Shown: piece by piece, positions 1 through 64,000 of the stretch
How the letters are laid out: each line of letters opens with the position of its first letter
Numbering within the stretch: the stretch's first letter is position 1
Source of the DNA: Nitrospirota bacterium
GTDB lineage: Bacteria; Nitrospirota; Thermodesulfovibrionia; UBA6902; DSMQ01
Reading direction: 5' to 3'
Assembly (NCBI GenBank): GCA_016208965.1
Contig: JACQXB010000037.1
Location: forward strand, 110 to 64,109
DNA: 64,000 nucleotides
Translations under genes and position numbers: made by a program
Notes under the pieces: model-generated
Told to the model about the DNA's origin: nothing
The model's database searches: none
Seen by the model: the letters and a program-made list of their open reading frames with translations, nothing else

Positions 1-218
1 GATAAGCGGAGTGCCAAAAAACGTTCCCGCCACAATTGAACGGTTGGACGGGAAACATTCAAACGCTTGGCTATATCGTGATTGAAAATTCCTTGAGCTG
101 CTAACTGTATGATTTGTGCTCGTTGTATCAATCGTAATGGGAAACTTTTCCCTTGCGACCAACGGTTGACGGTCGCTTCTTCTTGTGGGCTAAATATGAT
201 TCGTTCTGCTATATTCAT
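1..218 (-). mobile_element. IS630-family transposase, N-terminal helix-turn-helix part (partial, runs off left edge)
   Basis: Minus-strand ATG at 216-218. Translation MNIAERIIFSPQEEATVNRWSQGKSFPLRLIQRAQIIQLAAQGIFNHDIAKRLNVSRPTVQLWRERFLALRL stays open to position 1. The RAQIIxLAAxG...VSRPTVxxWRxRF pattern is typical of IS630/Tc1-type transposase HTH. It is open-ended, so it is absent from the ORF track. Confidence 0.6.
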
Positions 219-270
219 TCATAAAAATTATATAAAAGAATTACTTAAATGTCAAGTTACTTAAGCGACA

Positions 271-1368
271 CTACACTAGCAATTTAGCTCCTTCGCGAAG
301 TTCAGCGAGCAGGTCAGTGACTTCAAAGCCGGAGATAGCTTCGACGTTAAGCATGCGACCGGCTACCTGTAGGGCCAGAGGTAATCCTTCCAATTCGCGG
401 GCAAGTTCCAAGGATGGCTCTGGGTATTGCGCTACGACAGTGGGAGCCAGCGTTTGCAGCAGTTCAAGAGCTTTGTCGTCGGTTAGGACAGCCAGCTTAT
501 AAATGTCGTTGGGCGTGGGGGCCAAAGCTTGTGCGACGCTGTTGATACGGGTGGTAATGAGCATAGCACACCACCGCCCACCAACTTTGAACGGTATAGC
601 GTCCTCAGGTTCCCAAACATCGTCCACAATGAGCAACATGCGCTTGTGGCTCAGAAATGCGGTTAACTGAGCAGAGGCTTCTTCTACTGTTTTGACTTTC
701 AAAAGATCACTAGTACCCAAGGCATGGCCCCAGGCGACAAGCTCCGAGAGCAGATTAGGAGTTTGGCCAAGCGAAACCCAGAGAACACCATCAGGAAAAT
801 CAGCAGCGAGGTCATGATCATGAGCAAGGGCAGAAGCAATGGTGGTTTTGCCCACGCCAGGCCACCCACGCATAGCCGTAAGAACCTGCACAGAGGCTGA
901 ACCAGCCTTGAGCCTAGCTTTGAGATCGCGGAGATCATTTTCGCGGCCTACAATGAGCGGCGGAAGAGGAGGTGCGCTGCCAGGACGATGAGAGCTTGCT
1001 TCATAGATGTTGGCTATGATGTTCGTGACCTTGTCCCGTCCGACAACATCGCCGCTGATATTTTGATCCCGTCCTACAAAGTTACCTCCGATTGAAAAAC
1101 TGCTCTGCACATTCAAATTATTGATGCCAGTTGAAGGAAATGAATCATTTTTCTGCCGAGCCTCAATAATTGCTATGATAATCGTAATAACCGAGGCAAT
1201 AGCAAAAATAGGCCATATCATCCAGAAGAAATTGGCACCGAACAGCTTCTCAACCTTGGGCGCAATGATGTTGCCAAATACACCGACGAGAAGGGTAGCG
1301 ACCGAGGTGATCGCGGGGATCAGCCATCGACGACGTGGTTTATCTTGTGGATTTGTTTCAGTGGGCAT
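271..1368 (-). CDS. NB-ARC/STAND P-loop NTPase with N-terminal transmembrane anchor; C-terminal sensor region apparently missing
   Basis: Walker A GWPGVGKTT, Walker B LLIVDDVW and a TTR motif. Two hydrophobic helices lie in the first ~70 aa, followed by GRD-rich repeats (FVGRDQNISGDVVGRDKV). The ORF ends right after the NTPase/winged-helix region, ~50 nt from the IS630 fragment. Confidence 0.75.
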   Translation of the reverse strand: MPTETNPQDKPRRRWLIPAITSVATLLVGVFGNIIAPKVEKLFGANFFWMIWPIFAIASVITIIIAIIEARQKNDSFPSTGINNLNVQSSFSIGGNFVGRDQNISGDVVGRDKVTNIIANIYEASSHRPGSAPPLPPLIVGRENDLRDLKARLKAGSASVQVLTAMRGWPGVGKTTIASALAHDHDLAADFPDGVLWVSLGQTPNLLSELVAWGHALGTSDLLKVKTVEEASAQLTAFLSHKRMLLIVDDVWEPEDAIPFKVGGRWCAMLITTRINSVAQALAPTPNDIYKLAVLTDDKALELLQTLAPTVVAQYPEPSLELARELEGLPLALQVAGRMLNVEAISGFEVTDLLAELREGAKLLV

Positions 1369-1398
1369 TGTTGTAATGTTTCTTAATCCGGCATGCCT

Positions 1399-1525
1399 AA
1401 TGCGGAGTTAAGCCGTAGCCCCGTAGGGGCATATCGGTCTTGAACTCCTTGTTCTCCCGAAGCGAAGGGAGGACAAGGAGTTCTCGGCTTAACTCCGCAT
1501 TCTCCCTAAGCGAAGCGAAGGGAGA
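1399..1525. repeat. GC-rich nested inverted-repeat element (three hairpins inside a 17-bp outer inverted repeat)
   Basis: The outer arms aatgcggagttaagccg (1399-1415) and cggcttaactccgcatt (1485-1501) are complementary. Inside are gccccgtaggggc and gaactccttgttctccc-gaagcgaag-ggaggacaaggagttc. The related unit tctccct-aagcgaagcgaag-ggaga follows at 1501-1525. Confidence 0.6.
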
Positions 1526-1733
1526 ACCAGTTATTATAGGAACGGTAGCATAATTTTAATCATGTAGTCAATAAAATAAATAGCTTGACGTTATCTGATG
1601 AATTTTATTACACTTTCTCAGGGATTAATATGCAAAATTGAATGTTAGTCGTTAGTTTTAGTCGCCTATGCAATTGATTCCATCTGATATTTGGGAACAA
1701 TATTCTGCCGTCCTTAAGAAATGAGCAGTACCC

Positions 1734-2370
1734 GTGACGCGCCACGCCGATTACAGGAAGTGGCTGAGGTATTATCTGGATTTCCGGGGCAAATATTCGC
1801 TTTCTGATTCCAAATCAGAACAGGTGCGTTTGTTTGTCGAAAAATTGAAGAAAAAGAATCAGATGCCCGAACAGCAAAAGCAGGCAGCGCATGCAATCTC
1901 GCTCTTCTTTGAGTCGCAACTGCAAAAAAATTACAATGAAACCCCTCTTGTTAAAATCAATACTGACAAAAAATTAAAAGTAACATCCCCCTCCACCTTC
2001 AGGAATCATAACTCCCCCTATCCCCCTCTTATCTTAAGAGGGGGCGGCGAAGCCGGGGGCGTTACTATCAAGGGGGAATCTTCCAATGGCTTATCAAGGG
2101 CTGAGACAGCATTGCACTCATCATTACGGCCTTCAGTTGCATCTTCACCGAATAAGGCACGATTTAATGAATGGCGTTGTCTGGCTAAATCCGGTTTTTC
2201 GGCATGGGACAAGGTTATTGACACGCTGGCCGCAGAGATCAAGACGCGCCACTATTCCCGAAAAACGCTCAAGACATACGCGGACTGGAGCCGCAAGTTT
2301 CAGGGCTACCCACGCAACAAGCTCGCCTGACTCTGTGAGAGCGAGATCCCTGACATATTTACTGAGTTGA
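1734..2370 (+). pseudogene. Tyrosine recombinase (integron-integrase-like) N-terminal SAM-like domain remnant; catalytic domain absent
   Basis: ADYRKWLRYYLDF...QQKQAAHAISLFF and WDKVIDTLAAEIKTRHYSRKTLKTYADWSRKF resemble the N-terminal core-binding domains of IntI-type recombinases. The frame breaks near 2320-2330 (the LTYL motif continues in another frame). No R..HxxR..Y catalytic region follows. A proline/glycine palindromic element is inserted at 2013-2056. Confidence 0.45.
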
Positions 2371-2711
2371 TATGACTTTCCCCGTGATACGATTTTAGAG
2401 CCTGCCCACGACTCCAGTCGAACCACGTGAGATTCTGGAAATCTTTGAGTATCCGGTTGCTCATTTGGTAGATGATAACATGTTTGACTTGTTTCAACCA
2501 ATACTATTGATAGTCGAGATAAGAGGAAAATGTGAAGGCGATAGTTTAATCAAAATGGTTACCCCTCCCCTCAATCGTTCGTCGTGAGCTGATTTTCTAT
2601 CTCTATTTTTCGGAAAAATGCATCTCCTTGTCTTTTTATAAAGACATTGCTTATTATAAAAGCTAACAACGCATCATGGTTTTAATATCAACAGGAGTGG
2701 CAATATAACTC

Positions 2712-3461
2712 ATGTCAGGACATTCCAAATGGGCGCAGACAAAACACAAGAAGGCTGCTGTTGACTCAAAAAGAGGAAAACTTTTCTCAAAGGTCTCAAA
2801 AGAGATAATAGTTGCGGCTAAAATGGGAGGCGGCGACCCTAATTCTAATTCAAGATTAAGGAGCGCCATTGAAAAGGCAAGGGATATAAGCATGCCTTCT
2901 GAAAATATAAAAAAGGCAATAATGAGAGGCACAGGCGAGCTTCAGGGTGCATCTTACGAAGAGATTGTTTATGAAGGCTATGGTCCGGGTGGAGTTGCCA
3001 TAATGATGGAGGTATTTACTGATAATAAAAACAGGACTGTATCTGAGATACGCAATATCATGTCCAAATACGGTGGAAATATGGGAGAAACAGGCTGTGT
3101 CTCATGGATGTTTGACAAAAAAGGATATATACTCATTGGGAAAAAGCAAACCGATGAGGATACTTTAATGTCATTAACACTTGATGCAGGTGCAGAAGAC
3201 ATTAAAAATGACCCTGCTGAGGAAAACTACGAGGTTATCACTGCACCAGAGGACATGAAGGCAGTAAAAGAGGCTATTGAGAAGGCAGATATAAAGGTTA
3301 ACCTTGCGGAAATAACCATGCTTCCTAAAAACTACATAAGGCTTGAGTCATATGATGCGGATAAGATGCTTAAACTTATGGAAGCCCTTGAAGACCATGA
3401 TGACGTGCAGAATGTCTATGCAAATTTTGATATACCTGATGAGGTAATAGCTAATAGATAA
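2712..3461 (+). CDS. yebC: YebC/PmpR family DNA-binding transcriptional regulator
   Basis: Starts [27 protein letters not shown]; 249 aa; lies upstream of ruvC as in many bacteria. Confidence 0.95.
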
Positions 3462-3464
3462 ACT

Positions 3465-3498
3465 CTAAAGCTTATAGCTTATTAGCTTATAGCTTTAG
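3465..3498. terminator. Hairpin made of AGCT-heptamer words downstream of yebC
   Basis: ctaaagcttatagcttattagcttatagctttag folds with 8+4 bp stems around an internal loop. No clear T-tract. Confidence 0.4.
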
Positions 3499-3516
3499 GG
3501 CTTGAGGTTATAAAAG

Positions 3517-4038
3517 ATGCGTGTTTTGGGAATAGACCCGGGTACTATTTGTTGCGGTTATGGAATAGTGGCAATTCACAGCGAAGGTAGAAGTGGGAGC
3601 AAAGCTCCCATTCATATAGCCTCAGGCAAGATAAAGTTGAATAAAAACGATACACTCCCAGAACGGTTAAAGGCTCTCTATGATTCTCTTGAGGCTGTAA
3701 TTGCTGAATATAAGCCGTCGCGTATGTGCCTTGAGAAAATTTTTTACCATAAAAGCATTCGCTCTGCCTTTACACTTGGAGCAGCACGCGGTATAGTTAT
3801 GCTTTTGTCAGCAGAAAACGCTATACCAATTTTCGAGCATAATTCAACAGAACTAAAGCAGGCAATTACAGGATATGGAAGGGCAGAGAAACATCAGGTA
3901 GAAAGTATGATTAAACGAATTTTAAATATTAACTCCAAGCTATCGCCAGATGCAGCCGATGCCCTTGCACTGTGCGTTTGTCATATAAATTCATCCAGAT
4001 GGATGAAAGATGCAGGATACGAGATGCACGATAAATAA
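3517..4038 (+). CDS. ruvC: Crossover junction endodeoxyribonuclease RuvC
   Basis: N-terminus MRVLGIDPGT..GYG; conserved YGRAEKHQV and ADALALCVCH motifs; part of the ruvCAB cluster. Confidence 0.9.
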   Translation: MRVLGIDPGTICCGYGIVAIHSEGRSGSKAPIHIASGKIKLNKNDTLPERLKALYDSLEAVIAEYKPSRMCLEKIFYHKSIRSAFTLGAARGIVMLLSAENAIPIFEHNSTELKQAITGYGRAEKHQVESMIKRILNINSKLSPDAADALALCVCHINSSRWMKDAGYEMHDK

Positions 4039-4047
4039 ATTTCAAAA

Positions 4048-4135
4048 TTAGCATTTTAGCTTTTAGCTTTTAGCTCTTAGCTTTTAGCTCTTAGCTTATC
4101 GCTTATTAGCTTATTAGCTTATAGCTTATCGCTAT
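4048..4135. repeat. Tandem degenerate heptamer array (TTAGCTT/TTAGCTC/TTATCGC), about 12 units
   Basis: ttagcattttagcttttagcttttagctcttagcttttagctcttagcttatcgcttattagcttattagcttatagcttatcgctatt, read directly. Confidence 0.8.
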
Positions 4136-4162
4136 TATCATCGTGTATCTGTTTATTCGGAG

Positions 4163-4750
4163 GTGAATTTGATAGCCTCACTTAAAGGAAAAGTATTAAG
4201 CAAAAGCATGAATGGTATAATTATTGATGTAAGCGGTGTTGGCTACCATGTAAATGTCCCTCTTGGCAGTCTCTCTAATATCCCTGACAAAGGTGCAGAG
4301 ACTTTCCTTCATATTTATACTCATGTCAGAGAGGATGCAATACAGCTTTATGGATTTACCAAAGAAGAGGAAAAAAAGGTCTTTGTTACACTTCTTGGGA
4401 TTAACGGCATAGGGCCTAAGCTTGGACTTGCTATTCTTTCAGGTATGCCTGTGGAAAGATTTATGGGAGCTGTCTATAACGAAGATGTTTCATCTCTTAC
4501 CACAATCCCTGGTCTTGGCAAAAAGACAGCTTCAAGGCTTATACTTGAACTAAGAGAAAAACTCCCCAAGATGGTTTCTTATTCTAAGGAAGGCTCAACA
4601 GCAAATGATGCTGTCTCTGCACTTGTAAACCTCGGTTATAAAAGGTCACTATCCGAGGAGGCGGTTGAGTCTGCTGTAAAAAACGGGATGGAAACTATTG
4701 AAGATATAATAAAAGAGTCTTTAAAATATCTAACAAATTCTAACAAATAG
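4163..4750 (+). CDS. ruvA: Holliday junction DNA helicase subunit RuvA
   Basis: IASLKGKV start and the HhH motifs GINGIGPKLGLAIL and IPGLGKKTASRLILEL. A TTG at 4169, 5 nt after GGAGG, is a likelier start than the GTG at 4163. Confidence 0.9.
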   Translation: MNLIASLKGKVLSKSMNGIIIDVSGVGYHVNVPLGSLSNIPDKGAETFLHIYTHVREDAIQLYGFTKEEEKKVFVTLLGINGIGPKLGLAILSGMPVERFMGAVYNEDVSSLTTIPGLGKKTASRLILELREKLPKMVSYSKEGSTANDAVSALVNLGYKRSLSEEAVESAVKNGMETIEDIIKESLKYLTNSNK

Positions 4751-4785
4751 CTGATAGCTTATAGCTCATAGCTAATATATGATAT

Positions 4786-5802
4786 ATGAAAGACACACCT
4801 GACAGAGGCATTACCCCACTTCGTAAAGATGATGATGCCGGTTTTGAACTAAGTGTACGTCCGAGGTCATTTGACGAGTTTGTTGGTCAAAGCAAGATTA
4901 AAGAAAACCTGAAGGTTTTTATACAGGCAACGAAGCAAAGAAAAGAACCTCTTGACCATGTGCTTTTTTGTGGACCTCCGGGGCTTGGTAAGACAACACT
5001 TGCCCATATAATCGCTAATGAATTAGGGGTACAGATAAAAGTAACCTCTGGGCCTGCACTTGAAAGACCGGGAGACTTAGCTGCTATCCTTACAAACCTT
5101 GGGGATATGGATATATTCTTCATTGATGAAATCCATAGACTGCCAAGGATGTCTGAGGAGATTCTTTATCCAGTAATGGAAGATTACCAGCTTGATATAG
5201 TCATTGGGCAGGGACCAAGTGCAAGAACGCTTAAATTAAACCTGCCAAGGTTTACTCTTGTAGGTGCTACAACCCGTACAGGTCTTTTGACATCTCCGCT
5301 AAGAGACCGTTTTGGCATAATTAACAGGCTTGATTACTATGCTCCAGGGGACATTGAGACGATACTGCTCAGGTCTTCAAGGATACTCAATGTAGGAATA
5401 GAAAGGGATGCTGCTAAAGAGATTGCACAACGGTCCAGAGGCACCCCGAGGATAGCAAATAGACTCTTAAGAAGGGTACGGGATTTCTCGCAGGTAAAAG
5501 GCAAAAACATTATTGACAGAGAGATAACGAACGAGGCTCTTACTGCACTGGATGTTGATGAAAAGGGCTTTGAGGAGATGGACAGAAAACTCCTTTTTAC
5601 AATCATGGAAAAATTTGGTGGCGGCCCTGTAGGAATTGAGACCCTTGCCGCATCTGTAAGTGAAGAGAAAGAAACAATAGAGGATGTTTATGAGCCCTTT
5701 CTTCTTCAGGAGGGCTTTATTGAAAGGACAAACAGAGGCAGGGTTGCAACAAGGCTTGCATATGAACATTTTGGAAAAAATCTTCCAAAAGGATTATTTT
5801 AG
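4786..5802 (+). CDS. ruvB: Holliday junction DNA helicase RuvB
   Basis: [12 protein letters not shown], Walker [10 protein letters not shown], Walker [25 protein letters not shown]. Confidence 0.97.
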
Positions 5803-5804
5803 GC

Positions 5805-6398
5805 ATGAAACTTTTGATGCATATATGCTGTTCAAATTGTGCTACTTATCCTATTAGCAAATTGCTGGAAAGAGGGATAGCCCTTACAAGTTTGTGGTTT
5901 AACCCGAATATCCATCCATTCACAGAATATAAAAACAGGATGGATTCTCTTAAAAGGCTTGAAGGTATATGGGGTCTAAATGTGGAGTATATTGATTATT
6001 ATGGCTTAAAAGAATATTTAAGAAATGTAGCTGGCAACGAGGAGCGGAGATGTGAGTATTGTTACACAACGAGGCTTGAGAAGGTAGCACAGAGAGCAAA
6101 AGAAATAAATGCAGATGTCTTTACCACATCTCTGTTGGCAAGCCCCTACCAGAAACTTGATATGATTATAGATATAGGCAAGTTGATGCAGGAGAAATAT
6201 TCTGTAGAGTTTTATATAGAGGACTTCAGGAAAGGATTTAATGAAGCAAGGAGGCTCTCAAGAGAGCTTGAGCTTTATCGGCAGAAATATTGCGGATGTG
6301 TATATTCGGAGATGGAGAGGCGTTTAGCCCGTAGCTCATATGACAACGAGTATTATGCTCAGTATAATACTGAGCATAATACTCTATCTTATATTTAG
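5805..6398 (+). CDS. queH: Epoxyqueuosine reductase QueH (DUF208)
   Basis: Cys motifs HICCSNC, RCEYCY and YCGCVYS typical of QueH. The last ~17 codons run through a perfect hairpin (6348-6384). Confidence 0.8.
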   Translation: MKLLMHICCSNCATYPISKLLERGIALTSLWFNPNIHPFTEYKNRMDSLKRLEGIWGLNVEYIDYYGLKEYLRNVAGNEERRCEYCYTTRLEKVAQRAKEINADVFTTSLLASPYQKLDMIIDIGKLMQEKYSVEFYIEDFRKGFNEARRLSRELELYRQKYCGCVYSEMERRLARSSYDNEYYAQYNTEHNTLSYI

Positions 6399-6401
6399 AA
6401 G

Positions 6402-7412
6402 ATGAAACGATTTCTTTGCATAACAATTTCTATAGTGGTTTGTTTTATAGCCTCTCTACTTGGTGCAGAGGAGACCATAAAGGTCCTGATTATTGAAAAG
6501 TTAAAGGAAAATATCCCTCTGGACTCTGCGCAGAAGTTTGGTGGTTTTAACGGAAAACTTTCAATTAACGGGCATGTTTATAAAGGCTCTATGGATGTGA
6601 GAAAGGATGAAAAAGGACTTTATGTTATTAATGAACTTCCGCTTGAGGAATATGTAGAAGGCGTTATTACTGGTGAAGTTGGAAAGAACTGGGATATCGA
6701 GGCACTGAAGGTTCAGGCTGTAATTTCTCGTACCTATGCGAGTTACCATAAAGAACTTAATAAAGATAAAGACTATCACCTTACATCTACTGTTCTTCAT
6801 CAGGTATATCAAGGCGAAAATTCCAGTCCAAGGATTACGCTGGCAGTTAAAGAGACAGAAGGAGAGATACTTACTTATGAAGGCAAGCCCATAGAGGCAT
6901 TCTATCACTCAACATGCGGTGAGAGGACAGAGCTCCCAGATGAGGTGTGGGGGAAAAATCATCCATACCTTAAGTCTGTAGAATGTATTGATGAAAGTTC
7001 ACCTTATTCTAACTGGAAGAGGAAATTTACCCTTGAGGAAATAGAAAGGGCGCTTGGGATAGAGGGCATAAAAGATATAAAGATTTTATCCTTCACATCC
7101 ACAGGGAGGGTCAAGACTATCAAGATAATTAAAGAGGATTCCAAAACATCAGGTGGTATCAGTACACCAGCAACATCAGAAGCGGAGGTTAAGGCAGTAG
7201 ATTTAAGGAAACTCCTTGGATACAAGGAACTTCCGAGCACATTTTTTACAATTGATATTACCGGGCAAGAGATTACTTTTACCGGCAAGGGATATGGTCA
7301 TGGTGTTGGGCTTAGTCAGTGGGGAGCACTTGAGATGGCAAAGAAAGGGAAAACCTATAAGGAGATACTTGAATATTATTATTATGATGTAGTGTTAGAG
7401 AAGAGGCGGTAA
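6402..7412 (+). CDS. SpoIID/LytB domain protein
   Basis: Signal-like N-terminus; VQAVISRTYA, FYHSTCGERTE, GYGHGVGLSQWGA motifs. Confidence 0.8.
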   Translation: MKRFLCITISIVVCFIASLLGAEETIKVLIIEKLKENIPLDSAQKFGGFNGKLSINGHVYKGSMDVRKDEKGLYVINELPLEEYVEGVITGEVGKNWDIEALKVQAVISRTYASYHKELNKDKDYHLTSTVLHQVYQGENSSPRITLAVKETEGEILTYEGKPIEAFYHSTCGERTELPDEVWGKNHPYLKSVECIDESSPYSNWKRKFTLEEIERALGIEGIKDIKILSFTSTGRVKTIKIIKEDSKTSGGISTPATSEAEVKAVDLRKLLGYKELPSTFFTIDITGQEITFTGKGYGHGVGLSQWGALEMAKKGKTYKEILEYYYYDVVLEKRR

Positions 7413-7415
7413 GAG

Positions 7416-8423
7416 GTGAGGCTTTCAGAGTTTGATTATCACTTACCGAGGCAGCAGATTGCGCAATATCCCCTCAGTGAAAGAGATTCATCACGACTCC
7501 TTGTTTTCCATAAAAGACAAAAAAGAATAGAGCACAGAACATTTAAGGAAATAGTTGAGTATTTACAGTCAGGCGATATACTTATTTTAAATAATACAAA
7601 GGTCCTCCCTGTTCGCCTTCATGGCAAGAAGCCAACTGGTGGGAGAGTTGAGGTATTCTTAATTAAAGAGCTCTACCCCAATACATGGAAGGCACTTGTT
7701 AGAGGAGGGCGTAATGGTATAGTGTTATTTAAACACGGTATCTCTGCATATATCAAACGCAATAATGGGACTTTCTATATTAGTTTTTGTGGAGATAATG
7801 TTAAAGAGATTCTAAATAAAATAGCCGTGATGCCACTTCCGCCCTACATAAAAAGAGAGGCAGATGAGTCTGATACACAAAGCTATCAAACCGTATATGC
7901 GGAGAAATATGGCGCTATTGCAGCGCCAACAGCAGGTTTACACTTTACAAAAGAACTCCTTGAAAAGATAAAAAGCAAAGGTGTAGAGGTTTACTCGTTA
8001 ACACTCCATATCGGATATGGCACTTTCAAACCTGTTTTAGTTGATGATATAAAGACACACAGGATGGAAGAGGAATTCTATGAGATGCCCGAGGCGGTGA
8101 TAAATGCAGTAAACAAAGCTAAGGCAGATGGCAGAAGAGTGATAGCAGTTGGAACCAGTGTTACAAGGGCGATTGAGGCATATGCATTAGGTGAAGATAA
8201 AAAAGCAAAGTCAGTGGTGGGGAGCGCATCAATTTTTATTTATCCTGGTTACAGGTTTAAGGTAATAGATGCACTTATAACAAATTTTCATCTACCTAAA
8301 TCAACTCCCATAATGCTTGCATCCGCATTTACAGGACTTACTACACTTAAGGATTTATACAGGGAAGCCTTGAAAGAGGGATATAGATTTTTCTCCTACG
8401 GAGATGCAATGCTAATAATATAG
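7416..8423 (+). CDS. queA: tRNA preQ1(34) S-adenosylmethionine ribosyltransferase-isomerase QueA
   Basis: FDYHLPRQQIAQYP, PLPPYIKR, AAPTAGLHFT, FFSYGDAMLI. Confidence 0.95.
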   Translation: MRLSEFDYHLPRQQIAQYPLSERDSSRLLVFHKRQKRIEHRTFKEIVEYLQSGDILILNNTKVLPVRLHGKKPTGGRVEVFLIKELYPNTWKALVRGGRNGIVLFKHGISAYIKRNNGTFYISFCGDNVKEILNKIAVMPLPPYIKREADESDTQSYQTVYAEKYGAIAAPTAGLHFTKELLEKIKSKGVEVYSLTLHIGYGTFKPVLVDDIKTHRMEEEFYEMPEAVINAVNKAKADGRRVIAVGTSVTRAIEAYALGEDKKAKSVVGSASIFIYPGYRFKVIDALITNFHLPKSTPIMLASAFTGLTTLKDLYREALKEGYRFFSYGDAMLII

Positions 8424-8476
8424 TTTAAGCTACTTATCCGAAAAATAGACATGGAATTATAAAACCGTTGATTTAT

Positions 8477-8632
8477 TTGTCATTGCGAGTCCCGACATTT
8501 CGGGACGTGGCAATCTCAAAAGAGATTCTTCTGCCGAAACTTCGGCATCAGAATGACACTTTGTGTCAGATTGCGGAGTTTATCCCGAGCGGCAAAGCGA
8601 GATTGCTTCTGCCGAAGTTTCGGGATAAGAAG
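8477..8632. repeat. Cluster of MITE-like palindromic units (gtcattgcgag...gcaatc / ccgaaacttcgg types)
   Basis: ttgtcattgcgagtcccgacatttcgggacgtggcaatctc, then ctgccgaaacttcggcatcagaatgac and ctgccgaagtttcgggataag. These short hairpins recur elsewhere in the window. Confidence 0.6.
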
Positions 8633-8659
8633 TAATAACGGTAGAGAAGGAGAACGTAG

Positions 8660-9625
8660 ACGGTTAAGCTTGTATTAGATTTAGAGGAAGAAAAAGACCT
8701 TGCCTCTTTCTATGGCGAAATAGATAAGAATCTTAAAGTCATAGAAGAAGCCTTTGACATCAAGGCATCTCTGAGGGGCAATAAGATACTCATAGAGGGT
8801 GAAGAGAACGGTGTAAGCAGGGCCGGGAGGTTTATTAAAAAATTAAGGGATATAATCGCAGATGGGTACGGTATAAGACCTGATGATATAAGATATGCAC
8901 TCAGGGCCATAAATGAAGCCACCATCAGAGGTGATGAGGCTTCCCTCAAAGAGGTCTTCCTTAATACAATACCTATTCCTTCTAAGAAGAGATTCGTAGT
9001 TCCCCGCTCAGAAAATCAGAGAAGTTATATAGAGGCAATAAGGCAGTATGATATGGTAATAGGAATAGGTCCTGCAGGAACAGGTAAGACATATCTTGCA
9101 GTGGCAATGGCTATAAATGCATTGTTAAAAAAACAGGTAAGCAGAATTATACTTGCAAGGCCTGCTGTAGAGGCAGGCGAGAAGCTCGGCTTTCTGCCGG
9201 GGGATATGTATGAGAAGGTAAACCCATATCTAAGGCCTCTTTATGATGCGCTTTTTGATATGATGGAGTCTGAAAAGGTTTACAGGCTCATTGATAAAGG
9301 AATTATAGAGATAGCACCACTTGCGTTTATGAGGGGAAGGACACTGAATGATTCATTTATAATACTTGATGAAGCACAAAACACCACCTCGGAGCAGATG
9401 AAGATGTATTTGACAAGGCTTGGGTTTAACTCAAAGACAGTTATTACAGGAGATGTAACACAGATTGACCTTCCATCTGGAAGGGCTTCCGGACTTGTAG
9501 ATGCGGAAAAAATACTAAAGGGTATCGAAGGACTATGTTTTATATACTTTAATGAAAAGGATGTTGTAAGGCATAGGCTTGTCCAGGAGGTAATAAAGGC
9601 TTACGAAAGGCATGAGAGGTCATAA
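8660..9625 (+). CDS. phoH: PhoH-like ATPase; N-terminal domain in frame but without a canonical start codon
   Basis: Walker A GPAGTGKTY, ILDEAQN, TGDVTQIDLP. The ORF-track call starts at ATG 9053. However, the frame is open from 8660 and encodes the expected PhoH N-terminal region (LFGEIDKNLKVIEEAF..RGNKILIEGEE-like). Confidence 0.85.
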   Translation, partial: TVKLVLDLEEEKDLASFYGEIDKNLKVIEEAFDIKASLRGNKILIEGEENGVSRAGRFIKKLRDIIADGYGIRPDDIRYALRAINEATIRGDEASLKEVFLNTIPIPSKKRFVVPRSENQRSYIEAIRQYDMVIGIGPAGTGKTYLAVAMAINALLKKQVSRIILARPAVEAGEKLGFLPGDMYEKVNPYLRPLYDALFDMMESEKVYRLIDKGIIEIAPLAFMRGRTLNDSFIILDEAQNTTSEQMKMYLTRLGFNSKTVITGDVTQIDLPSGRASGLVDAEKILKGIEGLCFIYFNEKDVVRHRLVQEVIKAYERHERS

Positions 9626-11117
9626 GATGGATATGAAGAACAATAGCCTTAAATGCAGACCCCAAAACGGCATTAAAAGCAAGGATGTAATAAGGTTTTT
9701 ACTGCTTGTTTGTTTTGTAACACTTATTGGTGTCACCATAATTAGCGAATTATCATTAGGGGTAGTTGTAGGGACATTCCTTATTGTTGCCCTCCTTTTG
9801 CTGATTCTTTACAAAGACATAACGAGATATAAGCCTGCAATCTATAAAGACTATAAGATCCTCTCCCTTATCGGGCTACTGCTTTCAGGTAATCTAATAA
9901 TCAGCAGGGGTTTATATTATATCTTGGAAGGATTTTCAAAGTGGCTTGGTAACTTGGACCCACAACTGGTAACGTATGCCTTGCCGCTTGCGGTTGGGCC
10001 AATGCTAACTGTGCTATTGGTAGATATCCATACCGCAATAGTGTTTTCTGTTATAACCAGCCTTCTTGCAGGTGTGTGGCTTGGAGATTCAATCTACTCC
10101 ATCTTTACCTTTGCATCCGGTCTCACGGCAGCCTTTGGAGTAGTAAGGTGCAAAAGGCGATCAGCTATATGGAGGGCAGGGCTATTTGTTGGACTTGTTT
10201 GTGTATTTACTTCTATAACGATAAACATCCTTAGTGGAAGATTGTTAACCATCAATACGCCTATATCCGCTATTTTTGCTTTCTCCAATGGAATTATAGT
10301 TGCGATACTGGTTTCTGCTCTCCTACCGCTTTTTGAATATTTTTTTAAACTTACAACAGATATAAGCCTCTTAGAGCTTCTGGACCTAAATCAACCCCTC
10401 ATGCGAAATCTTTTGGTAGTTGCTCCTGGCACATATCACCATAGTATCGTAGTAGGGAATTTAGTTGAATCATCAGCAGAGGCAGTTGGTGTAAATCCCC
10501 TTTTGGCAAGGGTTGGTGCTTATTATCATGATATTGGGAAGATGAAAATGCCTGAGTATTTTATCGAAAACCAGACAGGGCTTGTAAGTAAGCATGATAA
10601 ACTCGCACCACACATGAGTAGCATAATATTGCTTTCTCATGTAAAAGAGGGGGTTGAACTCGCAAAACAGCATAAGCTCCCTCAATCTATGATAGACATT
10701 ATTCAACAGCACCACGGGACATCACTTATAACCTATTTTTATCAAAAGGCAAAGGAACAACTTGCTGACTCATCAAATGTGGTATCAGAAGATGACTTCA
10801 GATATCCTGGCCCAAAACCTCAAACAAGGGTAGCCGCCATTGTTCTTATGGCAGACGCCACAGAGGCAGCATCAAGGGTTCTAACAGACCCTACCCCTGC
10901 AAGGGTATCGGCCCTTGTTGATAGGGTTATTAATCATTTTTTTATAGATGGACAGTTGAACGACTGCGAGCTAACTCTTCGCGACCTGCAGGAGATAAAG
11001 AAACATTTCGTTTATATTCTTATTAGTATGTTCCACAGGCGCATTACATATCCTGGTTTTGATATAAAAGATGAAGATTCTAATAAAGAACCAACAGAAA
11101 CACAGGCGACTAAATAA
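9612..11117 (+). CDS. 7-TM receptor-type HD/HDIG phosphohydrolase (PgpH/YqfF-like)
   Basis: Multiple TM helices in residues ~30-250, then HHSIVVGNL, YYHDIGKM and QQHHGTS HD-domain motifs. Position between phoH and ybeY matches Firmicute-like operons. Confidence 0.8.
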   Translation: MRGHKMDMKNNSLKCRPQNGIKSKDVIRFLLLVCFVTLIGVTIISELSLGVVVGTFLIVALLLLILYKDITRYKPAIYKDYKILSLIGLLLSGNLIISRGLYYILEGFSKWLGNLDPQLVTYALPLAVGPMLTVLLVDIHTAIVFSVITSLLAGVWLGDSIYSIFTFASGLTAAFGVVRCKRRSAIWRAGLFVGLVCVFTSITINILSGRLLTINTPISAIFAFSNGIIVAILVSALLPLFEYFFKLTTDISLLELLDLNQPLMRNLLVVAPGTYHHSIVVGNLVESSAEAVGVNPLLARVGAYYHDIGKMKMPEYFIENQTGLVSKHDKLAPHMSSIILLSHVKEGVELAKQHKLPQSMIDIIQQHHGTSLITYFYQKAKEQLADSSNVVSEDDFRYPGPKPQTRVAAIVLMADATEAASRVLTDPTPARVSALVDRVINHFFIDGQLNDCELTLRDLQEIKKHFVYILISMFHRRITYPGFDIKDEDSNKEPTETQATK

Positions 11118-11568
11118 GACAAAGATAGAAAAAGTAGCCAATGGGATTCTTTCACTCTTAGGGCAACATACGAGTGAGCTGAGTATCCTGTTTGTAGGTG
11201 ATAAAAAGATGAAAGAGTTGAATACCATCTACAGGGGTGTGCCAAAAACTACAGACGTCCTTTCATTTCCTCAAATAAGTGAGAAGTTAGAAGTGAAAAG
11301 TAACAAGTTAAAAAGAAGTAAAAAAATAGAAATGTCTTACACTTCCCACTTCTTATTTCCTACTTCTTACTTTTTGTTGGGTGATGTAGTTATAAACGTA
11401 TCTAAGGCAGAAACTCAGGCAAGGGATTTGGGCAGGAATTTTTATGATGAAATTTCACGACTTATGATACACGGCATATTACATCTGCTTGGATATGAAC
11501 ATGAAAGGTGTAGCTATAAGGCTAACATAATGAGAAAGAAAGAAGAGGAGATTTCCAAATGCCATTAA
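11071..11568 (+). CDS. ybeY: rRNA maturation RNase YbeY, carrying an in-frame repeat insertion
   Basis: TDVLSFP, LGDVVI and the HGILHLLGYEH zinc motif. About 30 extra residues (EKLEVKSNKLKRSKKIEMSYTSHFLFPTSYFL) are encoded by the AAGT-heptamer hairpin at 11276-11383. Confidence 0.85.
   Translation: MKILIKNQQKHRRLNKTKIEKVANGILSLLGQHTSELSILFVGDKKMKELNTIYRGVPKTTDVLSFPQISEKLEVKSNKLKRSKKIEMSYTSHFLFPTSYFLLGDVVINVSKAETQARDLGRNFYDEISRLMIHGILHLLGYEHERCSYKANIMRKKEEEISKCH
11276..11383. repeat. Imperfect hairpin of AAGTNNN heptamer words inside ybeY
   Basis: Left arm aagtgagaagttagaagtgaaaagtaacaagttaaaaagaagtaaaaa; right arm cacttcccacttcttatttcctacttcttactttttg, the reverse complement of the same word family. 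Confidence 0.75.
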
Positions 11569-12260
11569 GGAAATTAATTGAGAGCGCCAATCATGCCGTT
11601 AGCGGCATTATTCATACTGCAAAGACACAAAAGCATATGCGTTACCACCTTTATGCGGCATTGTTAATCATAATCCTCAGCCTTGTCTTTGGAGTGGGAT
11701 TATTTGAGTTTATGGTTATCGTAATTCTGGTATCAATAGTGCTTTCGGCAGAGATGTTTAACACCGCGATTGAGGCTGTTATAGATGTACTTTTTAAGGA
11801 ATATGATAGCAAAGCAAAGGCGATTAAAGATATTGCTGCTGGGGCAGTCTTTATAACTGCCATAGGCGCAGCAATAGTGGGCTATATGATACTCCTTAGT
11901 CCCTTTAGGAGTGGTTTTTATGAGGGTCTAACAATAGCCAAACACTCAGGAGAAGGTATAGCCTTTACTTCGCTCGTGATAGTGCTTATCCTGGTGGTTA
12001 TAACAAAGGCATTTTTTGGGAGAGGGACACCTTTGAGGGGAGGGGTGCCCAGCGGTCACGCAGCAATTGCCTTTTCTATATGGACGACGGTCACATTGCT
12101 TTCCGGGAGCTTTATTCTTTCTTTCCTTGTTCTAATCATGGCAATATTAATTGCTCAGAGCAGAGTCAGTATTGGTGTACATAACCCCTGGGAGGTTATC
12201 TTGGGTGCCTTGTTTGGGAGTGTGGTAACTTTCTTTTTATTTAAGTTGTTTCTACCCTGA
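11559..12260 (+). CDS. dgkA: Diacylglycerol/undecaprenol kinase (DgkA) fused to a PAP2-type lipid phosphatase domain
   Basis: N-terminal half has EMFNTAIEAVID (DgkA signature). C-terminal half has PSGH and SRVSIGVHNPWEV (PAP2 motifs C2/C3). Confidence 0.75.
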   Translation: MPLRKLIESANHAVSGIIHTAKTQKHMRYHLYAALLIIILSLVFGVGLFEFMVIVILVSIVLSAEMFNTAIEAVIDVLFKEYDSKAKAIKDIAAGAVFITAIGAAIVGYMILLSPFRSGFYEGLTIAKHSGEGIAFTSLVIVLILVVITKAFFGRGTPLRGGVPSGHAAIAFSIWTTVTLLSGSFILSFLVLIMAILIAQSRVSIGVHNPWEVILGALFGSVVTFFLFKLFLP

Positions 12261-12267
12261 ATTGAAT

Positions 12268-12339
12268 GATTAAGTCAATGAGTCACTCGGTCCTTGAATT
12301 TTTAAATAACTGAGTGACTTAATTGCTTATTGACTTAAT
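12268..12339. terminator. Bidirectional hairpin between convergent dgkA and tRNA-Phe
   Basis: gattaagtcaatgagtcactc ... gagtgacttaattgcttattgacttaat, with an AT-rich loop containing tttttaaat. Confidence 0.5.
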
Positions 12340-12342
12340 AAA

Positions 12343-12418
12343 TGGTGGGCAGTCGCAGAATCGAACTGCGGACACGAGGCTTTTCAGGCCTCTGCTCTAC
12401 CGACTGAGCTAACTGCCC
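12343..12418 (-). tRNA. tRNA-Phe (anticodon GAA), CCA encoded
   Basis: The reverse complement folds as a cloverleaf: GGGCAGT acceptor, GCTC/GAGC D-stem, GAGGC-CTGAAAA-GCCTC anticodon arm, CGCAG-TTCGATT-CTGCG T-arm. Confidence 0.95.
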
Positions 12419-12491
12419 TAACCCTGAATATTTTTCTGTAGTCTCTGAGGTTTTTTTAGACACTTTTTGGCTAACAAAAACTATAGCTACA

Positions 12492-12521
12492 ACTATACCC
12501 CATAGCTTTTTTTATTGTCAA
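12492..12521 (-). promoter_or_regulatory. Candidate sigma70-type promoter for tRNA-Phe
   Basis: The minus strand reads TTGACA (12521-12516), an 18-nt spacer, then TATAGT (12497-12492), ~70 nt upstream of the tRNA 5' end. Confidence 0.35.
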
Positions 12522-12790
12522 CCCTGATAAGTCGTAAACCAAACCCCTGTCTTGTTTCACAAATCATAAGCTGAAAAATTGTACAGTTTTAGTATAAAAT
12601 GTGATTAAATAAAATGCCTCGTAAAAAAGTACATCATAAGCTATCTAATAACTTCTGGATAACAGCGGCATCTTTTCAAACCATTATCTTTTAGAACGTC
12701 TGCCGCAAGCAGGAACAAAAATATGGCATCCAGACGAAGAAGTGTTCTCATGCTCATTGAAAAAATACAAAAACCCTGATACCTTATTAC

Positions 12791-14581
12791 ATGGTTGAAA
12801 AAACTAATCACGAATCAATCTTTCAAAGAAACATACAGAGGGCAGTAGAAAAAGGGTTTATTTCTTTTTCCCCTGATAACTCAAAGATTACATATCACTG
12901 TAGTCGAGACTATACTGCGAGTTTCAAAAAGCCAGAGGAAAAGGTAAGAGCTTCTTATTTTGCCGAACTGGTTTTGGATTATGAATATCCCGATAAGAAG
13001 ATAGACTTTGAAGTCATTGTTCCGAGAAGGAAGCCTGAAGACAGGGCGGATATTGTTATCTATGAAGACGGCGAGATTAAAAAGCCTTATCTGGTTGTTG
13101 AGTGCAAAAAAGACGGCATTTCTGATGCTGAGTTCAAACAGGCGATTGAACAGGCTTTTGGAAACGCAAACAGTTTAAGGGCAAAGTTTGCCGCAGTAAT
13201 TGCCGGCACTACTAAAACAGTCTTTGATATTGCTGGATTTAAGCCGAGTGAGAGAGAAAGAAATGTAGTTTCCGATGTTTCTGTAAGATACGGAAGAACT
13301 CCCAAATATCGATTCGTTAAAGGCGATCCGGCAAGAGATTTAAATATCGTTTCAAGAGAAGAACTTATCAGGGCTTTAGAGAAATCCCACGATACAGTCT
13401 GGCAGGGCGGAAGACTTGCGCCTACGACAGCTTTTGATGAAGTCTCAAAGCTTCTTTTCTGCAAACTGAGAGACGAAAAAGGCACTAAGAAAGGCGATAC
13501 CTACAAATTCCAGATAGGAACTCATGAATCAGCAGAAGACGTTTACGATAGAATTGATTCTATCTATCAAAAGGCAAAAAAGGAAGACTCGGAGGTCTTT
13601 AAAGAAGATATCCGGTTAGATGCAAGGATTGTTTACAATGTGGTTGAGCATCTGCAAGAGTTAGCTATAAATAAGATTGATTTGGATACAAAAGGAATCG
13701 CCTTTGAAAGATTCATGCAGGATTTTTTTAAAGGCAAGATGGGTCAGTTCTTCACCCCGCGCCCGATTGTTGAATTTGCTGTTAAGATGCTCAATCCTGA
13801 AAGAACGGATGTAGTCTTAGACCCTGCCTGTGGAAGCGGCGGCTTTCTGCTTAATGCTATGGATTTAGTCAAAAAATTTGCAGAAGAAAACTATGATGAA
13901 AAAGAAGCATGGGAGCACTGGCATAATTTCGCTATGAATAATCTTTACGGCATTGAGATTAATGACCAGATTGCAAGGGTTTGCAAGATGAACATGATTA
14001 TACATGACGATGGGCATACCAATGTGATAAGCACGGATTCATTAAGAGACGTAAAGGAAATTACTGACATACATAAAGGCTTCAAAAAGGATTATTTCGA
14101 CATCATCCTTACCAATCCACCCTTTGGGGCTACCGTCAAATCAACAGAGAAAAACTATTTAGAAAAGTATGACATTGGAAAGAGCAAGAAAAATCAGAAG
14201 ACAGAGATAATGTTTATTGAGAGGTGCATTGATTTTGTGAAGCCGAAGACGGGTAAGATTGGCATAATATTGCCTGATGGGATTTTAACAAACTCATCTT
14301 TGCAGTATGTGAGAAATTTTATAATGGAGAAATGCCAGATATTAGCCGTTGTTTCCCTGCCTCAATTTGCCTTCACTCATTACGGCGCAGGCGTTAAATC
14401 TTCTCTCGTATTTCTGAGAAGAAAAGGTGAAAATGAAAGATTGACCAGATATCCAATCTTCATGGCAATAGCCGAACACATCGGCTACGACGCCACAGGC
14501 AGAGAAGACCCGATAAATGATTTTGATAAGATTTATGAGGAATATAAAAAGTTTATTGAGCATCATAGTAAAAAGTTTTGA
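12791..14581 (+). CDS. N6-adenine DNA methyltransferase with N-terminal PD-(D/E)xK (HsdR-N-terminal-type) domain; possible BcgI-like RM subunit
   Basis: RADIVIYEDGEIKKPYLVVECKKDG (D...ExK nuclease-like core), DPACGSGGFL (SAM motif I), LTNPPFG (motif IV). Upstream 12614-12790 carries out-of-frame remnants of a typical N-terminal leader. Confidence 0.8.
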   Translation: MVEKTNHESIFQRNIQRAVEKGFISFSPDNSKITYHCSRDYTASFKKPEEKVRASYFAELVLDYEYPDKKIDFEVIVPRRKPEDRADIVIYEDGEIKKPYLVVECKKDGISDAEFKQAIEQAFGNANSLRAKFAAVIAGTTKTVFDIAGFKPSERERNVVSDVSVRYGRTPKYRFVKGDPARDLNIVSREELIRALEKSHDTVWQGGRLAPTTAFDEVSKLLFCKLRDEKGTKKGDTYKFQIGTHESAEDVYDRIDSIYQKAKKEDSEVFKEDIRLDARIVYNVVEHLQELAINKIDLDTKGIAFERFMQDFFKGKMGQFFTPRPIVEFAVKMLNPERTDVVLDPACGSGGFLLNAMDLVKKFAEENYDEKEAWEHWHNFAMNNLYGIEINDQIARVCKMNMIIHDDGHTNVISTDSLRDVKEITDIHKGFKKDYFDIILTNPPFGATVKSTEKNYLEKYDIGKSKKNQKTEIMFIERCIDFVKPKTGKIGIILPDGILTNSSLQYVRNFIMEKCQILAVVSLPQFAFTHYGAGVKSSLVFLRRKGENERLTRYPIFMAIAEHIGYDATGREDPINDFDKIYEEYKKFIEHHSKKF

Positions 14582-14610
14582 AAAGCAGTGGGCAGACAGA
14601 TATTTTTTTA

Positions 14611-14685
14611 TTTGTCATTCCGCACTTGATGCGGAATCCAGTCTCTATTTTTCTGGATTCCTGCTTCCGCAGGAATGACGACAAA
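14611..14685. repeat. MITE-like double hairpin (gtcattcc..ggaatccag / ctggattcc..ggaatgac)
   Basis: tttgtcattccgcacttgatgcggaatccag ... ctggattcctgcttccgcaggaatgacgacaaa. The same family occurs at 15144-15219, 20778-20911 and 51805-51835. Confidence 0.75.
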
Positions 14686-14706
14686 CTAATACTATAGGAA
14701 TAAAGT

Positions 14707-16108
14707 ATGCAATGCTTTGTTGTCTGGAGTAACGAGATTGAAGGGAGATTAGACCCTAATCTTTACGAGCCTAAATACAAAAAACTTTCAACAAATTTAA
14801 AAAAGATTAAATGTCAGGAGTTGGGCGATATAATTGCTTTTTCAAATGAGACATGGGAACAAAAAACTTTTTTTGGTGACAAGTTTCCTTATATTGAGAT
14901 AAGTGAGATTGATGTTATTTCAGGCGAAATTAGAAACATTATTTACTATGATAAAAAAGAAGCTCCAAGTAGAGCCAGAATGGTAGTAAGAGAAGACGAC
15001 ATAATTGTTTCTACAACAAGACCACATAGAGGAGCAATTTCTTTAATAGATAAGTCAAAAGATGGTTTTATTGCTTCAACAGGCTTTGCTGTATTAAGAG
15101 AATTAAACCTGAATCCTGCGTGAAAAATCATAATTTTACCTTTCTGGATTCCCGCTTACTGATTGCGGGAATGACAACCAAATAAATGTCATGCCCGAAG
15201 TTTTTAATCGGGCATCCAGTTCTTTTTCTATCTGCTTTAATGAATTAAAAAAAATAATTATCCCCCTCTCTCCCCTTCCCATCCAAACCCAAATCGTTGA
15301 CATTATGCGGTTTGCATATAATCAGAAGAAAGAGAAAGAGGCAGAAGCACAGAAGCTATTGGATTCGATTGACGGATACGTGCTTGATGAGTTGGGAATA
15401 AAACTGCCGGAGGTTGAGGACAAGATGTGCTTTGTTGTTGACTCTGAAGAAGTGCGGGACAATAGAGCGGATGCTTATTATTATCAGCCAAAATTTGAAG
15501 AACTGGCAAAGGCGATAGAGAGAGGACGATACGGAATTGAAAAATTGAAGAAGTTTATAACAAAAATCCATTATGGTGTTTCTATCAAGAATGTCTATGT
15601 TGATGAAGGAATACCCCTGCTTAGGATATTAAATTTAAAACCTAATAAAATAGACCTGACAGCTGTTGTCAACCTTGAAGAATCAAAGAGAAAAGAAATT
15701 GGCAATGGTTTTGTTTACGAAGGCGACTTGTTAATTTCCAGAAGTGGGTCTGTTGGAATTGTTGCTGTTGTTCCAAAAGAAGCAGATGGTTTTGCCTTTG
15801 GCTCGTTCATGATTAAGTTTTGTATTAATGATGAAATAAGTAAAGAATATGTCTCCTTATGGCTAAATAACTACTTTACTAAACTGCTAACAGAGAGAGA
15901 AAAAATAGGAGCAATACAAGGCAATATAACAATATCAACTATAGAAAACTTTCAAATCCCTCTTCCCTCTCTCGAAGTCCAGAACAAAATCGCTGATGAA
16001 GTTAAAAGACGAATCTCTGAAGCTGAAAGGCTTAAAGCGGAAGCAAATAAGATTATTGAAGAAGCTAAAAAAAAGGTTGAAAAGATAATATTTGGAGGTA
16101 TGATTTAA
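14707..16108 (+). pseudogene. HsdS-type specificity subunit, interrupted by a MITE (two ORFs 14707-15123 and 15191-16108)
   Basis: The first ORF is TRD1 (STTRPHRGAISLI, ASTGFAVLR) and stops at 15121-15123. The MITE lies at 15144-15219. The second ORF resumes at IIPLSPLPIQTQIV (central conserved region), then TRD2 and PLPSLEVQNKIADEV. About 40 residues of the TRD1 tail appear to be lost. Confidence 0.7.
15144..15219. repeat. MITE-like double hairpin inserted in the S-subunit gene
   Basis: ctggattcccgcttactgattgcgggaatgac ... gtcatgcccgaagtttttaatcgggcatccag. Confidence 0.75.
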
Positions 16109-16584
16109 TGCTCACTCAGTCTGAAGCAGACGCTTTATTTGCAATGCCTAAGAAACCTAAGTCAAACGATCCTGTTACATTTCCTCATGCTGGAGGAAAA
16201 CTGCTTGTAGAGTTTGTTTCTTTAGACGACAGAGAGATTTTTCTTTTCAATATTAATAGGGCGAGCATAGAGGTTTCTAAATGTACTTATCAAAAACGTG
16301 CCCGCCATGTAGAAATCTTAAGACGACTGGATATTGGTGGTTCTCCGCATCCTAACCCAGAGGTTGAGACTGTTCCTTTAGATTTCCTTTCTCCCTATAA
16401 TGGAGTTGAAATGCCATGTCCTCACCTGCATATCTATGTTGAGGGTTTTGCCGATAAGTGGGCTATTCCCGCACCTGCGGAGTTGTTAAATTCAAATAAC
16501 GACTTATATGCCACTATGGAAAGTTTTTTAAAATATTGTAATGTAACAGAGATGCCGAATATAGAAAGAGGGTTATTCCTATGA
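16108..16584 (+). CDS. Hypothetical protein (158 aa), translationally coupled to the S gene
   Basis: ATG overlaps the S-gene stop (TAATG). Motif region GGSPHPNPE...CPHLHIYVEGFADKWAIP. I cannot confidently name a family from the sequence. Confidence 0.6.
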   Translation: MLTQSEADALFAMPKKPKSNDPVTFPHAGGKLLVEFVSLDDREIFLFNINRASIEVSKCTYQKRARHVEILRRLDIGGSPHPNPEVETVPLDFLSPYNGVEMPCPHLHIYVEGFADKWAIPAPAELLNSNNDLYATMESFLKYCNVTEMPNIERGLFL

Positions 16585-17348
16585 GTGCATTAGATTGCTA
16601 TCAACTTGTTGATCTATACGCAAACTGGCTTAAAGAGAAAGTTAAGCTGAAAACAATAGGTGATATATGTGAGCTTACAACTCCTTTTGTCGATCGGCAT
16701 AACGATTATTTGCAGATATATGTTAAAGCTATTCCCGCAGGGATGTTGTTAACAGATGACGGATATACGATCCGAGATTTAGAAATGAGCGGTTTTGAAT
16801 TCAATACGGAACGTAGAAAAAATGAGCTAAAAATTATTCTAAATGGGTTTGGGGTAAATCTTCATGGAGACAGTCTTGAAGTAGAAGCACGTCCTGATAA
16901 TTTTCCACAAAAAAAACATAACCTGCTGCAGACAATGCTTGTAATAAACGACCTTTTTGTATTAGCACCTCCAAAAGTCGCAAGCTTTTTCAGGGAAGAC
17001 GTTGAGAGATTTCTATCATTACATGATATCAGGTTTACAAAGGATATTAATTTTATTGGTAAAAGCGGCTTTAATCATCACTTTGATTTTGTAATACCTC
17101 CTTCTAAGAAAGAACCCGAGAGAGTCTTACGGACAATCAATAATCCTACTAAAAATAATGTCTCGGCTATAATTTTCTCCTGGGATGATGCCAGAAAAGT
17201 AAGATCAGAAAATTCAGTTGCTATAGCTGTACTCAATGACCAGGATAAAGAAATTACTCCTGACGCCATACATGCCTTAAAGGCTTATGAAATAGAGCCA
17301 ATAGCATGGAGCAAGCGAGATAAATATATTGATAAGCTTACTGCATAA
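16581..17348 (+). CDS. Hypothetical protein (255 aa), resembles DUF1828 (N) + DUF1829 (C) architecture
   Basis: ATGA overlap with the upstream gene. TTPFVDRHNDYLQIYV, DGYTIRDLEMSG, FPQKKHNLLQTMLVINDLF and GKSGFNHHFDFVIPP match my recollection of DUF1828/1829 proteins; this is unverified. Confidence 0.55.
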   Translation: MSALDCYQLVDLYANWLKEKVKLKTIGDICELTTPFVDRHNDYLQIYVKAIPAGMLLTDDGYTIRDLEMSGFEFNTERRKNELKIILNGFGVNLHGDSLEVEARPDNFPQKKHNLLQTMLVINDLFVLAPPKVASFFREDVERFLSLHDIRFTKDINFIGKSGFNHHFDFVIPPSKKEPERVLRTINNPTKNNVSAIIFSWDDARKVRSENSVAIAVLNDQDKEITPDAIHALKAYEIEPIAWSKRDKYIDKLTA

Positions 17349-17415
17349 CAAAGTTCATAAGAGTTTGTGTGAACTTTGCGGGTCAGGAACTTTGTGGGGT
17401 CATCAGGAACTTTGT

Positions 17416-17550
17416 GGGGTCAGACACCAAAATTGACATTTTACAAGATGATAAAACACACCCCTTAATCCCCTCTTGATAAAGGGGAAGTAATAACAAA
17501 GGCAGGTACATTATCCGAAGGGCAGAGGAAATTGAGATTGTGGAGGGAAA
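17416..17550. repeat. Island direct repeat, copy A (preceded by a 2x20-nt tandem ggtcaggaactttgtgg)
   Basis: The ~113-nt core ggggtcagacaccaaaattgacattttacaag...ggcaggtacattatccgaagggcagagg differs from copy C by 4 substitutions and a 1-nt indel (by eye). It ends gagattgagattgtggagggaaa. Confidence 0.85.
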
Positions 17551-17553
17551 TAA

Positions 17554-17604
17554 ATGAAACTCGATCAAATCGGCTTCTGGTCTGAAATCAAACTGGGGGA
17601 ATAA
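17554..17604 (+). pseudogene. 16-codon ORF MKLDQIGFWSEIKLGE, probable 5' stub of a lost gene
   Basis: It starts 7 nt after the GGAGGG of repeat copy A. The GxWSxxKL N-terminus resembles TcmP-type partner proteins from memory. It is stopped after 16 codons. Confidence 0.3.
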
Positions 17605-17690
17605 AAGGGGAGGTATATTTTCTGAAGGGAGATTGGGTTGGAAGATTAGAAAAAGCATAGACTGTGATATTATAGAATATAGAAATAAAA

Positions 17691-17897
17691 GTGAGGGGGT
17701 GGTTTAAAGTGGGCACTGCTACAGCAAAAAAAATAAATCCTGAAGATTTTATCCTCTCTGCGCTTTCTCCTGAGGACAGGCTTAACGCCGCTTTCAAAGT
17801 TGCAGGCGAGGCATTTAAAAAGACCACATTGACAATGAAAGACATTGATAAAGCAGCTAAAACTGTGAGGAGAAGAATCTACGGAAAAAAGAAGTAA
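17691..17897 (+). CDS. Putative antitoxin upstream of PIN toxin
   Basis: Small ORF ending 20 nt before the PIN ORF. The likely start is GTG 17709, after GAGGGGG. No recognisable family. Confidence 0.4.
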   Translation: MRGWFKVGTATAKKINPEDFILSALSPEDRLNAAFKVAGEAFKKTTLTMKDIDKAAKTVRRRIYGKKK

Positions 17898-17916
17898 GAT
17901 AGTTATTGATACAGGC

Positions 17917-18300
17917 GTGCTTGTTTCTGCCTTTGCCTTTGGCGGTGTGCCTGAGAAATCTGTCAGAAAGGCATTTAAAGAGGCAGACATATATGTATCC
18001 CCAGCCCTTCTTGAAGAGTATCGTGATACCCCGTTGGAACTTGAAACCGAGGGGAAGATAAGCCATATCCAGTTAAAGGCATTAATTTCCGGAATAGCCT
18101 CTTTTGTTGCAAACACAAGAATTGTTTATCCATCTGTAAAGTTATCACTCTGTAGAGATACCGACGATAATATGCTTCTTGAATGTTGCCATACAGCAAG
18201 AGCAAAGATTCTCATCACTGGCGATAAAGATCTTCTGGATATAAAGAATTTGCCTTTTGACCTTAAGATACTGACGCCACAAAAATATTTAGAAGAATAA
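17917..18300 (+). CDS. PIN-domain toxin (TIGR00305-like putative TA toxin)
   Basis: VIDTGVLVSAF..GG (first acidic motif, partly upstream of the called GTG), YVSPALLEEY, DTDDNMLLECC, ILITGDKDLL. Confidence 0.8.
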   Translation: MLVSAFAFGGVPEKSVRKAFKEADIYVSPALLEEYRDTPLELETEGKISHIQLKALISGIASFVANTRIVYPSVKLSLCRDTDDNMLLECCHTARAKILITGDKDLLDIKNLPFDLKILTPQKYLEE

Positions 18301-18340
18301 TACTTTCATGTGTTTTTCAAAAAAAGGAGCCTGGGATTAA

Positions 18341-18403
18341 ACAAAGGGGACAGGCAGATTATCTGAGAGAGCGGAGAGGAGATTGAGATTGTGGAGGGGA
18401 AAA
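18341..18403. repeat. Island direct repeat, partial copy B (3' module only)
   Basis: acaaaggggacaggcagattatctgagagagcggagaggagattgagattgtggaggggaaa aligns to the 3' third of copies A and C. Confidence 0.7.
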
Positions 18404-18440
18404 GGTAAACTTTAAGCAGGGCACTTAAGAAGGTGGAATA

Positions 18441-18746
18441 ATGGGCAGGACGAAGATAGAAATACCAGAGGAAAAAATAGCAGAATTTTGTAAAAGGAAT
18501 CATATCCTCAAGTTGTCACTTTTTGGTTCTGTTCTCCACGGCGATTTCAGGCCGGACAGCGATATTGATTTGCTTGTTGAATTTGATCCTGATCATATCC
18601 CGGGTTTCTTTAAGCTTGCTCATATGGAACGAGAACTTTCAGGGATTATGGGGAAAAAAGTAGATTTAAGAACACCTCACGAATTGAGTAAATATTTCCG
18701 TGATGATGTTCTCTCCGAAGCAGAGGTGCAGTATGCCGAAAGATGA
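18441..18746 (+). CDS. MNT-type nucleotidyltransferase antitoxin (MntA)
   Basis: [22 protein letters not shown] (GSx10-12DxD nucleotidyltransferase motif), ~100 aa. Confidence 0.85.
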
Positions 18747-18852
18747 CCTTGTTCGGATGCGCCACATCCTTGATGCTGCCAGAGAAGCGTTATCATTTAC
18801 GGCAGGGAAAACAAGAGTTGACCTGAATGCTAATCGTATGCTGGTGTTGTAA
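18733..18852 (+). pseudogene. HepT (DUF86/HEPN) toxin, 5' fragment only (39 codons)
   Basis: ATG overlaps the MNT stop by 14 nt. [22 protein letters not shown] is a typical DUF86 N-terminus. It stops at 18850-18852, 12 nt before repeat copy C. The RxxxxH HEPN motif is absent. Confidence 0.6.
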
Positions 18853-18864
18853 AAATGTAAAAAT

Positions 18865-19025
18865 GGGGTCAGGCACCAAAATTGACATTTCACAAGATGA
18901 TAAAACACACCCCTTAATCCCCTCTTGATAGAGGGGAAGTAATAACAAAGGCAGGTACATTATCTGAAGGGGCAGAGGGCAGGAGCCTGCCCGCGGTAGG
19001 CAGGAGATTGCGATTGTGGAGGGAA
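18865..19025. repeat. Island direct repeat, copy C (with a 25-nt GC-rich hairpin insertion)
   Basis: Same core as copy A. The extra gcaggagcctgcccgcggtaggcag precedes gagattgcgattgtggagggaaa. Confidence 0.85.
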
Positions 19026-19154
19026 AGTTCATCATAAATTTCAGGATTTAGCTAAATGAAAAAGAGCAAAATCATTAAACCCATAGACTCAACGCATCAA
19101 AACATAAAACTGACCCTTGACCAAGCATATTTTTAACAGGTTTAGAAAATTGTT

Positions 19155-20711
19155 ATGGTAAGCAAAAAAGATATAATTTTAGCTGTCCTATCAGGCGCCC
19201 TCCTTATTTTGGGGTTTCCTCCATTTGATATCTATTTAATCCCATGGATAGCTTTTGTCCCTCTTTTTATATCTCTGATTGGGAAAAGCCTTAGGTCAGC
19301 TTTTTTTTTAGGGGCATTAAGTGGTTGCATATTTTTTTTAGGGACTATTTTCTGGATATTTAATTCATTATATTTTTATGGCAATATCCCTCTGGTCTTG
19401 AGTGTGATAACTGTAGTGCTCCTATGCCTTTATTTAGGTGCATATACAGGCATATTCTCATTACTTTTTACCTATCTTGTAGGGCGGACAAGATTTCCAT
19501 CACTCTTTATATGCCCTGTATTGTGGGTTACGATAGAGTTCCTCAGGACTTATGCCTTGACAGGTTTTCCATGGGCATTATTAGGGTATTCTCAGTATAA
19601 GTTCTTAGCACTCATTCAAATCGCTGATATTACGGGAGTATATGGTATCTCTTTTCTTGTTGTCGCTGTAAATTCTCTGCTCTTTGATATGTTTTTTTAC
19701 TGGCCCAAAAGACAGAACGAAATGCCTCTTCTTGACCGATCGCTGCTTACTCTTGGATTAATAACGTTGGGTATTATCGTTATCACAACACTCTCTTACG
19801 GTATCTGGAGATTGAGTTCTGACGAGGGTGTTCAGAAAGTTAAAGTAAGTTTGATTCAGGGAAATTTTGAACAGGATAAAAAATGGGATGTCAAATTTCA
19901 GAAGGAAATCATTGAGACATATAAGAGCCTCTCAACAAAGGCAGGGGAAGAGGCTCCCTCTATTATCATATGGCCTGAAACCGCTGTGCCTTTTATCTTC
20001 AATCATGATAAGGAGATGACACAAGACCTCATAGAGTTTCAAAAGACCCTCGGTATATATTTGATATTTGGAAGCATTACCATAAAAGATATAAAAGATA
20101 ATAAATATCAACTATCAAATAGCTCTGTGCTCCTTCCTCCCCAGGGCGAAACATTGGCTATTTATGATAAAATACACTTAGTTCCATATGGTGAATATGT
20201 CCCACTGAGGAGGTTTTTCCCTTTTATTAGTAAACTGGTAGAGGGAATCGGAGATTTTGTCCCCGGGAAGCAGTATTTGATTGTGCAGACACCTTTTGCG
20301 AAAATTGGTAATCTTATTTGTTATGAAATAATATTTCCTGGGCTGGTAAGGAAATTTGTTGATGGTGGCGCAGACCTACTTGTAACTATTACAAATGACG
20401 CATGGTTTGGTAGGTGGGGGGCACCTGAGCAGCATTTCTCTATGGCAGTCCTCAGGGCAGTAGAGAACAGGGTTCCTATAGTAAGAGCAGCAAATACTGG
20501 AGTCTCAGGTGTGATAGATGCAAGGGGGATAATAAAAAAGAAAAGTGATATCTTTGTTAGGGCTGTCTTAACAGAAGATATAGCTGTTGGGTTATTTAAG
20601 AAGAGTTTTTATTCAAGATATGGTGATCTCTTTGCCTTTTTTTGTATAATTAGCTCTGTACTATTGATAGCCAATAATATATCTTCCTCTAAGGGGAGAA
20701 GTGTTATCTAA
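19155..20711 (+). CDS. lnt: Apolipoprotein N-acyltransferase
   Basis: Polytopic N-terminal half followed by a nitrilase-type domain with IIWPETAVPF and LICYEIIFP (catalytic E/K/C context). Confidence 0.9.
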   Translation: MVSKKDIILAVLSGALLILGFPPFDIYLIPWIAFVPLFISLIGKSLRSAFFLGALSGCIFFLGTIFWIFNSLYFYGNIPLVLSVITVVLLCLYLGAYTGIFSLLFTYLVGRTRFPSLFICPVLWVTIEFLRTYALTGFPWALLGYSQYKFLALIQIADITGVYGISFLVVAVNSLLFDMFFYWPKRQNEMPLLDRSLLTLGLITLGIIVITTLSYGIWRLSSDEGVQKVKVSLIQGNFEQDKKWDVKFQKEIIETYKSLSTKAGEEAPSIIIWPETAVPFIFNHDKEMTQDLIEFQKTLGIYLIFGSITIKDIKDNKYQLSNSSVLLPPQGETLAIYDKIHLVPYGEYVPLRRFFPFISKLVEGIGDFVPGKQYLIVQTPFAKIGNLICYEIIFPGLVRKFVDGGADLLVTITNDAWFGRWGAPEQHFSMAVLRAVENRVPIVRAANTGVSGVIDARGIIKKKSDIFVRAVLTEDIAVGLFKKSFYSRYGDLFAFFCIISSVLLIANNISSSKGRSVI

Positions 20712-20777
20712 ATAATATTTCATGGTTTAAGAATTCAAGTGAAACCCTCATGCCGACAAGTCGGCACAAAGGAGCAT

Positions 20778-20911
20778 GAAAATGTCATTATTATTTCCCG
20801 ATGCCCTACTCCGTCATTCCCCAGCTTGACTGGGGAATCCAGAGAAAAGGAACTGGATTCGGAGCCTGCCCCGTACTTGATACGGGGGTCAAGCCAGAGA
20901 ATGACATTTTC
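20778..20911. repeat. Composite MITE (outer gaaaatgtcatt/aatgacattttc arms enclosing gtcattcc..ggaatccag and ctggattc.. units)
   Basis: Read directly. ORFs 20735-20926 (-) and 20739-20990 (+) are translations of this element. Confidence 0.75.
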
Positions 20912-20955
20912 GGAGCAAAAATTCAATTACCCAACCCTTTATAGAAGAGGAATAA

Positions 20956-22069
20956 ATGATAATAAAAGAAGGACTAAAAGAGGAATTTAAAGAATTAAAG
21001 TTAAGGGTTAACAGCCTCAGGGGGTACCTTTGATACCGCAGCAATTGAGAACCGCCTAAAGATAATCCAGACAGAGCTTTTATCCGAGGATATCTGGTTA
21101 CAGCCTCAGAGAACACAAGAACTCCTTAAAGAAAAATCCAGTATAGAAAATACACTTAAACCGCTGCTTGATATCGAAAAAAGAATAGAAGATATTGATG
21201 TCATGTTTGAGCTTTTAGAATTAGAAGAGAAAGAGTCAGTAGAGACGTTCTTTAACGATATTCAGATAGAAATTAAGCTGCTCCGAGAAAAGATTGATGA
21301 TGTGGAAATACAGAGTATACTTTCAGGTGAAAACGATAAGGACAATGCGATAATGTCGATACATCCAGGTGCGGGGGGTACAGAGAGTCAAGACTGGGCG
21401 CAGATGCTGATGAGGATGTATCTAAGGTGGGCTGAAAAAAAGGGTTTTAAGACAGAGCTCGTGGAGCTTCTCTATGGGGAAGAGGCAGGGATAAAGAGTG
21501 CTACTTTAACTATTACAGGCCCATATGCATATGGTTATCTTAAAGGAGAGGCAGGAGTTCACAGGCTTGTAAGGATCTCACCATTTGATGTAAATAAAAG
21601 AAGGCATACCTCTTTTGCCGCCATTCTGGTTTATCCTGAGATTAGTGAAGATATAGAAGTAGAACTGAGAGAAGATGATTTAAGGATAGATACATTCCGA
21701 GCATCGGGTGCTGGCGGGCAGCATGTAAATAAGACATCATCTGCTGTAAGAATCACTCATATCCCAACAGGCATTGTGGTAAGCTGCCAGAACGAGAGGT
21801 CCCAGCACAAAAATAAAGCTACTGCTTTAAAGATACTCAGGGCTCGGCTTTATGCCTTGAAGAAAAGGGAGCAGGACAAAAAGATTGATGAACTCGTGGG
21901 AGAGAAAAAAGACATTGCTTGGGGAAGCCAGATAAGATCATATATATTTCAACCATACCAGCTTGTGAAAGACCATAGGACAGGGATTGAAATGGGTGAT
22001 GTATCGGGTGTATTAGGTGGTGGTATTGATAGTTTTATCAGAGGATACCTATTACTGAAGATGAGTTAA
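20956..22069 (+). CDS. prfB: Peptide chain release factor 2, requires programmed +1 frameshift (20956-21030 joined to 21032-22069)
   Basis: ORF0 MIIKEGLKEEFKELKLRVNSLRGYL ends at in-frame TGA 21031-21033. The +1 frame continues DTAAIENRLK... into the 288-aa ORF-track entry, which has SPF and GGQ (SGAGGQHVNKT) motifs. Confidence 0.95.
21019..21034 (+). promoter_or_regulatory. prfB +1 frameshift site: SD-like AGGGGG, spacer, CTT TGA T
   Basis: aggggg tac ctt tga t. Same layout as the E. coli prfB autoregulatory site (AGGGGG TAT CTT TGA C). Confidence 0.9.
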
Positions 22070-22113
22070 GTTTTAATACAAATTAACCCTGCAATCCATC
22101 TTGCATCCATATG

Positions 22114-22392
22114 CTAAGTTCTCCCTTTTTTGGCTAATTCTTCATGGAAGAACTTATGATAAAGGACATCCCACTCAGGGCTTCCCTCTATTATCTTTTT
22201 AGAATAAGAAAGTAATTTTGTCTGCACTAATTCATCTATATCTTTAGCAATCTTTAGCTCATTTACAATAACTCGCCTCATCTGGCGTCTTAATTGCCCT
22301 TCTTCTGTTAGGAGAAAAATTGCCCCCTTATCTATAAGCCCTTTTAGAACAACATGAGTCATATGGGTTATTTTTTCGTCAGAGAGTCTCAC
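22114..22392 (-). CDS. DUF507 family protein
   Basis: 92 aa. MRLSDEKITHMTHVVLKGLIDKG...EGSPEWDVLYHKFFHEELAKKG matches my recollection of DUF507. A paralog lies immediately upstream. Confidence 0.6.
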   Translation of the reverse strand: MRLSDEKITHMTHVVLKGLIDKGAIFLLTEEGQLRRQMRRVIVNELKIAKDIDELVQTKLLSYSKKIIEGSPEWDVLYHKFFHEELAKKGRT

Positions 22393-22670
22393 AGGATTAT
22401 ATTTCGTTCCTTGATGAGTTTCTGTTTTGTAAGTTCGAAGAGCTTACGGTAATCCAGTCTCCCTTTCTCTATCTCTGAGTCATATTTCTTTAATAGTTCA
22501 CGCACTTCTTCGTTAAGTCTGTCTTCTGCCATAAGTTCAGAGAGCATGAGTTCGTTTAAGAGTTTTATAACCTCATCCTTTGAGGTGTTTATTTCTATTA
22601 ACTTTTTTCCTATGAGGTCCTCAATTATTTTCTTAGCTATAATTGATAGCCATGCCTTGGGGATTCTCAT
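22389..22670 (-). CDS. DUF507 family protein (paralog)
   Basis: 93 aa; similar layout (KIIEDLIGKKLI...EKGRLDYRKLFELTKQKLIKE); 4-nt overlap with the downstream paralog. Confidence 0.55.
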   Translation of the reverse strand: MRIPKAWLSIIAKKIIEDLIGKKLIEINTSKDEVIKLLNELMLSELMAEDRLNEEVRELLKKYDSEIEKGRLDYRKLFELTKQKLIKERNIIL

Positions 22671-22906
22671 TATTTTTCAACAAATGGAAGCAAGGCGATA
22701 TTCCGTGCCCGTTTAACAGCAGTGGTTAGTTCTCTTTGATGTTTTGCACATGCCCCTGTTATTCTTCCTGCTATAATCTTCCCTCGTTCTGTAAGGTATG
22801 ACCTCAGGGTCCTGATATCTTTATAGTCAATAAAAGATATCTTGTCTACACAAAACCTACAAAATCTTTTCTTTTGGAATTTTTGGAATTTTCTTTGTCG
22901 CTGCAT
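22670..22906 (-). CDS. rpsR: 30S ribosomal protein S18
   Basis: [60 protein letters not shown]. Confidence 0.95.
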
Positions 22907-23025
22907 TTATAACTATTCCTTTCTAAATAGTGTTTTCCGCACTTGACCCCTTGGTATGAACCAGTATCGGTTCATACCTTGTCGCCTTTGGTGACTCGCT
23001 GATGAGAGGATCCTTGGACTCTTTT

Positions 23026-23424
23026 CTAAAATGGCTCTAAATCTGTTGTCTCATCCGGGGGGATGGCATTACCCTCTGCCGAGGCATCGGCATCAGCGCT
23101 TCCTTTTTTAGAGAGAAAACGAACGGTTTGCGCCACTACCTCATATTTGCTCCGCTTCTGTCCATCTTCCGTCTCCCATCGTCTTTCCTGAAGTCTGCCA
23201 TCCACAAGCACAGCGCTTCCCTTGTTTAAATACTGACCGCAGGTATCCGCCTGCTTGCCGAAGACGACTACATTAATAAACGATACATCTTCCTTGACTT
23301 CGTCTCCCTGTTTATATTTGCGGTTAACTGCAATTCTGAAGTTACATACAGATGTGCCCTGAGGCGTATATCTCACCTCCGGGTCCTTCGTGAGATTGCC
23401 GATAAGGATTATTTTATTAAACAC
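23026..23424 (-). CDS. ssb: Single-stranded DNA-binding protein
   Basis: MFNKIILIGNLTKDPEVRYTPQGTSVCNFRIAVNR OB-fold start and an acidic C-terminal tip DLEPF. Confidence 0.95.
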   Translation of the reverse strand: MFNKIILIGNLTKDPEVRYTPQGTSVCNFRIAVNRKYKQGDEVKEDVSFINVVVFGKQADTCGQYLNKGSAVLVDGRLQERRWETEDGQKRSKYEVVAQTVRFLSKKGSADADASAEGNAIPPDETTDLEPF

Positions 23425-23812
23425 TTCCTTTTCCCTCCTCTTCTGCAGGAGCCGTATCTTTGGCTATCTCTTCTGCCTTCCTTGTATTAGTTTGTGTAAG
23501 AGAAGCCGTTACAGCCTTTATCTCTTTTTTTCTTAATTTAACTATAAGGAATTTAAAAACAGGGTCGAATACCTTATAGAAACGTTCAAGTTCTAATATT
23601 GTTGATGATGGGGCTTTAAAGAGTACGAATACATAGAAGCCTTCCTTTTGTTTGTTTAAGGTATAAGCTAATTTTTTGCGTCCCCAGTTCTCTTCCTTGA
23701 GTATTTCTCCGCCTGATTTGTTTATTACATCTTTGACTCTTTCAGATGCCCTCTCAATTTCTTTACTGTCAAAGTTAGGGCCAATAATCATGATATTTTC
23801 GTAGTAATTCAA
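23417..23812 (-). CDS. rpsF: 30S ribosomal protein S6
   Basis: NYYENIMIIGPNF...ENWGRKKLAY; rpsF-ssb-rpsR order. Confidence 0.9.
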   Translation of the reverse strand: MNYYENIMIIGPNFDSKEIERASERVKDVINKSGGEILKEENWGRKKLAYTLNKQKEGFYVFVLFKAPSSTILELERFYKVFDPVFKFLIVKLRKKEIKAVTASLTQTNTRKAEEIAKDTAPAEEEGKGSV

Positions 23813-23963
23813 CTTGCACCTCCTTTATGGATTATCCCGTCTCGATGCATCGGGATCGGGAAGCCCTTACCATAATTTGATAAGAGCAAAGGGTATACCC
23901 TGCACAATTGGTTTTGTGCAGGGTATATTTTTATATCATAATAAACTTCTAAAAAGCAAGAAA

Positions 23964-25316
23964 TTATAAAATATATCTACTTAAGTCTTCATTTTTGATG
24001 ATATCTCCTAATTTTCCCTTCACATATTCCGCATCTACATTTACAAGGTCTCCATTCTTTCTATCAGGCGCCTCAAACGAGATATCTTCAAGGAGTTTCT
24101 CAAGGACTGTATGGAGCCTTCTTGCGCCTATGTTTTCGGTCTTTTCATTGACTTCCGCTGCAATTGCCGCAATCTCTTCTATTGAATCTTTTGAAAATTT
24201 TATCTTTACCTCCTCTGTTTCCAGAAGGGCCACATATTGTTTTATAAGTGCATTCCGCGGCTCCTGGAGTATCCTTATGAACTCCTCCTTCCCTAAGGCA
24301 TCAAGTTCAACCCTGATTGGGAATCTTCCCTGAATCTCGGGGATAAGGTCAGAAGGCTTCGCCACATTAAATGCACCTGCAGCTATAAAAAGGATATGGT
24401 CTGTTTTTACAGATCCATGCCTTGTTGTAACTGTTGACCCTTCAACAATGGGAAGAAGGTCCCTCTGGACACCTTCCCTTGATACATCAGGTCCGTATGT
24501 TTGCCCCCTGCTGGCTATTTTGTCAATCTCGTCTATAAATATTATCCCATTTTGCTCCGCACTCTCAATAGCCTCTTTTACTACCTTATCCATATCAATT
24601 AACTTGTTTGCCTCTTCATGAATAATGATACTTAATGCCTCAGATACCTTAACTTTTTTTCTTCTTGCCTTCTCCGGAAGAAAATTCCCCATCATTTCCT
24701 TTAAATTTATCTCCAACTCATCCATCCCGATATTTGAAACAATCCCGAAGGGTACGATCTTCTCGCGGACCTCAAGGTCTACATATCTCTGATCTAGTTT
24801 GCCCTCTTTAAATTGCGACCTTAGTTTTTCGCGGGTTTCGCTATAGCGAGCCTTCTCTTCCTCTGTTGTTGTATCCGCGGCTAATTTCCGGTTAACCCTT
24901 GGAGGTGGCAGAAGGACATCAAGTAGCCTTTCCTCTGCAAGCACCTGTGCCTTCTCATGAATCTTCTCCATGTGTTCAGTCTTAACCATATTCACTGCCA
25001 GTCCTGTGAGGTCCCTTACCATTGATTCAACATCTCTGCCAACATAACCTACCTCTGTAAATTTAGAAGCCTCTACCTTTATAAATGGTGCGCCTGCTAA
25101 TTTTGCGAGTCTTCTCGCTATCTCTGTTTTGCCTACACCTGTAGGGCCTATCATCAGGATGTTTTTTGGAAGGACATCGTCTTTCATCTCACCTGAGAGC
25201 CTCTGTCTTCTCCAGCGATTTCTAAGGGCAATAGCAACTGCCTTTTTTGCCTTATTCTGCCCTATGATGTATTTATCAAGTTCTTCTACTATTTTTCTTG
25301 GGGTAAAATTGTCCAT
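23964..25316 (-). CDS. hslU: ATP-dependent protease ATPase subunit HslU
   Basis: [16 protein letters not shown], Walker [41 protein letters not shown]. Confidence 0.97.
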
Positions 25317-25334
25317 ATGATACTTCGCCTCCGG

Positions 25335-25865
25335 TTAACTTAGTTCCTCTATAGAGATTTGTTCATTGGTATATATGCATATCTTTGATGTAATATTTAT
25401 TGCCTCTGCAACTATTTCTTTTGGCCCTAAATTTGTGTGAAGCATAAGTGCCTTTGCCGCAGCCTGCGCATAAGGCCCTCCTGAGCCGATAGCAGCGATG
25501 CCGTCTTCGGGTTCAAGTACATCTCCATTTCCTGATATGATGAAAGTGTGTTCTCTGTCCGCAACAATTAAGAGTGCTTCAAGTCGTCTCAGTATCTTAT
25601 CTGTTCTCCAATCTTTTGCAAGTTCTACCGCTGCCCTTGTTATATTCCCCCTGTAAGTTTCTACCTTTGATTCAAATTTTTCAAAGAGCGTTAAGGCATC
25701 AGCTGTTGCCCCTGAGAAACCCGCAATGATATTATCGTTATACATTCTTCTGATTTTTTTTGCATTGTGTTTGATAACAGTCTGCCCGAGAGTCACCTGA
25801 CCATCTCCGACAATAGCAACCTCATTATTTTTTCTTACACAGAGTATCGTTGTACCATGAAACAT
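25335..25865 (-). CDS. hslV: ATP-dependent protease subunit HslV
   Basis: [14 protein letters not shown] (N-terminal Thr nucleophile context), [17 protein letters not shown]. Confidence 0.95.
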
Positions 25866-25883
25866 TGTCTTTCTCCTTTATTT

Positions 25884-25950
25884 AGTGTCAAAGTATCAAT
25901 GTATCAAAGTGTCATAGCTTTGACACTCTGACACTCTGAAGCTCTGTCAC
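25884..25950. repeat. Hairpin of GTGTCAA/TGACACT words between xerC and hslV
   Basis: agtgtcaaagtatcaatgtatcaaagtgtcatagctttgacactctgacactctgaagctctgtcac. Confidence 0.6.
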
Positions 25951-26825
25951 TTTTCTTTCGTCGCCATTGGATGCGACTTATCATAAACATCCATCATATG
26001 CGTAATGTCAACATGGGTATATCTCTGTGTTGTTGAAAGAGAAGAGTGCCCTAATAATTCCTGAATTGACCTCAGATCCGCACCCCCGTGAAGCAGATGT
26101 GTTGCAAAGGTATGCCTCAGGACATGTGGACCGACGCGGGTTTTAAGTGCGGTCATCCTGCCATGCTTTATTACTATACGTCTAATACTCCTGTCTGTCA
26201 ACCCCCCTCCTCTTTTATTAAGAAATAGTGCCTGAGATTTTTTCCTAAGCAGGGCCCTTTCAGTGAGGTAATTTTTTAGTGCCTCTACAGCCTTTGTTCC
26301 TACAGGGACAATCCGCTCTTTCTTTCCTTTTCCTTTTACCCGCACAAGTGATTCTTTTATATTAAGGTCATTCATATCGAGTGTAGTTAACTCAGATACT
26401 CTTAATCCTGATGAATAAAGGAGTTCAAGGATAGCCTTGTCTCTTAATGGAATAAAAGTATCTCCCTCTGGCGCCTCCATAAGGGAAAATGTCTCATCAA
26501 CAGTAAGAAACCTCGGGAGATGTTTTTCTAACTTTGGACTTAAGACGAGCTTTGCAGGGTTTTTTTTCATATAGCCTTCTCTGTGGAGATATTTAAATAA
26601 TGACCTGAGAGTAGCGAGCTTTCTTGCTATGGATGATTTCTTGAGTTTCCTGCTGTAAAGTGATGCAAGAAATCCCCTTATATCAAGGTTATCAATGTCT
26701 TTTGGTTTCTTATCTATAAATGAAAAAAATTCAGTCAGATCCTTGATATATGCCCTCAGAGTATGCGGGGATACATCACACTCTGCTTTCAATGAATTAG
26801 TAAACTGTTCAATGTATTTGTTCAA
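25947..26825 (-). CDS. xerC: Tyrosine recombinase XerC/XerD family
   Basis: SGLRVSE, HVLRHTFATHLL, LGHSSLSTTQRYTHV. Located upstream of hslVU, like codV in Bacillus. Confidence 0.85.
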   Translation of the reverse strand: MNKYIEQFTNSLKAECDVSPHTLRAYIKDLTEFFSFIDKKPKDIDNLDIRGFLASLYSRKLKKSSIARKLATLRSLFKYLHREGYMKKNPAKLVLSPKLEKHLPRFLTVDETFSLMEAPEGDTFIPLRDKAILELLYSSGLRVSELTTLDMNDLNIKESLVRVKGKGKKERIVPVGTKAVEALKNYLTERALLRKKSQALFLNKRGGGLTDRSIRRIVIKHGRMTALKTRVGPHVLRHTFATHLLHGGADLRSIQELLGHSSLSTTQRYTHVDITHMMDVYDKSHPMATKEK

Positions 26826-26997
26826 TTTTCAATAGAGTTAAAAGTTTAAAATTATAATTCCCTACTGTCAGTTTTGCTTTATGCAGAGTATTTACAGATG
26901 GCATATTTATCCGCCTTTCTATCTTAGAAATTATAAGATAATCAGGGGTTAATTGCAATAAAAATATCTTAGCAATTTTGCAATTAAGTGGTATTAC

Positions 26998-28392
26998 TCA
27001 TTCTATTTTTAACCCTGCCCTTTTCTCATTAGCAACAATAACGAGGATGAATTTTTCATTGTTAAGATATTTTTTCGCTACCCTCAGAACATCATCCTTT
27101 GTCACTGCATTGATATAGGCAGGATATTTGTTTATATAATCAAGCCCCAGCTCATAATATTCCATGGCGACAAGAAAGCTTGCTATCTTTTTACCTGCCT
27201 CTATCTTCATAGGAAAACTACCTGTAAGGAACGCCTTTGCATCCTGTAGTTCCGCATCTGAGACCAGCGTCTCCCTTATTCGCTTTATCTCTTTTAATAT
27301 TTCATCTGTTGCCATACTGGCAGACTCATTCTTTGTCTGAATTCCTATTTGAAAGGAACCGTTCTCTTTCTTAGCCTCAAAAAAGCTATGTATATCATAG
27401 GTAAGTCCTTTTTCATCTCTCAGGTTTTGCATAAGCCTTGAGGCAAACCCTCCTCCACCTAAGATATAATTCATTACTGAGAGAGCGTAATAATCAGGGT
27501 TATCCCTGCTTATCCCCATATGTCCAAGTATAATATTTGCCTGAGTAATGTTTTTATCAATGCTTATGGTCTTTTTGTCTTTAAGGGGTTTTGGTTTCTC
27601 AACAGATGGTATTTTAAGTTCTTTTCCCTTCCATTTTGAAAAATATTTTTTAATCAGACTTGTTGCTTCTTCAGGTGTTATGTCGCCAACCACAGACATT
27701 ATTGCATTGTTAGGCACATAATAGGCTGAATGAAAATCCTTAAGGTATCTCTGGTTTATATGGTCTAATGTCCCGGACGTGCCCTCAATTAGTCTCCCAT
27801 ATGGGTGTAAGCCAAAGAGGGCTTCTTTAAATGCCTTTTGGGCGACAAAATCAGGGTTTTCCTCGTATGACCTAAGACTGCCTTTGATGCGCTCCCTTTT
27901 CTTATCAAGTTCTTCCTGAGGGAAAGATGGACTTATAATTATGTCTGAGAGGATATCAAATCCTAAGTCCAAATCCTTTTTTAGGATAGAAAGGCTAACA
28001 GTAATATAGTCATCCCCACCTGATGTATGAAGAGATGCCCCTACAAATTCTATCTCCTCGCTTATCTCAGTGGATGTTCTTTTTTTTGTGCCCTCAGGGA
28101 GGAGTTCTGCAGTTAGATTTGCAAGCCCTGCCTTTTCTGCCGGCTCAATCAAACTGCCTCCTTTAATCCCTACTGTAACCATGACAATGGGGAGATTATG
28201 CCTTTCTACCACCATAAGGGTAAGACCATTTTCAAGGACATCTCTTTTGATTTCAATGCCCGCATAGGCAGGACTGAAATTTAAAATTAAAAATGTAAAA
28301 TGTAAAATTAGGGTAAATAAAATTATTCTCCAAGATTTTGAATAACCACAGAGGCACTGAGACACAGAGTTTTTAATAAAATTAATATTCAT
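26998..28392 (-). CDS. M16 (pitrilysin) family peptidase, non-catalytic-type subunit
   Basis: M16 fold motifs but no HxxEH (GLANLTAELLPEGT in its place). The first ~45 residues are encoded by repeat DNA (28275-28369). Confidence 0.8.
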   Translation of the reverse strand: MNINFIKNSVSQCLCGYSKSWRIILFTLILHFTFLILNFSPAYAGIEIKRDVLENGLTLMVVERHNLPIVMVTVGIKGGSLIEPAEKAGLANLTAELLPEGTKKRTSTEISEEIEFVGASLHTSGGDDYITVSLSILKKDLDLGFDILSDIIISPSFPQEELDKKRERIKGSLRSYEENPDFVAQKAFKEALFGLHPYGRLIEGTSGTLDHINQRYLKDFHSAYYVPNNAIMSVVGDITPEEATSLIKKYFSKWKGKELKIPSVEKPKPLKDKKTISIDKNITQANIILGHMGISRDNPDYYALSVMNYILGGGGFASRLMQNLRDEKGLTYDIHSFFEAKKENGSFQIGIQTKNESASMATDEILKEIKRIRETLVSDAELQDAKAFLTGSFPMKIEAGKKIASFLVAMEYYELGLDYINKYPAYINAVTKDDVLRVAKKYLNNEKFILVIVANEKRAGLKIE

Positions 28393-29863
28393 TTCCCCCT
28401 CGGTGCCTCTGTGTCTCTGTGGTTTTATCTTGATTCTTTATCGGTATTAAAATCCCCACAGTCCTTTTATCCTCTATCAGATATTTTTTGGCTATCCTCT
28501 GGACATCATCAGACGTAACCTTCCTTATTTCCTCAAGATATTTATCCTTAAGCCGCCAGCCGCCAATTGCCTCAAACATCCCAAGCATCTGTGCCTGAAG
28601 GTAAATAGAATCCTGCCCCATAATAAACTCTGCCTCAATCTGATTCTTTGCCTTCTGGACCTCTCTTTCAGAGGGTGGTTCATTTTTTATCTTTTCAATC
28701 TCCTCGTAAAGTGCCTTTTCTACTTCATCTATTGTTTTTCCGGGCAATGCCTGGGCGTATAAGTAAAACAAAAAAGGGTACTTATAAAGACTGTCATATT
28801 CAGCACCTGCTGAAAGGGCGAGTTGTTTTTCATCAATGAGGTTTTTATAAATCCTTGCGCTCTTACCTCCGGAGAGGATTTCTGCAAGGACCTCAAGTGA
28901 GGCATTATCATCACTAAGGACATTGGGCGCCTTGTATGCGATAAGAATGTAAGGCAACTCAGCCTCTTTTTTTACAATCACCCTTTTTTCTCCGTTCTGC
29001 TCGGGCTCATCTAAATTAATCTTTTTAATCTCTGGCCCTTTGGGGATATCGTTGAACTCTTTTTTTATCTTGGTTATTAGAGAGTCTTTGTCTATATTGC
29101 CCACAGCTATTATGAATGCATTGTTTGGCACATAATATTTTTTGTAATAATTATAGAGGTCATCCCTTGTAATATTCTTAATGTCTGACATCCAGCCTAT
29201 AACAGGCCTCCTGTAAGGGTGATTTTTAAATGCAGTTGCCACAACCTCTTCATAGACAAGGTTTTGAGGGTCATCTTCGTATCTAAGTCTCCTTTCTTCC
29301 ATTATTACATCCCTTTCGGAAAGGGTCTCTTTTGGGTCTAAAATCAAATTTTGCATCCTGTCTGCCTCAAGCTCTATTGAAAGATGAAGATGCTCAGGGG
29401 CAAGTTTTTGATAATAAAACACATAGTCCTTGTTTGTGCCTGCATTATCAATGCCGCCTACTCTCTGAATAATCCTTGAAAAGGTCTTTGCACCATATTT
29501 AGGTGTCCCTTTAAACATCATGTGTTCAAGCAGATGGCTTAGTCCTGTCTTTCCTACTTCTTCATTAACTGAGCCTGCATGATACCATATCTGAAACATG
29601 GAAAGAGGGGCAAAAGGGTCTTGCTGAATTATAATCTTAAGCCCGTTTGCAAGGACATCTTCTTTTACCCCGTTAGAAATAATGCCCCGTTGCTCTGCAG
29701 CGGGGTTTGTCCCGCTTAGAGATAAATCTCTAACGGGATTTAATGCCCCGCTGGAATTTCTAACGGGGTTTACAGTCTGTGCACGAAGCTGAAAGGGAAC
29801 AAGGTATGAACCGTTCTGGTTCATACCAAGGAGCAGTAATAACAGTACAATTATTTTTTTCAT
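28382..29863 (-). CDS. M16 (pitrilysin) family zinc peptidase, catalytic-type subunit
   Basis: HLLEHMMFKGT (HxxEH), signal peptide MKKIIVLLLLLLG. The residue ~14-65 linker is encoded by two palindromic element families (29666-29827). Confidence 0.85.
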   Translation of the reverse strand: MKKIIVLLLLLLGMNQNGSYLVPFQLRAQTVNPVRNSSGALNPVRDLSLSGTNPAAEQRGIISNGVKEDVLANGLKIIIQQDPFAPLSMFQIWYHAGSVNEEVGKTGLSHLLEHMMFKGTPKYGAKTFSRIIQRVGGIDNAGTNKDYVFYYQKLAPEHLHLSIELEADRMQNLILDPKETLSERDVIMEERRLRYEDDPQNLVYEEVVATAFKNHPYRRPVIGWMSDIKNITRDDLYNYYKKYYVPNNAFIIAVGNIDKDSLITKIKKEFNDIPKGPEIKKINLDEPEQNGEKRVIVKKEAELPYILIAYKAPNVLSDDNASLEVLAEILSGGKSARIYKNLIDEKQLALSAGAEYDSLYKYPFLFYLYAQALPGKTIDEVEKALYEEIEKIKNEPPSEREVQKAKNQIEAEFIMGQDSIYLQAQMLGMFEAIGGWRLKDKYLEEIRKVTSDDVQRIAKKYLIEDKRTVGILIPIKNQDKTTETQRHRGGNEY

Positions 29864-30000
29864 GCAATCTCTCCTCTATTGATATTCCCTGCGGCAAGAC
29901 CGCAGTCCCGACTCTTCGGGATAATGTAAGGATTCTTTTATTATTATATTCGCTCGCTAACCCCGTCCCGACGCTTCGGGACGGGGAATATGCTCGCTAT

Positions 30001-31011
30001 TCATTTAATCTCAAGCATCCTATCTAAAGCCTTTTTAGCAGGGATACGAATCTCCTCAGGGACATTAATCACATTGGTATGCACCAGACGGTGCATACCA
30101 TTGGTCATTGTCTGAAGTGCCCTTAAGACACTCTGAAGTGTTGTCTTTTTCATGTTAGGGCAGATCATATCTTTTCTAAGTGGATAAAATGCCTTATCAG
30201 GATTTTCTTTCTTCAGCCTGTGTAGAAGCCCTGTCTCTGTGCCTATAATGAACTCCTTTGCAGGAGATGATTTTGCAAACCTGAGCATACCTGATGTGCT
30301 TGTTACATGGTCTGCCATCTCAAGGACATCTATCCTGCACTCAGGATGGGCAATAAGGAGTGCATGGTGATATTTCTGTTTCGCCTTGAAAACATCATCT
30401 GTGGTTACCCTATCATGGACATGGCAGAAGCCATCCCATGCTATTATCTCTTTTTTTGTATTCTTTGCAATCCATCGTGCAAGATTCCTATCAGGGATGC
30501 ATATTGCCTTATCTGTATTAAGAGATTCAACAACCTTAACCCCATTTGCAGATGTACAGCATATATCACTCTCTGCCTTTACATCTGCAGTTGTGTTGAC
30601 ATATGCAACTACGGGGATTCCGGGGTGGAGTTTTTTTATGTCCCTCATAGTGAAATCAACAGGGTAGGTATATCCACCTGTATATTTATAACCAGGGAAA
30701 AAAGTCATCATATTTCTTGGTCCACTGACAGTTATCATATCAGCCATTGGACAGGTGGCACCTATTTCCGGCAGGAGGACAATTTTATCAGGTGAAAGTA
30801 TTGATGCACTTTCTGCCATAAAATTTACCCCGCAGAAGACTATCACATCACACTTTACCTCTGAGGCTGTGCGGGAAAGCTCAAGGGAGTCCCCGATAAA
30901 ATCTGCAATATCCTGCACCTCTTCCCGCTGATAATTATGGGAAAGGATTATTGCATTTCTCTCAGCTTTAAGCCTTAAGATTTTTTCCTGAAGGGCTGTT
31001 AAATCTGACAT
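30001..31011 (-). CDS. nadA: Quinolinate synthase NadA
   Basis: ILSHNYQ, VFCGVNFMAESA, CPMADMIT, VAYVNTTADVKA, LIAHPEC, TSGMLRF, IGTETGLLHRL. Confidence 0.9.
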   Translation of the reverse strand: MSDLTALQEKILRLKAERNAIILSHNYQREEVQDIADFIGDSLELSRTASEVKCDVIVFCGVNFMAESASILSPDKIVLLPEIGATCPMADMITVSGPRNMMTFFPGYKYTGGYTYPVDFTMRDIKKLHPGIPVVAYVNTTADVKAESDICCTSANGVKVVESLNTDKAICIPDRNLARWIAKNTKKEIIAWDGFCHVHDRVTTDDVFKAKQKYHHALLIAHPECRIDVLEMADHVTSTSGMLRFAKSSPAKEFIIGTETGLLHRLKKENPDKAFYPLRKDMICPNMKKTTLQSVLRALQTMTNGMHRLVHTNVINVPEEIRIPAKKALDRMLEIK

Positions 31012-31033
31012 GGCAATATTAGAGAGACTTCTA

Positions 31034-31720
31034 TCAAAACCTTGATGAGTTGGGATAGGTAAGGGGTGTATTTGTATAAAGAATGGTTCCGTCTTCGTAT
31101 ATCACCTTGTATACAATATCAGGCTTCTTAGTAGAAGATGGTGCTGGAGCCTTCCCATTATATAAGGAAAGAATCCGTTCTACATATTGTCTTGTTTCCT
31201 GTATCGGCGGTATACCGCCAAATTTTTCTACGGTATTAGGCCCTGCATTATAGGCTGCTATGGCGAGGGTAAGGTCACCATTAAATTTGTCTAAAAGATA
31301 TTTGAGGTAACGTGTCCCTCCCTCTATATTCTCTTCAGGGTCAAAGGGGTTCAACACATTCATTTCCCTGGCAGTGTACGGCATTAATTGCATTAGCCCT
31401 ATGGCGCCTTTTCTTGAAACAGCAGTTGAATCCCAGTTTGACTCTGCCTTTATTACAGCCTTAACCAGAGATGGCTCAATATTATGTTTCTGTGATTTCT
31501 CTGTTATTATTTGATGATAGCTTGAGGGACTGACTGTATTTTTAATATATCCCTTTTTACCCTCGGATATAATCTTTTTGTAGCCTTTATCAGGTGGGGT
31601 ATTTGTAAAATGGATAACTCCGTTTTCATCAACATACCTATATATATCAGCATAAGATATGGCTGCTGATGCCATGATAAGAATAAAGATACCTGTTAAA
31701 CAAAGGAGTACCTTTGCCAT
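31034..31720 (-). CDS. Lytic transglycosylase (SLT domain) with DUF4124-like N-terminus
   Basis: IYRYVDENGVIHFTNTPP, then AVIKAESNWDSTAVSRKGAIGLMQLMPYTA and AAYNAGP. Confidence 0.85.
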   Translation of the reverse strand: MAKVLLCLTGIFILIMASAAISYADIYRYVDENGVIHFTNTPPDKGYKKIISEGKKGYIKNTVSPSSYHQIITEKSQKHNIEPSLVKAVIKAESNWDSTAVSRKGAIGLMQLMPYTAREMNVLNPFDPEENIEGGTRYLKYLLDKFNGDLTLAIAAYNAGPNTVEKFGGIPPIQETRQYVERILSLYNGKAPAPSSTKKPDIVYKVIYEDGTILYTNTPLTYPNSSRF

Positions 31721-31887
31721 CTTAAAAGAAATATAACATGTATGCGATTCCCTGTCAATGATTTGTCTCTACCAAATCCCCATTTAGAAAATACTAAAAA
31801 CACTGATAAGGGAGCCCGGATTGAGAGATTTATGAGATTTTGGGTAGTAACCATGTTAAAATTAAGAAAAAATGAAAGGAAATAGTT

Positions 31888-32076
31888 ATGTGTGAAACCA
31901 ATGTCTATTTAGAGAAAGATGACAGGGAGGAGTTGTATTTAGAAAATGTAGATATTATTAGACCAGAGACAGGGAAAATCTACATGAGAAATATCTTTGG
32001 TGAGCAAAAGTCTTTTGAAGGCTCCATAAAAGAGATTTCACTTGCACAGCATAAGATCATAATTAAAGAAGGCTAA
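31888..32076 (+). CDS. CooT family nickel-binding protein
   Basis: MCETNVYL start (Cys2), 62 aa; overall pattern of CooT-like small beta proteins. Confidence 0.7.
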   Translation: MCETNVYLEKDDREELYLENVDIIRPETGKIYMRNIFGEQKSFEGSIKEISLAQHKIIIKEG

Positions 32077-32996
32077 ATTTCGTATGCTCCAGTGTGTAGA
32101 GGATAATCTGTGTTCTTGATATAGAAAATAATCAGCGAGCTTGACACCACAATCACAAGATAACTCAACAAAACATAAGAGAATATTTGATAGGGTATAT
32201 TTATTAATACGCCCACCAATGGGATAAGACTAAATGGGAAATTCAGTATAATCAGTATAAAATCTATAACCATATAGCCGCCAAATAATACCGCATAAAA
32301 CAAGATTGACCTGGGTTTATTCTTTATAAAATTAAAACTCTTTTTAAATGCAGTTATTGCCCCTGTTTTCTCCACCGATAGGATTGTCAATGCAAAAGCA
32401 GAAAGCGTGAGGACCACAAAGGTAATCAGGAGGCTGCTTCCAATAAGCAATAATGCAAAAAAATAGGCTATAAAGAGCAAAGGGAATGCCATCTTCCCAT
32501 ATATGTCTATCAGTGAAAAACCAATCCCTGAAAAGATGCCAAAGATAAAGGATATAACAATAAATACAAGCAAGAGTATTAGCGCAAAGCCAACTATTTG
32601 GGGAAAAAGGCTCTTACCCTCCTTAAAAAAAGACGAAAAACTAAACTTATACTGGGGAGCAAGGAACGAATTTCTTAATACCCCTAATGTCCCCCCAAAG
32701 GCAAACATACTTAGAATAGATACAAAACATATATAAACAATTAAAATCGTAATTATAAAGATAACAAACCAGAAATATCTTGATAGATACTCCAGAGGGT
32801 TTTTAAGGATATTCAGGAAATCTTTAGCCTGGGTTAAGTCAACCCCAAAATATACAAAGGCAATAGCGAGAGGAACCCCTACAAAGAGAATAAATCCCAA
32901 AAATATAATGAACATCGTGGCTATCTGGATTGCTATTAACTGCCAATTTTTATGGGTAAGCCTGAAACCGTCTTTGATATATTCTATAATCGTCAT
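32073..32996 (-). CDS. Polytopic membrane protein, unknown function
   Basis: 307 aa with at least 6 long hydrophobic segments. No catalytic motif recognised. Confidence 0.6.
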   Translation of the reverse strand: MTIIEYIKDGFRLTHKNWQLIAIQIATMFIIFLGFILFVGVPLAIAFVYFGVDLTQAKDFLNILKNPLEYLSRYFWFVIFIITILIVYICFVSILSMFAFGGTLGVLRNSFLAPQYKFSFSSFFKEGKSLFPQIVGFALILLLVFIVISFIFGIFSGIGFSLIDIYGKMAFPLLFIAYFFALLLIGSSLLITFVVLTLSAFALTILSVEKTGAITAFKKSFNFIKNKPRSILFYAVLFGGYMVIDFILIILNFPFSLIPLVGVLINIPYQIFSYVLLSYLVIVVSSSLIIFYIKNTDYPLHTGAYEI

Positions 32997-33093
32997 AGTC
33001 TCCTGTAATTAGTTTAGATAGGCATATGCCAAATGTCAATTAAAGATTATTTTACTTGAAAAAGCCATTCCATTACCTATAAAATTTTGCTAA

Positions 33094-33924
33094 ATGGATA
33101 TTCTTCAAGAAATATTAAGATATAAGAAGGAAAGCCTGAACCAAACCAAAAGTGACTTGCCGCTGAGAGAATTGAAAGCAAGGATAAGCAATACCCCGCA
33201 TCCCACCTCCTTTAAGATGGCTATAAAGAGGGGAAAAGATAAATCAATAAATGGCAGCACTTCTAACAGGAAGTGCTCCATAAACCTAATTGCTGAAATC
33301 AAGAGGGCATCACCTTCAAGAGGTGTTATAAAGGAGGAATTTAACTTACTAGATATTGCCAATATTTATGATAAGAAAAATGCCACTGCCATCTCGGTCC
33401 TTACAGAGGAGCATTTCTTTCAAGGCAAACTCGATTACCTCAAAGAGGTAAGAAAGGTCACAAGAAAACCCCTCCTCAGGAAGGATTTTATATTTGATGA
33501 ATATCAGGTATATGAGTCAAGGGTAGGTGGCGCAGATGCGATATTACTGATAACTGCATGTCTTGATAAATATCAATTGAATGATTTTTTGGGACTTGCA
33601 AAGGAGCTTTCCCTTGATTCACTTGTAGAAGTTCATAACTTGGAAGAACTTGGCATAGCGCTCACCTCAGGGGCAGAGATAGTAGGGATAAACAACAGGA
33701 ATTTAAAAACATTGAAGGTTGATTTGAATACTACCTTTGAGTTGCTCAAAGATATACCGCCTGATAGAATTATTGTAAGTGAAAGTGGTATAAAGACAAG
33801 AGAAGATGTTAAGAGACTTGAATTAGCTCGGGTAGATGCAATGCTTGTAGGGACAACAATTATGGAGGCTAAAGATATTAGCTCCAAAATAGATGATTTG
33901 TTAGGCATAGAAAGGAAGGAGTGA
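33094..33924 (+). CDS. trpC: Indole-3-glycerol phosphate synthase
   Basis: ILQEILRYKKE, LIAEIKRASPSRGVI, LRKDFIFDEYQVYESR, INNRNLKT, SESGI. Confidence 0.92.
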   Translation: MDILQEILRYKKESLNQTKSDLPLRELKARISNTPHPTSFKMAIKRGKDKSINGSTSNRKCSINLIAEIKRASPSRGVIKEEFNLLDIANIYDKKNATAISVLTEEHFFQGKLDYLKEVRKVTRKPLLRKDFIFDEYQVYESRVGGADAILLITACLDKYQLNDFLGLAKELSLDSLVEVHNLEELGIALTSGAEIVGINNRNLKTLKVDLNTTFELLKDIPPDRIIVSESGIKTREDVKRLELARVDAMLVGTTIMEAKDISSKIDDLLGIERKE

Positions 33925-33927
33925 AGT

Positions 33928-34809
33928 ATGAGAACCCTTATTGAAAAGGCAAATATACTGGTTGAGGCACTGCCATACATAAGAAATTTTTATGGAAAAA
34001 CCTTTGTAATAAAATATGGCGGCGCAGCAATGGTAGACGAGAAGCTTAAATGTGCATTTGCGCAGGATGTGGTATTGCTAAATTTCATAGGGATAAAGTG
34101 CGTAATAGTGCATGGTGGCGGTCCAAAGATAAACAAGATTATGACAAAGATGGGGAAAAAACCTACATTTATTCAGGGGCAAAGATTTACTGATAAAGAA
34201 ACTGTAGATATTGTTGAGATGGTGCTTGGTGGGCTTATTAATAAAGAGATAGTCTCTTTATTAAATAGCCACGGGGGCAAAGCGATTGGATTAACTGGAA
34301 AAGATGGAGGCATTATAAAGGCCAAAAAGAAGGCGGTAAAGAGAATCTCTCCTGAAACTGGAACGGCTGAGCTCATAGACTTAGGTCTTGTTGGAGTGGT
34401 TAAGCAGGTCAACCCTGAGGTGTTGCTTTCTATTGAAAAAGATGGTTTTATCCCTGTGATTGCGCCTATAGGGAGTGGTGATAAGAATACCACCCTTAAT
34501 ATAAATGCTGACTCTGTAGCAGGTGCGGTTGCCTCTGCCCTGAAGGCAGAGAAACTAATACTCCTTACAGATGTAGAAGGCATAAGAGATGAAAATGGCA
34601 ACCTAATACAAACGTTAAATAAGAAAAAGATAAACTCCCTTATTTCCAGAGAGATAATCACAGGCGGAATGCTTCCAAAGGTTGCGGCATGCCTTAATGC
34701 AATTAGATGCGGGGTCAAGAAGACACATATAATAGATGGTCGCATTCCCCATGCCATTTTGCTTGAGATATTTACCAAGAAAGGTATAGGAACAGAGATA
34801 ACAAAGTGA
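33928..34809 (+). CDS. argB: Acetylglutamate kinase
   Basis: FVIKYGGAAM, VHGGGPKI, NINADSVAGAVA, LTDVEGI. Confidence 0.93.
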   Translation: MRTLIEKANILVEALPYIRNFYGKTFVIKYGGAAMVDEKLKCAFAQDVVLLNFIGIKCVIVHGGGPKINKIMTKMGKKPTFIQGQRFTDKETVDIVEMVLGGLINKEIVSLLNSHGGKAIGLTGKDGGIIKAKKKAVKRISPETGTAELIDLGLVGVVKQVNPEVLLSIEKDGFIPVIAPIGSGDKNTTLNINADSVAGAVASALKAEKLILLTDVEGIRDENGNLIQTLNKKKINSLISREIITGGMLPKVAACLNAIRCGVKKTHIIDGRIPHAILLEIFTKKGIGTEITK

Positions 34810-36647
34810 TGCAGCTTACAGAGAATGCAATTAGAGTTTTAAAGACCCGTTATCTCCTTAAAGATGAACAGGGCAACATCATAGAGACTCCGGAGGAGCT
34901 TTTCAGAAGGGTTGCAAGAACTGCTTCAGAGCCCGAAGTGCTTTATGGCGGAAACCCTCGTGAATGGGAGGAGAGATTCTATGAGCTCATGAACAATCTC
35001 CTTTTCCTTCCGAACACTCCTATGCTGATAAATGCTGGCAAGGAAATCGGACAGCTTGCTGCATGCTTTGTCCTTCCTGTGGATGATTCAATGAAAAGTA
35101 TTTTTGATTCACTGAAAAATGCCGCATTGATTCTCCAGAGCGGGGGAGGCACAGGCTTTTCCTTTTCAAGGTTAAGACCAAGGGCCGACCTTGTAAAATC
35201 AACAGGGGGGATAGCAAGTGGGCCTGTATCATTCATGAGGATATATAACACTGCAACAGAGGTCATTAAACAGGGAGGGGCAAGAAGGGGTGCAAATATG
35301 GGCATCCTGAGGATTGACCATCCTGACATAATTGAATTCATAAAGATCAAGAGAGATGAGAAGGAATTGACAAATTTCAATATCTCTGTTGCAGTAACAG
35401 ATGCCTTTATGGAGGCACTGAAGAAGAACACTGAGTATGACCTGATAAATCCCAGAAACAACCGTGTAACAGGACAACTCAATGCCCGTGATGTATTTAA
35501 AGAAATAGTTGAAAGCGCATGGGAAACAGGCGATCCAGGGCTTATATTCATTGACAGGATTAACAGAGACAACCCAACGCCCCATATCGGAGAGATAGAA
35601 AGCACAAACCCCTGCGGAGAACAACCACTTCTTTCTTTTGAGGCATGTGTTCTTGGGTCAATTAATTTATCGAGGATGGTGAAGCCTGATACAAGATTCA
35701 AGATTCAAGATTCAAGTAAAAAAAACGAACCCTCACTCAGTGCACAGAACACAGAGCACAGAACACAGATTAATCCCCCCTCACCCCCCTTTGCTAAAGG
35801 GGGGATGGGGGGATTTTCATACGAGATTGATTGGGAGCTTTTAGCTTCTGTTGTAAAGATTTCCGTTCGGTTTCTTGATAATGTCATAGATGCAAATAAC
35901 TACCCTGTGCCTGAGATAGAGAAGATGCATAAAGGGAATAGAAAAATCGGGCTTGGTGTTATGGGATGGGCTGATATACTTATAAAATTGGGCATCAGGT
36001 ATAACTCAAAAAAGGCATTTAACCTTGCCCGTCAGGCAATGAAATTCATAAGGGATAACGCAAGAGAAGCTTCCTTAGGGCTTGCGAGGGAACGTGGAAC
36101 ATTCCCGAATTTCAAGGGTTCTATTTATGACACACCTGAGTTTAATGCAAAAGGCGGACTACGGAATGCAACCACAACAACCATTGCACCAACAGGAACA
36201 CTCTCCATAATCGCAGGCTGTTCAAGTGGCATAGAGCCAATTTTTGCAATAGCTTACAAGAGACGTGTAATTGATACAACGCTTTATGAGATACATCCTT
36301 ATTTCTTAGAGGTTGCAAAAAACATGGGATTCTATAGTGCTGAACTTATTGAAAAAGTCTCTAAAAAAGGCTCATTAATAGGATTCAAAGAAGTCCCTTT
36401 AGACGTAAGAAGGCTATTTATAACTGCCCATGGGGTACCATTTAAAGACCACATAGAGGTTCAGTCAGCATTTCAGGAATTTACAGATAACGCAGTCTCA
36501 AAGACTATAAACCTAAAGCAGAGGACTACGAGAGATGATGTTGCAAAGGCATTCGTACTTGCCTATGAAAAAGGATGTAAGGGGATTACTGTTTTTAGAT
36601 ATGGCTCCAAGAGGGGTCCGTTGATAAAGTTTGAAGAAGGAGACTAA
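34806..36647 (+). CDS. nrdJ: Adenosylcobalamin-dependent (class II) ribonucleotide reductase, with a ~43-aa in-frame repeat-derived insertion
   Basis: VLKTRYL, LPNTPMLINAG, ACFVLPV, GGGTGFSFSRLRP, STNPCGEQPL, TIAPTGTLS, KTINL. Insertion at 35688-35818. Confidence 0.9.
   Translation: MMQLTENAIRVLKTRYLLKDEQGNIIETPEELFRRVARTASEPEVLYGGNPREWEERFYELMNNLLFLPNTPMLINAGKEIGQLAACFVLPVDDSMKSIFDSLKNAALILQSGGGTGFSFSRLRPRADLVKSTGGIASGPVSFMRIYNTATEVIKQGGARRGANMGILRIDHPDIIEFIKIKRDEKELTNFNISVAVTDAFMEALKKNTEYDLINPRNNRVTGQLNARDVFKEIVESAWETGDPGLIFIDRINRDNPTPHIGEIESTNPCGEQPLLSFEACVLGSINLSRMVKPDTRFKIQDSSKKNEPSLSAQNTEHRTQINPPSPPFAKGGMGGFSYEIDWELLASVVKISVRFLDNVIDANNYPVPEIEKMHKGNRKIGLGVMGWADILIKLGIRYNSKKAFNLARQAMKFIRDNAREASLGLARERGTFPNFKGSIYDTPEFNAKGGLRNATTTTIAPTGTLSIIAGCSSGIEPIFAIAYKRRVIDTTLYEIHPYFLEVAKNMGFYSAELIEKVSKKGSLIGFKEVPLDVRRLFITAHGVPFKDHIEVQSAFQEFTDNAVSKTINLKQRTTRDDVAKAFVLAYEKGCKGITVFRYGSKRGPLIKFEEGD
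35692..35815. repeat. Composite repeat inside nrdJ: (ATTCAAG)x3, (CACAGAR)x4, PPFxKGG palindrome
   Basis: caagattcaagattcaagattcaag (35692-35716); cacagaacacagagcacagaacacag (35743-35768); aatcccccctcacccccctttgctaaaggggggatggggggatt (35772-35815). Confidence 0.85.
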
Positions 36648-36665
36648 AAAAGCACCACTTATTCT

Positions 36666-37151
36666 CTACTTTCTACTGAATTTCTCTCTCAGCGCCTTTT
36701 CCACCACATCAGGCACAAAACCTTTAACACTTCCACCAAAAGACGCCACCTCCTTAACCATTGTGGAACTAAGAAATGTATATTCTTCAGAGGGCATCAT
36801 AAATACTGCCTCAATATTTGTATCAAGATGCCTATTCATTAAAGCCATCTGAAGTTCATATTCAAAATCCGATATAGCCCTGAGCCCCCGCACAATTGCA
36901 ACGCCTTTTTCCTTCTTAACATAATCAACAAGAAGACCATCAAAGGACTCTACCTTTGCCCCTTTAAGGTTTTTAATAGATTGCTTTATTAATTGAATCC
37001 TTTCATCAAGTGTAAAGAGCGGCTGTTTCCTCGGGGTTGGTGCAACAGCAATTATTACTTCATCAAATATCTTAAGTGTTCTTTGGATTAGATCAATATG
37101 CCCGTTAGTAATAGGGTCAAAGGTGCCTGGATATATAGCTATTTTACTCAT
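36666..37151 (-). CDS. coaD: Phosphopantetheine adenylyltransferase
   Basis: AIYPGTFDPITNGHIDLI, RGLRAISDFEYE. Confidence 0.95.
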   Translation of the reverse strand: MSKIAIYPGTFDPITNGHIDLIQRTLKIFDEVIIAVAPTPRKQPLFTLDERIQLIKQSIKNLKGAKVESFDGLLVDYVKKEKGVAIVRGLRAISDFEYELQMALMNRHLDTNIEAVFMMPSEEYTFLSSTMVKEVASFGGSVKGFVPDVVEKALREKFSRK

Positions 37152-37162
37152 TATTTACCCCG

Positions 37163-37732
37163 TTAGAAATAATGCCCCGCTGGAATTTCTAATGGGGTTT
37201 CCTCCATGAATAAACTAAGCACGGTATCGCCATATTTATAATCTTTTATAAACCTAAGTCTACCAAATTCGTGTGGTAGTTGTCTTTTAGTAAAATGCTC
37301 AGCAATTACGAGACCGTCATCTTTAAGCAGGTGCAATTTACCAATCATACTTAAGGCATAATTTATCTCATCTGTATGATATGGTGGATCCAGAAATATT
37401 ATATCAAACTGCCTCTCTTCTGATTCTATACTTCTAAGAAATGAAAGGACTTTTTTTGAAATAATCTTTGATTTCTTCTCAAAACCGAGGCTTTTAATTT
37501 TTTGTTTTATGTTTTCAGTATAATTCTTACTTGCCTCAACAAACACAACCGCATTAGCCCCATGCCTTAGCGCCTCAATCCCGATAGCGCCTGTGCCTGC
37601 ATAAAGGTCAAAAAAAATGGCTCCTTCTATCCTATCTCGCAGGATATTAAAAAGTGCCTCTCTAACTTTTGATGTAGTTGGTCTAAGAGGCTTATATGTC
37701 TTGAATATTTTCCCCATTTCTATTTTTATCAT
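37163..37732 (-). CDS. rsmD: 16S rRNA (guanine966-N2)-methyltransferase RsmD
   Basis: RPTTSKVREALFNIL, DLYAGTGAIGIEALRHGA, IIFLDPPY. Confidence 0.9.
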   Translation of the reverse strand: MIKIEMGKIFKTYKPLRPTTSKVREALFNILRDRIEGAIFFDLYAGTGAIGIEALRHGANAVVFVEASKNYTENIKQKIKSLGFEKKSKIISKKVLSFLRSIESEERQFDIIFLDPPYHTDEINYALSMIGKLHLLKDDGLVIAEHFTKRQLPHEFGRLRFIKDYKYGDTVLSLFMEETPLEIPAGHYF

Positions 37733-37824
37733 ACCACTTTACCCCGTTAGAAAGAAGGCCCCCACCTATCACCACCCCATTCAAAAGGTTTACAAAACAA
37801 TCCCTAACTGGTAATATTTTAAAG

Positions 37825-37936
37825 GCAGTGAACAGTGAATAGTAAAAGATTATAAATAATTTTGGCTAAATACTATCTACTAATGACTATTCACTGTCTT
37901 TGTTACTATTCACTATTAACTGTTCATTGATAACTG
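37825..37936. repeat. Inverted AGTGAAC/AGTGAAT word arrays upstream of tRNA-Ser(GCU)
   Basis: cagtgaacagtgaatagta ... tactattcactattaactgttcattg, separated by ~60 nt. Confidence 0.6.
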
Positions 37937-37944
37937 TCGTTAAT

Positions 37945-38037
37945 GGAGAGGTGGCCGAGCTGGTCGAAGGCAGCCGCCTGCTAAGCGGTTGTGGGGGTAA
38001 AACTTCACCCAGGGTTCGAATCCCTGCCTCTCCGCCA
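37945..38037 (+). tRNA. tRNA-Ser (anticodon GCU), long variable arm, CCA encoded
   Basis: GGAGAGG acceptor, anticodon arm GCCGC-CTGCTAA-GCGGT, T-arm CAGGG-TTCGAAT-CCCTG. Confidence 0.93.
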
Positions 38038-38061
38038 TATACCATACGGTATATGGCTCCG

Positions 38062-38134
38062 CCAGTTAAAAGACAGTGAAGAGTGAAGAGTTAAAAGTTT
38101 TTATTCCTTAACTCTTAACTCATAACTTATAATT
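38062..38134. terminator. Hairpin of AGTTAAA/GAAGAGT words downstream of tRNA-Ser(GCU)
   Basis: cagttaaaagacagtgaagagtgaagagttaaaag ttttta ttccttaactcttaactcataactt. Confidence 0.5.
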
Positions 38135-38162
38135 CTAAAATATAAAATTCAGGAGGAGAGAA

Positions 38163-38714
38163 ATGAAAAGATTTTTGAAAGTATCATCGGTTGTAATAGT
38201 AATATTGTTATCAATTGCGGCTTGCAAGAAAAAGGAGGAACAACCAATTCCCAAGGCACCCATGAGGTCAGGTCCGATAATGGAAGCCCCTGCTGTAGCA
38301 CCCGGGCATGAGACAACGGGTACAAAGGTCACATTTCAGATAGTTGTACCTCAGGATGTAAAAGATACATGGTCTGCTGTTAAGTTAATAGTAGAGGACA
38401 AAAAATTAAACAAAACACAGGAATTTATTGTCAATCTCGGTAGTGAGCTAAGGATTCCTGATTCAAACTTAAGGATTAAGATAGGTAATTTTCTTCCGGA
38501 TTTTAGAATGGACGGGCAAATTATCACTTCAGTATCTAATATGCCGAATAATCCATCTGTTGGGGTAGTAATTTATGAAGATGGCAAACAGATATTTCCG
38601 GAGATGGGAAAAGAGTGGGGATGGTTATGGGCCCGCAAGGAACTTCAGGCTATGCACCCTTTCATGCACCCGAAATATGGAATAACACTTAAAGAAGGGG
38701 TTTCAAAGAAATAA
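38163..38714 (+). CDS. Putative lipoprotein, unknown function
   Basis: Lipobox-like LLSIAAC at residues 15-21. 183 aa, no recognised domain. Confidence 0.6.
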   Translation: MKRFLKVSSVVIVILLSIAACKKKEEQPIPKAPMRSGPIMEAPAVAPGHETTGTKVTFQIVVPQDVKDTWSAVKLIVEDKKLNKTQEFIVNLGSELRIPDSNLRIKIGNFLPDFRMDGQIITSVSNMPNNPSVGVVIYEDGKQIFPEMGKEWGWLWARKELQAMHPFMHPKYGITLKEGVSKK

Positions 38715-38789
38715 AACCATTAATGGGTCTACGGGATAAAGGCTTTTTCAGGATGGCTAACAAACATTGTCACATTTTTTATAAAAAAT

Positions 38790-38866
38790 GCGCCCATAGC
38801 TCAAATGGATAGAGCGCCGGACTACGAATCCGTAGGTTGGGGGTTCGACTCCCTCTGGGCGCGCCA
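38790..38866 (+). tRNA. tRNA-Arg (anticodon ACG), CCA encoded
   Basis: GCGCCCA acceptor, anticodon arm CCGGA-CTACGAA-TCCGT, T-arm GGGGG-TTCGACT-CCCTC. Confidence 0.93.
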
Positions 38867-38895
38867 CATTAGTTCATAGTTCATAGTTTTTAGTT

Positions 38896-39372
38896 ATGAC
38901 AATGGATGAATACTTCATGCGACTTGCCCTCGGAGAGGCAGAAGCATCCTTTAAAGAAGGTGAGGTGCCTGTGGGCGCAGTCCTTGTAAAAGATAATGTT
39001 GTTATAGCCGCTGCTCATAATATGCGAGAGGCAAAGAACGACCCAGCCGCACACGCAGAGTTGATAGCACTCCAAGAAGGTGCTTCTAAAATAAAGAGTT
39101 GGCGGTTAATAGATGCGACACTTTATGTAACAAAAGAGCCTTGCCCAATGTGTGCAGGTGCAATGGTAAATGCAAGGCTCAAGAGACTTGTTTATGGCTG
39201 CAAGGATAAAAAAGGAGGAGCGGTCGATAGTCTCTACAACCTTCTGTCAGATAAGAGACTTAACCATCAGGTTGAAGTTATATCAGGAATTTTAGAGAGT
39301 GAATGTGCAGAGATATTGAAGAGGTTTTTTGAGACGCGAAGGAATAGCTTGGAGAGATGCCAGAGTGGTTGA
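38896..39372 (+). CDS. tadA: tRNA adenosine(34) deaminase TadA
   Basis: HAELIAL (HAE) and PCPMCAGA (PCxxC) zinc motifs. The 3' end overlaps tRNA-Ser(CGA) by 22 nt. Confidence 0.92.
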   Translation: MTMDEYFMRLALGEAEASFKEGEVPVGAVLVKDNVVIAAAHNMREAKNDPAAHAELIALQEGASKIKSWRLIDATLYVTKEPCPMCAGAMVNARLKRLVYGCKDKKGGAVDSLYNLLSDKRLNHQVEVISGILESECAEILKRFFETRRNSLERCQSG

Positions 39373-39435
39373 ATGGGGCGGTCTCGAAAATCGCTGTGCC
39401 GAAAGGTACCGTAGGTTCGAATCCTACTCTCTCCG
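39351..39435 (+). tRNA. tRNA-Ser (anticodon CGA), no encoded CCA
   Basis: GGAGAGA/TCTCTCC acceptor, anticodon arm GCGGT-CTCGAAA-ATCGC, variable arm GTGCC-GAAA-GGTAC, T-arm GTAGG-TTCGAAT-CCTAC. Confidence 0.9.
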
Positions 39436-39440
39436 TTAAT

Positions 39441-39533
<93 letters not shown>

Positions 39534-39539
39534 AAAAAA

Positions 39540-39637
39540 CAGTTAAAAGTTGAAAGTTATAAGTTTAAAGTTGTAAGGTAAGAAGTGTCGTAAATGTTTT
39601 TCATTTTTCCCTTTTCACTTTTAACTTTAAACTTTTG
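39540..39637. repeat. Long imperfect hairpin of AAGTNNN words between tRNA-Ser(GGA) and ffs
   Basis: agttaaaagttgaaagttataagtttaaagttgtaagg ... cccttttcacttttaactttaaactttt. Confidence 0.7.
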
Positions 39638-39643
39638 GAATAC

Positions 39644-39753
39644 GTCAGGCTCTTGGGCCCTGTGCGACAGGATGCTGTGAAATCCACCAGGTTCGGAAGA
39701 AAGCAACGGTAAGCAGTTCACCTGGGTGCCTCAGGAACACCTGAGGGCCTGAC
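39644..39753 (+). ncRNA. ffs: Signal recognition particle RNA (small bacterial 4.5S type)
   Basis: Closing helix gtcaggc...gcctgac. Conserved domain IV core caccaggttcGGAAgaaagcaacggtaagcag (compare E. coli ACCAGGUCCGGAAGGAAGCAGC). Position upstream of dnaX matches Bacillus. Confidence 0.8.
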
Positions 39754-39756
39754 TTT

Positions 39757-39859
39757 AAAAAAATGTAAAATGCAAAAATCAAAATGCAAAATTATGGAAG
39801 AAAAAATTTTAAAAAATAAACTCATTAATTTTTCATTTTTCATTTTTCATTTTGAATTT
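39757..39859. repeat. Imperfect hairpin of AAAATGC/AAAATGA words upstream of dnaX
   Basis: aaatgtaaaatgcaaaaatcaaaatgcaaaatt ... aatttttcatttttcatttttcattttgaattt. Confidence 0.7.
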
Positions 39860-39864
39860 ATCAT

Positions 39865-41499
39865 ATGAGTTACCTTGTTCTTGCAAGAAAGTGGAGACCT
39901 CAATTTTTTGACGAGTTGATCGGACAGGAGGCTGTTGTTCGCATCCTCAGAAATGCCATCATAAGCGAAAAGGTTGTGCATGCATATCTGTTCTCGGGTC
40001 CAAAGGGTGTAGGGAAAACATCGGCTGCAAGGATTCTGGCAAAGGCGCTTAATTGTTCTAAGGGACCTACTTACGAGCCCTGTGGTGAGTGCCCAAATTG
40101 CAGGTCAATAACCGATGGCTCCTCAATAGATGTCCTTGAGATTGATGGTGCATCTAATAATAAAGTTGAGGATATAAGAGACCTGATAGAGGTTGTAAAA
40201 TATGCACCCTCAACATGCAAATATAAGATATACATTATTGATGAAGTCCATATGTTAACTAAAGAGGCATTTAATGCACTGTTAAAAACCCTGGAGGAGC
40301 CCCCTTCGCATGTCATATTTGTCTTTGCTACAACCGAACCCAAAAAATTACCTGCTACAATCCTATCGCGCTGTCAGCATCATGCCTTCCGAAAGATTCC
40401 AAAAATCAGGTTAAAAGAGCGCCTTCTAAAGATCTCACGGACTGAAAATATAAATATAAAAGACACCGCTTTAGAGATGATAGCAAGGTCTGCTGATGGA
40501 AGCATGAGGGATGCACTAACCATACTTGATCAGGCATCTTCCTTTAGTGATAATATCAGTGAAAGTGACCTGCAGACACTTCTCGGCTTACCCGAGGCAG
40601 ACATAATATTAAACTTATCAGAGGCAATCTTAGAGGGGGATATATCTAAAGACCTTTTCATAATAAAAGACATTGTTGAGAGAGGTTATGATCTTAGGCC
40701 AATGGTTAAGGAACTTGTAGAGCATTTTAGAAATCTGGCTGTTGTAAAAATTGCCAATGACCCTAAAGAGCTTCTTGAATTCACAGAATCTGAGATAAAG
40801 AATCTCCGTCAGCAGGCATCAAAGGTAAGTATAGAAGAGCTCTCTGTTCTTATAACCCAACTCCTTAAGCTTGAGACTGAAGTAAGGACAGCCTCAAATC
40901 CAAGATATGCTTTTGAACTTGGTCTTTTACGCACATCCTTTGTTAAGGGAATGACCTCTATTAGCAGCATTTTAGAGAGAATAGGAAATCTTGAGCATGG
41001 GAATTCTCCTCGGGATACCAAAAGCCCACAACCACCAGCTCAACCGACAATCAAACAATCTGAACCTCTCATGACAGAGAGCATCAAATCTCTCCCTGAT
41101 GTAACGGACAAATTCCAAGTAGATGCTGCACAGGAATTATGGCAGAAGGTCATTGAAAAACTTAAACCCGAACACAATCTTCTAACATGCAAACTTGGAG
41201 AGGCACATATAGAAGGCTTTACAAAAACAGACCTTACAATAGGTTTTAACGGGGGTATGTCTGTACTTGCAGATTCTGTCAAAAAAAATTCACATGTAAT
41301 TGAAGACACACTGAAAGAAATCATAGGACAGAAGATAAAACTAAAAGTTGTAACATTACCAAATAAAAATGCAGGGAAAGGACTCAATGAAGTAAAAGAG
41401 TCTATCCTTTCTGACCCTACTGTTAAAAGCGCCCTTGAACTCTTTAATGGTAAGATATTAGAAATTAAACCACTTAAAAGCACAAATGAACACGGTTAA
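39865..41499 (+). CDS. dnaX: DNA polymerase III subunit gamma/tau
   Basis: LARKWRPQFFDELIGQ, GPKGVGKTS, zinc module CGECPNC, IIDEVHML, SRCQ. Confidence 0.95.
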   Translation: MSYLVLARKWRPQFFDELIGQEAVVRILRNAIISEKVVHAYLFSGPKGVGKTSAARILAKALNCSKGPTYEPCGECPNCRSITDGSSIDVLEIDGASNNKVEDIRDLIEVVKYAPSTCKYKIYIIDEVHMLTKEAFNALLKTLEEPPSHVIFVFATTEPKKLPATILSRCQHHAFRKIPKIRLKERLLKISRTENINIKDTALEMIARSADGSMRDALTILDQASSFSDNISESDLQTLLGLPEADIILNLSEAILEGDISKDLFIIKDIVERGYDLRPMVKELVEHFRNLAVVKIANDPKELLEFTESEIKNLRQQASKVSIEELSVLITQLLKLETEVRTASNPRYAFELGLLRTSFVKGMTSISSILERIGNLEHGNSPRDTKSPQPPAQPTIKQSEPLMTESIKSLPDVTDKFQVDAAQELWQKVIEKLKPEHNLLTCKLGEAHIEGFTKTDLTIGFNGGMSVLADSVKKNSHVIEDTLKEIIGQKIKLKVVTLPNKNAGKGLNEVKESILSDPTVKSALELFNGKILEIKPLKSTNEHG

Positions 41500-41636
41500 A
41501 TTCGAAATGCGAAGCACGAAATACGAAACAATTTTAAAATTCTAAATTCAAATTCTTAAAACTTGTTTATTGTTTTGAATTTTGAGTTTTGGTTATTAGG
41601 ATTTGTTTAGAATTTCGAATTTCGATATTCGTATTT
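41499..41636. repeat. ~140-nt imperfect hairpin of TTCGAAAT and TTCAAAT words between dnaX and ybaB
   Basis: attcgaaatgcgaagcacgaaatacgaaac..ttctaaattcaaattcttaaaac ... gttttgaattttgagttttgg..tagaatttcgaatttcgatattcgtattt. Confidence 0.75.
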
Positions 41637-41653
41637 ATTGAAGAGGAGGATAT

Positions 41654-41986
41654 ATGTCTAAAAAAATGTTTGGAGACATCATGAAGCAGGCACAAAAACT
41701 TCAGCAAGAGATGGGGCGTATTCAGGAAGAATCAAAAAAGAAGACTGTTGAGGCATCTGCTGGCGGCGGTATGGTCACTGTTACTGCAAATGGGGCAATG
41801 GAAATAGTTTCTATTAAGATAGAGCGTGAGGTGGTAATTACTGATGATATTGAGATGCTTCAGGACCTTATCGTTGCAGCAGTCAATGAGGCACTAAGAA
41901 GGGCACAGCAGATGGTATCCGAAGACATGAGCAAACTCACAGGGGGGCTTCAGCTCCCGGGTCTTGGAGGGCTTTTGGGTCAATGA
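41654..41986 (+). CDS. ybaB: YbaB/EbfC family nucleoid-associated protein
   Basis: 110 aa. MKQAQKLQQEM...ASAGGGMVTVTANG...DDIEMLQDLIVAAVNEAL. Confidence 0.92.
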   Translation: MSKKMFGDIMKQAQKLQQEMGRIQEESKKKTVEASAGGGMVTVTANGAMEIVSIKIEREVVITDDIEMLQDLIVAAVNEALRRAQQMVSEDMSKLTGGLQLPGLGGLLGQ

Positions 41987-42576
41987 ACAACGGGATTGTA
42001 GAGAACCTCATAAATGAACTTTCAAAGCTTCCCGGCATCGGGAGAAGGACAGCACAACGGCTGTCTTTTTTTATAATGGGTATGTCCAAAGACGATGCAC
42101 ATGCCATAGCCCATGCCATCATTGAAATAAAAGAAAAAGCCCGCTTCTGCGAACAGTGCTTTAATATTACAGAAGAAGAAATCTGCTTTATATGTAGAAA
42201 CCCTTTAAGGGATAAAAGCAAGATATGCGTTGTTGAAGAACCGAGCAATCTAATAGTCATAGAAAGGACAAAGGCATATAAAGGGCTCTATCATGTGCTC
42301 CTCGGGGCACTTTCACCAATAGACGGAGTCACCCCAGAAAAATTAAAAATCACTGAATTAGTAAGCAGGATAAAAAACGGGAACTTTACAGAGGTTATTA
42401 TAGCCACAAATCCTAATACAAAGGGTGAAACCACTTCGCAATATCTATCACAGGTTTTAAAGCCCCAGGGTGTAAAAGTAACCCGTATTGCCTATGGTCT
42501 TCCCATAGGCGGGGACATTGAATTTGCAGATGAGGTAACCCTTTCAAAAGCCATTGAAGGAAGAAAAGAGCTGTAA
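41983..42576 (+). CDS. recR: Recombination protein RecR
   Basis: LINELSKLPGIGRRTAQRL, zinc finger CEQC...CFIC, Toprim VVEEPSNL...YGLPIGGDIEFAD. Confidence 0.95.
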   Translation: MNNGIVENLINELSKLPGIGRRTAQRLSFFIMGMSKDDAHAIAHAIIEIKEKARFCEQCFNITEEEICFICRNPLRDKSKICVVEEPSNLIVIERTKAYKGLYHVLLGALSPIDGVTPEKLKITELVSRIKNGNFTEVIIATNPNTKGETTSQYLSQVLKPQGVKVTRIAYGLPIGGDIEFADEVTLSKAIEGRKEL

Positions 42577-43696
42577 TTCCTTGACCCCCCTACTTCACAA
42601 AAGAAATCTGACCATACTCCATACAGAGTCCTCTGAAGGTTGGGGAGGGCAGGAAATAAGGATACTCCATGAATCCCTTGGAATGATTAAAAGAGGGCAC
42701 AGGGTAATTATTTCTGCGCCTGTGCAAAGCAATATCTTCAAGAGGGCAAGGGAATCAGGTATCAACACCATTTCTGCAAACTTTCAAAGAAATAATCCGT
42801 TTTCTATAAGCAAGATGTTATCCATAATTCGCAGGGAAAAACCCGATGTTGTCAACACTCACAGCTCATCTGACAGTTGGGTTACAAGCATTGCTGCAAG
42901 GCTCTCAAGTGTAAAGCCAAAGATAGTAAGAACACGACACCTCTCAACGTCAATAAGCAGAGCTATGCTTAGCAGGTTAATATATAACATATTACCTCAC
43001 GCAATAATAACAACTGGGGAGAAGATAAGACAGGGGATGATAAATGACAATGGATTTAATGCTGCTCAGATTTTCTCCATACCTACAGGAGTGGATTTGG
43101 AACGATTCAATCCATTAAATGTTAGACCTGCCTTTCAGACAGAGGGCTTTTCAATAGGGATGATTGGGGTTCTAAGGAGTTGGAAGGGACACAGATATTT
43201 CATAGAGGCAATACCTGATATATTGAAACATATCCCTGATGCCATATTTTACATTGTTGGGGATGGACCACAGCGTGAAAATATCAAAAATCTTATAAAT
43301 GGATTATCTCTTGGAGAAAAAGTCTTTATGCTCGGGCATAGAGAAAATATACCAGAGGTTTTAGCCTCCCTTGATGTGGTTGTTCAGCCGTCATACGCAA
43401 ATGAAGGCGTGCCTCAATCCATCCTTCAGGCACTGGCAATGGAAAAGCCCGTGGTAGCATCTGATGCAGGAGCTATAAGAGAAGTAATTATTGATAGAGA
43501 AACAGGGCTCCTCATTAAATCTAAAAACCCCTCGCAACTTGCAGAAAAGGTCATTGAACTTTATAAAAACCCGGGTTTGATGGTAAAATTAGCCATGAAT
43601 GGAAAGACATTGGTTGAAAAGGAATATCCTTTACAAAAAATGTTAGACAAAGTAGAGACGCTATATTATATCATTTTGAACCGACATAACACATGA
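42554..43696 (+). CDS. Glycosyltransferase family 4
   Basis: ILHTESSEGWGGQE N-terminus; C-terminal EGVPQSILQALAMEKPVVASDAGAIREVI (ExxxxxxxE region). The true start is probably downstream of 42554. Confidence 0.85.
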   Translation: MKEEKSCNSLTPLLHKRNLTILHTESSEGWGGQEIRILHESLGMIKRGHRVIISAPVQSNIFKRARESGINTISANFQRNNPFSISKMLSIIRREKPDVVNTHSSSDSWVTSIAARLSSVKPKIVRTRHLSTSISRAMLSRLIYNILPHAIITTGEKIRQGMINDNGFNAAQIFSIPTGVDLERFNPLNVRPAFQTEGFSIGMIGVLRSWKGHRYFIEAIPDILKHIPDAIFYIVGDGPQRENIKNLINGLSLGEKVFMLGHRENIPEVLASLDVVVQPSYANEGVPQSILQALAMEKPVVASDAGAIREVIIDRETGLLIKSKNPSQLAEKVIELYKNPGLMVKLAMNGKTLVEKEYPLQKMLDKVETLYYIILNRHNT

Positions 43697-44091
43697 CCAT
43701 AGTAAAAGATATAAAAGAATCACTCACTCCAATATTTGAAAAATATAGAGGTCTTGTTGTGTTTGCCTATCTATTTGGTTCAGCAGCACTTAAGGAAACA
43801 ACTCCCTTAAGTGACATAGATATAGCGGTTTATTTTGGAGATGTTAAAGAAAGGGCATTGTTTGATCTTAAGTTTTCTTTTCAGGCTGATGTTTGCAGGG
43901 CACTGAAGAGGAGTGACGTGGATGTCCTCGTATTGAATACTGCAAGGAACATTGTGGTGCTTGATGAAATAATCAGAAAAGGTATACTACTGTTTGATGA
44001 AGATAAAGGCCTAAGGGAAGATTTTGAACTAACCGTCCTTCACCGCACAATAGATTTTAAAACGCAGAGACTTGCTATTATAGGAGTTTAA
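43693..44091 (+). CDS. MNT-type nucleotidyltransferase antitoxin (MntA)
   Basis: LFGSAALKETTPLSDIDIAV; 4-nt overlaps with both neighbours. Confidence 0.85.
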   Translation: MTIVKDIKESLTPIFEKYRGLVVFAYLFGSAALKETTPLSDIDIAVYFGDVKERALFDLKFSFQADVCRALKRSDVDVLVLNTARNIVVLDEIIRKGILLFDEDKGLREDFELTVLHRTIDFKTQRLAIIGV

Positions 44092-44495
44092 TGGAAAGGA
44101 TTTACCAGAAAATTGGAAAGATCAAAGAATATCTTTTGGTAATAAGATCAATTAAAGATGATTGTATGTCCCGCTTTAACACAGATATTATATATCGTGG
44201 TGCGTTACTTCACTATCTTTACTTACTGTCAGACAATTGTATCTCACTTGCAGAGATTGTAATTAAACAAAAAAACCTAAGACCTCCTCAATCATATCAT
44301 GATGCAATTGACATATTGGGAGAGAATAAAATACTGGAACCCCTTTTTGCTTATGAATTTGCAAAAATCGCAGGATTTAGAAACTTTCTTGCCCATGATT
44401 ATGAAAAAATAGAGATAGAATTTATATGTAAAGAAATAATGTCCCGGCTGGATGACATTGATTTATTTATAAAACAAATCGCATCCTCATTCTGA
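44091..44495 (+). CDS. HepT (DUF86, HEPN) toxin
   Basis: GFRNFLAHDY carries the HEPN RxxxxH motif. 134 aa, immediately downstream of the MNT gene. Confidence 0.85.
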   Translation: MERIYQKIGKIKEYLLVIRSIKDDCMSRFNTDIIYRGALLHYLYLLSDNCISLAEIVIKQKNLRPPQSYHDAIDILGENKILEPLFAYEFAKIAGFRNFLAHDYEKIEIEFICKEIMSRLDDIDLFIKQIASSF

Positions 44496-44531
44496 TAAGG
44501 AAATTTTTAAGAATCCCTATGCCAAAACCCA

Positions 44532-45683
44532 TTGAATACGCATGAATTTAAAAACATAAAAAAAATCCTTGTCATAAAACTCCGCCATATCGGGGATGTG
44601 CTTCTTAGTGTCCCTGTATTCAGGGCATTAAGGAAAAACTTCCCTGCCGCCCATATCTCTGCACTTGTAAATTCAGGAACAGAAGAGGTATTAACAGGCA
44701 ATCCACTCATTAATGAAATAATAGTCTTTGACAGAGGTATCAAAAAACTAAACTCCTTACAGAGATATTTAAAGGAGCTATCCTTCTTGAAAGTGATAAG
44801 AAAGGAAGGTTTTGATATGGCTGTTGATCTTACAAGTGGAGACAGGGCAGCAATCATATCTTTTATATCAGGGGCGAGATACAGGCTTGCATATGACCCA
44901 TGTGGGGCTGGTTTTTTAGGGAAAAGATTTTTATATACACACCTTGCTCAAAAAAACGAAAGCCAGCATATGGTATTGCAAAATCTTGATGTTGTTAGAC
45001 AGTTTGGTATTAGCACAGAAAATCTTATGGTGGATTTTTTTATTCCTGATGAAGCAAAGATGTTTGTAAAAAGAATTTTTGAGGAAAATAATATAAATCC
45101 CCCCTCACCCCCCTTTGACAAAGGGGGGCTGGGGGGATTTAGCGACAAAGTCGTCCATGTGCATCCAACATCACGATGGCTTTTTAAATGCTGGAAAGAT
45201 GAGCATATGGCAGAGGTGATAAGTTGGCTTATTGAGCAGGGAATAAAAGTCATAGTAACCTCAGCACCTAATAAAAGAGAGGTAGAAAAAGCAAAAAAGA
45301 TTTTATCTTTGGTCAGCTATCAGCTATCAGCTATCAGCTATCAGCTATCAGCTATCAGCTATCAGCTTATTGACCTGTGCGGTAAAACCACAATTAAACA
45401 GCTTGCTGCAATCTCAGAGGCATCTGACTTGTTTTTGGGGGTTGATTCAGCACCTATGCATATAGCCGCTGCAGTGGGAACTCCTGTCATTGCCCTTTTT
45501 GGCATGACAGATGAAAAGCTGTGGGGACCGTGGGGTGATAAACACCTTGTGATTAAGGAAAGGTTAAAGTGCATGCCCTGCCAGAAGGGTAATTGTGAAG
45601 GTCTCTCTCTGCGCGAATGCATGGAGGCTATAAAACCTGATACTGTTAAAAATATAATTAAAGAGAAAATAAGCAATGCATAG
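44532..45683 (+). CDS. Glycosyltransferase family 9 (LPS heptosyltransferase-like) with two in-frame repeat insertions
   Basis: ILVIKLRHIGDVLLSVPVFRALRKNFP, GVDSAPMHIAAAVGTPVIALFG. Insertions INPPSPPFDKGGLGGFS (45096-45140) and SYQLSAISYQLSAISYQL (45314-45369). Confidence 0.85.
   Translation: MNTHEFKNIKKILVIKLRHIGDVLLSVPVFRALRKNFPAAHISALVNSGTEEVLTGNPLINEIIVFDRGIKKLNSLQRYLKELSFLKVIRKEGFDMAVDLTSGDRAAIISFISGARYRLAYDPCGAGFLGKRFLYTHLAQKNESQHMVLQNLDVVRQFGISTENLMVDFFIPDEAKMFVKRIFEENNINPPSPPFDKGGLGGFSDKVVHVHPTSRWLFKCWKDEHMAEVISWLIEQGIKVIVTSAPNKREVEKAKKILSLVSYQLSAISYQLSAISYQLIDLCGKTTIKQLAAISEASDLFLGVDSAPMHIAAAVGTPVIALFGMTDEKLWGPWGDKHLVIKERLKCMPCQKGNCEGLSLRECMEAIKPDTVKNIIKEKISNA
45314..45369. repeat. 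Perfect heptamer tandem repeat (CAGCTAT)x7 plus a partial unit, in frame within the GT9 gene
   Basis: cagctatcagctatcagctatcagctatcagctatcagctatcagctatcagctta. The 7-nt DNA period gives a 7-aa peptide period (SYQLSAI). Confidence 0.95.
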
Positions 45684-46707
45684 CATTACCAATCCAGAAG
45701 ACATAAGAGAAATCTTAGTTATACGGCTAAACAAGATTGGCGATATGATATGCACAATGCCTTTGATTAAGACTTTAAAACATAATTTTAAAAATGCCCG
45801 CATCACTGTTTTAGGTGAAGAACCTTCAAGAGAAATACTTGAGAACAATAGATTTGTGGACAGCTTTATCATTTATAAAAAACCTGATACCCCTTTTAGA
45901 AACAAATATATTCAGTGCTGGCGATTGTTAATGAATTATAAGAAACAGTTTAATATCAAAAAATTCGATATGGCAATAGGTGTAAAGGGTGGCTTTTCAA
46001 GTTTTTTGGCAGTAATAACATTCCTGAGCAGGGCAGCCCTAAGAATTGGATACAGCAACCCCCAAAGGCATCCCTTAAACCTTTGCTACAATCTCCCTGG
46101 ACAGCCCATTGATTGCTCCAGACTTCATCAGGTTGATGCGTGTCTGAATCTCTTAAAACCTCTTGGGATTAAAGATGTTATAAAGGATATAACAATAGAT
46201 ATACCGCCACCCTCAAAGGATTCTGCCTTTAAATTTTTATACTCTAATGGATTAGAAGCCAACAAAAGACTAACAGTATTTAACATAAGCAATAACAGGG
46301 AAACATCCAAATGGCAATTGGAAAATTTTATAGAATTAGGAAAAGCACTTTTCAAAAGATATAACTATAAATGCATAATAACGTGCACAGCCTCTGACAA
46401 GGCTGATGCCATGAGAGTCTGTGATGAAATGAAGGATATAGGATTCTTTTATGAAACTAAAAAGCTTATGGATTTTGCAGCAATTGCCTCAATGGCAAAC
46501 TTCCTTGTTGCAGGAGATGGAGGAGCGGTGCATATAGGAGCTGCTGCAGGAACAAAGGTGGTTGCTCTCTTTGGGCAGACAAACCCTGTGATATACGGGC
46601 CATATGGCAGTCAGCATATTGTGTTAAAGGCACCTGATATTGATGTGAGGTCTATTAAGGTTGAAGATGTGCTCAGTGTAATTAAATCAAAAGGACTTCC
46701 TGCATGA
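45676..46707 (+). CDS. Glycosyltransferase family 9 (heptosyltransferase-like)
   Basis: ILVIRLNKIGDMICTMPLIKTLK, AGDGGAVHIGAAAGTKVVALFG. Confidence 0.85.
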   Translation: MHSITNPEDIREILVIRLNKIGDMICTMPLIKTLKHNFKNARITVLGEEPSREILENNRFVDSFIIYKKPDTPFRNKYIQCWRLLMNYKKQFNIKKFDMAIGVKGGFSSFLAVITFLSRAALRIGYSNPQRHPLNLCYNLPGQPIDCSRLHQVDACLNLLKPLGIKDVIKDITIDIPPPSKDSAFKFLYSNGLEANKRLTVFNISNNRETSKWQLENFIELGKALFKRYNYKCIITCTASDKADAMRVCDEMKDIGFFYETKKLMDFAAIASMANFLVAGDGGAVHIGAAAGTKVVALFGQTNPVIYGPYGSQHIVLKAPDIDVRSIKVEDVLSVIKSKGLPA

Positions 46708-47807
46708 ATAAAATTTTTATGAAAATTATACTGCTTTATTATGTCCTCACATCGCCTCTTAGAGAAAAAAGAGAGAGTGGATATAAGAAATTTTTAATTA
46801 TTGACACTCTAAGACTTGGCGATGTGGTTATGAGCACACCTGTTTTCAAGGCAATAAAAAAACAGTACCCTGATTCTTTGCTTCATGTATTGGTTAGGGC
46901 GGAGATTGCCGACCTTTTGGACAGAGAGCCGTATATTGATAAAATAATCCCGTATCACGGCAAAGAGAAAACCGGGTCGGACCTTATTAAGCTGCTCCAA
47001 CATGGGGAATATGATATATCTATAAATCTATGCGAGGGCAAGCTTAACGCTTTGATCTATGCAGCAGGCATACCGGTGAGAATAGGTTATTCCCAGAGGC
47101 ATAAATATCGTGACAGAATATTTTTAACTAACATAATCCAACAGCCGGAAACATTTCAAGGTATCCCATTATTATTTTTAAAACTTCTCGAACCCCTCGG
47201 CATTTCGAAGGCTAACAGCCGTCCTGAATTGTATCCTGATCCCATGGGTATAGAGCAGTTCAAAACGCTTTTACAGAACGGGCAACGACTTAAAATCGTT
47301 GTTCATCCGGGGGCCCGGAATGCCACGCATAGATGGCCTTATTATCAGGCTGTTATCAGAGAAATTATAAAGCGGTTCGATGCTATGGTTGTAGTTACCG
47401 GCGACAGGAGCGAAGCGATGCTTGCAGACAACATCTTATCAGGGCTTGATACAAGAAATATTATAAATTTAGTGGGAAAAACAACTATCAAAGAAATGGC
47501 TGCCCTTTGCTCTATTGCAGACCTCGTGCTCAGTAATGATACCGGGGTATCCCATATCGCATGTGCATTGGGCAGGCCGACCATAACCATTTTCGGACCG
47601 GAGCCCCCTATGCTCTGCGGAGAGCTTATGAAAAACGAAAAGCGCATTTTCGTAGAAGTGCCATGCAGAAATGATAATATATTTTTCGGACTCGAATTTA
47701 AAGATGCGAGGCGCTGCAAAAAGGAAAATTGCGATTCGCTTATATGCATGAAGAAGATAACGCCTGATATGGTATTAAAAAAAATCCAGGAACTATTGAA
47801 AAAATAA
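46704..47807 (+). CDS. Glycosyltransferase family 9 (heptosyltransferase-like)
   Basis: FLIIDTLRLGDVVMSTPVFKAIKKQYP, SNDTGVSHIACALGRPTITIFG. Confidence 0.85.
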   Translation: MNKIFMKIILLYYVLTSPLREKRESGYKKFLIIDTLRLGDVVMSTPVFKAIKKQYPDSLLHVLVRAEIADLLDREPYIDKIIPYHGKEKTGSDLIKLLQHGEYDISINLCEGKLNALIYAAGIPVRIGYSQRHKYRDRIFLTNIIQQPETFQGIPLLFLKLLEPLGISKANSRPELYPDPMGIEQFKTLLQNGQRLKIVVHPGARNATHRWPYYQAVIREIIKRFDAMVVVTGDRSEAMLADNILSGLDTRNIINLVGKTTIKEMAALCSIADLVLSNDTGVSHIACALGRPTITIFGPEPPMLCGELMKNEKRIFVEVPCRNDNIFFGLEFKDARRCKKENCDSLICMKKITPDMVLKKIQELLKK

Positions 47808-48056
47808 TGAAACTGCTGATGATTTCTAATACAGACAAACCTTTTATCCTGAATGTTGGAAGGCTTACAAGGCAGAAAGGACAATGACATTTAATTCGGG
47901 CATTCAATCATGTTGCCATGTAAATTAGTTATAATAGGGCAGGGCAATTTAGAAGGATATTTAAAGAGGCGGGTAAAAAACCTGAATATAAAAGAAGATG
48001 TCTTATTTTTTGGATGGCAGAAAAATCCTTTAAAATACATGTTTCGCTGTAGATAA
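47807..48056 (+). pseudogene. Glycosyltransferase family 4 remnant (internal deletion, stop and frameshifts)
   Basis: MKLLMISNTDKPFILNVGRLTRQKGQ* followed, in other frames, by LIRAF and KLVIIGQGNLEGYLKRRVKNLNIKEDVLFFGWQKNPLKYM. These are GT4 C-domain motifs without the rest of the protein. Confidence 0.7.
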
Positions 48057-48111
48057 AATAGTTAACCAATATATAAATATATTTTATTCTCTGAAAGAAG
48101 GTAAATATTAA

Positions 48112-49287
48112 TTGCTAAAGGAAACAATAATAAAGAAAATTAATGCCATAGAATGGTATTCTTTGCTTTTATGTATTTTTTCAATCCCGTTATTTGAATC
48201 CCCAAAAAGTATCTTTTTAGTAATAACCGCTGTTTTATTTTCTATTCGCCATTTCATGGAAAAGGATTGGGAGAAAATACTTTTCATAAAAGACCCACGG
48301 CTCGGTTTCCTCGCACTTGCAATAGCAGCAGCCCTTTCAGCAATATTTGCTAAAAACCATTGGCTTGCTTTCCAAGGAAGTCTGGATTTTCTCAAGATGT
48401 ATATCCTGTTTGTAATAGTTGCCACTGATTTTTCAGACAAAAAATCAATAAAAATTATTACAGCAACGGTAATTATATCTACAGTACTTGTAACAATAGG
48501 TGCTCTATCAGAATATAAAAGAAATAATCTCAATAGTAGCTATATTGAACTAAACTCTGTAGGACATGTAAACCACACAGCTATTTACTTAGCACTTTCA
48601 TTTGTTTTATCAATTACTTTCTTAAGAACGGTAAAAAACATTTTAGAGAAAATCCTTATTTCTTTAGCTGCAATTGTCATCTTATCAGCTGTTCTCTTAA
48701 CCGATGCACGGGCAACTGTTTCAAGTATTGTTGCTGTTGTAACTATTATATTTATTTTTATGAAGAAGGAAAAACAGTTCACTCATATTCTTATATCTCT
48801 AATAGTTGCAACAGTAATAATTATGCTATTTGTTGCACCTTCAAAATTTTCACAACAGTATACTTCAATATTTGCCGCCTCTTTTCATTCCAGAATAGAA
48901 CTCTGGGAAAAGGCATGGGAGATGTTTATTTCACACCCAGTTGTTGGAGTCGGGGCAAAACACTTCAGATTTTACAATACATTTGATTCTGGCTCACATG
49001 CCCATAGTTTATATTTCAACACATTAGCTCAACTGGGAATTGTGGGCGCTGTATCATTATCGCTACTTTTTTATCTTATTATAAAATCGCTATATAATTC
49101 TTACGAGAAATCGTCATTATGGCATTCAGCATTAGGTGCCTTTATCATAGTTATAGTAAATGGTATTTTAAACACCTCACTTCATTCTGAGCATGGTCTA
49201 CTTTTTTCACTTATACTTGCTGTGGGGCTAAACAGCAAAGGGAGTGGGGCGACGGGGAAATCTCATTTATTACAGCAAGATGTATAA
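48112..49287 (+). CDS. O-antigen ligase family (Wzy_C/WaaL-like) membrane protein
   Basis: About 10 TM segments. Loop GVGAKHFRFYN...GSHAHSLYFNTLAQLGIVGAV resembles the Wzy_C signature. Confidence 0.75.
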   Translation: MLKETIIKKINAIEWYSLLLCIFSIPLFESPKSIFLVITAVLFSIRHFMEKDWEKILFIKDPRLGFLALAIAAALSAIFAKNHWLAFQGSLDFLKMYILFVIVATDFSDKKSIKIITATVIISTVLVTIGALSEYKRNNLNSSYIELNSVGHVNHTAIYLALSFVLSITFLRTVKNILEKILISLAAIVILSAVLLTDARATVSSIVAVVTIIFIFMKKEKQFTHILISLIVATVIIMLFVAPSKFSQQYTSIFAASFHSRIELWEKAWEMFISHPVVGVGAKHFRFYNTFDSGSHAHSLYFNTLAQLGIVGAVSLSLLFYLIIKSLYNSYEKSSLWHSALGAFIIVIVNGILNTSLHSEHGLLFSLILAVGLNSKGSGATGKSHLLQQDV

Positions 49288-51227
49288 TACTTAACATATT
49301 TTTTCAATAATTCTCTTGCTGCATTATTGCCTGATTCACTAACGATTGAAAGGGCGCTGCGAAATTCATCAAGAATACCTTCTATTTCCTCTTTAGAATA
49401 TTTTTCACTGCCTTTTGCAATAAAAACCTTTTCGTGCTTACTTGCAATTACCCCCTCTTCAGCAGCGAGGGTTTCTTCAAAAAGCTTCTCTCCCTGTCTC
49501 AAACCAATAAATTCTATGTCTACATCCTTGTATGGCTGCAACCCGTGGATCCTAATCAACTCTTCTGCTAATTCAACAATCCTCACTGGCTCTCCCATAT
49601 CAAGGGCAAGGACCTCTCCTCCATTACCTATAACAGATGCCTGCAATACAAGAGATACTGCCTCAGGTATAGTCATAAAATATCTTTGCACATCCTTATG
49701 TGTTACCGTAAGTGGTCCACCATGTTTTAGTTGTTCAAAAAACAACGGTAAAACACTTCCGCGACTTCCAAGAACATTCCCAAACCGAACTGATACAAAT
49801 TTAGTTTTCCCATTATCTGCTTTATTTTGGCTATTGGCTGAATTACAGATATATTCAGCGATTCTCTTTGTAGCTCCCATAACACTTGTGGGTCTTACTG
49901 CCTTGTCTGTAGAAATCATGATAAATTTCCCTACTCCGTAGGAGACCGATATTTTTGTAAAAATATATGTTCCAAAAATATTTACCTTAACTGCCTCCTT
50001 TGGATTACTTTCCATCATGGGTACATGTTTGTATGCTGCGGCATGAAATACAATTTGTGGGATAAACTCTCTAAAAACTTCTTCAACTCTCTCCTCATCC
50101 CTGATATCACCTGTCATAAAATATATATCCCTTTTCAAATATGGAAATTTTCTTGCCAATCTAATATGCATATTGTGAAGGGCGGTTTCATCAATATCAA
50201 AGAGAATCACCTTTTGAGGACGAAAGGCACAAACTTGCATTACTATTTCAGAACCAATAGACCCACCAGCGCCAGTAACAAGGATAACCTTGTCTTTTAG
50301 TAAATGTTCTATCTCTTTATAATCAACTTCCACTACCTGCCGCCCTATAAGGTCTTCCATGCTTATATCTTCAAGGTCTTTTATATTTACAATGGGCTTT
50401 TGGAAATCATAGATTCTTGGCACAATTTTAATGGTACTTATTTGTGCCTCTTTAGCATCCCCATAAATCCTTCTCAGTGTCTTATAGTTTAAAGAAGGTA
50501 TAGCAATAATCACTGCCTCTACTTTATATTTTCTGATAACTGCTTTGAGCTTCTCTGTTCTAGAGAACACCTTAATACCATGTATATAAGTTCCTATTTT
50601 GCTATTGTCGTCATCAAGAAAACCAATGGGATAAAAATCTGAAACCTCCGGTCTTAACATATCCCTTAATATCATCTCTCCTGTGTTGCCTGCACCCACA
50701 ATAATGGTTCTCCTGCTATCTCCTGTTTTCCCGTTTTTATAAAGGACCTCAATAAATACCCTCTTGGATATGCGGAGCCCTGAAAGCAACAAAAGGGATA
50801 CTGCTCCATCAATGAAGAAAATACTTCTTGGGAAGCCCTTAATGGCAATATTTACGGATACAAAATTGGCGAGTTCAGGAGATAAGAACCCGGGAAACTC
50901 ACGCAACAGCACTATAATCAGAAACATTAATAAAGATTCAGACACTAATACTGCCCTTACAATATTTGAGAGGTCACGAAGTCCCACATACCTCCATGTG
51001 ATTCTATACATCCTGAATACCAAAAATGTAGCTACTTTAATAATAATAAAAAAAGGTAAACTAGTTACAATCAACCGTTTGTATTCATCAGCCAATGCAA
51101 ATTCAAAACGCAGGAGAAAAGAAAAATACAAAGAAAGGATAATAATTAGAATATCCAAGAGAATAAAGAAGATCGATCTCTTAAATAAGGAAGGATACAA
51201 AAGACTTGGAATATATTGTTTCAGCAT
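49263..51227 (-). CDS. Polysaccharide biosynthesis protein, CapD/PglF/WbpM-type membrane-bound NDP-sugar 4,6-dehydratase
   Basis: N-terminal TM helices, two Rossmann motifs (VGAGNTG, VTGAGGSIGSE), MISTDKAVRPTSVMGATKR. Confidence 0.88.
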   Translation of the reverse strand: MLKQYIPSLLYPSLFKRSIFFILLDILIIILSLYFSFLLRFEFALADEYKRLIVTSLPFFIIIKVATFLVFRMYRITWRYVGLRDLSNIVRAVLVSESLLMFLIIVLLREFPGFLSPELANFVSVNIAIKGFPRSIFFIDGAVSLLLLSGLRISKRVFIEVLYKNGKTGDSRRTIIVGAGNTGEMILRDMLRPEVSDFYPIGFLDDDNSKIGTYIHGIKVFSRTEKLKAVIRKYKVEAVIIAIPSLNYKTLRRIYGDAKEAQISTIKIVPRIYDFQKPIVNIKDLEDISMEDLIGRQVVEVDYKEIEHLLKDKVILVTGAGGSIGSEIVMQVCAFRPQKVILFDIDETALHNMHIRLARKFPYLKRDIYFMTGDIRDEERVEEVFREFIPQIVFHAAAYKHVPMMESNPKEAVKVNIFGTYIFTKISVSYGVGKFIMISTDKAVRPTSVMGATKRIAEYICNSANSQNKADNGKTKFVSVRFGNVLGSRGSVLPLFFEQLKHGGPLTVTHKDVQRYFMTIPEAVSLVLQASVIGNGGEVLALDMGEPVRIVELAEELIRIHGLQPYKDVDIEFIGLRQGEKLFEETLAAEEGVIASKHEKVFIAKGSEKYSKEEIEGILDEFRSALSIVSESGNNAARELLKKYVKYYTSCCNK

Positions 51228-51788
51228 TTAATGTTTTATGCCGGCACTCCCGGCAACCTTAAAAATAGTCAACCACAATATTTTAATATCAAAAAAAAAT
51301 GACCTGTGCTTCATATAATATTCATCAAAATCAACTTTGACCGGAACCGGAATATCATCCCGGCCATTTATCTGCGCCCATCCGGTAAGGCCTGGAATGA
51401 GTTTGTATACTCCCTTTTTTGTCCTAAGCTCTATTAAATCATCCTGATTAAACAAGGCAGGTCTTGGCCCAACAAAACTCATATCACCTTTAAATATGCT
51501 AATAAGTTGCGGCAGTTCATCCATGCTTGATTTGCGCAAAAACTTCCCAATGGGTGTTAGATGTTGGTCTGGGTTGGATAACAAATGAGTCGCTACGGCC
51601 ATGGTATCAATATTCATTGTCCGAAACTTCGGCATTTTAAAGACAATATTATTTTTTCCAATCCTATCCGACCAATACAATACCGGCCCTTTGGAGGTCA
51701 GATTCACCAGCAATGCAATAATCAGCATAGGAATGCTGGATATAATAAGTAGAAACAAAGACATTGTAAAATCGAATAATCTTTTCAC
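51228..51788 (-). CDS. Undecaprenyl-phosphate sugar phosphotransferase (bacterial sugar transferase family, PglC-like)
   Basis: KRLFDF start, one TM segment, PKFRTM, DELPQLISIFKGDMSFVGPRP. Confidence 0.9.
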   Translation of the reverse strand: MKRLFDFTMSLFLLIISSIPMLIIALLVNLTSKGPVLYWSDRIGKNNIVFKMPKFRTMNIDTMAVATHLLSNPDQHLTPIGKFLRKSSMDELPQLISIFKGDMSFVGPRPALFNQDDLIELRTKKGVYKLIPGLTGWAQINGRDDIPVPVKVDFDEYYMKHRSFFFDIKILWLTIFKVAGSAGIKH

Positions 51789-51896
51789 CTGAAAATACCC
51801 CTCAATTCGTCATTCCATCGGGGAATGACATTTTCATTGTCTTTTGTGTCTCTTTAAGACATGAATGTTTCAGGCTAAAAGGGGACGCAACCCTTT

Positions 51897-53066
51897 TTAC
51901 GCCTCAAGACTCTGCAGCCAGGTGCCAGCCTTTTTGACATGGATGCCGTCGAGAAACAGCTCCCTTTTCAGATTTTTTACAAGAAGAATAGGTTTTGTTT
52001 CTTTTACAAAAAAGCCGAAAAAATGTTTAAGAAAGGCTATCTCCGTATCCGCCAGTTTGGTCTCTATAAGCCATTCCGCCCTCCCATCCCGCACCGTCAG
52101 AAAATCTACCTCCCTTTTTTCCTTATCCCTCACGTAATGAAGCGCACACTTCTCCCCTGCTGTATCCTCAAGAAAATGGAGCCGCTTCAGAAGAGCGCAG
52201 GCAACAGCATTCTCAAACCTTGCCCCTTCATCTTCCTTCACAAAACCCGTATCATAAAAATAGACTTTAGGCTGCTTGATCAGACCCCTGGCGATGTTGC
52301 GGCAATAGGGCGTTACCACAAAAAGAATGTAAAGGCCTTCCAGCATGCCTATCCACTGTTTTACCGTATGAGGAGACACCTGCAAATCCCGGGCCAGGGA
52401 TTCATAGGAAATCGTGCTGCCAACGGAATTGCGGAGCAATTCCACCAGGGTTTCCATGCTTCTGAGGTTCCTGACCGATGCAATATCCAGCAAATCTTCG
52501 CGCAGGATGCGGTCGACATGGGAGCGCCGCCAACGTTTGGCATCCTTCTCGCTCCCTTTAAGAAACGGCTCAGGAAATCCCCCAAACCTCATGATATGTT
52601 CAAGAGCCGCATCAGCCGTATACTTTTCTTTGACCTCAGCCACGGAAAAGGGATGTAAACGGTAGGAATAAAATCTGCCCGCCAGTGAATCCCCCCCCTT
52701 TCGGTAGACATCAAGGCGGGATGATCCTGTTACAAGAAGGCGCGGCCTCACCCCTTCAGTATCATAAATTCCTTTAATCCAGTTCTTCCATTTTCTTACC
52801 TTATGAAGTTCGTCAAATATCACCAGGTCGCAATCACGGCGCCATGCCTGTTTTTGGATAAGTAGGCGATGCTCCACACTGTCCATATTAAAATATTCAG
52901 AGCTACCAGGATAAAGCGCTTTAGCCAAAGTTGTTTTGCCCACCTGGCGGGGGCCACTCAAAAGGACCATCTTTTGATCGAGGTCTGTCTTTATCCTATC
53001 CTCAACACCGCGATTCATACAGACTATTTTGCATGAAACTACATAAAAGTCAAGACCAAAATGCAA
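51897..53066 (-). CDS. AAA-family ATPase with DUF4143-like C-terminus
   Basis: Walker A GPRQVGKTT, Walker B LVIFDELH. Likely start MNRGVEDRI (16 codons in). Visibly more GC-rich than flanking genes. Confidence 0.75.
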   Translation of the reverse strand: MHFGLDFYVVSCKIVCMNRGVEDRIKTDLDQKMVLLSGPRQVGKTTLAKALYPGSSEYFNMDSVEHRLLIQKQAWRRDCDLVIFDELHKVRKWKNWIKGIYDTEGVRPRLLVTGSSRLDVYRKGGDSLAGRFYSYRLHPFSVAEVKEKYTADAALEHIMRFGGFPEPFLKGSEKDAKRWRRSHVDRILREDLLDIASVRNLRSMETLVELLRNSVGSTISYESLARDLQVSPHTVKQWIGMLEGLYILFVVTPYCRNIARGLIKQPKVYFYDTGFVKEDEGARFENAVACALLKRLHFLEDTAGEKCALHYVRDKEKREVDFLTVRDGRAEWLIETKLADTEIAFLKHFFGFFVKETKPILLVKNLKRELFLDGIHVKKAGTWLQSLEA

Positions 53067-53153
53067 TATGCTGCATAATGGCTATAGGAGGCTGCGCCTC
53101 CTATGGAAGCCAGCCATGTCCGGAATCTCCCCATCCAGTTCCCCATGAATTTC

Positions 53154-53511
53154 TTATGAATCGGACTTCATCTCCATCGAATTCAACATTGCCAATATCT
53201 TCTCATATTCAGAATCAAGAGATTCAAAAACTACTTCATCAATATATTTGCAAGCCAGACAGAATTTCAACCATGTCTGAGTTTTAGAGGCTTCTTGCAT
53301 AGCGTCGGTCAGCTTATTTTTAAAAACGGCGGGATATCTTCTCTTCCTCCATCCTTCCACAAACCGAACGTGATGAACGCCTGATTTGATCCATAAGTGA
53401 ATATCTTTCTTCTGGTGGAAAGTTTTTCGTAATCTCAAAAATTTTCATCGCACAATCAAACGCCAGTTTATAAACCTCCAAATCCCTTACGCTCTTTATC
53501 CTATCGCCCAT
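53154..53511 (-). pseudogene. Four-helix-bundle protein (23S rRNA intervening-sequence protein family), frameshifted
   Basis: The N-part VRDLEVYKLAFDCAMKIFEITKNFPPEERYSLMDQIRRSSRSV (53320-53511) and the C-part FKNKLTDAMQEASKTQTWLKFCLACKYID (53154-53438) are in different frames, overlapping near 53330-53440. Confidence 0.65.
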
Positions 53512-53588
53512 CTTCCCATCTTCCTAACCTCTTCTTCATGCCCCTCTGTATAATCTGAAATCAGGATAGTCAGGAAGCCATCCCAACA

Positions 53589-54560
53589 TCAAATATTCTT
53601 TTCATTTGACATGAACCAGTCAGCTGTCATTCTAAGCCCCTGCTCCATTGTGTAAGGCGGAGTCCAGTTTAACTCTCTGCGTATTTTATCGCTGTCAATC
53701 TGTAAAGAGCCTGTTAATCGCTCAATCTCATCACTTTTGCCGGTAACTTTTCCTATCATTTTCAAGAGAGACGCCGGACAGGGGAACAATCTCGCTTTTT
53801 TTCCCATTGCCCCGGCTATCATCCTTATTAAATCAGGCGTAGAAACATCCTCACCATCACTCACTAAAAATGTCTGATTAGCGGCAGCCGGATGCTCAAT
53901 ACACCTTATTATTGCATCTACAAGATTGCCTATATAAATCATGCTTCTCTTATTATTTACCAAAGATAGAGGCAAAGGGATATCTTTATTTACTATATCA
54001 AGCAAACGCAGGAAATTTGCTTTAACTCCTGGACCATAAACTAATGGTAGTCTGAAGATAACTATTTCCATGCCGGTATTCTCAGCAATTTTATGCAGTA
54101 CCTGCTCTGCCTCCCATTTACTAACACCGTAAGGGCCTTTCGGTGCCGGGATATCGTGTTCAGTAAAGGTTTTTTCGCAACCATCCCCGTTGACCTTGAC
54201 GGAACTTATATATACAAAGCGTTTTACACCATTGGTTACTGCCATCCTTGCCAGCCGTTTAGTTCCGGCTACATTAACCTTCCTAAATTCTGCAAAAGGG
54301 TCGGAAGTGTTTTCATTCATAACATGGACAAGTGCTGCCAAGTGGACAACGGAATCCACTCCAGCCAGTGTATCTGACCAATCGGTATCAGTCACAATTG
54401 ATTCTATCTTTATTATCTCAATGCCTACCGACAAACTATCTACCTGTTTTGTTGAACGAATAACACCTCGTACTTGCCACCCTTCAAGCAGTAATCTAGC
54501 ACAAACTGCCCGACCAATAAACCCATTAGCTCCTGTTATTAAAATATTATTTGCCATCAC
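53589..54560 (-). CDS. NAD-dependent sugar epimerase/dehydratase (SDR family)
   Basis: ILITGANGFIGRAV, YGVSKWEAE (YxxxK). Confidence 0.88.
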   Translation of the reverse strand: MMANNILITGANGFIGRAVCARLLLEGWQVRGVIRSTKQVDSLSVGIEIIKIESIVTDTDWSDTLAGVDSVVHLAALVHVMNENTSDPFAEFRKVNVAGTKRLARMAVTNGVKRFVYISSVKVNGDGCEKTFTEHDIPAPKGPYGVSKWEAEQVLHKIAENTGMEIVIFRLPLVYGPGVKANFLRLLDIVNKDIPLPLSLVNNKRSMIYIGNLVDAIIRCIEHPAAANQTFLVSDGEDVSTPDLIRMIAGAMGKKARLFPCPASLLKMIGKVTGKSDEIERLTGSLQIDSDKIRRELNWTPPYTMEQGLRMTADWFMSNEKNI

Positions 54561-54612
54561 ATCTGTCCAAAATAAATTTTCAAAAAATAAAAAAATGATA
54601 CTGTTACTAATA

Positions 54613-54725
54613 CTTCCCCCCTTTGTAAAAGGGGGGCGAGGGGGGATTTTATGGATAAATGCTTCTGCTTAGAGTTTTTTTATTTATAAAAATCTCCCCT
54701 CGCCCTCTTTGCTAAAGAGGGGAAC
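54613..54725. repeat. Two partial PPFxKGG-type palindromic elements
   Basis: cttcccccctttgtaaaaggggggcgaggggggatttt (54613-50) and aaaatctcccctcgccctctttgctaaagaggggaac (54688-725). Confidence 0.75.
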
Positions 54726-54809
54726 ATAAAAAAAAAGGTGCAACCTGATTTTAAAAATATTGATTTACCCGTCTAAAACCCTTATGTTATAAGGGTAAGT
54801 TTTGTGGTT

Positions 54810-55946
54810 TTAAATTATCTTGGACAGCAGTGATTTGCCATGCCTTTTAAGTATTTCTCTATATGCCAAAAGGTATCTTTGGCCAATTAATTCGGAATTA
54901 AATACTTTTTCAAACCGGTTTCTTGCATTTTGTCCATATTCTTTACATATTTCATCATTATCCGATAGTAGAATTAATGCATGTCTCAATTGTTCAATAT
55001 TCTTAGGAGGTATTACTATTCCTGTTTCACCATGTTTATTAATAAAAGAGGTTCCTGTACCCAATTCAGTTGAAATCATGGGTTTTGCAAATAAAGAAGC
55101 CTCCAAGAGGGACATCCCAAAAGCTTCCGACCTTTCACAAGATGGGAAAACAAAAGCCCTGCATAATTTGTAGAAAGCTGGCAAATATACATCATCTTGG
55201 TAACCAGCAAATACGACATTATTTAAATCAAGAGATTTTGCTTTAGCTCTTAGTCGTTTTTCTTCGCTGCCTTTACCAACGACAATAAGTTTCCTATTTA
55301 CACTCTTCATTGCCTCTAACAAATAATCTAAGCCTTTATAATATCTGAGTTGACCAACAAAAAGAAAAAAATCTTTGCCATACTCTTTTTTTATTTCATT
55401 TAAAGCATCATCAGATTCCTCAAATCTTTGCGAATCAATAGTTAAAGGAATGATTTTGCATTTTTTCCTAAATGGTTTTAAATCTAAACTTGTATCCAAA
55501 TATTGTTCGCTTGTAGCAATTATCAAATCAACTTTCCTGAGAAACATTTTCAAAAAAGGATTATAAAATTTCTTAAATATTTTTTGCTTTACAATATCTG
55601 AATGATAGGTAACCAACGACGGCTTTGAAGGATCGCAAAGCAGAAAATTTATTTCTCCAAAAGGCCAAGGAAAATGGAAATGAAGAATATCTGCATGAGC
55701 TATATTTTTTTTGAAATTATATAAAAAGCTAAGCGACATTGGAGTTGACTTTACATCAAAAGATGTCTTACATCGTATAATCTTAGCTTCTGGGAATTCA
55801 ATAACAGCCGGATCGTGTGTTGATACGGTTAATAACGTATTTTCTACGCCATGATTGGTTGTATATCTTGAAATTTGCCGTATTGCTTCTTCTAGGCCAC
55901 CTTGTGTGTCAGGAAAATATGTTTTATATATGTGTATAACTTTCAT
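54810..55946 (-). CDS. Glycosyltransferase family 4
   Basis: MKVIHIYKTYFPDTQGGLE, C-terminal ERSEAFGMSLLEASLFAKPMISTELGTG. Confidence 0.85.
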   Translation of the reverse strand: MKVIHIYKTYFPDTQGGLEEAIRQISRYTTNHGVENTLLTVSTHDPAVIEFPEAKIIRCKTSFDVKSTPMSLSFLYNFKKNIAHADILHFHFPWPFGEINFLLCDPSKPSLVTYHSDIVKQKIFKKFYNPFLKMFLRKVDLIIATSEQYLDTSLDLKPFRKKCKIIPLTIDSQRFEESDDALNEIKKEYGKDFFLFVGQLRYYKGLDYLLEAMKSVNRKLIVVGKGSEEKRLRAKAKSLDLNNVVFAGYQDDVYLPAFYKLCRAFVFPSCERSEAFGMSLLEASLFAKPMISTELGTGTSFINKHGETGIVIPPKNIEQLRHALILLSDNDEICKEYGQNARNRFEKVFNSELIGQRYLLAYREILKRHGKSLLSKII

Positions 55947-55970
55947 GGTTTAACCTTGCTGGATGGGGAC

Positions 55971-57068
55971 TTAATTTTTTTCTTTTTGTTTCAACATTTT
56001 ATCAGCAAGGTCAATAAGTTGTATCGCACTTTTCTGCCATGTAAATTGCTGTGCATGTTTTAACCCTTCATTCCTTAACCGCTCCCTCAATAAAGGATTA
56101 TCTATTACCTGTTTTATTTTTTCTGCTATATCAACGGAATTATAAGGGTCACAATAAATCACTGCATTGCCGCAGACTTCAGGCAACGAGGCCACATGTG
56201 AAACAATAACAGGGCAACCACAGGCCATTGCTTCAAGAGGGGGGAGCCCAAATCCTTCATAAAACGAAGGAAACACCAAACAGAGAGCATTCTCATAAAG
56301 AGCACGCGCCTCTCCATCACTGATATGCCCGATATGTTTTACAGATGGAGAAAATGGAATGTATTTTTTTTGGAAGACACGCGAATTACTACCACCAACT
56401 ATAATCGCTGCAATCTCTATACCTCTGAGATATTCCAATGCGCTAATAAAGCCTGCAAAATTTTTATTTGCATTCATGCTTCCCAGCATTAAAAGATAAG
56501 GTTTCCGTCTGTTGATGTTATATCGCTCAAATACAGTATCATCAGATTTTACATGAATAATATGTTCATGTCCTCCACTGATAATACTAAAAGCATCCGC
56601 AGGAATGTTGCAATAGTATGCCAATCTGTTTCTGGAAAAATCAGACTCGGTAATTAAATTCCTTGCTCTACGACCCCATATACGGAAAGCGTTTTGATAA
56701 AAAAAAACAAAAAACTTGGAATAGGCTGATGGCATATCAAAAACAGATGCATCATGCATTGTTACTACATGGTTTTTTTTGAACAAAGGGGCTGAAAAAA
56801 AATTAATGAGCGGTCCAGTTCCCACATAGATAGGAAGTTCAATTTGTTCCCATAGATGTCCGGATAGGTAGCCGATTTTTTTGTGCTCTATATTTTGCAA
56901 TTTCAGATTATGCATTGTTTTTCTCGGAGAAAGTAGAACAAACCGATAATCGCAGATGCGTGTGCCTATGGCTTTATCCAGAGCTTTCACTAATTCCAAT
57001 GCAAATCTTTGTACGCCGGAGATTTGCTGTGTCAGGAAACGACCATTGAGGAAAACCATTTTATACAT
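55971..57068 (-). CDS. Glycosyltransferase family 4
   Basis: [11 protein letters not shown]-terminus, [30 protein letters not shown]. Confidence 0.85.
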
Positions 57069-57286
57069 AAGCTATTCTGATTATTCTTGTTTTAAGGTAA
57101 CCCTATCTGTTTCCTAAGTACCTATCCAATTCCATAAGGTTTAACCTATATATTCTCAGAAATTATTATAATAAAACTTATTGCAGGATGTAACTCTTTA
57201 AGTTGTTTTGGTATCTCAACTGCATATCGCTGAACACCTGTTCTTTATAATTAAAAAACGAGCATTCACTAATATCTTTATGTCTT

Positions 57287-58396
57287 TTAGCTGCACAGGA
57301 GCTTTTTATAAACTTCAAAAGTGGCAGATGCCATTATCTTTTGAGTATAGTTGTTCAGAACTCTTTCTCTGCCTTTTTTCCCAAGGGATTCCCTTAAGTC
57401 TTTATCGTTTAGCAGCATCTGTAGCTTTCCGGTCAGATCAGCAGTGTCTCCTTCACGGAAGACAAGACCGGCATCTCCAATAACATTAGGTATTTCCCCA
57501 GAACTAGAACCGATTACAGGCACTTCACATGCCATTGCCTCAATCAGAACCCTTCCAAATTGCTCCTTCCAGTTACTTTTTGTTAGAGATGGTAAAACAA
57601 GGCAGTCAAAACAGTTTAAGTACTGGGGGACATCAATAGAAGGAACCTGGTCAATAATTTTAACCCTTTCCAGAAGTCCGAGTTTATGGGCTCTACTCAG
57701 AATATCTCCCCTTAATGTCCCGCTGCCAATAAACAATAGGGTAAATTCACTTTCTAATTTCGCCACAGCATCAACAAGGCATAAAACACCTTTCTCTTCA
57801 ACCAGCCTTCCCATAAATCCTATAATAAAGGTATTATTTTTAATGTCTATCTGACTTTTTAGATCAGAAGATTCCATTTTCTGAAACATTTTTGGATCTA
57901 CGCCAAACTGAGGGATTACCGCCACCTCTTTGACAAATCCTTTTTTTGCAAGGACTTCTTTAGCCTCAATGTTTCCTGCTATTGCAACATCTGCATTTCT
58001 AAAATTATAGCTTTCAATCCATGAAAAAGGAAACGGGTATCTTTTATAAATATTTTGCCATGTAAAAAAGAGTGTTTTTGCTCCTGCTGCCTTTGCCAGC
58101 CTCATAGCCTGAAAAGTTACTATAGTATAGTGCTCTTCATCAATATGCACTATATCAGGTTTTACAGTATTTATTATACTGAAAAGTCCTCTATAAAAAT
58201 GAAAATGATTTTTACCATTAAAAAATACTTTCATTGGATAGATTTTATATTCGTTGCCTCCAGAGACCTCAAGTTTTTGTCTTCCCCATGATGTAGGAAT
58301 GACAAGATGCAAATCTATACCTAATCTATCAAGTTCATCTAACTTTTTGTGATATGCTCCAACTACCAATGCCTTTGATATCATTAAGAGCTTCAT
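57287..58396 (-). CDS. Glycosyltransferase family 4
   Basis: FMGRLVEEKG, WKEQFGRVLIEAMACEVPVIGSSSGEIPNV. Confidence 0.85.
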   Translation of the reverse strand: MKLLMISKALVVGAYHKKLDELDRLGIDLHLVIPTSWGRQKLEVSGGNEYKIYPMKVFFNGKNHFHFYRGLFSIINTVKPDIVHIDEEHYTIVTFQAMRLAKAAGAKTLFFTWQNIYKRYPFPFSWIESYNFRNADVAIAGNIEAKEVLAKKGFVKEVAVIPQFGVDPKMFQKMESSDLKSQIDIKNNTFIIGFMGRLVEEKGVLCLVDAVAKLESEFTLLFIGSGTLRGDILSRAHKLGLLERVKIIDQVPSIDVPQYLNCFDCLVLPSLTKSNWKEQFGRVLIEAMACEVPVIGSSSGEIPNVIGDAGLVFREGDTADLTGKLQMLLNDKDLRESLGKKGRERVLNNYTQKIMASATFEVYKKLLCS

Positions 58397-58398
58397 AT

Positions 58399-59826
58399 TT
58401 ATCGTAGCTTTATCAGGGACTTAACCGTAATAATATCTTCATGGCTAAAGGTCTTCATCAGGACCAGAATGACAAAATAAAAGATAAAACCTGTAAGAAC
58501 TATAAAAAACAGATTTGCATCCCTTATATACCCCACAAAACCTCCAAGAAATAAACTCCCAAATAATGGTTTTAACACCATCCTTTGAAGTGGTAATTTA
58601 TACAGTGAAGATGAAACAAAGACAAAATTTAACACAAAAAGGATGGTTTGGCTTACCAAAAAGGCGATACCGGCACCGTTATAACCACGTGAGGGGATTA
58701 ATATAAGGTTTAGGATTACATTAACCATCGCGCTGACCCCAAAGCTAATAATATTGAGTTTCTGTCTACCTGCTGAGATGATAAGATAGCTTAACAGTAT
58801 ATTTAAAGAGATAAATAAATATGCCCAGATAAGTATCCCTAATAGTATTGCGGAATCCATAAACTCCTTGCCAAAAATAATTACTACAAACTTATCTGCA
58901 AGGACAGTAGTTACTGCAACCACCGGGAGTATTAGGATCAGGAGCAACTTAAAGGCTACTTCATATGCCTTAAACAGGGAAACACTTGAAGATTGGTGAA
59001 ATCTGGTAAGAGCAGGAAAAAGGGCAGCCAAAAAAAAGGTCGGAAAGACACTTAATGCCTCAATAAGCCTATGGGGTGCACTATACAAGCCAACTGCCAA
59101 GTCACCTTTGAGGACAGAAAGAATAATAGTGCCTGCCTTCAGGTAAATAGTGGTAAATAGCATCATCAGCCCGATAGGAATGGCTTCCTTGAATAAGTGC
59201 CTCCAGAGAGGAATATCAATCTTAAGCCGTGGGGTAGAAAACCGCCTAAAGACTAAAAAAGCTGATGGGATAGCGGTTAAGAGATTTGCTATCAGGATAG
59301 CTATAGCAAAGTCCACAAGCCCATAACCCAGATAAAGGGCAGTTATACCGGAGGTAACAATAGCCAATCGGTTAACGGACATGATAAGTGCCTCATACGC
59401 CATCCTTTCAAATGCCCTGAAGACACAATTGAACAAGTCTAAATAGGATGTGCCCATCACGAAAATACCCATTATGTAAACTAACTTCTTAGTTTCAGGG
59501 GGATAGTCCATTAAATTTATAGTTATAAAGAGGATGGAAAAGGTAGATAAGGCTAAAATGGATTTAATGATAAGGAGATTTCCAAGCAGTTTACCTGTCT
59601 TCTCTTTTTCCTTTACGGCCTCCCTTATAAAGAGTGTGTGTAGTCCTATATCGGTGAGTATCGCAAAGAATCCAGCAAAGGAGAAGGCAAAGGAGTATTT
59701 TCCGAAATCTACACTCCCCAGATGCCTTACCACATAGATAAGGAATATTGCGGAGAGGGCAAGATTTAATATCTCCGCCCCTGTTCTAACTACAGTATTT
59801 TTAGCTATCATTCTGACGGTATTCAT
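58399..59826 (-). CDS. wzx: Polysaccharide flippase (Wzx, MOP superfamily)
   Basis: 475 aa with ~12-14 TM segments. N-terminal KNTVVRTGAEILNLALSAIFLIYVVRHLG pattern typical of Wzx/PST proteins. Confidence 0.8.
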   Translation of the reverse strand: MNTVRMIAKNTVVRTGAEILNLALSAIFLIYVVRHLGSVDFGKYSFAFSFAGFFAILTDIGLHTLFIREAVKEKEKTGKLLGNLLIIKSILALSTFSILFITINLMDYPPETKKLVYIMGIFVMGTSYLDLFNCVFRAFERMAYEALIMSVNRLAIVTSGITALYLGYGLVDFAIAILIANLLTAIPSAFLVFRRFSTPRLKIDIPLWRHLFKEAIPIGLMMLFTTIYLKAGTIILSVLKGDLAVGLYSAPHRLIEALSVFPTFFLAALFPALTRFHQSSSVSLFKAYEVAFKLLLILILPVVAVTTVLADKFVVIIFGKEFMDSAILLGILIWAYLFISLNILLSYLIISAGRQKLNIISFGVSAMVNVILNLILIPSRGYNGAGIAFLVSQTILFVLNFVFVSSSLYKLPLQRMVLKPLFGSLFLGGFVGYIRDANLFFIVLTGFIFYFVILVLMKTFSHEDIITVKSLIKLR

Positions 59827-61385
59827 CTTCTACTGGTAAACACAAGAATACCATCCTTATCAAAGATAACCTTAAACTCTGGATTATCTTTGAGTTCCTG
59901 TAATTTCTGCTGATACCCGACCTCATCACGGCTATCAGATAGATACTGACCCCTCGTATTATCCAGTATTATATAATCAGCCTTCTGCCACCCTTTAGGA
60001 AAGGGTCTGTAGAAATACCTGTGGGCAAGTCTCTTATGATAAATCTCACTGTGTGTTACAACCTTTATCTGAGGGTCATCAGGGATTAAATTTATCGCAT
60101 CCTCAAGAATCTTTTCATGTTCACTTTTGACATACATAGAATAGTGCCATTTACCACGGGACCAATCCTTATCCCAGAAGGCAATGGCAAAGGGGGATGG
60201 AGTATGGGCTATATTGAAGGCAAGTAGGAGAACCCCTATCCATGAAAGAATGGCTACCATTAGCCTCTCTCCAAACCTATCATACAGGTATGCAATTCCA
60301 GATATTAATGCAACAAAGACAGGTGGGATTATCCCTGCTGTGTAGTGGCTTGCAACATTCTGGTGGTGGATATTAGTAGAAATGATATGGATTATAAGTA
60401 GAGGTAGTGCAGGAAGAAACACCTTAAATTTCAAAAGGGGAAGGAAAAGCAAAGGAAAGAGTAAAAAGAAGGGAAATCTCCATTTCTCAAATCGTAGCAC
60501 TTCCTGAATGGAAGGGAAAAGTACTTCTGGTTCAAAGATGTAACCAAAGGAATCACTCCTTGATATAGCCTCACCGGGTGTAATAGCAAAGGTAACTATA
60601 TAAAAAACCACAAGTGATATAAAGAATACCACAAAGCCAAAAACATACTTTCTCTTCACCCCCGCTATATAAAGCCCCATAAAAGCAATAGTAAGTATTA
60701 GAGGCTCCTTGAGCGTATATCCTATAACAAACAGTAGAATTGTCCCGATATATTTTTCTTTCTCTATAAGATAATAGCACCAAAAAAGAATCGGGATAAT
60801 AAGATGGTCAGGGTGAAAATCCACTGCAATATTGAACTGTGTAGCTGGATAGAGGAGATATATCAGCAATACTGATAAAATAAGGAGGTGGCTTCTTATT
60901 TTATTTTTTGCTATTAGGTATAGGGGAATTATGCCTGAGAAGACAGTAACTGCCTGCAGAATGTTTAATATTACAGGCTCTATACCAAAGTCATAAAGAA
61001 TGGAATAGATAACCAGAATAGGCTGAAAATGCCCCATTACTGCAGATTCAATCTTCTCATGCCACTCTATCCATGAAATATCATGTATCTGCCAGATTCT
61101 AAAATCATATATCCCGAAGTCAAAAAGACCTATATGATAGCTGGAGTATCTCAGGATAACAGTTGACAAAAAAAATAAGGAATAGATTCCGATAGCAAAA
61201 AAGAGTATCTGGTTTAAATGCCCCTTTACATAAGTTTCTAATCTCTCAAAAAAATTGCTGGAATAGTTTCTATATATCAGTAAGAAAAAAAGAGCCCCTA
61301 TAAAGAACCCTGCTGCTGGGATTATTATATAGCGTATGACAGCAATATTATCACTACTCATCGTTCCCTGTATTGTGTTTACCAT
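59823..61385 (-). CDS. Polytopic membrane protein, DUF2079-like (GT-C-like candidate)
   Basis: 520 aa with ~12 TM segments, MGHFQPI and VDFHPDH motifs, and a soluble C-terminal ~120 aa. The family assignment is from memory only. Confidence 0.5.
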   Translation of the reverse strand: MVNTIQGTMSSDNIAVIRYIIIPAAGFFIGALFFLLIYRNYSSNFFERLETYVKGHLNQILFFAIGIYSLFFLSTVILRYSSYHIGLFDFGIYDFRIWQIHDISWIEWHEKIESAVMGHFQPILVIYSILYDFGIEPVILNILQAVTVFSGIIPLYLIAKNKIRSHLLILSVLLIYLLYPATQFNIAVDFHPDHLIIPILFWCYYLIEKEKYIGTILLFVIGYTLKEPLILTIAFMGLYIAGVKRKYVFGFVVFFISLVVFYIVTFAITPGEAISRSDSFGYIFEPEVLFPSIQEVLRFEKWRFPFFLLFPLLFLPLLKFKVFLPALPLLIIHIISTNIHHQNVASHYTAGIIPPVFVALISGIAYLYDRFGERLMVAILSWIGVLLLAFNIAHTPSPFAIAFWDKDWSRGKWHYSMYVKSEHEKILEDAINLIPDDPQIKVVTHSEIYHKRLAHRYFYRPFPKGWQKADYIILDNTRGQYLSDSRDEVGYQQKLQELKDNPEFKVIFDKDGILVFTSRR

Positions 61386-62124
61386 ATTTAATCATCTGAT
61401 ACAATTCTATTCCTACTCCCACAACCAATGAGAAATATGCAATGTTGGCCAATTGTTCCGCTGCCTTTTCTACCTTAAAGATTAAGAGCAATGCACATAT
61501 GATCAATAAAGCCATAAAAGCAATAATAAAGGGGGCAGAAGGTTTCTCTTTGACATAGGACTGTACTTTGGGAAGATTGTTCATTAAAAATCTATAAATT
61601 ATTGGTGGCAGCCAGTCCTGAATCCTGGAGGTTAGAGGCTGGAGGTTAGAGGCAAGGTTTTCAAAATAGAAAAGTCTGCTTAATCCTAAAAGGATAGTCA
61701 AAAGTATTACAGAATAAAGTACCGATAGATTAAGAGGAATGAGTATATCCCTTCCTTTTGAAAAGAAAAATACATTTATCAATACCCCATAAAGGGTAAG
61801 CATAAATACATATTGACTAATATTCAGAAAGATAGGTTGAGGGTTGAAGGTCTTATTGGTTTCATTGGTTTCATTGGTTCTATTTGTTTCGAATGTTTTT
61901 CTAAGTCTGATAAAAATAAAATATAAACTTGAAAACAATAGTATAGCCCATGGGAAAATGGCTTTAATAGAATCTTTCACCTCCCTGCTAAGCGGCTCAA
62001 TCTCACGCATGAACTCTTTATATGAATTATAGCCTAATGCAAGGGCAGCCCATAAAATAAGTGCATGGAGAATAACACCAAAAAATAGTTTTTTATAAAT
62101 TAACTTTTTATATTCCGATTCCAA
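61354..62124 (-). CDS. Membrane protein, unknown function, with an in-frame 9-nt tandem repeat
   Basis: 256 aa with ~6 TM segments. TTG start directly abuts the upstream stop. TNRTNETNETNKT is encoded by tattggtttcattggtttcattggttc (61851-61880). Confidence 0.55.
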   Translation of the reverse strand: MESEYKKLIYKKLFFGVILHALILWAALALGYNSYKEFMREIEPLSREVKDSIKAIFPWAILLFSSLYFIFIRLRKTFETNRTNETNETNKTFNPQPIFLNISQYVFMLTLYGVLINVFFFSKGRDILIPLNLSVLYSVILLTILLGLSRLFYFENLASNLQPLTSRIQDWLPPIIYRFLMNNLPKVQSYVKEKPSAPFIIAFMALLIICALLLIFKVEKAAEQLANIAYFSLVVGVGIELYQMIKYGKHNTGNDE

Positions 62125-64000
62125 TTACTTTAAATCCCTTCTTTTGAGCTGCCTTCTTTTCCTGAAATCGTATCCAATGTATCCAACACACCCAAGCAGG
62201 GTAATACCAGAAACAAGCAAACCTATTTCAAACAACCTCTGCGGCTTAAACTCAAGCACAATCTGAAAATCCTCTCCCATTTCTGACTTCTGACTTCTGA
62301 CTTCTGACTTTATCTCAACCATGTCGACCTTGAATCTATCATCCTCAAAAACATTCAAAGCATGTTTACCTTCTTTTAAATAGATATTATTGAATTCTAT
62401 CCAATTGTCTTCTTGGTCTTTTACCTTCGGTAATTTATATATTTCCCCATCTATTTCTAATAAATTATCGCCAACCATGAAATCAGATGGTTTATATATA
62501 TACTCTCTATATCTAATAAGTTTCTTGCTCATAACTGTTTGATATACTATTTCCTTATCATCAGGATGACTCACCCCTATGGACAGGAGATTATAATTCT
62601 GCTTATCAGGAAATTTCTTTTTAACCTCCTCATATGCCCGAACAGTGAGCAGTAAATCGCCGCCGCTCATGCCAGCGGCAGGCACAAACATCTCAACCCT
62701 TTCATCCTCCTTTTCATCCCCGTCAAAATCAAAACCTAACATTACCTTCCATTCCTGTGGAAATTCTGTCCTCCATTTTCCATCCTCAAACATCCATGCT
62801 TCCCTCCTGTCTTCCATTGACGGTTTAGAAAAGTTTAATGACAATACCGGGGTCTCCTTTAAGTCAATAAATCTATTCAGGTGTAATCTGTAAACATCCT
62901 TTATATCCCACGGAATCTGCTCCGGGAAATCCACGCTTCTTAAATCACCATTTGCATCAAAGTAATAGTAGTTATCAGGCAAATAAGCAAACAATCTGTC
63001 TTTAAAATCAGCCAGTATTGGCGGTGTCTTCAAAAAAGCGATGTTTTTAAATTTAAACGGGTAAACATGTCTATCCCCTTCCCATGAGAGGTCAACTCCA
63101 TCTTTCTTTTTAAATTTAAGGCTAATTTCACTAATAGATAGCTTAGGGGCAGTCTCTTTGCCAAATATATCATTAGCCTTTTGATACAGGTTAATAACAT
63201 ATTGTTTATTATCTGCCTTCAGTCTTATCTTTTTTGTCCAGAATAATGAAAACCACTCACTTTCATTAACTAATTCAACATCTATCTCTACCTCCTGAAC
63301 CCCTAAGTCCTCCATCTCACAGGAAAATACCAGATATGGCCTTTCCTTGACGCGTATATCAGGGAATTTTTTAGTTAAAACAACACCTTCTTTCACATCT
63401 CCCTTGTTTTGAAAATATGCATTAATGTGCATACCATCTTCCGAGATATTCTGTTTGTAAGTAGTATTTAATGCCTTAACATCCCAGCCGGAAAAGGCAT
63501 CTAATAAGGCTTCTATACTACTACTACTACTACTAATAAAACCCTTTTCTATAAAATCCCTCTTCGGTTTTACCAGAGCCTTGAGAGAATAATTCCCATC
63601 TTTAGGGATATAGAATCCCTGCTCACCTATCCTGAATGGATTGTCTTTCTTAAATTTAATTTCCTTCAATTTTTCATCATTTTTAAGCATCGCTTCAACT
63701 TTTTCTTTATCTATGTAAAAGAGATAGCCAATATCCTTTGATTTAAGCATGTTCTCATATTCTTTATGCCTTTCTTTTGATACAATCACAAACTCCATTT
63801 CCTGAAATAATTCTTTAAATTTTTCCCTGTTAAAACTTTTAACTTTTAACTTTTCACTTTTAACTTCTATCTTGTGCTGCCCTTGCAACCAATCAAATTC
63901 ACCCACCTTTATCCATTTATCATCTTCCCTTCCTGCCCAACCTTTCAATTCCTCTCCATCAATACTTACCTCTAACCCCAAATCCTTAAACAACCTTGCA
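62125..64000 (-). CDS. Large secreted/membrane-anchored protein, unknown function (partial; frame open to right edge)
   Basis: More than 625 aa, with a single C-terminal TM (FEIGLLVSGITLLGCVGYIGY) followed by a basic tail. It contains two in-frame heptamer arrays (62282-62310, 63829-63866). The reading frame has no stop up to 64000. Confidence 0.6.
   Translation of the reverse strand, partial: ARLFKDLGLEVSIDGEELKGWAGREDDKWIKVGEFDWLQGQHKIEVKSEKLKVKSFNREKFKELFQEMEFVIVSKERHKEYENMLKSKDIGYLFYIDKEKVEAMLKNDEKLKEIKFKKDNPFRIGEQGFYIPKDGNYSLKALVKPKRDFIEKGFISSSSSSIEALLDAFSGWDVKALNTTYKQNISEDGMHINAYFQNKGDVKEGVVLTKKFPDIRVKERPYLVFSCEMEDLGVQEVEIDVELVNESEWFSLFWTKKIRLKADNKQYVINLYQKANDIFGKETAPKLSISEISLKFKKKDGVDLSWEGDRHVYPFKFKNIAFLKTPPILADFKDRLFAYLPDNYYYFDANGDLRSVDFPEQIPWDIKDVYRLHLNRFIDLKETPVLSLNFSKPSMEDRREAWMFEDGKWRTEFPQEWKVMLGFDFDGDEKEDERVEMFVPAAGMSGGDLLLTVRAYEEVKKKFPDKQNYNLLSIGVSHPDDKEIVYQTVMSKKLIRYREYIYKPSDFMVGDNLLEIDGEIYKLPKVKDQEDNWIEFNNIYLKEGKHALNVFEDDRFKVDMVEIKSEVRSQKSEMGEDFQIVLEFKPQRLFEIGLLVSGITLLGCVGYIGYDFRKRRQLKRRDLK

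Follow-up and report, generated by a model that had tools for sequence, protein, structure and literature searches.

The window analysed here, a stretch of 64,000 nucleotides of DNA, contains an intact nrdJ gene for an adenosylcobalamin-dependent (class II) ribonucleotide reductase (RNR), together with repeat elements that lie within this and other reading frames (Table 1). The source host is a groundwater Nitrospirota bacterium, and its enzyme is vitamin-B12-dependent by class. Both the RNR all-alpha N-domain and the ten-stranded barrel domain are present in NrdJ, as indicated by Pfam (Ribonuc_red_lgN, PF00317, 1.5e-24; Ribonuc_red_lgC, PF02867, 1.4e-135) and by Foldseek, in which the AF2 model of the protein (pTM 0.81) matches T. 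maritima NrdJ (1xje/1xjn) with a TM of 0.77-0.79. In phmmer comparisons the match to T. maritima NrdJ 1xje has E=2.5e-115, with the B12-dependent entries 1xje/1xjk at E ~1e-115 and the best class I chain at 9e-62; by sequence, the nearest of the solved structures belongs to a B12-dependent enzyme and not to class I or class III. Residues C87, N268, C270, E272 and C281 align with T. maritima motifs, and we take the catalytic set to comprise the NPCGE cysteine that carries the thiyl radical, two redox-active cysteines and the finger-loop Asn/Glu. The trpC-argB-nrdJ synteny is retained at orthologous loci, and the NCBI deposit contains a protein identical to that of the window. Since the protein is 77-81% identical between hosts while synonymous sites are saturated (fourfold sites 37-48% identical), nrdJ is under strong purifying selection. 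Given this selection and the invariance of the five residues across 54 orthologues, the gene is very unlikely to be a non-functional duplicate, a possibility that the first-pass annotation had raised.

Table 1. Positions of nrdJ, its insert and related repeat features within the window
Feature	Position	Strand	Basis or detail
nrdJ, adenosylcobalamin-dependent (class II) ribonucleotide reductase, 613 aa, intact	34806..36647	+	Pfam, T. maritima NrdJ alignment, AF2/Foldseek, catalytic residues, synteny
Variable loop of NrdJ, residues 292-340, 49 aa vs 5 in T. maritima NrdJ (residues 344-348)	35679..35825	+	phmmer alignment to 1xje
Heptamer array (GATTCAA)x4.1, translated (T)RFKIQDS(S)	35688..35716	+	TRF, 95% matches
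Non-repeat spacer gtaaaaaaaacgaaccctcactcagt(g), 26 nt	35717..35742	+	Direct reading
Heptamer array (CACAGAR)x3.9, translated (Q)NTEHRTQ	35743..35769	+	TRF, unit CACAGAA, 90% matches
Palindrome AATCCCCCCTCACCCCCCTTTGCTAAAGGGGGGATGGGGGGATT, 44-nt double-stem, frame +1, read as NPPSPPFAKGGMGGF	35772..35815	+	Covariance model R1, 76.5 bits, E=7e-25
GT9 heptosyltransferase III, second host gene	44532..45683	+	Pfam, covariance model
Palindrome in GT9 gene, frame +1, NPPSPPFDKGGLGGF	45096-45139		Covariance model R1
Perfect (TCAGCTA)x7.9 array in GT9 gene, SYQLSAISYQLSAISYQL	45313-45367		TRF
Inverted heptamer arrays in ybeY (AAGTGAG-type, then ACTTCTT-type), in frame, residues 70-98	11277..11372	+	ORF 11071..11568
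Intergenic palindrome copy (palindrome 54605-54652), split larger inverted arrangement	54605..54724	.	-60.9 kcal/mol
Diverged palindrome copy in ORF 1734..2330 (integrase N-terminal-like)	2006..2067	.	R1, 24.5 bits, E=7e-6
CACAGAG-type inverted pair	28345-28421		Inverted arrangement

The first-pass annotation had proposed an in-frame insertion between the SINLSRMVKPD and YEIDWELL segments of NrdJ, and this is borne out: within an intact ORF the protein reads SINLSRMVKPD-TRFKIQDSSKKNEPSLSAQNTEHRTQINPPSPPFAKGGMGGFS-YEIDWELL, stop-free, with 49 residues where 1xje has 5. Query residue 291 pairs with T. maritima residue 343 and query 341 with 349, which places the loop after the strand bearing C281, the second active-site Cys, and before the helix that follows, both in the 1xje alignment and in the AF2 model. 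The extra DNA of ~130 nt (129 nt, 43 aa) consists, in order, of (GATTCAA)x4, a 26-nt spacer, (CACAGAR)x4 and a 44-nt double-stem palindrome. It had been described as built entirely from three repeat families; repeat DNA it is, but not entirely, given the non-repeat spacer at 35717-35742. Outer stem AATCCCCCC/GGGGGGATT and inner stem CCCCCCTTT/AAAGGGGGG of the palindrome are separated by asymmetric bulges (TCA and AT) and closed by a 3-nt loop, the G-arm being (GGGGGGAT)x2; the 18-bp double stem is predicted to fold at about -35 to -42 kcal/mol (-35 for an equivalent copy). The palindrome and both arrays are non-chance patterns, because dinucleotide-preserving shuffles lead one to expect 0.07, 0.01 and 0.00 matches for the palindrome, (GATTCAA) and (CACAGAR), respectively. 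In the AF2 model the insert has pLDDT 30-41, with residues 300-336 below 50 and devoid of secondary structure, and the flanks are confident (strand 280-287, helix 343-363; pLDDT 95-97 for residues 341-360). The insert is thus predicted to be a disordered appendage on an intact, otherwise unchanged ten-stranded barrel, in a loop that is probably surface-exposed. From the open reading frame alone we infer that it is translated and kept in the mature enzyme. A candidate tryptic peptide across the insert is TQINPPSPPFAK.

In 120 orthologues of the same clade the loop is 4-48 aa long and rich in translated heptamer arrays and palindromes; the sequences are mostly from MAGs or metagenome contigs, with taxon labels as in the records. 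The loop is near-bare in about one in ten orthologues and expanded in roughly 90%. Its length peaks at 8, 15, 22 and 29 aa, that is, in steps of 21 nt or three heptamers, and equals 1 mod 7 in 50 of the 120, a statistic into which phylogeny is not factored. Loop length is quantised in units of 7 aa. A 7-aa periodicity is found in 43 of the loops and a palindrome-type peptide in 16; peptides of the HRTQNTE type recur in many orthologues, and the (GATTCAA) array is found at the equivalent position of the orthologues P0002, P0012 and L124. The composition of the inserted peptides is simply that encoded by the repeats. Despite very different inserts the frame is open in all 120 listed orthologues, a set of full-length called proteins only, which frameshifted alleles would escape. 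Distant homologues support the status of the segment as an insertion: in 29 of 31 the equivalent stretch measures 8-16 aa, short and with no obvious repeats. Collectively, the alignments mark the loop as a long-lived insertion hot spot throughout the Nitrospirota NrdJ clade.

The single insertion event implied by the first-pass annotation does not hold, since cassettes differ between near-identical genes and are common to divergent ones. The nrdJ of the present window (WIN in pairwise comparisons) shares with P0002 the whole 129-nt cassette, spacer included, at 93% nucleotide identity, the hosts being 78% identical in amino acid sequence. Its codon differences comprise six nonsynonymous and one synonymous, and only 2 positions of the spacer differ despite saturation of the host genes at synonymous sites. 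Near-identical cassettes occur in independent assemblies of other samples (L116, L124), and related ones in six more. P0004 and P0012, by comparison, encode proteins 97% identical and match perfectly over the three 60-nt bins that precede the loop, yet the cassette is wholly replaced. One ancestral insertion followed by neutral drift in place is therefore out, the cassette being 93% identical at saturated hosts and near-identical genes carrying unrelated cassettes. Long-tract homologous recombination between WIN and P0002 is unsupported, as flank identity falls to background at the cassette borders; a short recombination patch is possible for P0004/P0012. Slippage alone does not explain the shared 129-nt cassette, for which recent exchange, homogenisation or selection at the nucleotide level must be invoked. 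A clean 48-nt difference between the empty site of P0019 and the filled site of P0004 suggests 35770-35817 as the inserted unit, and no target-site duplication was seen at this sole informative empty-versus-filled pair. In P0003, P0010 and P0006 smaller hairpins are nested within the insert, with the frame still open. A metagenome scan for the array/palindrome junction beyond nrdJ, in a collection lacking several junction-bearing contigs, gave one locus, itself nrdJ. By codon comparison, the insert shows no protein-level constraint.

Dispersal distinguishes the palindrome from the other two repeats. The family has been found at over 115 loci across many phyla, where chance would give ~1, its hosts belonging to at least six phylum-level groups, among them Nitrospirota, Nitrospinota, Methylomirabilota and Desulfobacterota, and it is also found on 15 viral contigs. 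An alignment of 23 full copies shows AATCCCCCC to be invariant, with A or T just before it. Of 23 double changes in the inner stem, 22 leave a Watson-Crick pair, indicating that the hairpin is maintained. Just under half of the sampled copies (58/120; 48%) lie within long ORFs, in frames +1 (16), +2 (9), +3 (1), rev-c (20), rev-a (10) and rev-b (2), so that a survey of copies finds all stop-free frames and both orientations in use. All ten host ORFs tested encode genuine housekeeping enzymes, and in each the element falls within the domain envelope: LeuRS, RecJ, NadE, AroA, two P-type ATPases, TopA, CobT, KdsB and WaaA. In-frame residence within genes is, on this evidence, a general habit of the palindrome, and the analogy to Rickettsia palindromic elements (RPEs) drawn in the first-pass annotation was apt. 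The first-pass annotation knew of no account of such insertions for this family, and no description of the element was found in the searchable literature. Rfam searches of 35600-35900 at permissive thresholds gave sub-threshold noise only and no intron match, and an intrinsic-terminator scan of nrdJ left the palindrome uncalled, its tail being too poor in T. No RAYT-like gene adjoins any palindrome copy in 1.07 Mb of loci. A Y1_Tnp-like gene does lie near nrdJ in L120, flanked by another inverted repeat, GGGGTCAGGTCTTG, and not by the palindrome; phmmer with its protein against all ORFs in the 1.07 Mb around palindrome copies retrieved only itself, and GGGGTCAGGTCTTG is no more frequent in the window than chance predicts. 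Its continuation CAAGATTCAAGA is identical to two nrdJ heptamer units, an unexplained coincidence. Mobility of the palindrome is argued from its distribution only, because no mobilising enzyme was found and no target-site duplication seen at the one pair compared.

Of the three families named by the first-pass annotation the palindrome is the sole dispersed one, each nrdJ heptamer unit being found nowhere else in the window as a match; in the 1.07 Mb examined, (AAGATTC)n and (AACACAG)n arrays are confined to nrdJ loci. Heptamers as a kind are abundant. More than half of the 60 TRF rows for the window have period 7 or 14, with many different units, and over 1.07 Mb of element-bearing loci there are 75 period-7 arrays compared to 0, 2, 19, 9 and 3 for periods 5, 6, 8, 9 and 10. 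Seven inverted heptamer pairs fold at -14 to -39 kcal/mol. The insert is better described in terms of one repeat class, short-unit tandem arrays prone to hairpins, than of three families. Other genes of the window are affected similarly. At both sites in GT9, orthologues have short baseline loops, other element frames or orientations, or other heptamers. The ybeY insert (fold -24.6 kcal/mol) is covered by the Pfam YbeY envelope, query residues 69 and 99 pairing with 75 and 80 of A. aeolicus YbeY (1oz9). The diverged copy in ORF 1734..2330 (Pfam Phage_int_SAM_4) is translated NSPYPPLILRGGGEAGG, the intergenic arrangement includes a related variant with a CCCTCTTT/AAAGAGGG inner stem, and ORF 62125..63993 is a further in-frame repeat case.

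From the evidence collected in this study, the extra 43-49 residues of NrdJ are probably translated repeat DNA, tolerated in a permissive surface loop with no sign of use, and the insert is best understood, with good though incomplete confidence, as selfish or slippage-prone repeat DNA that turns over fast. The underlying genome, like many from similar habitats, bears one class of short-unit repeats, comprising 7-nt arrays, usually in hairpin-forming inverted pairs, and a G/C-rich double-stem palindrome of 44-48 nt, each arm made of two G6/C6 units. Such repeats may expand, contract or be replaced via replication slippage; hairpin-dependent insertion or excision could alter them as well, and exchange between co-occurring strains would probably swap them. 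At the loop after the second active-site Cys strand, the sole filter would be that the frame stays open, with the effect that loops gain or lose residues in sevens (three heptamers, 21 nt) and the palindrome is seen in stop-free frames only. The palindrome seems to enter as a block of 48 nt, or 16 codons, and its C6/G6 runs encode Pro-Pro and Gly-Gly whatever the frame; the resulting peptide is expected to be hydrophilic, Pro/Gly-rich and disordered. A more tentative extension, which we hold possible while doubting it, sees the G6/C6 double hairpin and the nested smaller hairpins as a cross-phylum family of tiny mobile elements harmless in coding sequence, moving between phyla, possibly on phages, with the nrdJ loop as a recurrent landing or exchange site. 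Comprising 16 codons, stop-free in most frames and giving Pro-Pro/Gly-Gly in any, the element could spread through coding sequence, which takes up the largest share of a compact genome. If true, co-occurring strains would swap whole cassettes at nrdJ independently of the flanking gene, much as inteins and introns home in RNR genes, but on a small scale and without splicing.

Alternatively, the hairpin or cassette could be retained for a function as DNA or RNA (a pause site between barrel halves, mRNA stability or processing, a protein-binding site), the peptide being a by-product. In the five orthologues with an uninterrupted palindrome of the same length (P0002, P0003, P0004, P0010, P0014) the element is 93-98% identical where fourfold sites of the hosts are 37-50% identical, its changes concentrated in the 3-nt loop. 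Compensatory changes keep the hairpin complementary in diverged copies, and the differences in the WIN/P0002 cassette, spacer included, are mostly nonsynonymous. The hairpin is conserved at the nucleotide level, in a pattern suiting nucleic-acid constraint better than protein constraint. Yet stem conservation is equally expected from recognition by a mobilising enzyme or from homogenisation by gene conversion, and the element occupies arbitrary sites, strands and frames in unrelated genes and intergenic DNA, with neither an Rfam match nor a terminator-like tail. Nothing in nrdJ requires the palindrome, because close relatives are without it (in P0012 versus P0004, a very close pair, it is absent or the cassette different) and some tenth of orthologues have almost bare loops. 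We consider a nucleotide-level function unlikely. The first-pass annotation had left open whether the enzyme tolerates the insert or has exapted it. Tolerance is the likelier. Exaptation, whether as a functional peptide (oligomerisation, a partner) or through diversifying selection, for example escape from a phage-encoded RNR inhibitor, is distinctly improbable: the peptide is predicted to be disordered and merely repeat-encoded, similar peptides occur in unrelated enzymes (GT9, YbeY, LeuRS, RecJ, AroA, others) at loops of short baseline, and every stop-free frame (five to six elsewhere) and both orientations are used. The expansion of the loop in most orthologues, its turnover far above the rest of the gene and the excess of nonsynonymous changes in the shared cassette are what diversifying selection would also give, but a ratio of 6:1 from 7 codons fits neutrality equally well.

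RNR genes are classic intein and intron hosts, and many distant NrdJ representatives have 700-1950 aa, two to three times the normal length, matching in 3-5 stretches; one might thus suppose that the insert is absent from the mature enzyme, removed in the manner of an intron or intein or skipped by translational bypass. Inteins, introns and bypass are rejected here because of length, missing motifs and the maintained frame: 129 nt is far below the size of group I/II introns or inteins, the intein junction residues (Cys/Ser...His-Asn) are absent, and removal before translation would need neither an open frame in 120 orthologues nor 21-nt length steps. That this nrdJ copy is instead a decaying duplicate, another RNR possibly existing beyond the 64 kb window, conflicts with its invariant catalytic residues, conserved synteny and strong purifying selection, and we regard either version as very improbable. 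An artefact of assembly or binning, a chimeric join or a mis-assembled repeat, is highly improbable; the DNA comes from a MAG, and mis-joins do tend to fall at repeats, but the NCBI protein is identical, the cassette recurs nearly unchanged in the independent assemblies L116 and L124 (and in related form in six more), the frame holds through the insert and one gene runs on at either side of it.

The tolerated-repeat reading, if correct, would mean that what RPEs do in one reduced, intracellular genus also happens in free-living lineages (Nitrospirota, Nitrospinota, Methylomirabilota, Desulfobacterota and others), and would make hairpin repeats together with 7-nt microsatellites a regular source of loop insertions in RNR, LeuRS, RecJ, AroA, TopA, YbeY and LPS transferases. 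It would offer a concrete, datable system for how proteins gain new disordered loops, and one that bears on the survival of selfish DNA inside coding sequence as well as on the occurrence of an identical 44-nt element across phyla. Such inserts would inflate the apparent protein diversity of metagenomes and break alignments and domain calls; they would also point to permissive positions at which loops could be engineered. For finding further cases, the 7-aa quantisation offers a simple signature.

Among known systems, the palindrome apparently works like Rickettsia RPEs and intragenic REPs, with an in-gene habit that is widespread and apparently undescribed. RPEs (Ogata et al. 2000; reviewed in PMC10969869 and PMC3733652) are palindromic repeats of about 100-150 bp, from Rickettsia only, with one conserved peptide per family; close to half lie in frame in unrelated housekeeping genes, and their peptides are thought to occupy surface-compatible positions without destroying function. 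The likeness consists in 58 of 120 copies residing in ORFs and in ten of ten tested hosts being real enzymes. The present palindrome differs, as described, in its 44-48 nt, its G6/C6 arms and its five to six frames and orientations, and further in being heptamer-associated and in having hosts that are free-living and represent at least six phylum-level groups, besides viral contigs. REPs/REPINs are G+C-rich, imperfect, bulged palindromes of 20-40 bp, often in inverted doublets; intragenic GTAG/CGTC-tagged REPs encode 20-82 aa, and hairpin mobilisation by Y1 (RAYT) transposases is thought likely (PMC3733652, PMC3116915). Asymmetric bulges, a maintained hairpin and split or inverted arrangements are shared features. 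The palindrome, however, is without a GTAG or CGTC tag and starts [A/T]AATCCCCCC, has no adjoining RAYT-like gene at the copies examined (1.07 Mb), is intragenic in about half of its copies whereas REPs are mostly intergenic, and spans phyla, while a REP family is usually confined to a species or genus. MITEs are IS-derived elements of 70-300 bp with terminal inverted repeats and a target-site duplication; the palindrome is an inverted repeat over its entire 44-48 nt, its one empty/filled pair differs by 48 nt with no duplication, and no parent IS was identified.

As regards the heptamers, 7-nt arrays are over-represented elsewhere, mostly intergenic, sometimes in hairpin-forming inverted pairs and length-variable between relatives (PMC2670836, PMC4692102). 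[quoted passage not shown] The Nostoc unit GGGGATT resembles the palindrome G-arm, (GGGGGGAT)x2. Here, in contrast, the heptamers lie in frame in NrdJ, GT9, YbeY and others, with loop lengths in 7-aa steps, and the lineage is Nitrospirota plus other groundwater and sediment phyla. Elhai et al. (2008) reportedly described very small hairpin elements ('small dispersed repeats') nested in STRR heptamer arrays, and the small nested hairpins of P0003, P0010 and P0006 are comparable. The heptanucleotide VNTR of NeuO in E. coli K1 is likewise a 7-nt tandem array within coding sequence; it is N-terminal, has 3-53 perfect units, acts as a phase-variation switch and yields full-length protein only if the copy number is divisible by 3, three units adding 7 residues (PMC13001214). 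A phase switch is unlikely for the nrdJ arrays because they are short (~4 units) and imperfect; the GT9 array, with 7.9 perfect units, is a closer analogue of NeuO and a candidate for phase variation. Inteins and introns of RNR genes, lastly, are selfish insertions that remove themselves from highly conserved catalytic motifs and so leave the enzyme functional, whereas the NrdJ insert, 129 nt long and devoid of splicing features, sits in a variable loop and is obligatorily in frame.

The first-pass annotation described an insert at 35688-35818 of nrdJ that is read in frame, and direct reading of the window sequence agrees: the frame is open throughout ...GSINLSRMVKPD-TRFKIQDSSKKNEPSLSAQNTEHRTQINPPSPPFAKGGMGGFS-YEIDWELL..., with NEPSLSAQNTEHR, TQINPPSPPFAK and GGMGGFSYEIDWELLASVVK among the predicted tryptic peptides. 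The palindrome (a 44-nt double-stem hairpin with G6/C6 arms), the GATTCAA array and the CACAGAR array have 0.07, 0.01 and 0.00 matches expected by chance, respectively, from dinucleotide-preserving shuffles. The earlier wording, "built entirely from three repeat families", was right about the repeats and slightly too strong in "entirely", since a 26-nt spacer is non-repetitive. The number of families is also revised: because the G-arm of the palindrome is itself (GGGGGGAT)x2, the palindrome can be regarded as two copies, in inverted orientation, of a G-rich array of two units, leaving one class instead of three.

The gene product is a class II ribonucleotide reductase (Pfam Ribonuc_red_lgN and lgC, 1.4e-135), and an identical NCBI protein, [quoted passage not shown], comes from a MAG contig of 64.9 kb. 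Alignment to the best solved relative, Thermotoga maritima NrdJ (1xje; E about 1e-115), pairs query residues 291 and 341 with residues 343 and 349, and the window protein therefore has 49 residues where T. maritima NrdJ has 5. The insert thus maps to a loop, immediately after the strand carrying the second active-site Cys, which itself comes after the NPCGE finger loop; 54 orthologues all retain the catalytic residues C87, N268, C270, E272 and C281. In an AlphaFold2 model built on the orthologue alignment (pTM 0.81; TM 0.77-0.79 superposed on T. maritima NrdJ), residues 300-336 have pLDDT 30-41 and no secondary structure, while the flanks form a strand (280-287) and a helix (343-363), residues 341-360 reaching pLDDT 95-97. 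Given this contrast, the model predicts a disordered insert protruding from an intact barrel; considering the general RNR fold as well, the insert is probably surface-exposed.

Repeat-bearing features of the window and their positions
Feature	Position	Strand	Details
nrdJ ORF	34806-36647	+	613 aa
(GATTCAA) array, nrdJ	35688-35716		4.1 copies, 95% matches (Tandem Repeats Finder)
Non-repetitive spacer, nrdJ	35717-35742		26 nt
(CACAGAA) array, nrdJ	35743-35769		3.9 copies, 90% matches (Tandem Repeats Finder)
Palindrome, nrdJ	35772-35815		AATCCCCCCTCACCCCCCTTTGCTAAAGGGGGGATGGGGGGATT
GT9 heptosyltransferase III ORF	44532-45683		carries palindrome and array
Palindrome copy, GT9 gene	45096-45139		frame as in nrdJ, peptide NPPSPPFDKGGLGGF
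Perfect (TCAGCTA)x7.9 array, GT9 gene	45313-45367
Palindrome copy, intergenic	54605-54652		within larger split inverted structure up to 54724
Palindrome copy, diverged	2006-2067		inside ORF 1734-2330; 24.5 bits with R1, the palindrome covariance model
YbeY endoribonuclease ORF	11071-11568
Complete inverted heptamer pair, YbeY	11277-11372		residues 70-98, in frame
622-aa ORF	62125-63993	-	in-frame arrays 62279-62310 and 63830-63866 (KSEVRSQKSE and IEVKSEKLKVKS)
Inverted array pair, intergenic, heptamer (and octamer)	25884-25951
Inverted array pair, intergenic, heptamer (and octamer)	28345-28421		CACAGAG-type unit
Inverted array pair, intergenic, heptamer (and octamer)	38075-38132
Inverted array pair, intergenic, heptamer (and octamer)	39541-39636
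Inverted array pair, intergenic, heptamer (and octamer)	39760-39864
Inverted array pair, intergenic, heptamer (and octamer)	41498-41640
AGCT-containing array	3445-3503		AGCTTAT
AGCT-containing array	4048-4127		TTAGCTT
AGCT-containing array	4746-4777		ATAGCT

Among the best 120 orthologues (full-length proteins only, 71-79% identical, 568-618 aa; named records all Nitrospirae, Nitrospirota or Thermodesulfovibrionales), length differences are confined almost wholly to this loop, whose size ranges from 4 to 48 aa (median 18). The trpC-argB-nrdJ synteny is kept at the orthologous loci, so the genes compared are orthologues, not paralogues. A 7-residue periodicity is found in 43 of the 120 loops (e.g., HRTQNTEHRTQ, KLKTQNSKLKTE, EVRSQKSEVRS, TRDKGQG...SSLVTRHSSL) and palindrome-type peptides (NPPSPPFxKGGxGGF, PPHPPLxKGGxxGG or TPPFNSPLSKGGHRGV) in 16. 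Loop lengths cluster at 8, 15, 22 and 29 aa and equal 1 modulo 7 in 50 of 120 (chi-square p about 1e-14, phylogeny ignored); such 7-aa steps are the signature of heptamer slippage, of which only three-unit multiples (21 nt, 7 aa) survive in an open frame. In 29 of 31 distant homologues (50-60% identity), the corresponding stretch measures 8-16 residues and lacks obvious repeats. The insertion proposed earlier is thus upheld by distant homologues and solved structure alike; the single event it implied is not, the NrdJ loop being a clade-wide repeat hot spot. As a separate observation, most NrdJ representatives at 50% identity (P0241-P0390) have lengths of 700-1950 aa and align in 3-5 stretches that break near query residues 271 and 294/340, a pattern compatible with several inteins in the gene family.

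Heptamers dominate the tandem repeats of the window, where more than half of the 60 rows of the Tandem Repeats Finder list have period 7 or 14. A uniform detector applied to 1.07 Mb of element-bearing loci gave 75 period-7 arrays, built from 59 distinct units, compared to 0, 2, 19, 9 and 3 arrays for periods 5, 6, 8, 9 and 10. Intergenic arrays are typically followed by a spacer and the reverse-complement array (folds of -14 to -39 kcal/mol). Within genes, the inverted pair of YbeY (-24.6 kcal/mol) occupies the place of 4 residues in the Aquifex aeolicus YbeY structure. GT9 orthologues have two such hot spots, both of them loops with a short baseline length. In the first, the palindrome is read in frame +1, frame +2 or reverse orientation depending on the orthologue, and in the second, the window protein is exactly three units (7 aa) longer than its closest orthologues, P0122 and P0123. 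Since adding or losing a single unit would put the enzyme out of frame, the GT9 array is a candidate on/off switch, driven by slippage, for an LPS gene of an environmental Nitrospirota bacterium. The 622-aa ORF has no Pfam match; the unit of one of its two arrays, GAAGTCA, recurs in RecJ of locus L007, and EVRSQKS-type peptides matching that array are found in several NrdJ loops from other genomes. In the co-directional gene run 2712-5802, every intergenic spacer has an AGCT-containing heptamer array, and the three arrays tabulated are self-complementary, each folding alone. A 20-nt tandem repeat, TCAGGAACTTTGTGGGGTCA (17371-17423, 2-3 copies, apparent intergenic gap), is unrelated to the heptamers.

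Orthologue DNA was compared for eight loci first (L116-L123), and later for P0019 and P0100 (L140, L141). Loop excluded, window nrdJ is 77-81% identical to the first eight in protein and 37-48% at fourfold-degenerate sites; the gene outside the loop is synonymously saturated under strong purifying selection. Five orthologues have an uninterrupted palindrome of the same length; these copies are 93-98% identical, with their changes concentrated in the 3-nt loop of the hairpin (gct, gtc, agt, att, gta). The 134-nt cassette is 93% identical between the window and P0002, non-repetitive spacer included, and its differences affect 6 codons nonsynonymously and 1 synonymously, hence no sign of protein-level constraint on the insert. 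With identity this high in synonymously saturated hosts, the cassette is far younger than the host-gene split, or else it has been homogenised.

Cassette content moreover does not follow how closely the genes are related. Between P0004 and P0012, identity is 97% in protein and 93% at fourfold sites, with 0 mismatches in three 60-nt bins upstream of the loop; the loop of P0004 is (CACAGAA)n plus the palindrome, that of P0012 (GATTCAA)n plus (CATCACG/CATTACG)n with the palindrome absent. P0002 carries the window-type cassette and is 93% identical to P0010, the cassette of which is common to the more distant P0003; P0002 and P0003 come from one common sample. The window cassette itself looks like a chimera, with a left half of P0012 type and a right half of P0004 type. 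A mini-hairpin, cctgcctaccggacaggcagg, is nested in the (CACAGAA) array of P0003 and P0010 (P0096 too, by peptide), and a 35-nt hairpin in the left arm of the P0006 palindrome, the frame staying open; these nested hairpins (21-35 nt; loci L117, L119 and L122, respectively) suggest a hierarchy of ever smaller insertions targeting hairpin or repeat DNA. The empty site of P0019 (cacaga/ca tatgaa) and the filled site of P0004 (cacaga/TT-(44 nt)-TT/ca tatgag) differ cleanly by 48 nt (16 codons) interrupting one codon, with no target duplication visible in this comparison. Because the comparison is a single one between diverged lineages, the 48-nt insertion unit is suggestive only.

The palindrome is widely dispersed. 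A search of 596 Gb, each species being represented by a single genome, for exact matches to the 20 bases specified in the left arm gave more than 115 loci among the matches listed, against about one expected by chance. Nitrospirota is the commonest record name among these matches, which also include Nitrospinota, Methylomirabilota, Syntrophaceae, Desulfarculaceae, other Deltaproteobacteria, Poribacteria, Aminicenantes, Desantisbacteria, Gallionella, Rhodocyclaceae, Hydrogenophilales, Gammaproteobacteria and an isolate of Nitrosomonas supralitoralis; the comparative sequences are mostly metagenomic, with taxon labels being the records' own. The exact left arm is also present in 15 viral contigs (L125-L139, IMG/VR), several with the same flanks, possibly cross-phylum vehicles or mis-classified cellular fragments. 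Copies have the full double-stem form or a short form, often split or inverted, in which the outer right arm is absent. The right arm near-invariably complements the left, though it lay outside the search pattern. Across 228 copies (up to 3 left-arm mismatches; right arm aligned against the consensus instead of each copy's own left arm), Watson-Crick pairing is kept in 22 of the 23 inner-stem pairs in which both bases changed, and another 22 changes, all C-to-T, leave a G-T pair; the hairpin is therefore maintained under nucleotide-level constraint. No Rfam family matched the nrdJ palindrome region, no terminator-like tail was found there, and no Y1 transposase was found adjoining palindrome copies in the 1.07 Mb of element-bearing loci.

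Nearly half of the sampled copies (58 of 120, 48%; 24 of 42 in full form) lie in genes, counted as open frames of 150 codons or more in which 25 or more stand on either side of the palindrome, in a sample biased by the requirement for an exact left arm. Of these 58 host ORFs, 10 were tested with Pfam and all 10 are genuine enzymes with the element within the domain envelope (LeuRS editing domain, RecJ, NAD synthase, EPSP synthase, two P-type ATPases, topoisomerase I, CobT, KdsB with two inserts, and WaaA). The first-pass annotation had proposed surveying the frames of copies inside ORFs; in this sample, every stop-free frame is in use: +1 (NPPSPPFxKGG, 16 copies), +2 (IPPH/RPPLxKGG, 9), +3 (1), reverse c (..PPLxKGGEGGF/L, 20), reverse a (..KGGRGGI, 10) and reverse b (..RGVRGD, 2). 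In any frame, Pro-Pro and Gly-Gly result from the C6 and G6 runs, and stop codons are possible only in the loop or bulges.

Several side observations concern the surroundings of these elements. The N-terminus of ORF 1734-2330 matches a phage-integrase SAM-like domain, and the ORF may be a tyrosine recombinase gene fragment. Between two minus-strand genes, 54600-54730 comprises an inner hairpin and G-arm, an A/T-rich spacer of ~40 nt, and a C-arm with a variant inner hairpin, CCCTCTTT/AAAGAGGG, representing a compensated change; this split palindrome folds at -60.9 kcal/mol. At L120, another nrdJ locus, a Y1_Tnp-like (IS200/RAYT-type) gene (3560-4500) lies two genes downstream of nrdJ with inverted GGGGTCAGGTCTTG repeats at its flanks, one running on as CAAGATTCAAGA, identical to two nrdJ heptamer units GATTCAA; in the window, the GGGGTCAGGTCTTG-type motif occurs at chance level only.

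Based on this evidence, the nrdJ insert is quite probably tolerated, fast-turning-over repeat DNA in a permissive loop. The model predicts a disordered peptide, one without sign of purifying selection, and the same repeats stand in frame in many core enzymes. Heptamer arrays would grow and shrink by replication slippage; heptamers are over-represented among bacterial SSRs, with a polymerase-footprint rationale quoted (PMC4692102). The palindrome and mini-hairpins would insert and excise in a hairpin-dependent manner, perhaps by a Y1/HUH enzyme in trans as for REPs, or by template switching. Cassettes would be exchanged or homogenised among co-occurring strains, and selection would be almost solely a filter for an open frame and a peptide not disturbing folding. 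Least secure is the account of the whole cassette, spacer included, keeping 93% identity between two diverged hosts when no extended tract of recombination is present.

A nucleotide-level function of the hairpin in nrdJ fits the conservation pattern, yet it is unlikely given close relatives without the hairpin and an element indifferent to gene, strand and frame. Still more doubtful is an adaptive or exapted loop, which is compatible with fast turnover but lacks positive support and shares its peptides with unrelated enzymes; of the earlier suggestion that the enzyme "tolerates, or has exapted" selfish DNA, only in-frame tolerance stands. Maintained frame, quantised loop lengths, conserved catalytic residues and synteny make it highly improbable that the insert is removed before or after translation or that nrdJ is a decaying duplicate, and they likewise count against the non-functional duplicate entertained in the annotation. 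An assembly artefact is scarcely credible, being contradicted by independent assemblies.

Tolerated repeat DNA of this kind has partial parallels. The tiny hairpins nested in heptamer arrays recall the Nostoc "small dispersed repeats", reportedly treated by Elhai et al. in 2008. The intergenic inverted pairs of the window, long imperfect hairpins, resemble cyanobacterial STRR hairpins. The heptamer arrays in general are similar to cyanobacterial STRRs and the G-rich heptamers of Xanthomonas and Nostoc, which are reported as lying mostly between genes and as under-represented in coding sequence (PMC2670836; PMC4692102), and their in-frame rule is that of NeuO (PMC13001214). The palindrome is apparently a widespread, coding-compatible and undescribed hairpin element: in agreement with the annotation, no literature was found on it or on in-frame repeats in Nitrospirota, the searchable literature being incomplete. 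The Rickettsia precedent invoked there is apt, as RPEs and the intragenic REPs catalogued by Di Nocera et al. are likewise palindromic repeats inserting peptides in frame into housekeeping proteins (PMC3733652; PMC10969869). The palindrome belongs to neither family: it differs from REPs in having no GTAG/CGTC tag, no RAYT neighbour in the loci covered and about half of its copies intragenic, from RPEs in its size (44-48 nt compared to 100-150 bp), and from both in its cross-phylum distribution.

What the first reader, a model, noticed from the sequence alone, without database searches (positions are those of the whole stretch)
45096..45369. Heptosyltransferase gene with two independent in-frame repeat insertions, one a perfect (CAGCTAT)x7 array
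The GT9 ORF (44532-45683) contains the PPFDKGG palindrome at 45096-45140. About 170 nt later it contains seven perfect copies of CAGCTAT plus a partial one at 45314-45369. These translate to SYQLSAISYQLSAISYQL just before the conserved GKTTIKQLAA/DSAPMH block.

A perfect 7-nt array is a classic slipped-strand substrate. Gain or loss of one unit shifts the frame, so this could act as a phase-variation switch for an LPS-core glycosyltransferase.
Basis: partly seen in the sequence, partly recalled or inferred. Interest (0 to 1): 0.6.

Follow-up and report, generated by a model that had tools for sequence, protein, structure and literature searches.

The report
Translated repeat DNA inside heptosyltransferase gene
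An LPS-core sugar-transferase gene of an uncultured Nitrospirota bacterium reads straight through a hairpin repeat and a perfect 7x7-base tandem repeat; losing or gaining one unit would break the gene, but comparison with relatives and with the rest of the genome suggests a tolerated genome-wide repeat habit rather than a dedicated on/off switch.

Summary
The gene at 44532-45683 (+) is a GT9 enzyme of the heptosyltransferase III family. It carries, in frame, a 48-nt C6/G6 hairpin (45094-45141) and a perfect (CAGCTAT)x7 array plus 5-6 bases (45313-45367).

Both belong to genome-wide repeat families:
- The 1.67-Mb genome holds about 79 such hairpins and 115 perfect arrays of at least 3 units (about 460 period-7 arrays by TRF).
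- 88 of the 115 arrays lie inside ORFs. Most have about 4 units, and the 20 ORFs annotated are mostly housekeeping genes (murD, aroA, cysS, purL, uvrA and others).

Both insertion sites are hot spots in orthologs. The usual occupant of site 2 is a 36-nt, roughly 4-unit array. The nearest CAGCTAT-type relatives have 4 units, so this gene most likely carries a +3-unit (21-nt) in-frame expansion.

The gene is ON at 4, 7 or 10 units and truncated otherwise. Among 85 ortholog loci only one, a paralog in a related genome, is exactly one unit short and frameshifted. In neuO, a proven switch, about two thirds of genomes are OFF.

My verdict is a tolerated translated repeat with an incidental risk of frameshift. 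A true phase-variation switch remains possible at about 25%.

The parts
44532..45683 (+). GT9 glycosyltransferase gene, putative LPS heptosyltransferase III (383 aa, TTG start), intact and open through both repeats
   Evidence: ORF list. PF01075 at E=7e-41. TIGR02201 at 216.6 bits against cut-off 170.2. AF2 model with mean pLDDT 89.4. Sequence matches to PDB 3TOV and 1PSW.
45094..45141 (+). C6/G6 palindromic hairpin element (AATCCCCCCTCACCCCCCTTTGACAAAGGGGGGCTGGGGGGATT), translated in frame as NPPSPPFDKGGLGGF in the linker between the two Rossmann-like domains ('site 1')
   Evidence: Inverted repeat of 22-nt arms. DNA hairpin at -21.3 kcal/mol, z -5.5. About 79 regex matches in the genome. The base state is 21 nt in 43 of 80 ortholog loci and 60 nt here; 23 loci carry a C/G-run palindrome, all in frame. 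pLDDT is below 50 at residues 195-202.
45313..45367 (+). Perfect heptanucleotide array: (CAGCTAT)x7 at 45314-45362 plus a partial unit, translated SYQLSAISYQLSAISYQL ('site 2'). It is the longest perfect coding heptamer array in the genome.
   Evidence: TRF gives 7.9 copies at 100%. Genome-wide ranking. The site-2 insert is 57 nt here, 36 nt in L009, L013, L014 and L015 (same unit, 4 units), and 21 nt in the base state.
45372..45470 (+). Conserved donor-site block DLCGKTTIKQLAAISEASDLFLGVDSAPMHIAAA, lost from the product whenever the unit number is not 4, 7 or 10
   Evidence: Invariant and nearly invariant columns. Simulated alleles.
42554..43696 (+). Upstream GT4 glycosyltransferase of the same LPS-core cluster (context)
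   Evidence: Pfam PF00534 and PF13439. In relative L014 this gene abuts the GT9 gene directly.
45676..47807 (+). Two further tandem GT9 genes (45676-46707 and 46704-47807), overlapping start/stop with the gene studied (context)
   Evidence: Pfam PF01075, NCBIfam. The same three-GT9 order is seen in L013 and L014.

Best explanation
The heptosyltransferase III gene carries two pieces of the lineage's own repeat DNA, lodged in frame in two permissive surface regions. Neither is a purpose-built switch.

- Site 1 is the linker between the two domains. It holds a C6/G6 hairpin element.
- Site 2 lies after helix 248-268 and before the strand that leads into the GKTT motif. It holds a heptamer array.

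In orthologs throughout Thermodesulfovibrionales, site 2 usually holds a 36-nt array of about 4 units, drawn from a small set of unit sequences. In this genome the CAGCTAT array has grown by three units (21 nt, 7 aa) through replication slippage, and only the in-frame product has been kept. The extra residues lengthen a peripheral helix and loop and are tolerated.

Because 7 is not a multiple of 3, the tract can cause a frameshift: a change of one unit truncates the enzyme before its donor-binding motifs. That is an incidental cost of the repeat, kept in check by purifying selection.

**Shown:** the anatomy, the in-frame state, the genome-wide family, the hot spots in orthologs, the 3-unit difference from relatives, and the ON/OFF arithmetic.

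**Inferred:** slippage as the origin of the expansion, tolerance of the added peptide, and a low switching rate.
For: - **The habit is genome-wide and not specific to surface genes.**
  - 115 perfect arrays of at least 3 units; 88 lie inside ORFs of at least 100 aa, and 49 of the 53 four-unit arrays are in ORFs.
  - The 20 other ORFs with the longest arrays are murD, aroA, aroC, cysS, a class-I tRNA synthetase, purL, uvrA, argJ, aconitase, cobQ, cobD, cbiG, moeA, thiE and the like.
  - No array in this genome separates two halves of a frameshifted gene.
- **Orthologs are almost always in frame.** Among 85 loci the site-2 insert is 21 nt in the base state and most often 36 nt. The only clear frameshift at a heptamer array is one paralog.
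- **The expansion is exactly three units.** CAGCTAT-type relatives L009, L013, L014 and L015 have 4 units; the window has 7.
- **The site turns over fast.** Its occupant changes at least 51 times on a tree of 120 orthologs. It alternates between several heptamer units and two palindromic elements.
- **The structure places both inserts at the periphery.** In the AF2 model (pLDDT 89.4), site 1 is disordered and site 2 is a helix extension at pLDDT 71-81. Both appear as gaps against PDB 3TOV and 1PSW.
- **A proven switch looks different.** neuO has 3-53 units and is OFF in 65.6% of 64 genomes (PMC13001214).
Against: - The tract is perfect over 55 nt and is the longest perfect coding array in the genome. 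It is therefore the array most prone to slip.
- Its host is a non-essential type of gene, an LPS-core branch transferase, which is the classic kind of contingency gene.
- One paralog in related genome G012 is exactly one unit short (29 nt against 36) and is otherwise intact. It looks like an OFF state.
- Array sequence is 97-100% identical between lineages whose flanking third-codon positions are only 37-53% identical. Some process keeps these arrays homogeneous, so they are not simply inert.
Confidence: 0.6

Rival explanations
1. The array is a true contingency locus. It slips by one unit at a biologically useful rate, reversibly switching heptosyltransferase III off and on. This would vary the LPS inner-core branch, for example against phages or grazers.
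For: - The unit length is not a multiple of 3. The gene is ON only at 4, 7 or 10 units, and OFF products lack the GKTT and DSAPMH motifs.
- Seven perfect units is the longest coding tract in the genome.
- The AGCT core is self-complementary and can form slipped hairpins, though weakly (z -1.8).
- The G012 paralog is frameshifted by exactly one missing unit and has no other defect.
- Proven precedents exist in surface-glycan genes: neuO (AAGACTC; PMC13001214) and pglE (heptanucleotide repeat; PMC7157529).
Against: - Only 1 OFF allele of this kind was seen among 85 ortholog loci, against about 2/3 OFF in neuO.
- The same kind of array sits in essential genes across the genome, always ON.
- The length difference from relatives is exactly 3 units.
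- Most orthologs carry only about 4 units, often imperfect, which is short for rapid slippage.
- No alleles with other unit numbers were found in the protein collection. This is weak evidence, since the species has been sampled once.
Confidence: 0.25
2. An active, still unidentified DNA process of this lineage writes, replaces or homogenises heptamer arrays, and the associated hairpins, at fixed permissive sites. It would draw on a shared set of unit sequences. On this reading the 7-unit array is a fresh product of that process and not of simple slippage.
For: - The CAGCTAT type needs at least 5 changes on the ortholog tree, out of 51 changes overall.
- Array sequence is conserved at 97-100% while flanking synonymous sites are near saturation.
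- The unit set is limited and polar. 70% of arrays have a stop codon on exactly one strand, against 44% expected. TCACTCG (9 arrays) and TCAGCTA (6 arrays) recur at unrelated loci.
- (CAGCTAT)3 occurs in 8 of 64 genomes of the order.
- There is a sharp genome-wide peak at about 4 units.
Against: - No enzyme or mobile-element gene is linked to the arrays here.
- Repeated slippage under selection for reading frame, plus recombination between strains, could give the same pattern.
- The tree was built with FastTree and has many weakly supported forks.
Confidence: 0.1
3. The copy number is an assembly artefact: the MAG consensus mis-states the length of the tract.
For: The genome is a 50-contig MAG. 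Repeats are classic sites of assembly error. A related long-read MAG shows a probable homopolymer error in its palindrome (L043).
Against: The tract is only 55 nt, shorter than a read. The gene is perfectly in frame, and downstream conservation is intact.
Confidence: 0.05

Closest known systems
neuO of E. coli K1 prophage CUS-3 (heptanucleotide AAGACTC coding repeat) and Neisseria pglE (heptanucleotide repeat)
   Same: A 7-nt tandem repeat lies inside the coding sequence of a surface-glycan modifying enzyme. Full-length translation occurs in only one of three unit-number classes (PMC13001214; PMC7157529).
   Different: - neuO's tract is at the 5' end, has 3-53 units, and is OFF in about two thirds of genomes.
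- Here the tract is two thirds of the way into the gene and has 7 units (4 in relatives).
- Orthologs are almost always ON.
- The same kind of array sits in housekeeping genes.
- Switching has not been observed.
TAACTGA direct heptamer repeats of Beggiatoaceae, cyanobacteria and some Bacteroidetes (MacGregor 2015, PMC4679880); cyanobacterial STRR heptamers (from my own knowledge)
   Same: Tandem 7-nt units are abundant genome-wide. The units are polar, with stop codons on one strand only. The open strand of TAACTGA reads LSVISYQ. Here the unit TCAGCTA, one base from TCAGTTA, reads LSAISYQ. Rare copies inside ORFs lie in variable surface regions.
   Different: - In Beggiatoaceae all but 25 of 169 sets are intergenic, mostly just upstream of start codons, and one unit dominates.
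- Here 77% of perfect arrays are inside ORFs, dozens of different units are used, and there is a sharp peak at about 4 units.
Rickettsia palindromic elements (RPE).
   Same: A short palindromic repeat is scattered through the genome and inserted in frame into intact genes. It adds a peptide in a surface region and shows presence/absence differences between orthologs.
   Different: The C6/G6 element is much shorter (about 48 nt), and its C- and G-runs encode Pro/Gly-rich loops. I did not compare its sequence with any RPE. It occurs in Nitrospirota and not in Rickettsia.

Membership tests
GT9 / LPS heptosyltransferase III (TIGR02201, RfaQ-like) | Match to the family models above the curated thresholds | tested here: met
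   PF01075 at 140.5 bits against cut-off 22. TIGR02201 at 216.6 bits against cut-off 170.2. The E. coli RfaQ model NF007742 scores 181 bits, below its cut-off of 467, so the protein belongs to the family but is not an RfaQ equivalog.
GT9 / LPS heptosyltransferase III (TIGR02201, RfaQ-like) | Two-domain alpha/beta architecture expected of a GT-B enzyme, with the conserved C-terminal donor-site motifs | tested here: met
   AF2 model with pLDDT 89.4 and alternating strand/helix pattern in two halves. No fold search was run. Sequence alignment to 3TOV, 1PSW and 2H1F. G284, K289, D305, P308, M309 and H310 are invariant in 120 orthologs.
GT9 / LPS heptosyltransferase III (TIGR02201, RfaQ-like) | Heptosyl transfer to the LPS core | not testable with these tools
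   Context supports it only indirectly. The gene sits in a cluster with GT4 and two more GT9 genes. In relative L014 the cluster also holds ADP-heptose synthesis-type genes (PfkB plus CTP_transf_like, and an epimerase).
Simple-sequence-repeat contingency locus (phase variation by slipped-strand mispairing) | Intragenic repeat whose unit length is not a multiple of three, so that a change of one unit frameshifts the gene | tested here: met
   Simulated alleles: ON at 4, 7 and 10 units, and truncated at 268-315 aa otherwise.
Simple-sequence-repeat contingency locus (phase variation by slipped-strand mispairing) | Unit-number polymorphism, including out-of-frame alleles, within a population or between strains | not testable with these tools
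The protein cluster has one member on one contig. No same-genus genome was among the 40 relatives searched.
Simple-sequence-repeat contingency locus (phase variation by slipped-strand mispairing) | Across related genomes, alleles are spread over the reading frames (many OFF) | tested here: not met
   Of 85 ortholog loci, 82 are in frame at site 2. Only L016 is frameshifted at a heptamer array, being one unit short. L043 is a probable homopolymer error and L088 is unclear. In neuO 65.6% of genomes are OFF.
Simple-sequence-repeat contingency locus (phase variation by slipped-strand mispairing) | Repeats concentrated in surface or contingency genes and not spread over the whole genome | tested here: not met
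   88 of 115 perfect arrays lie in ORFs. The 20 ORFs annotated are mostly biosynthetic, translation and repair genes.
TAACTGA-type / STRR heptamer direct repeats | Many tandem 7-nt arrays genome-wide, with units that carry stop codons on one strand | tested here: met
   About 460 period-7 TRF arrays. 81 of 115 perfect arrays have a stop on exactly one strand, against 44% expected.
TAACTGA-type / STRR heptamer direct repeats | The unit is TAACTGA, and arrays are mainly intergenic, upstream of start codons | tested here: not met
   The unit here is TAGCTGA on the stop-bearing strand, one base different. 77% of arrays are inside ORFs (PMC4679880).
RPE-like in-frame palindromic elements | A multi-copy palindromic element inserted in frame in intact genes, with presence/absence among orthologs | tested here: met
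   About 79 copies by regex. Stable hairpin. Present in frame in 23 of 80 ortholog loci, while 43 have the empty 21-nt site.
RPE-like in-frame palindromic elements | Sequence homology to the Rickettsia RPE families | not tested
   No comparison was made. The resemblance is in behaviour only.

The most novel reading that the evidence does not exclude
Thermodesulfovibrionales may carry an undescribed process that writes or homogenises arrays of about 4 heptamer units, together with C6/G6 and GGGACAGTCCC hairpins, at fixed permissive loops of many proteins. The units would come from a limited set of 'polar' heptamers that carry TGA on one strand and are related to the TAACTGA repeats of Beggiatoaceae and cyanobacteria.

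In non-essential envelope genes such as this heptosyltransferase, expanded arrays of 7 or more perfect units would then serve as low-rate frameshift toggles. That would amount to a set of phase-variable genes in free-living groundwater anaerobes.
Probability: 0.15. Interest if true: 0.7.

Novelty: new variant of a known kind. Interest (0 to 1): 0.4.

Why it matters
If the tract really switched, it would extend heptanucleotide phase variation of surface glycans from host-adapted pathogens to free-living anaerobic Nitrospirota.

As it stands, the value of the finding lies elsewhere. One well-conserved enzyme family shows, at three fixed loop positions, rapid gain, loss and exchange of translated repeat DNA. 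Array sequence is kept nearly perfect while flanking synonymous sites are close to saturated. That gives a clean natural system for two questions: how heptamer arrays arise and are homogenised, and how much inserted peptide a GT-B enzyme tolerates.

There is also a practical point. A non-triplet repeat inside a glycosyltransferase gene is not enough to call phase variation in genomes that are full of such repeats.

Tried and rejected
- **Strain comparison.**
  - The protein cluster of the gene has a single member.
  - An exact look-up of the predicted 3-, 4-, 5-, 6-, 8-, 9-, 10- and 11-unit products among 15 billion proteins found none. This says little, because the species has been sampled once.
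  - No same-genus genome was among the 40 relatives searched.
- **OFF-state genes at arrays in this genome.** A scan for genes that adding or removing one unit would restore gave only the intergenic array at the murD 3' end. No broken gene was found.
- **Enrichment in glycosyltransferases.** Rejected. The 20 other array-bearing ORFs annotated include no glycosyltransferase.
- **The array as a structured nucleic-acid element.** Only weak AGCT:AGCT pairing was found (z -1.8).
- **Literature.** A search for heptanucleotide tandem repeats in Nitrospirae found no paper.
- **Other frameshifts in orthologs.** The L043 frameshift lies in C8/G11 homopolymer runs of the palindrome in a MAG that I take to be a long-read assembly. 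I treated it as a probable sequencing error and not as phase variation. L088 differs by 1 nt with no repeat involved and was left unexplained.

Full report
**1. What is there**

The window lies in a 1.67-Mb, 50-contig, 39.5% GC genome that is about 88% complete. Named homologs come from Thermodesulfovibrionales and Nitrospirota MAGs.

ORF 44532-45683 (+, 383 aa) is a GT9 glycosyltransferase. It matches PF01075 at E=7e-41. It scores 216.6 bits on TIGR02201, "putative LPS heptosyltransferase III", against a cut-off of 170.2. It is the first of three tandem GT9 genes that follow a GT4 gene. Relatives L013 and L014 have the same gene order, and L014 also carries ADP-heptose-type genes.

- **Heptamer array.** TRF reports a perfect period-7 array at 45313-45367, 7.9 copies. 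It consists of CAGCTAT x7 at 45314-45362 plus CAGCT, and is read as SYQLSAISYQLSAISYQL.
- **Hairpin.** A palindrome with 22-nt arms lies at 45094-45141. It folds as a DNA hairpin at -21.3 kcal/mol, z -5.5, and is read as NPPSPPFDKGGLGGF.

**2. Both are members of genome-wide families**

A loose regular expression for the C6/G6 hairpin finds 79 copies in the genome and three in the window against 0 expected.

TRF finds about 460 non-overlapping period-7 arrays, plus 120 of period 14 and 33 of period 21, with many different units. Counting only perfect arrays of at least 3 units gives 115:
- 88 lie wholly inside ORFs of at least 100 aa. My crude gene calls put the coding fraction at 0.85.
- There is a sharp peak at 4.1-4.9 units, and 49 of the 53 arrays in that class are in ORFs.
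- The array studied here (7.9 units) is the longest perfect coding array. The next longest has 5.7 units.

I annotated the 20 other ORFs with the longest arrays. They are MurD, an aminotransferase, CobQ, EPSP synthase, chorismate synthase, Cys-tRNA synthetase, ThiE, CbiG, PurL, a class-I tRNA synthetase, CobD, MoeA, aconitase, ArgJ, UvrA, a radical-SAM MqnC/CofH-type enzyme, two TPR proteins, DUF3108 and a pilin-like protein. None is a glycosyltransferase, and most are single-copy housekeeping genes.

I also scanned every array for a gene that adding or removing one unit would restore. No broken gene turned up. The only hits are the long array between murD and its neighbour.

So in this genome a translated heptamer array is common, is always in frame, and is not tied to surface genes.

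**3. The two sites are hot spots in orthologs**

In alignments of 23 and of 120 orthologs at 55-77% identity, length variation is concentrated at three places:
- after FEENNI (site 1);
- between ILSLV and DLCGKT (site 2);
- after WGPW (site 3, unoccupied in this gene).

I extracted the DNA between conserved anchors in ortholog loci taken from genomes and metagenomes.

*Site 1.* The empty state is 21 nt in 43 of 80 loci. C/G-run palindromes occupy 23 loci, all in frame. The window has 60 nt, a net gain of 13 codons.

*Site 2.* The empty state is 21 nt (KDNSKLI and similar). The commonest occupied state is 36 nt, an array of about 4 units whose unit differs by lineage: TCACTCG, TCACGCA, TCACGAT, CAGCTAT and others. 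Some arrays are perfect and some have decayed, but they stay at 36 nt. Other occupants are the C6/G6 hairpin (DELTPPHIPPLVRGGIGGVI, 60 nt) and a GGGACAGTCCC-type palindrome (GDSPDSTASPVNLGQSPL, 54 nt).

Relatives with the same unit as the window all have 36 nt:
- L009: AGCTATCAGCTATCAGCTATCAGCTATCAGCTAATT, perfect.
- L013, L014 and L015: one point change each.

The window has 57 nt. It therefore differs by exactly three units (21 nt, 7 aa). Four units is the common state and probably the ancestral one.

**4. Frame arithmetic and the phase-variation hypothesis**

I simulated alleles of 2 to 11 units. The full-length product appears at 4, 7 and 10 units. All other numbers end at 268-315 aa, before the invariant GKTT...DSAPMH block.

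There is one natural example of the OFF state. Related genome G012 has a second copy of the gene at C87:7181-8346. Its site 2 reads TCG TCACTCG TCACTCA TCACTGC TGTTA, which is 29 nt, exactly one unit shorter than the 36-nt form in L007. The frame shifts there, and the gene has no other stop.

Against a dedicated switch:
- That paralog is the only clear case among 85 loci. In 64 complete E. coli K1 genomes neuO has 3-53 units and 65.6% are out of frame (PMC13001214).
- The same kind of array sits in essential genes of this genome, always in frame (section 2).
- Most orthologs carry only about 4 units, often imperfect.

In favour: the tract is perfect, it is the longest coding array in the genome, and it lies in a class of gene that is typically dispensable.

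The decisive data could not be obtained.

**5. Structure**

An AlphaFold2 model built from the 120-sequence alignment has mean pLDDT 89.4 and pTM 0.88.
- Site 1 falls in the inter-domain linker. Residues 195-202 have pLDDT below 50, consistent with a disordered Pro/Gly loop.
- The site 2 peptide continues helix 248-268 into a short helix (272-275) before strand 279-281. pLDDT there is 71-81.

Both stretches align to gaps in PDB 3TOV and in 1PSW (WaaF). This fits tolerated, peripheral insertions. I did not measure the distance from either insert to the active site.

**6. Signs that the arrays are not inert**

- Between the window and L009, L013 and L014, the 180 nt on each side of site 2 are 72-75% identical, and third-codon positions are only 37-53% identical. 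The arrays are 97-100% identical to (CAGCTAT)n.
- On a FastTree of the 120 orthologs, with the three variable sites removed, the occupant of site 2 needs at least 51 changes. The CAGCTAT type needs 6, or 5 if only well-supported branches are counted.
- Units are reused. TCACTCG (9 arrays) and TCAGCTA (6 arrays) are the commonest in this genome.
- (CAGCTAT)3 occurs in 8 of 64 genomes of the order, against 1 for the reversed control.
- Units are polar. 81 of 115 arrays have a stop codon on exactly one strand, where 44% is expected. 60 of those 81 carry TCA on the open strand, which is TGA on the other.
- TCAGCTA is one base from TCAGTTA, the reverse of the TAACTGA repeat of Beggiatoaceae and cyanobacteria. 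The open strand of that repeat reads LSVISYQ; here it reads LSAISYQ (PMC4679880).

These facts point to ongoing turnover and homogenisation. That could be repeated slippage filtered by reading frame, recombination, or an unknown writing process. I cannot tell which.

**7. Verdict**

The tract is a genuine frameshift-prone simple-sequence repeat in an LPS-core glycosyltransferase. The comparative and genome-wide evidence makes a tolerated in-frame repeat expansion (+3 units) at a permissive hot spot the best reading, at about 0.6. A real phase-variation switch stays at about 0.25.
- Earlier notes of this scan on the same genome (hairpins and heptamers in hemC, hisF and ribonucleotide reductase) describe the same habit. 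I used them as leads. What I checked myself is the genome-wide tally, the hot-spot analysis of orthologs and the frame statistics.

Noticed in passing
window 43693-44495: An MNT (Polbeta/NTP_transf_2) and HepT-like toxin-antitoxin pair lies between the GT4 gene and the first GT9 gene. In relative L014 the GT4 and GT9 genes abut directly (1880-3004 and 3001-4113), so the pair is an insertion into the LPS-core operon.
   Followed up: partly
L016 (G012:C87:6900-8600), site 2 at about locus 1130-1160: A second copy of the heptosyltransferase III gene in a related genome is frameshifted exactly at its heptamer array. It has (TCACTCG) with 3 units instead of 4 (29 nt against 36) and no other defect. 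The same contig also carries an intact copy (L003).
   Followed up: partly
orthologs P0011, P0041, P0049, P0069 etc., after the WGPW motif (window equivalent about 45530-45545): A third insertion hot spot, empty in the window's gene, holds heptamer-encoded peptides in relatives (KSEVRSQKSEVRSQKSE, SSKLRVKSLEF, ISNFKFQISNSG). An earlier scan note (e1-2768683) reports that a (TCTGACT)x4 array at window 62282-62310, in an unrelated gene, encodes KSEVRSQKSE. TRF confirms the array there; I did not translate it myself.
   Followed up: no
whole genome (G000): Heptamer units are polar. 70% of perfect arrays have stop codons on exactly one strand (44% expected), and 60 of 81 such arrays carry TCA on the open strand (TGA opposite). 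Coding arrays peak sharply at about 4.1-4.9 units.
   Followed up: partly
G000:C37:16484-16579 (outside the window): The longest heptamer array of the genome (13.7 copies of ATCTTGC by TRF, 88% matches) lies at the 3' end of murD, between it and the next ORF. One extra unit would fuse the two frames.
   Followed up: no
L043 (CAWGWX010000025.1), site 2: In this MAG ortholog the C/G palindrome at site 2 has C8/G11 homopolymer runs and a frameshift (44 nt). This is probably a homopolymer sequencing error, but it would be worth checking as a second kind of slippery tract.
   Followed up: no
window 35688-35818: Two heptamer arrays (GATTCAA x4.1 and CACAGAA x3.9) directly precede another C6/G6 hairpin inside a long ORF. 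Arrays and hairpins often occur together as composites. The same is seen at site 2 of L017 and L018 and in many of the contexts.
   Followed up: no
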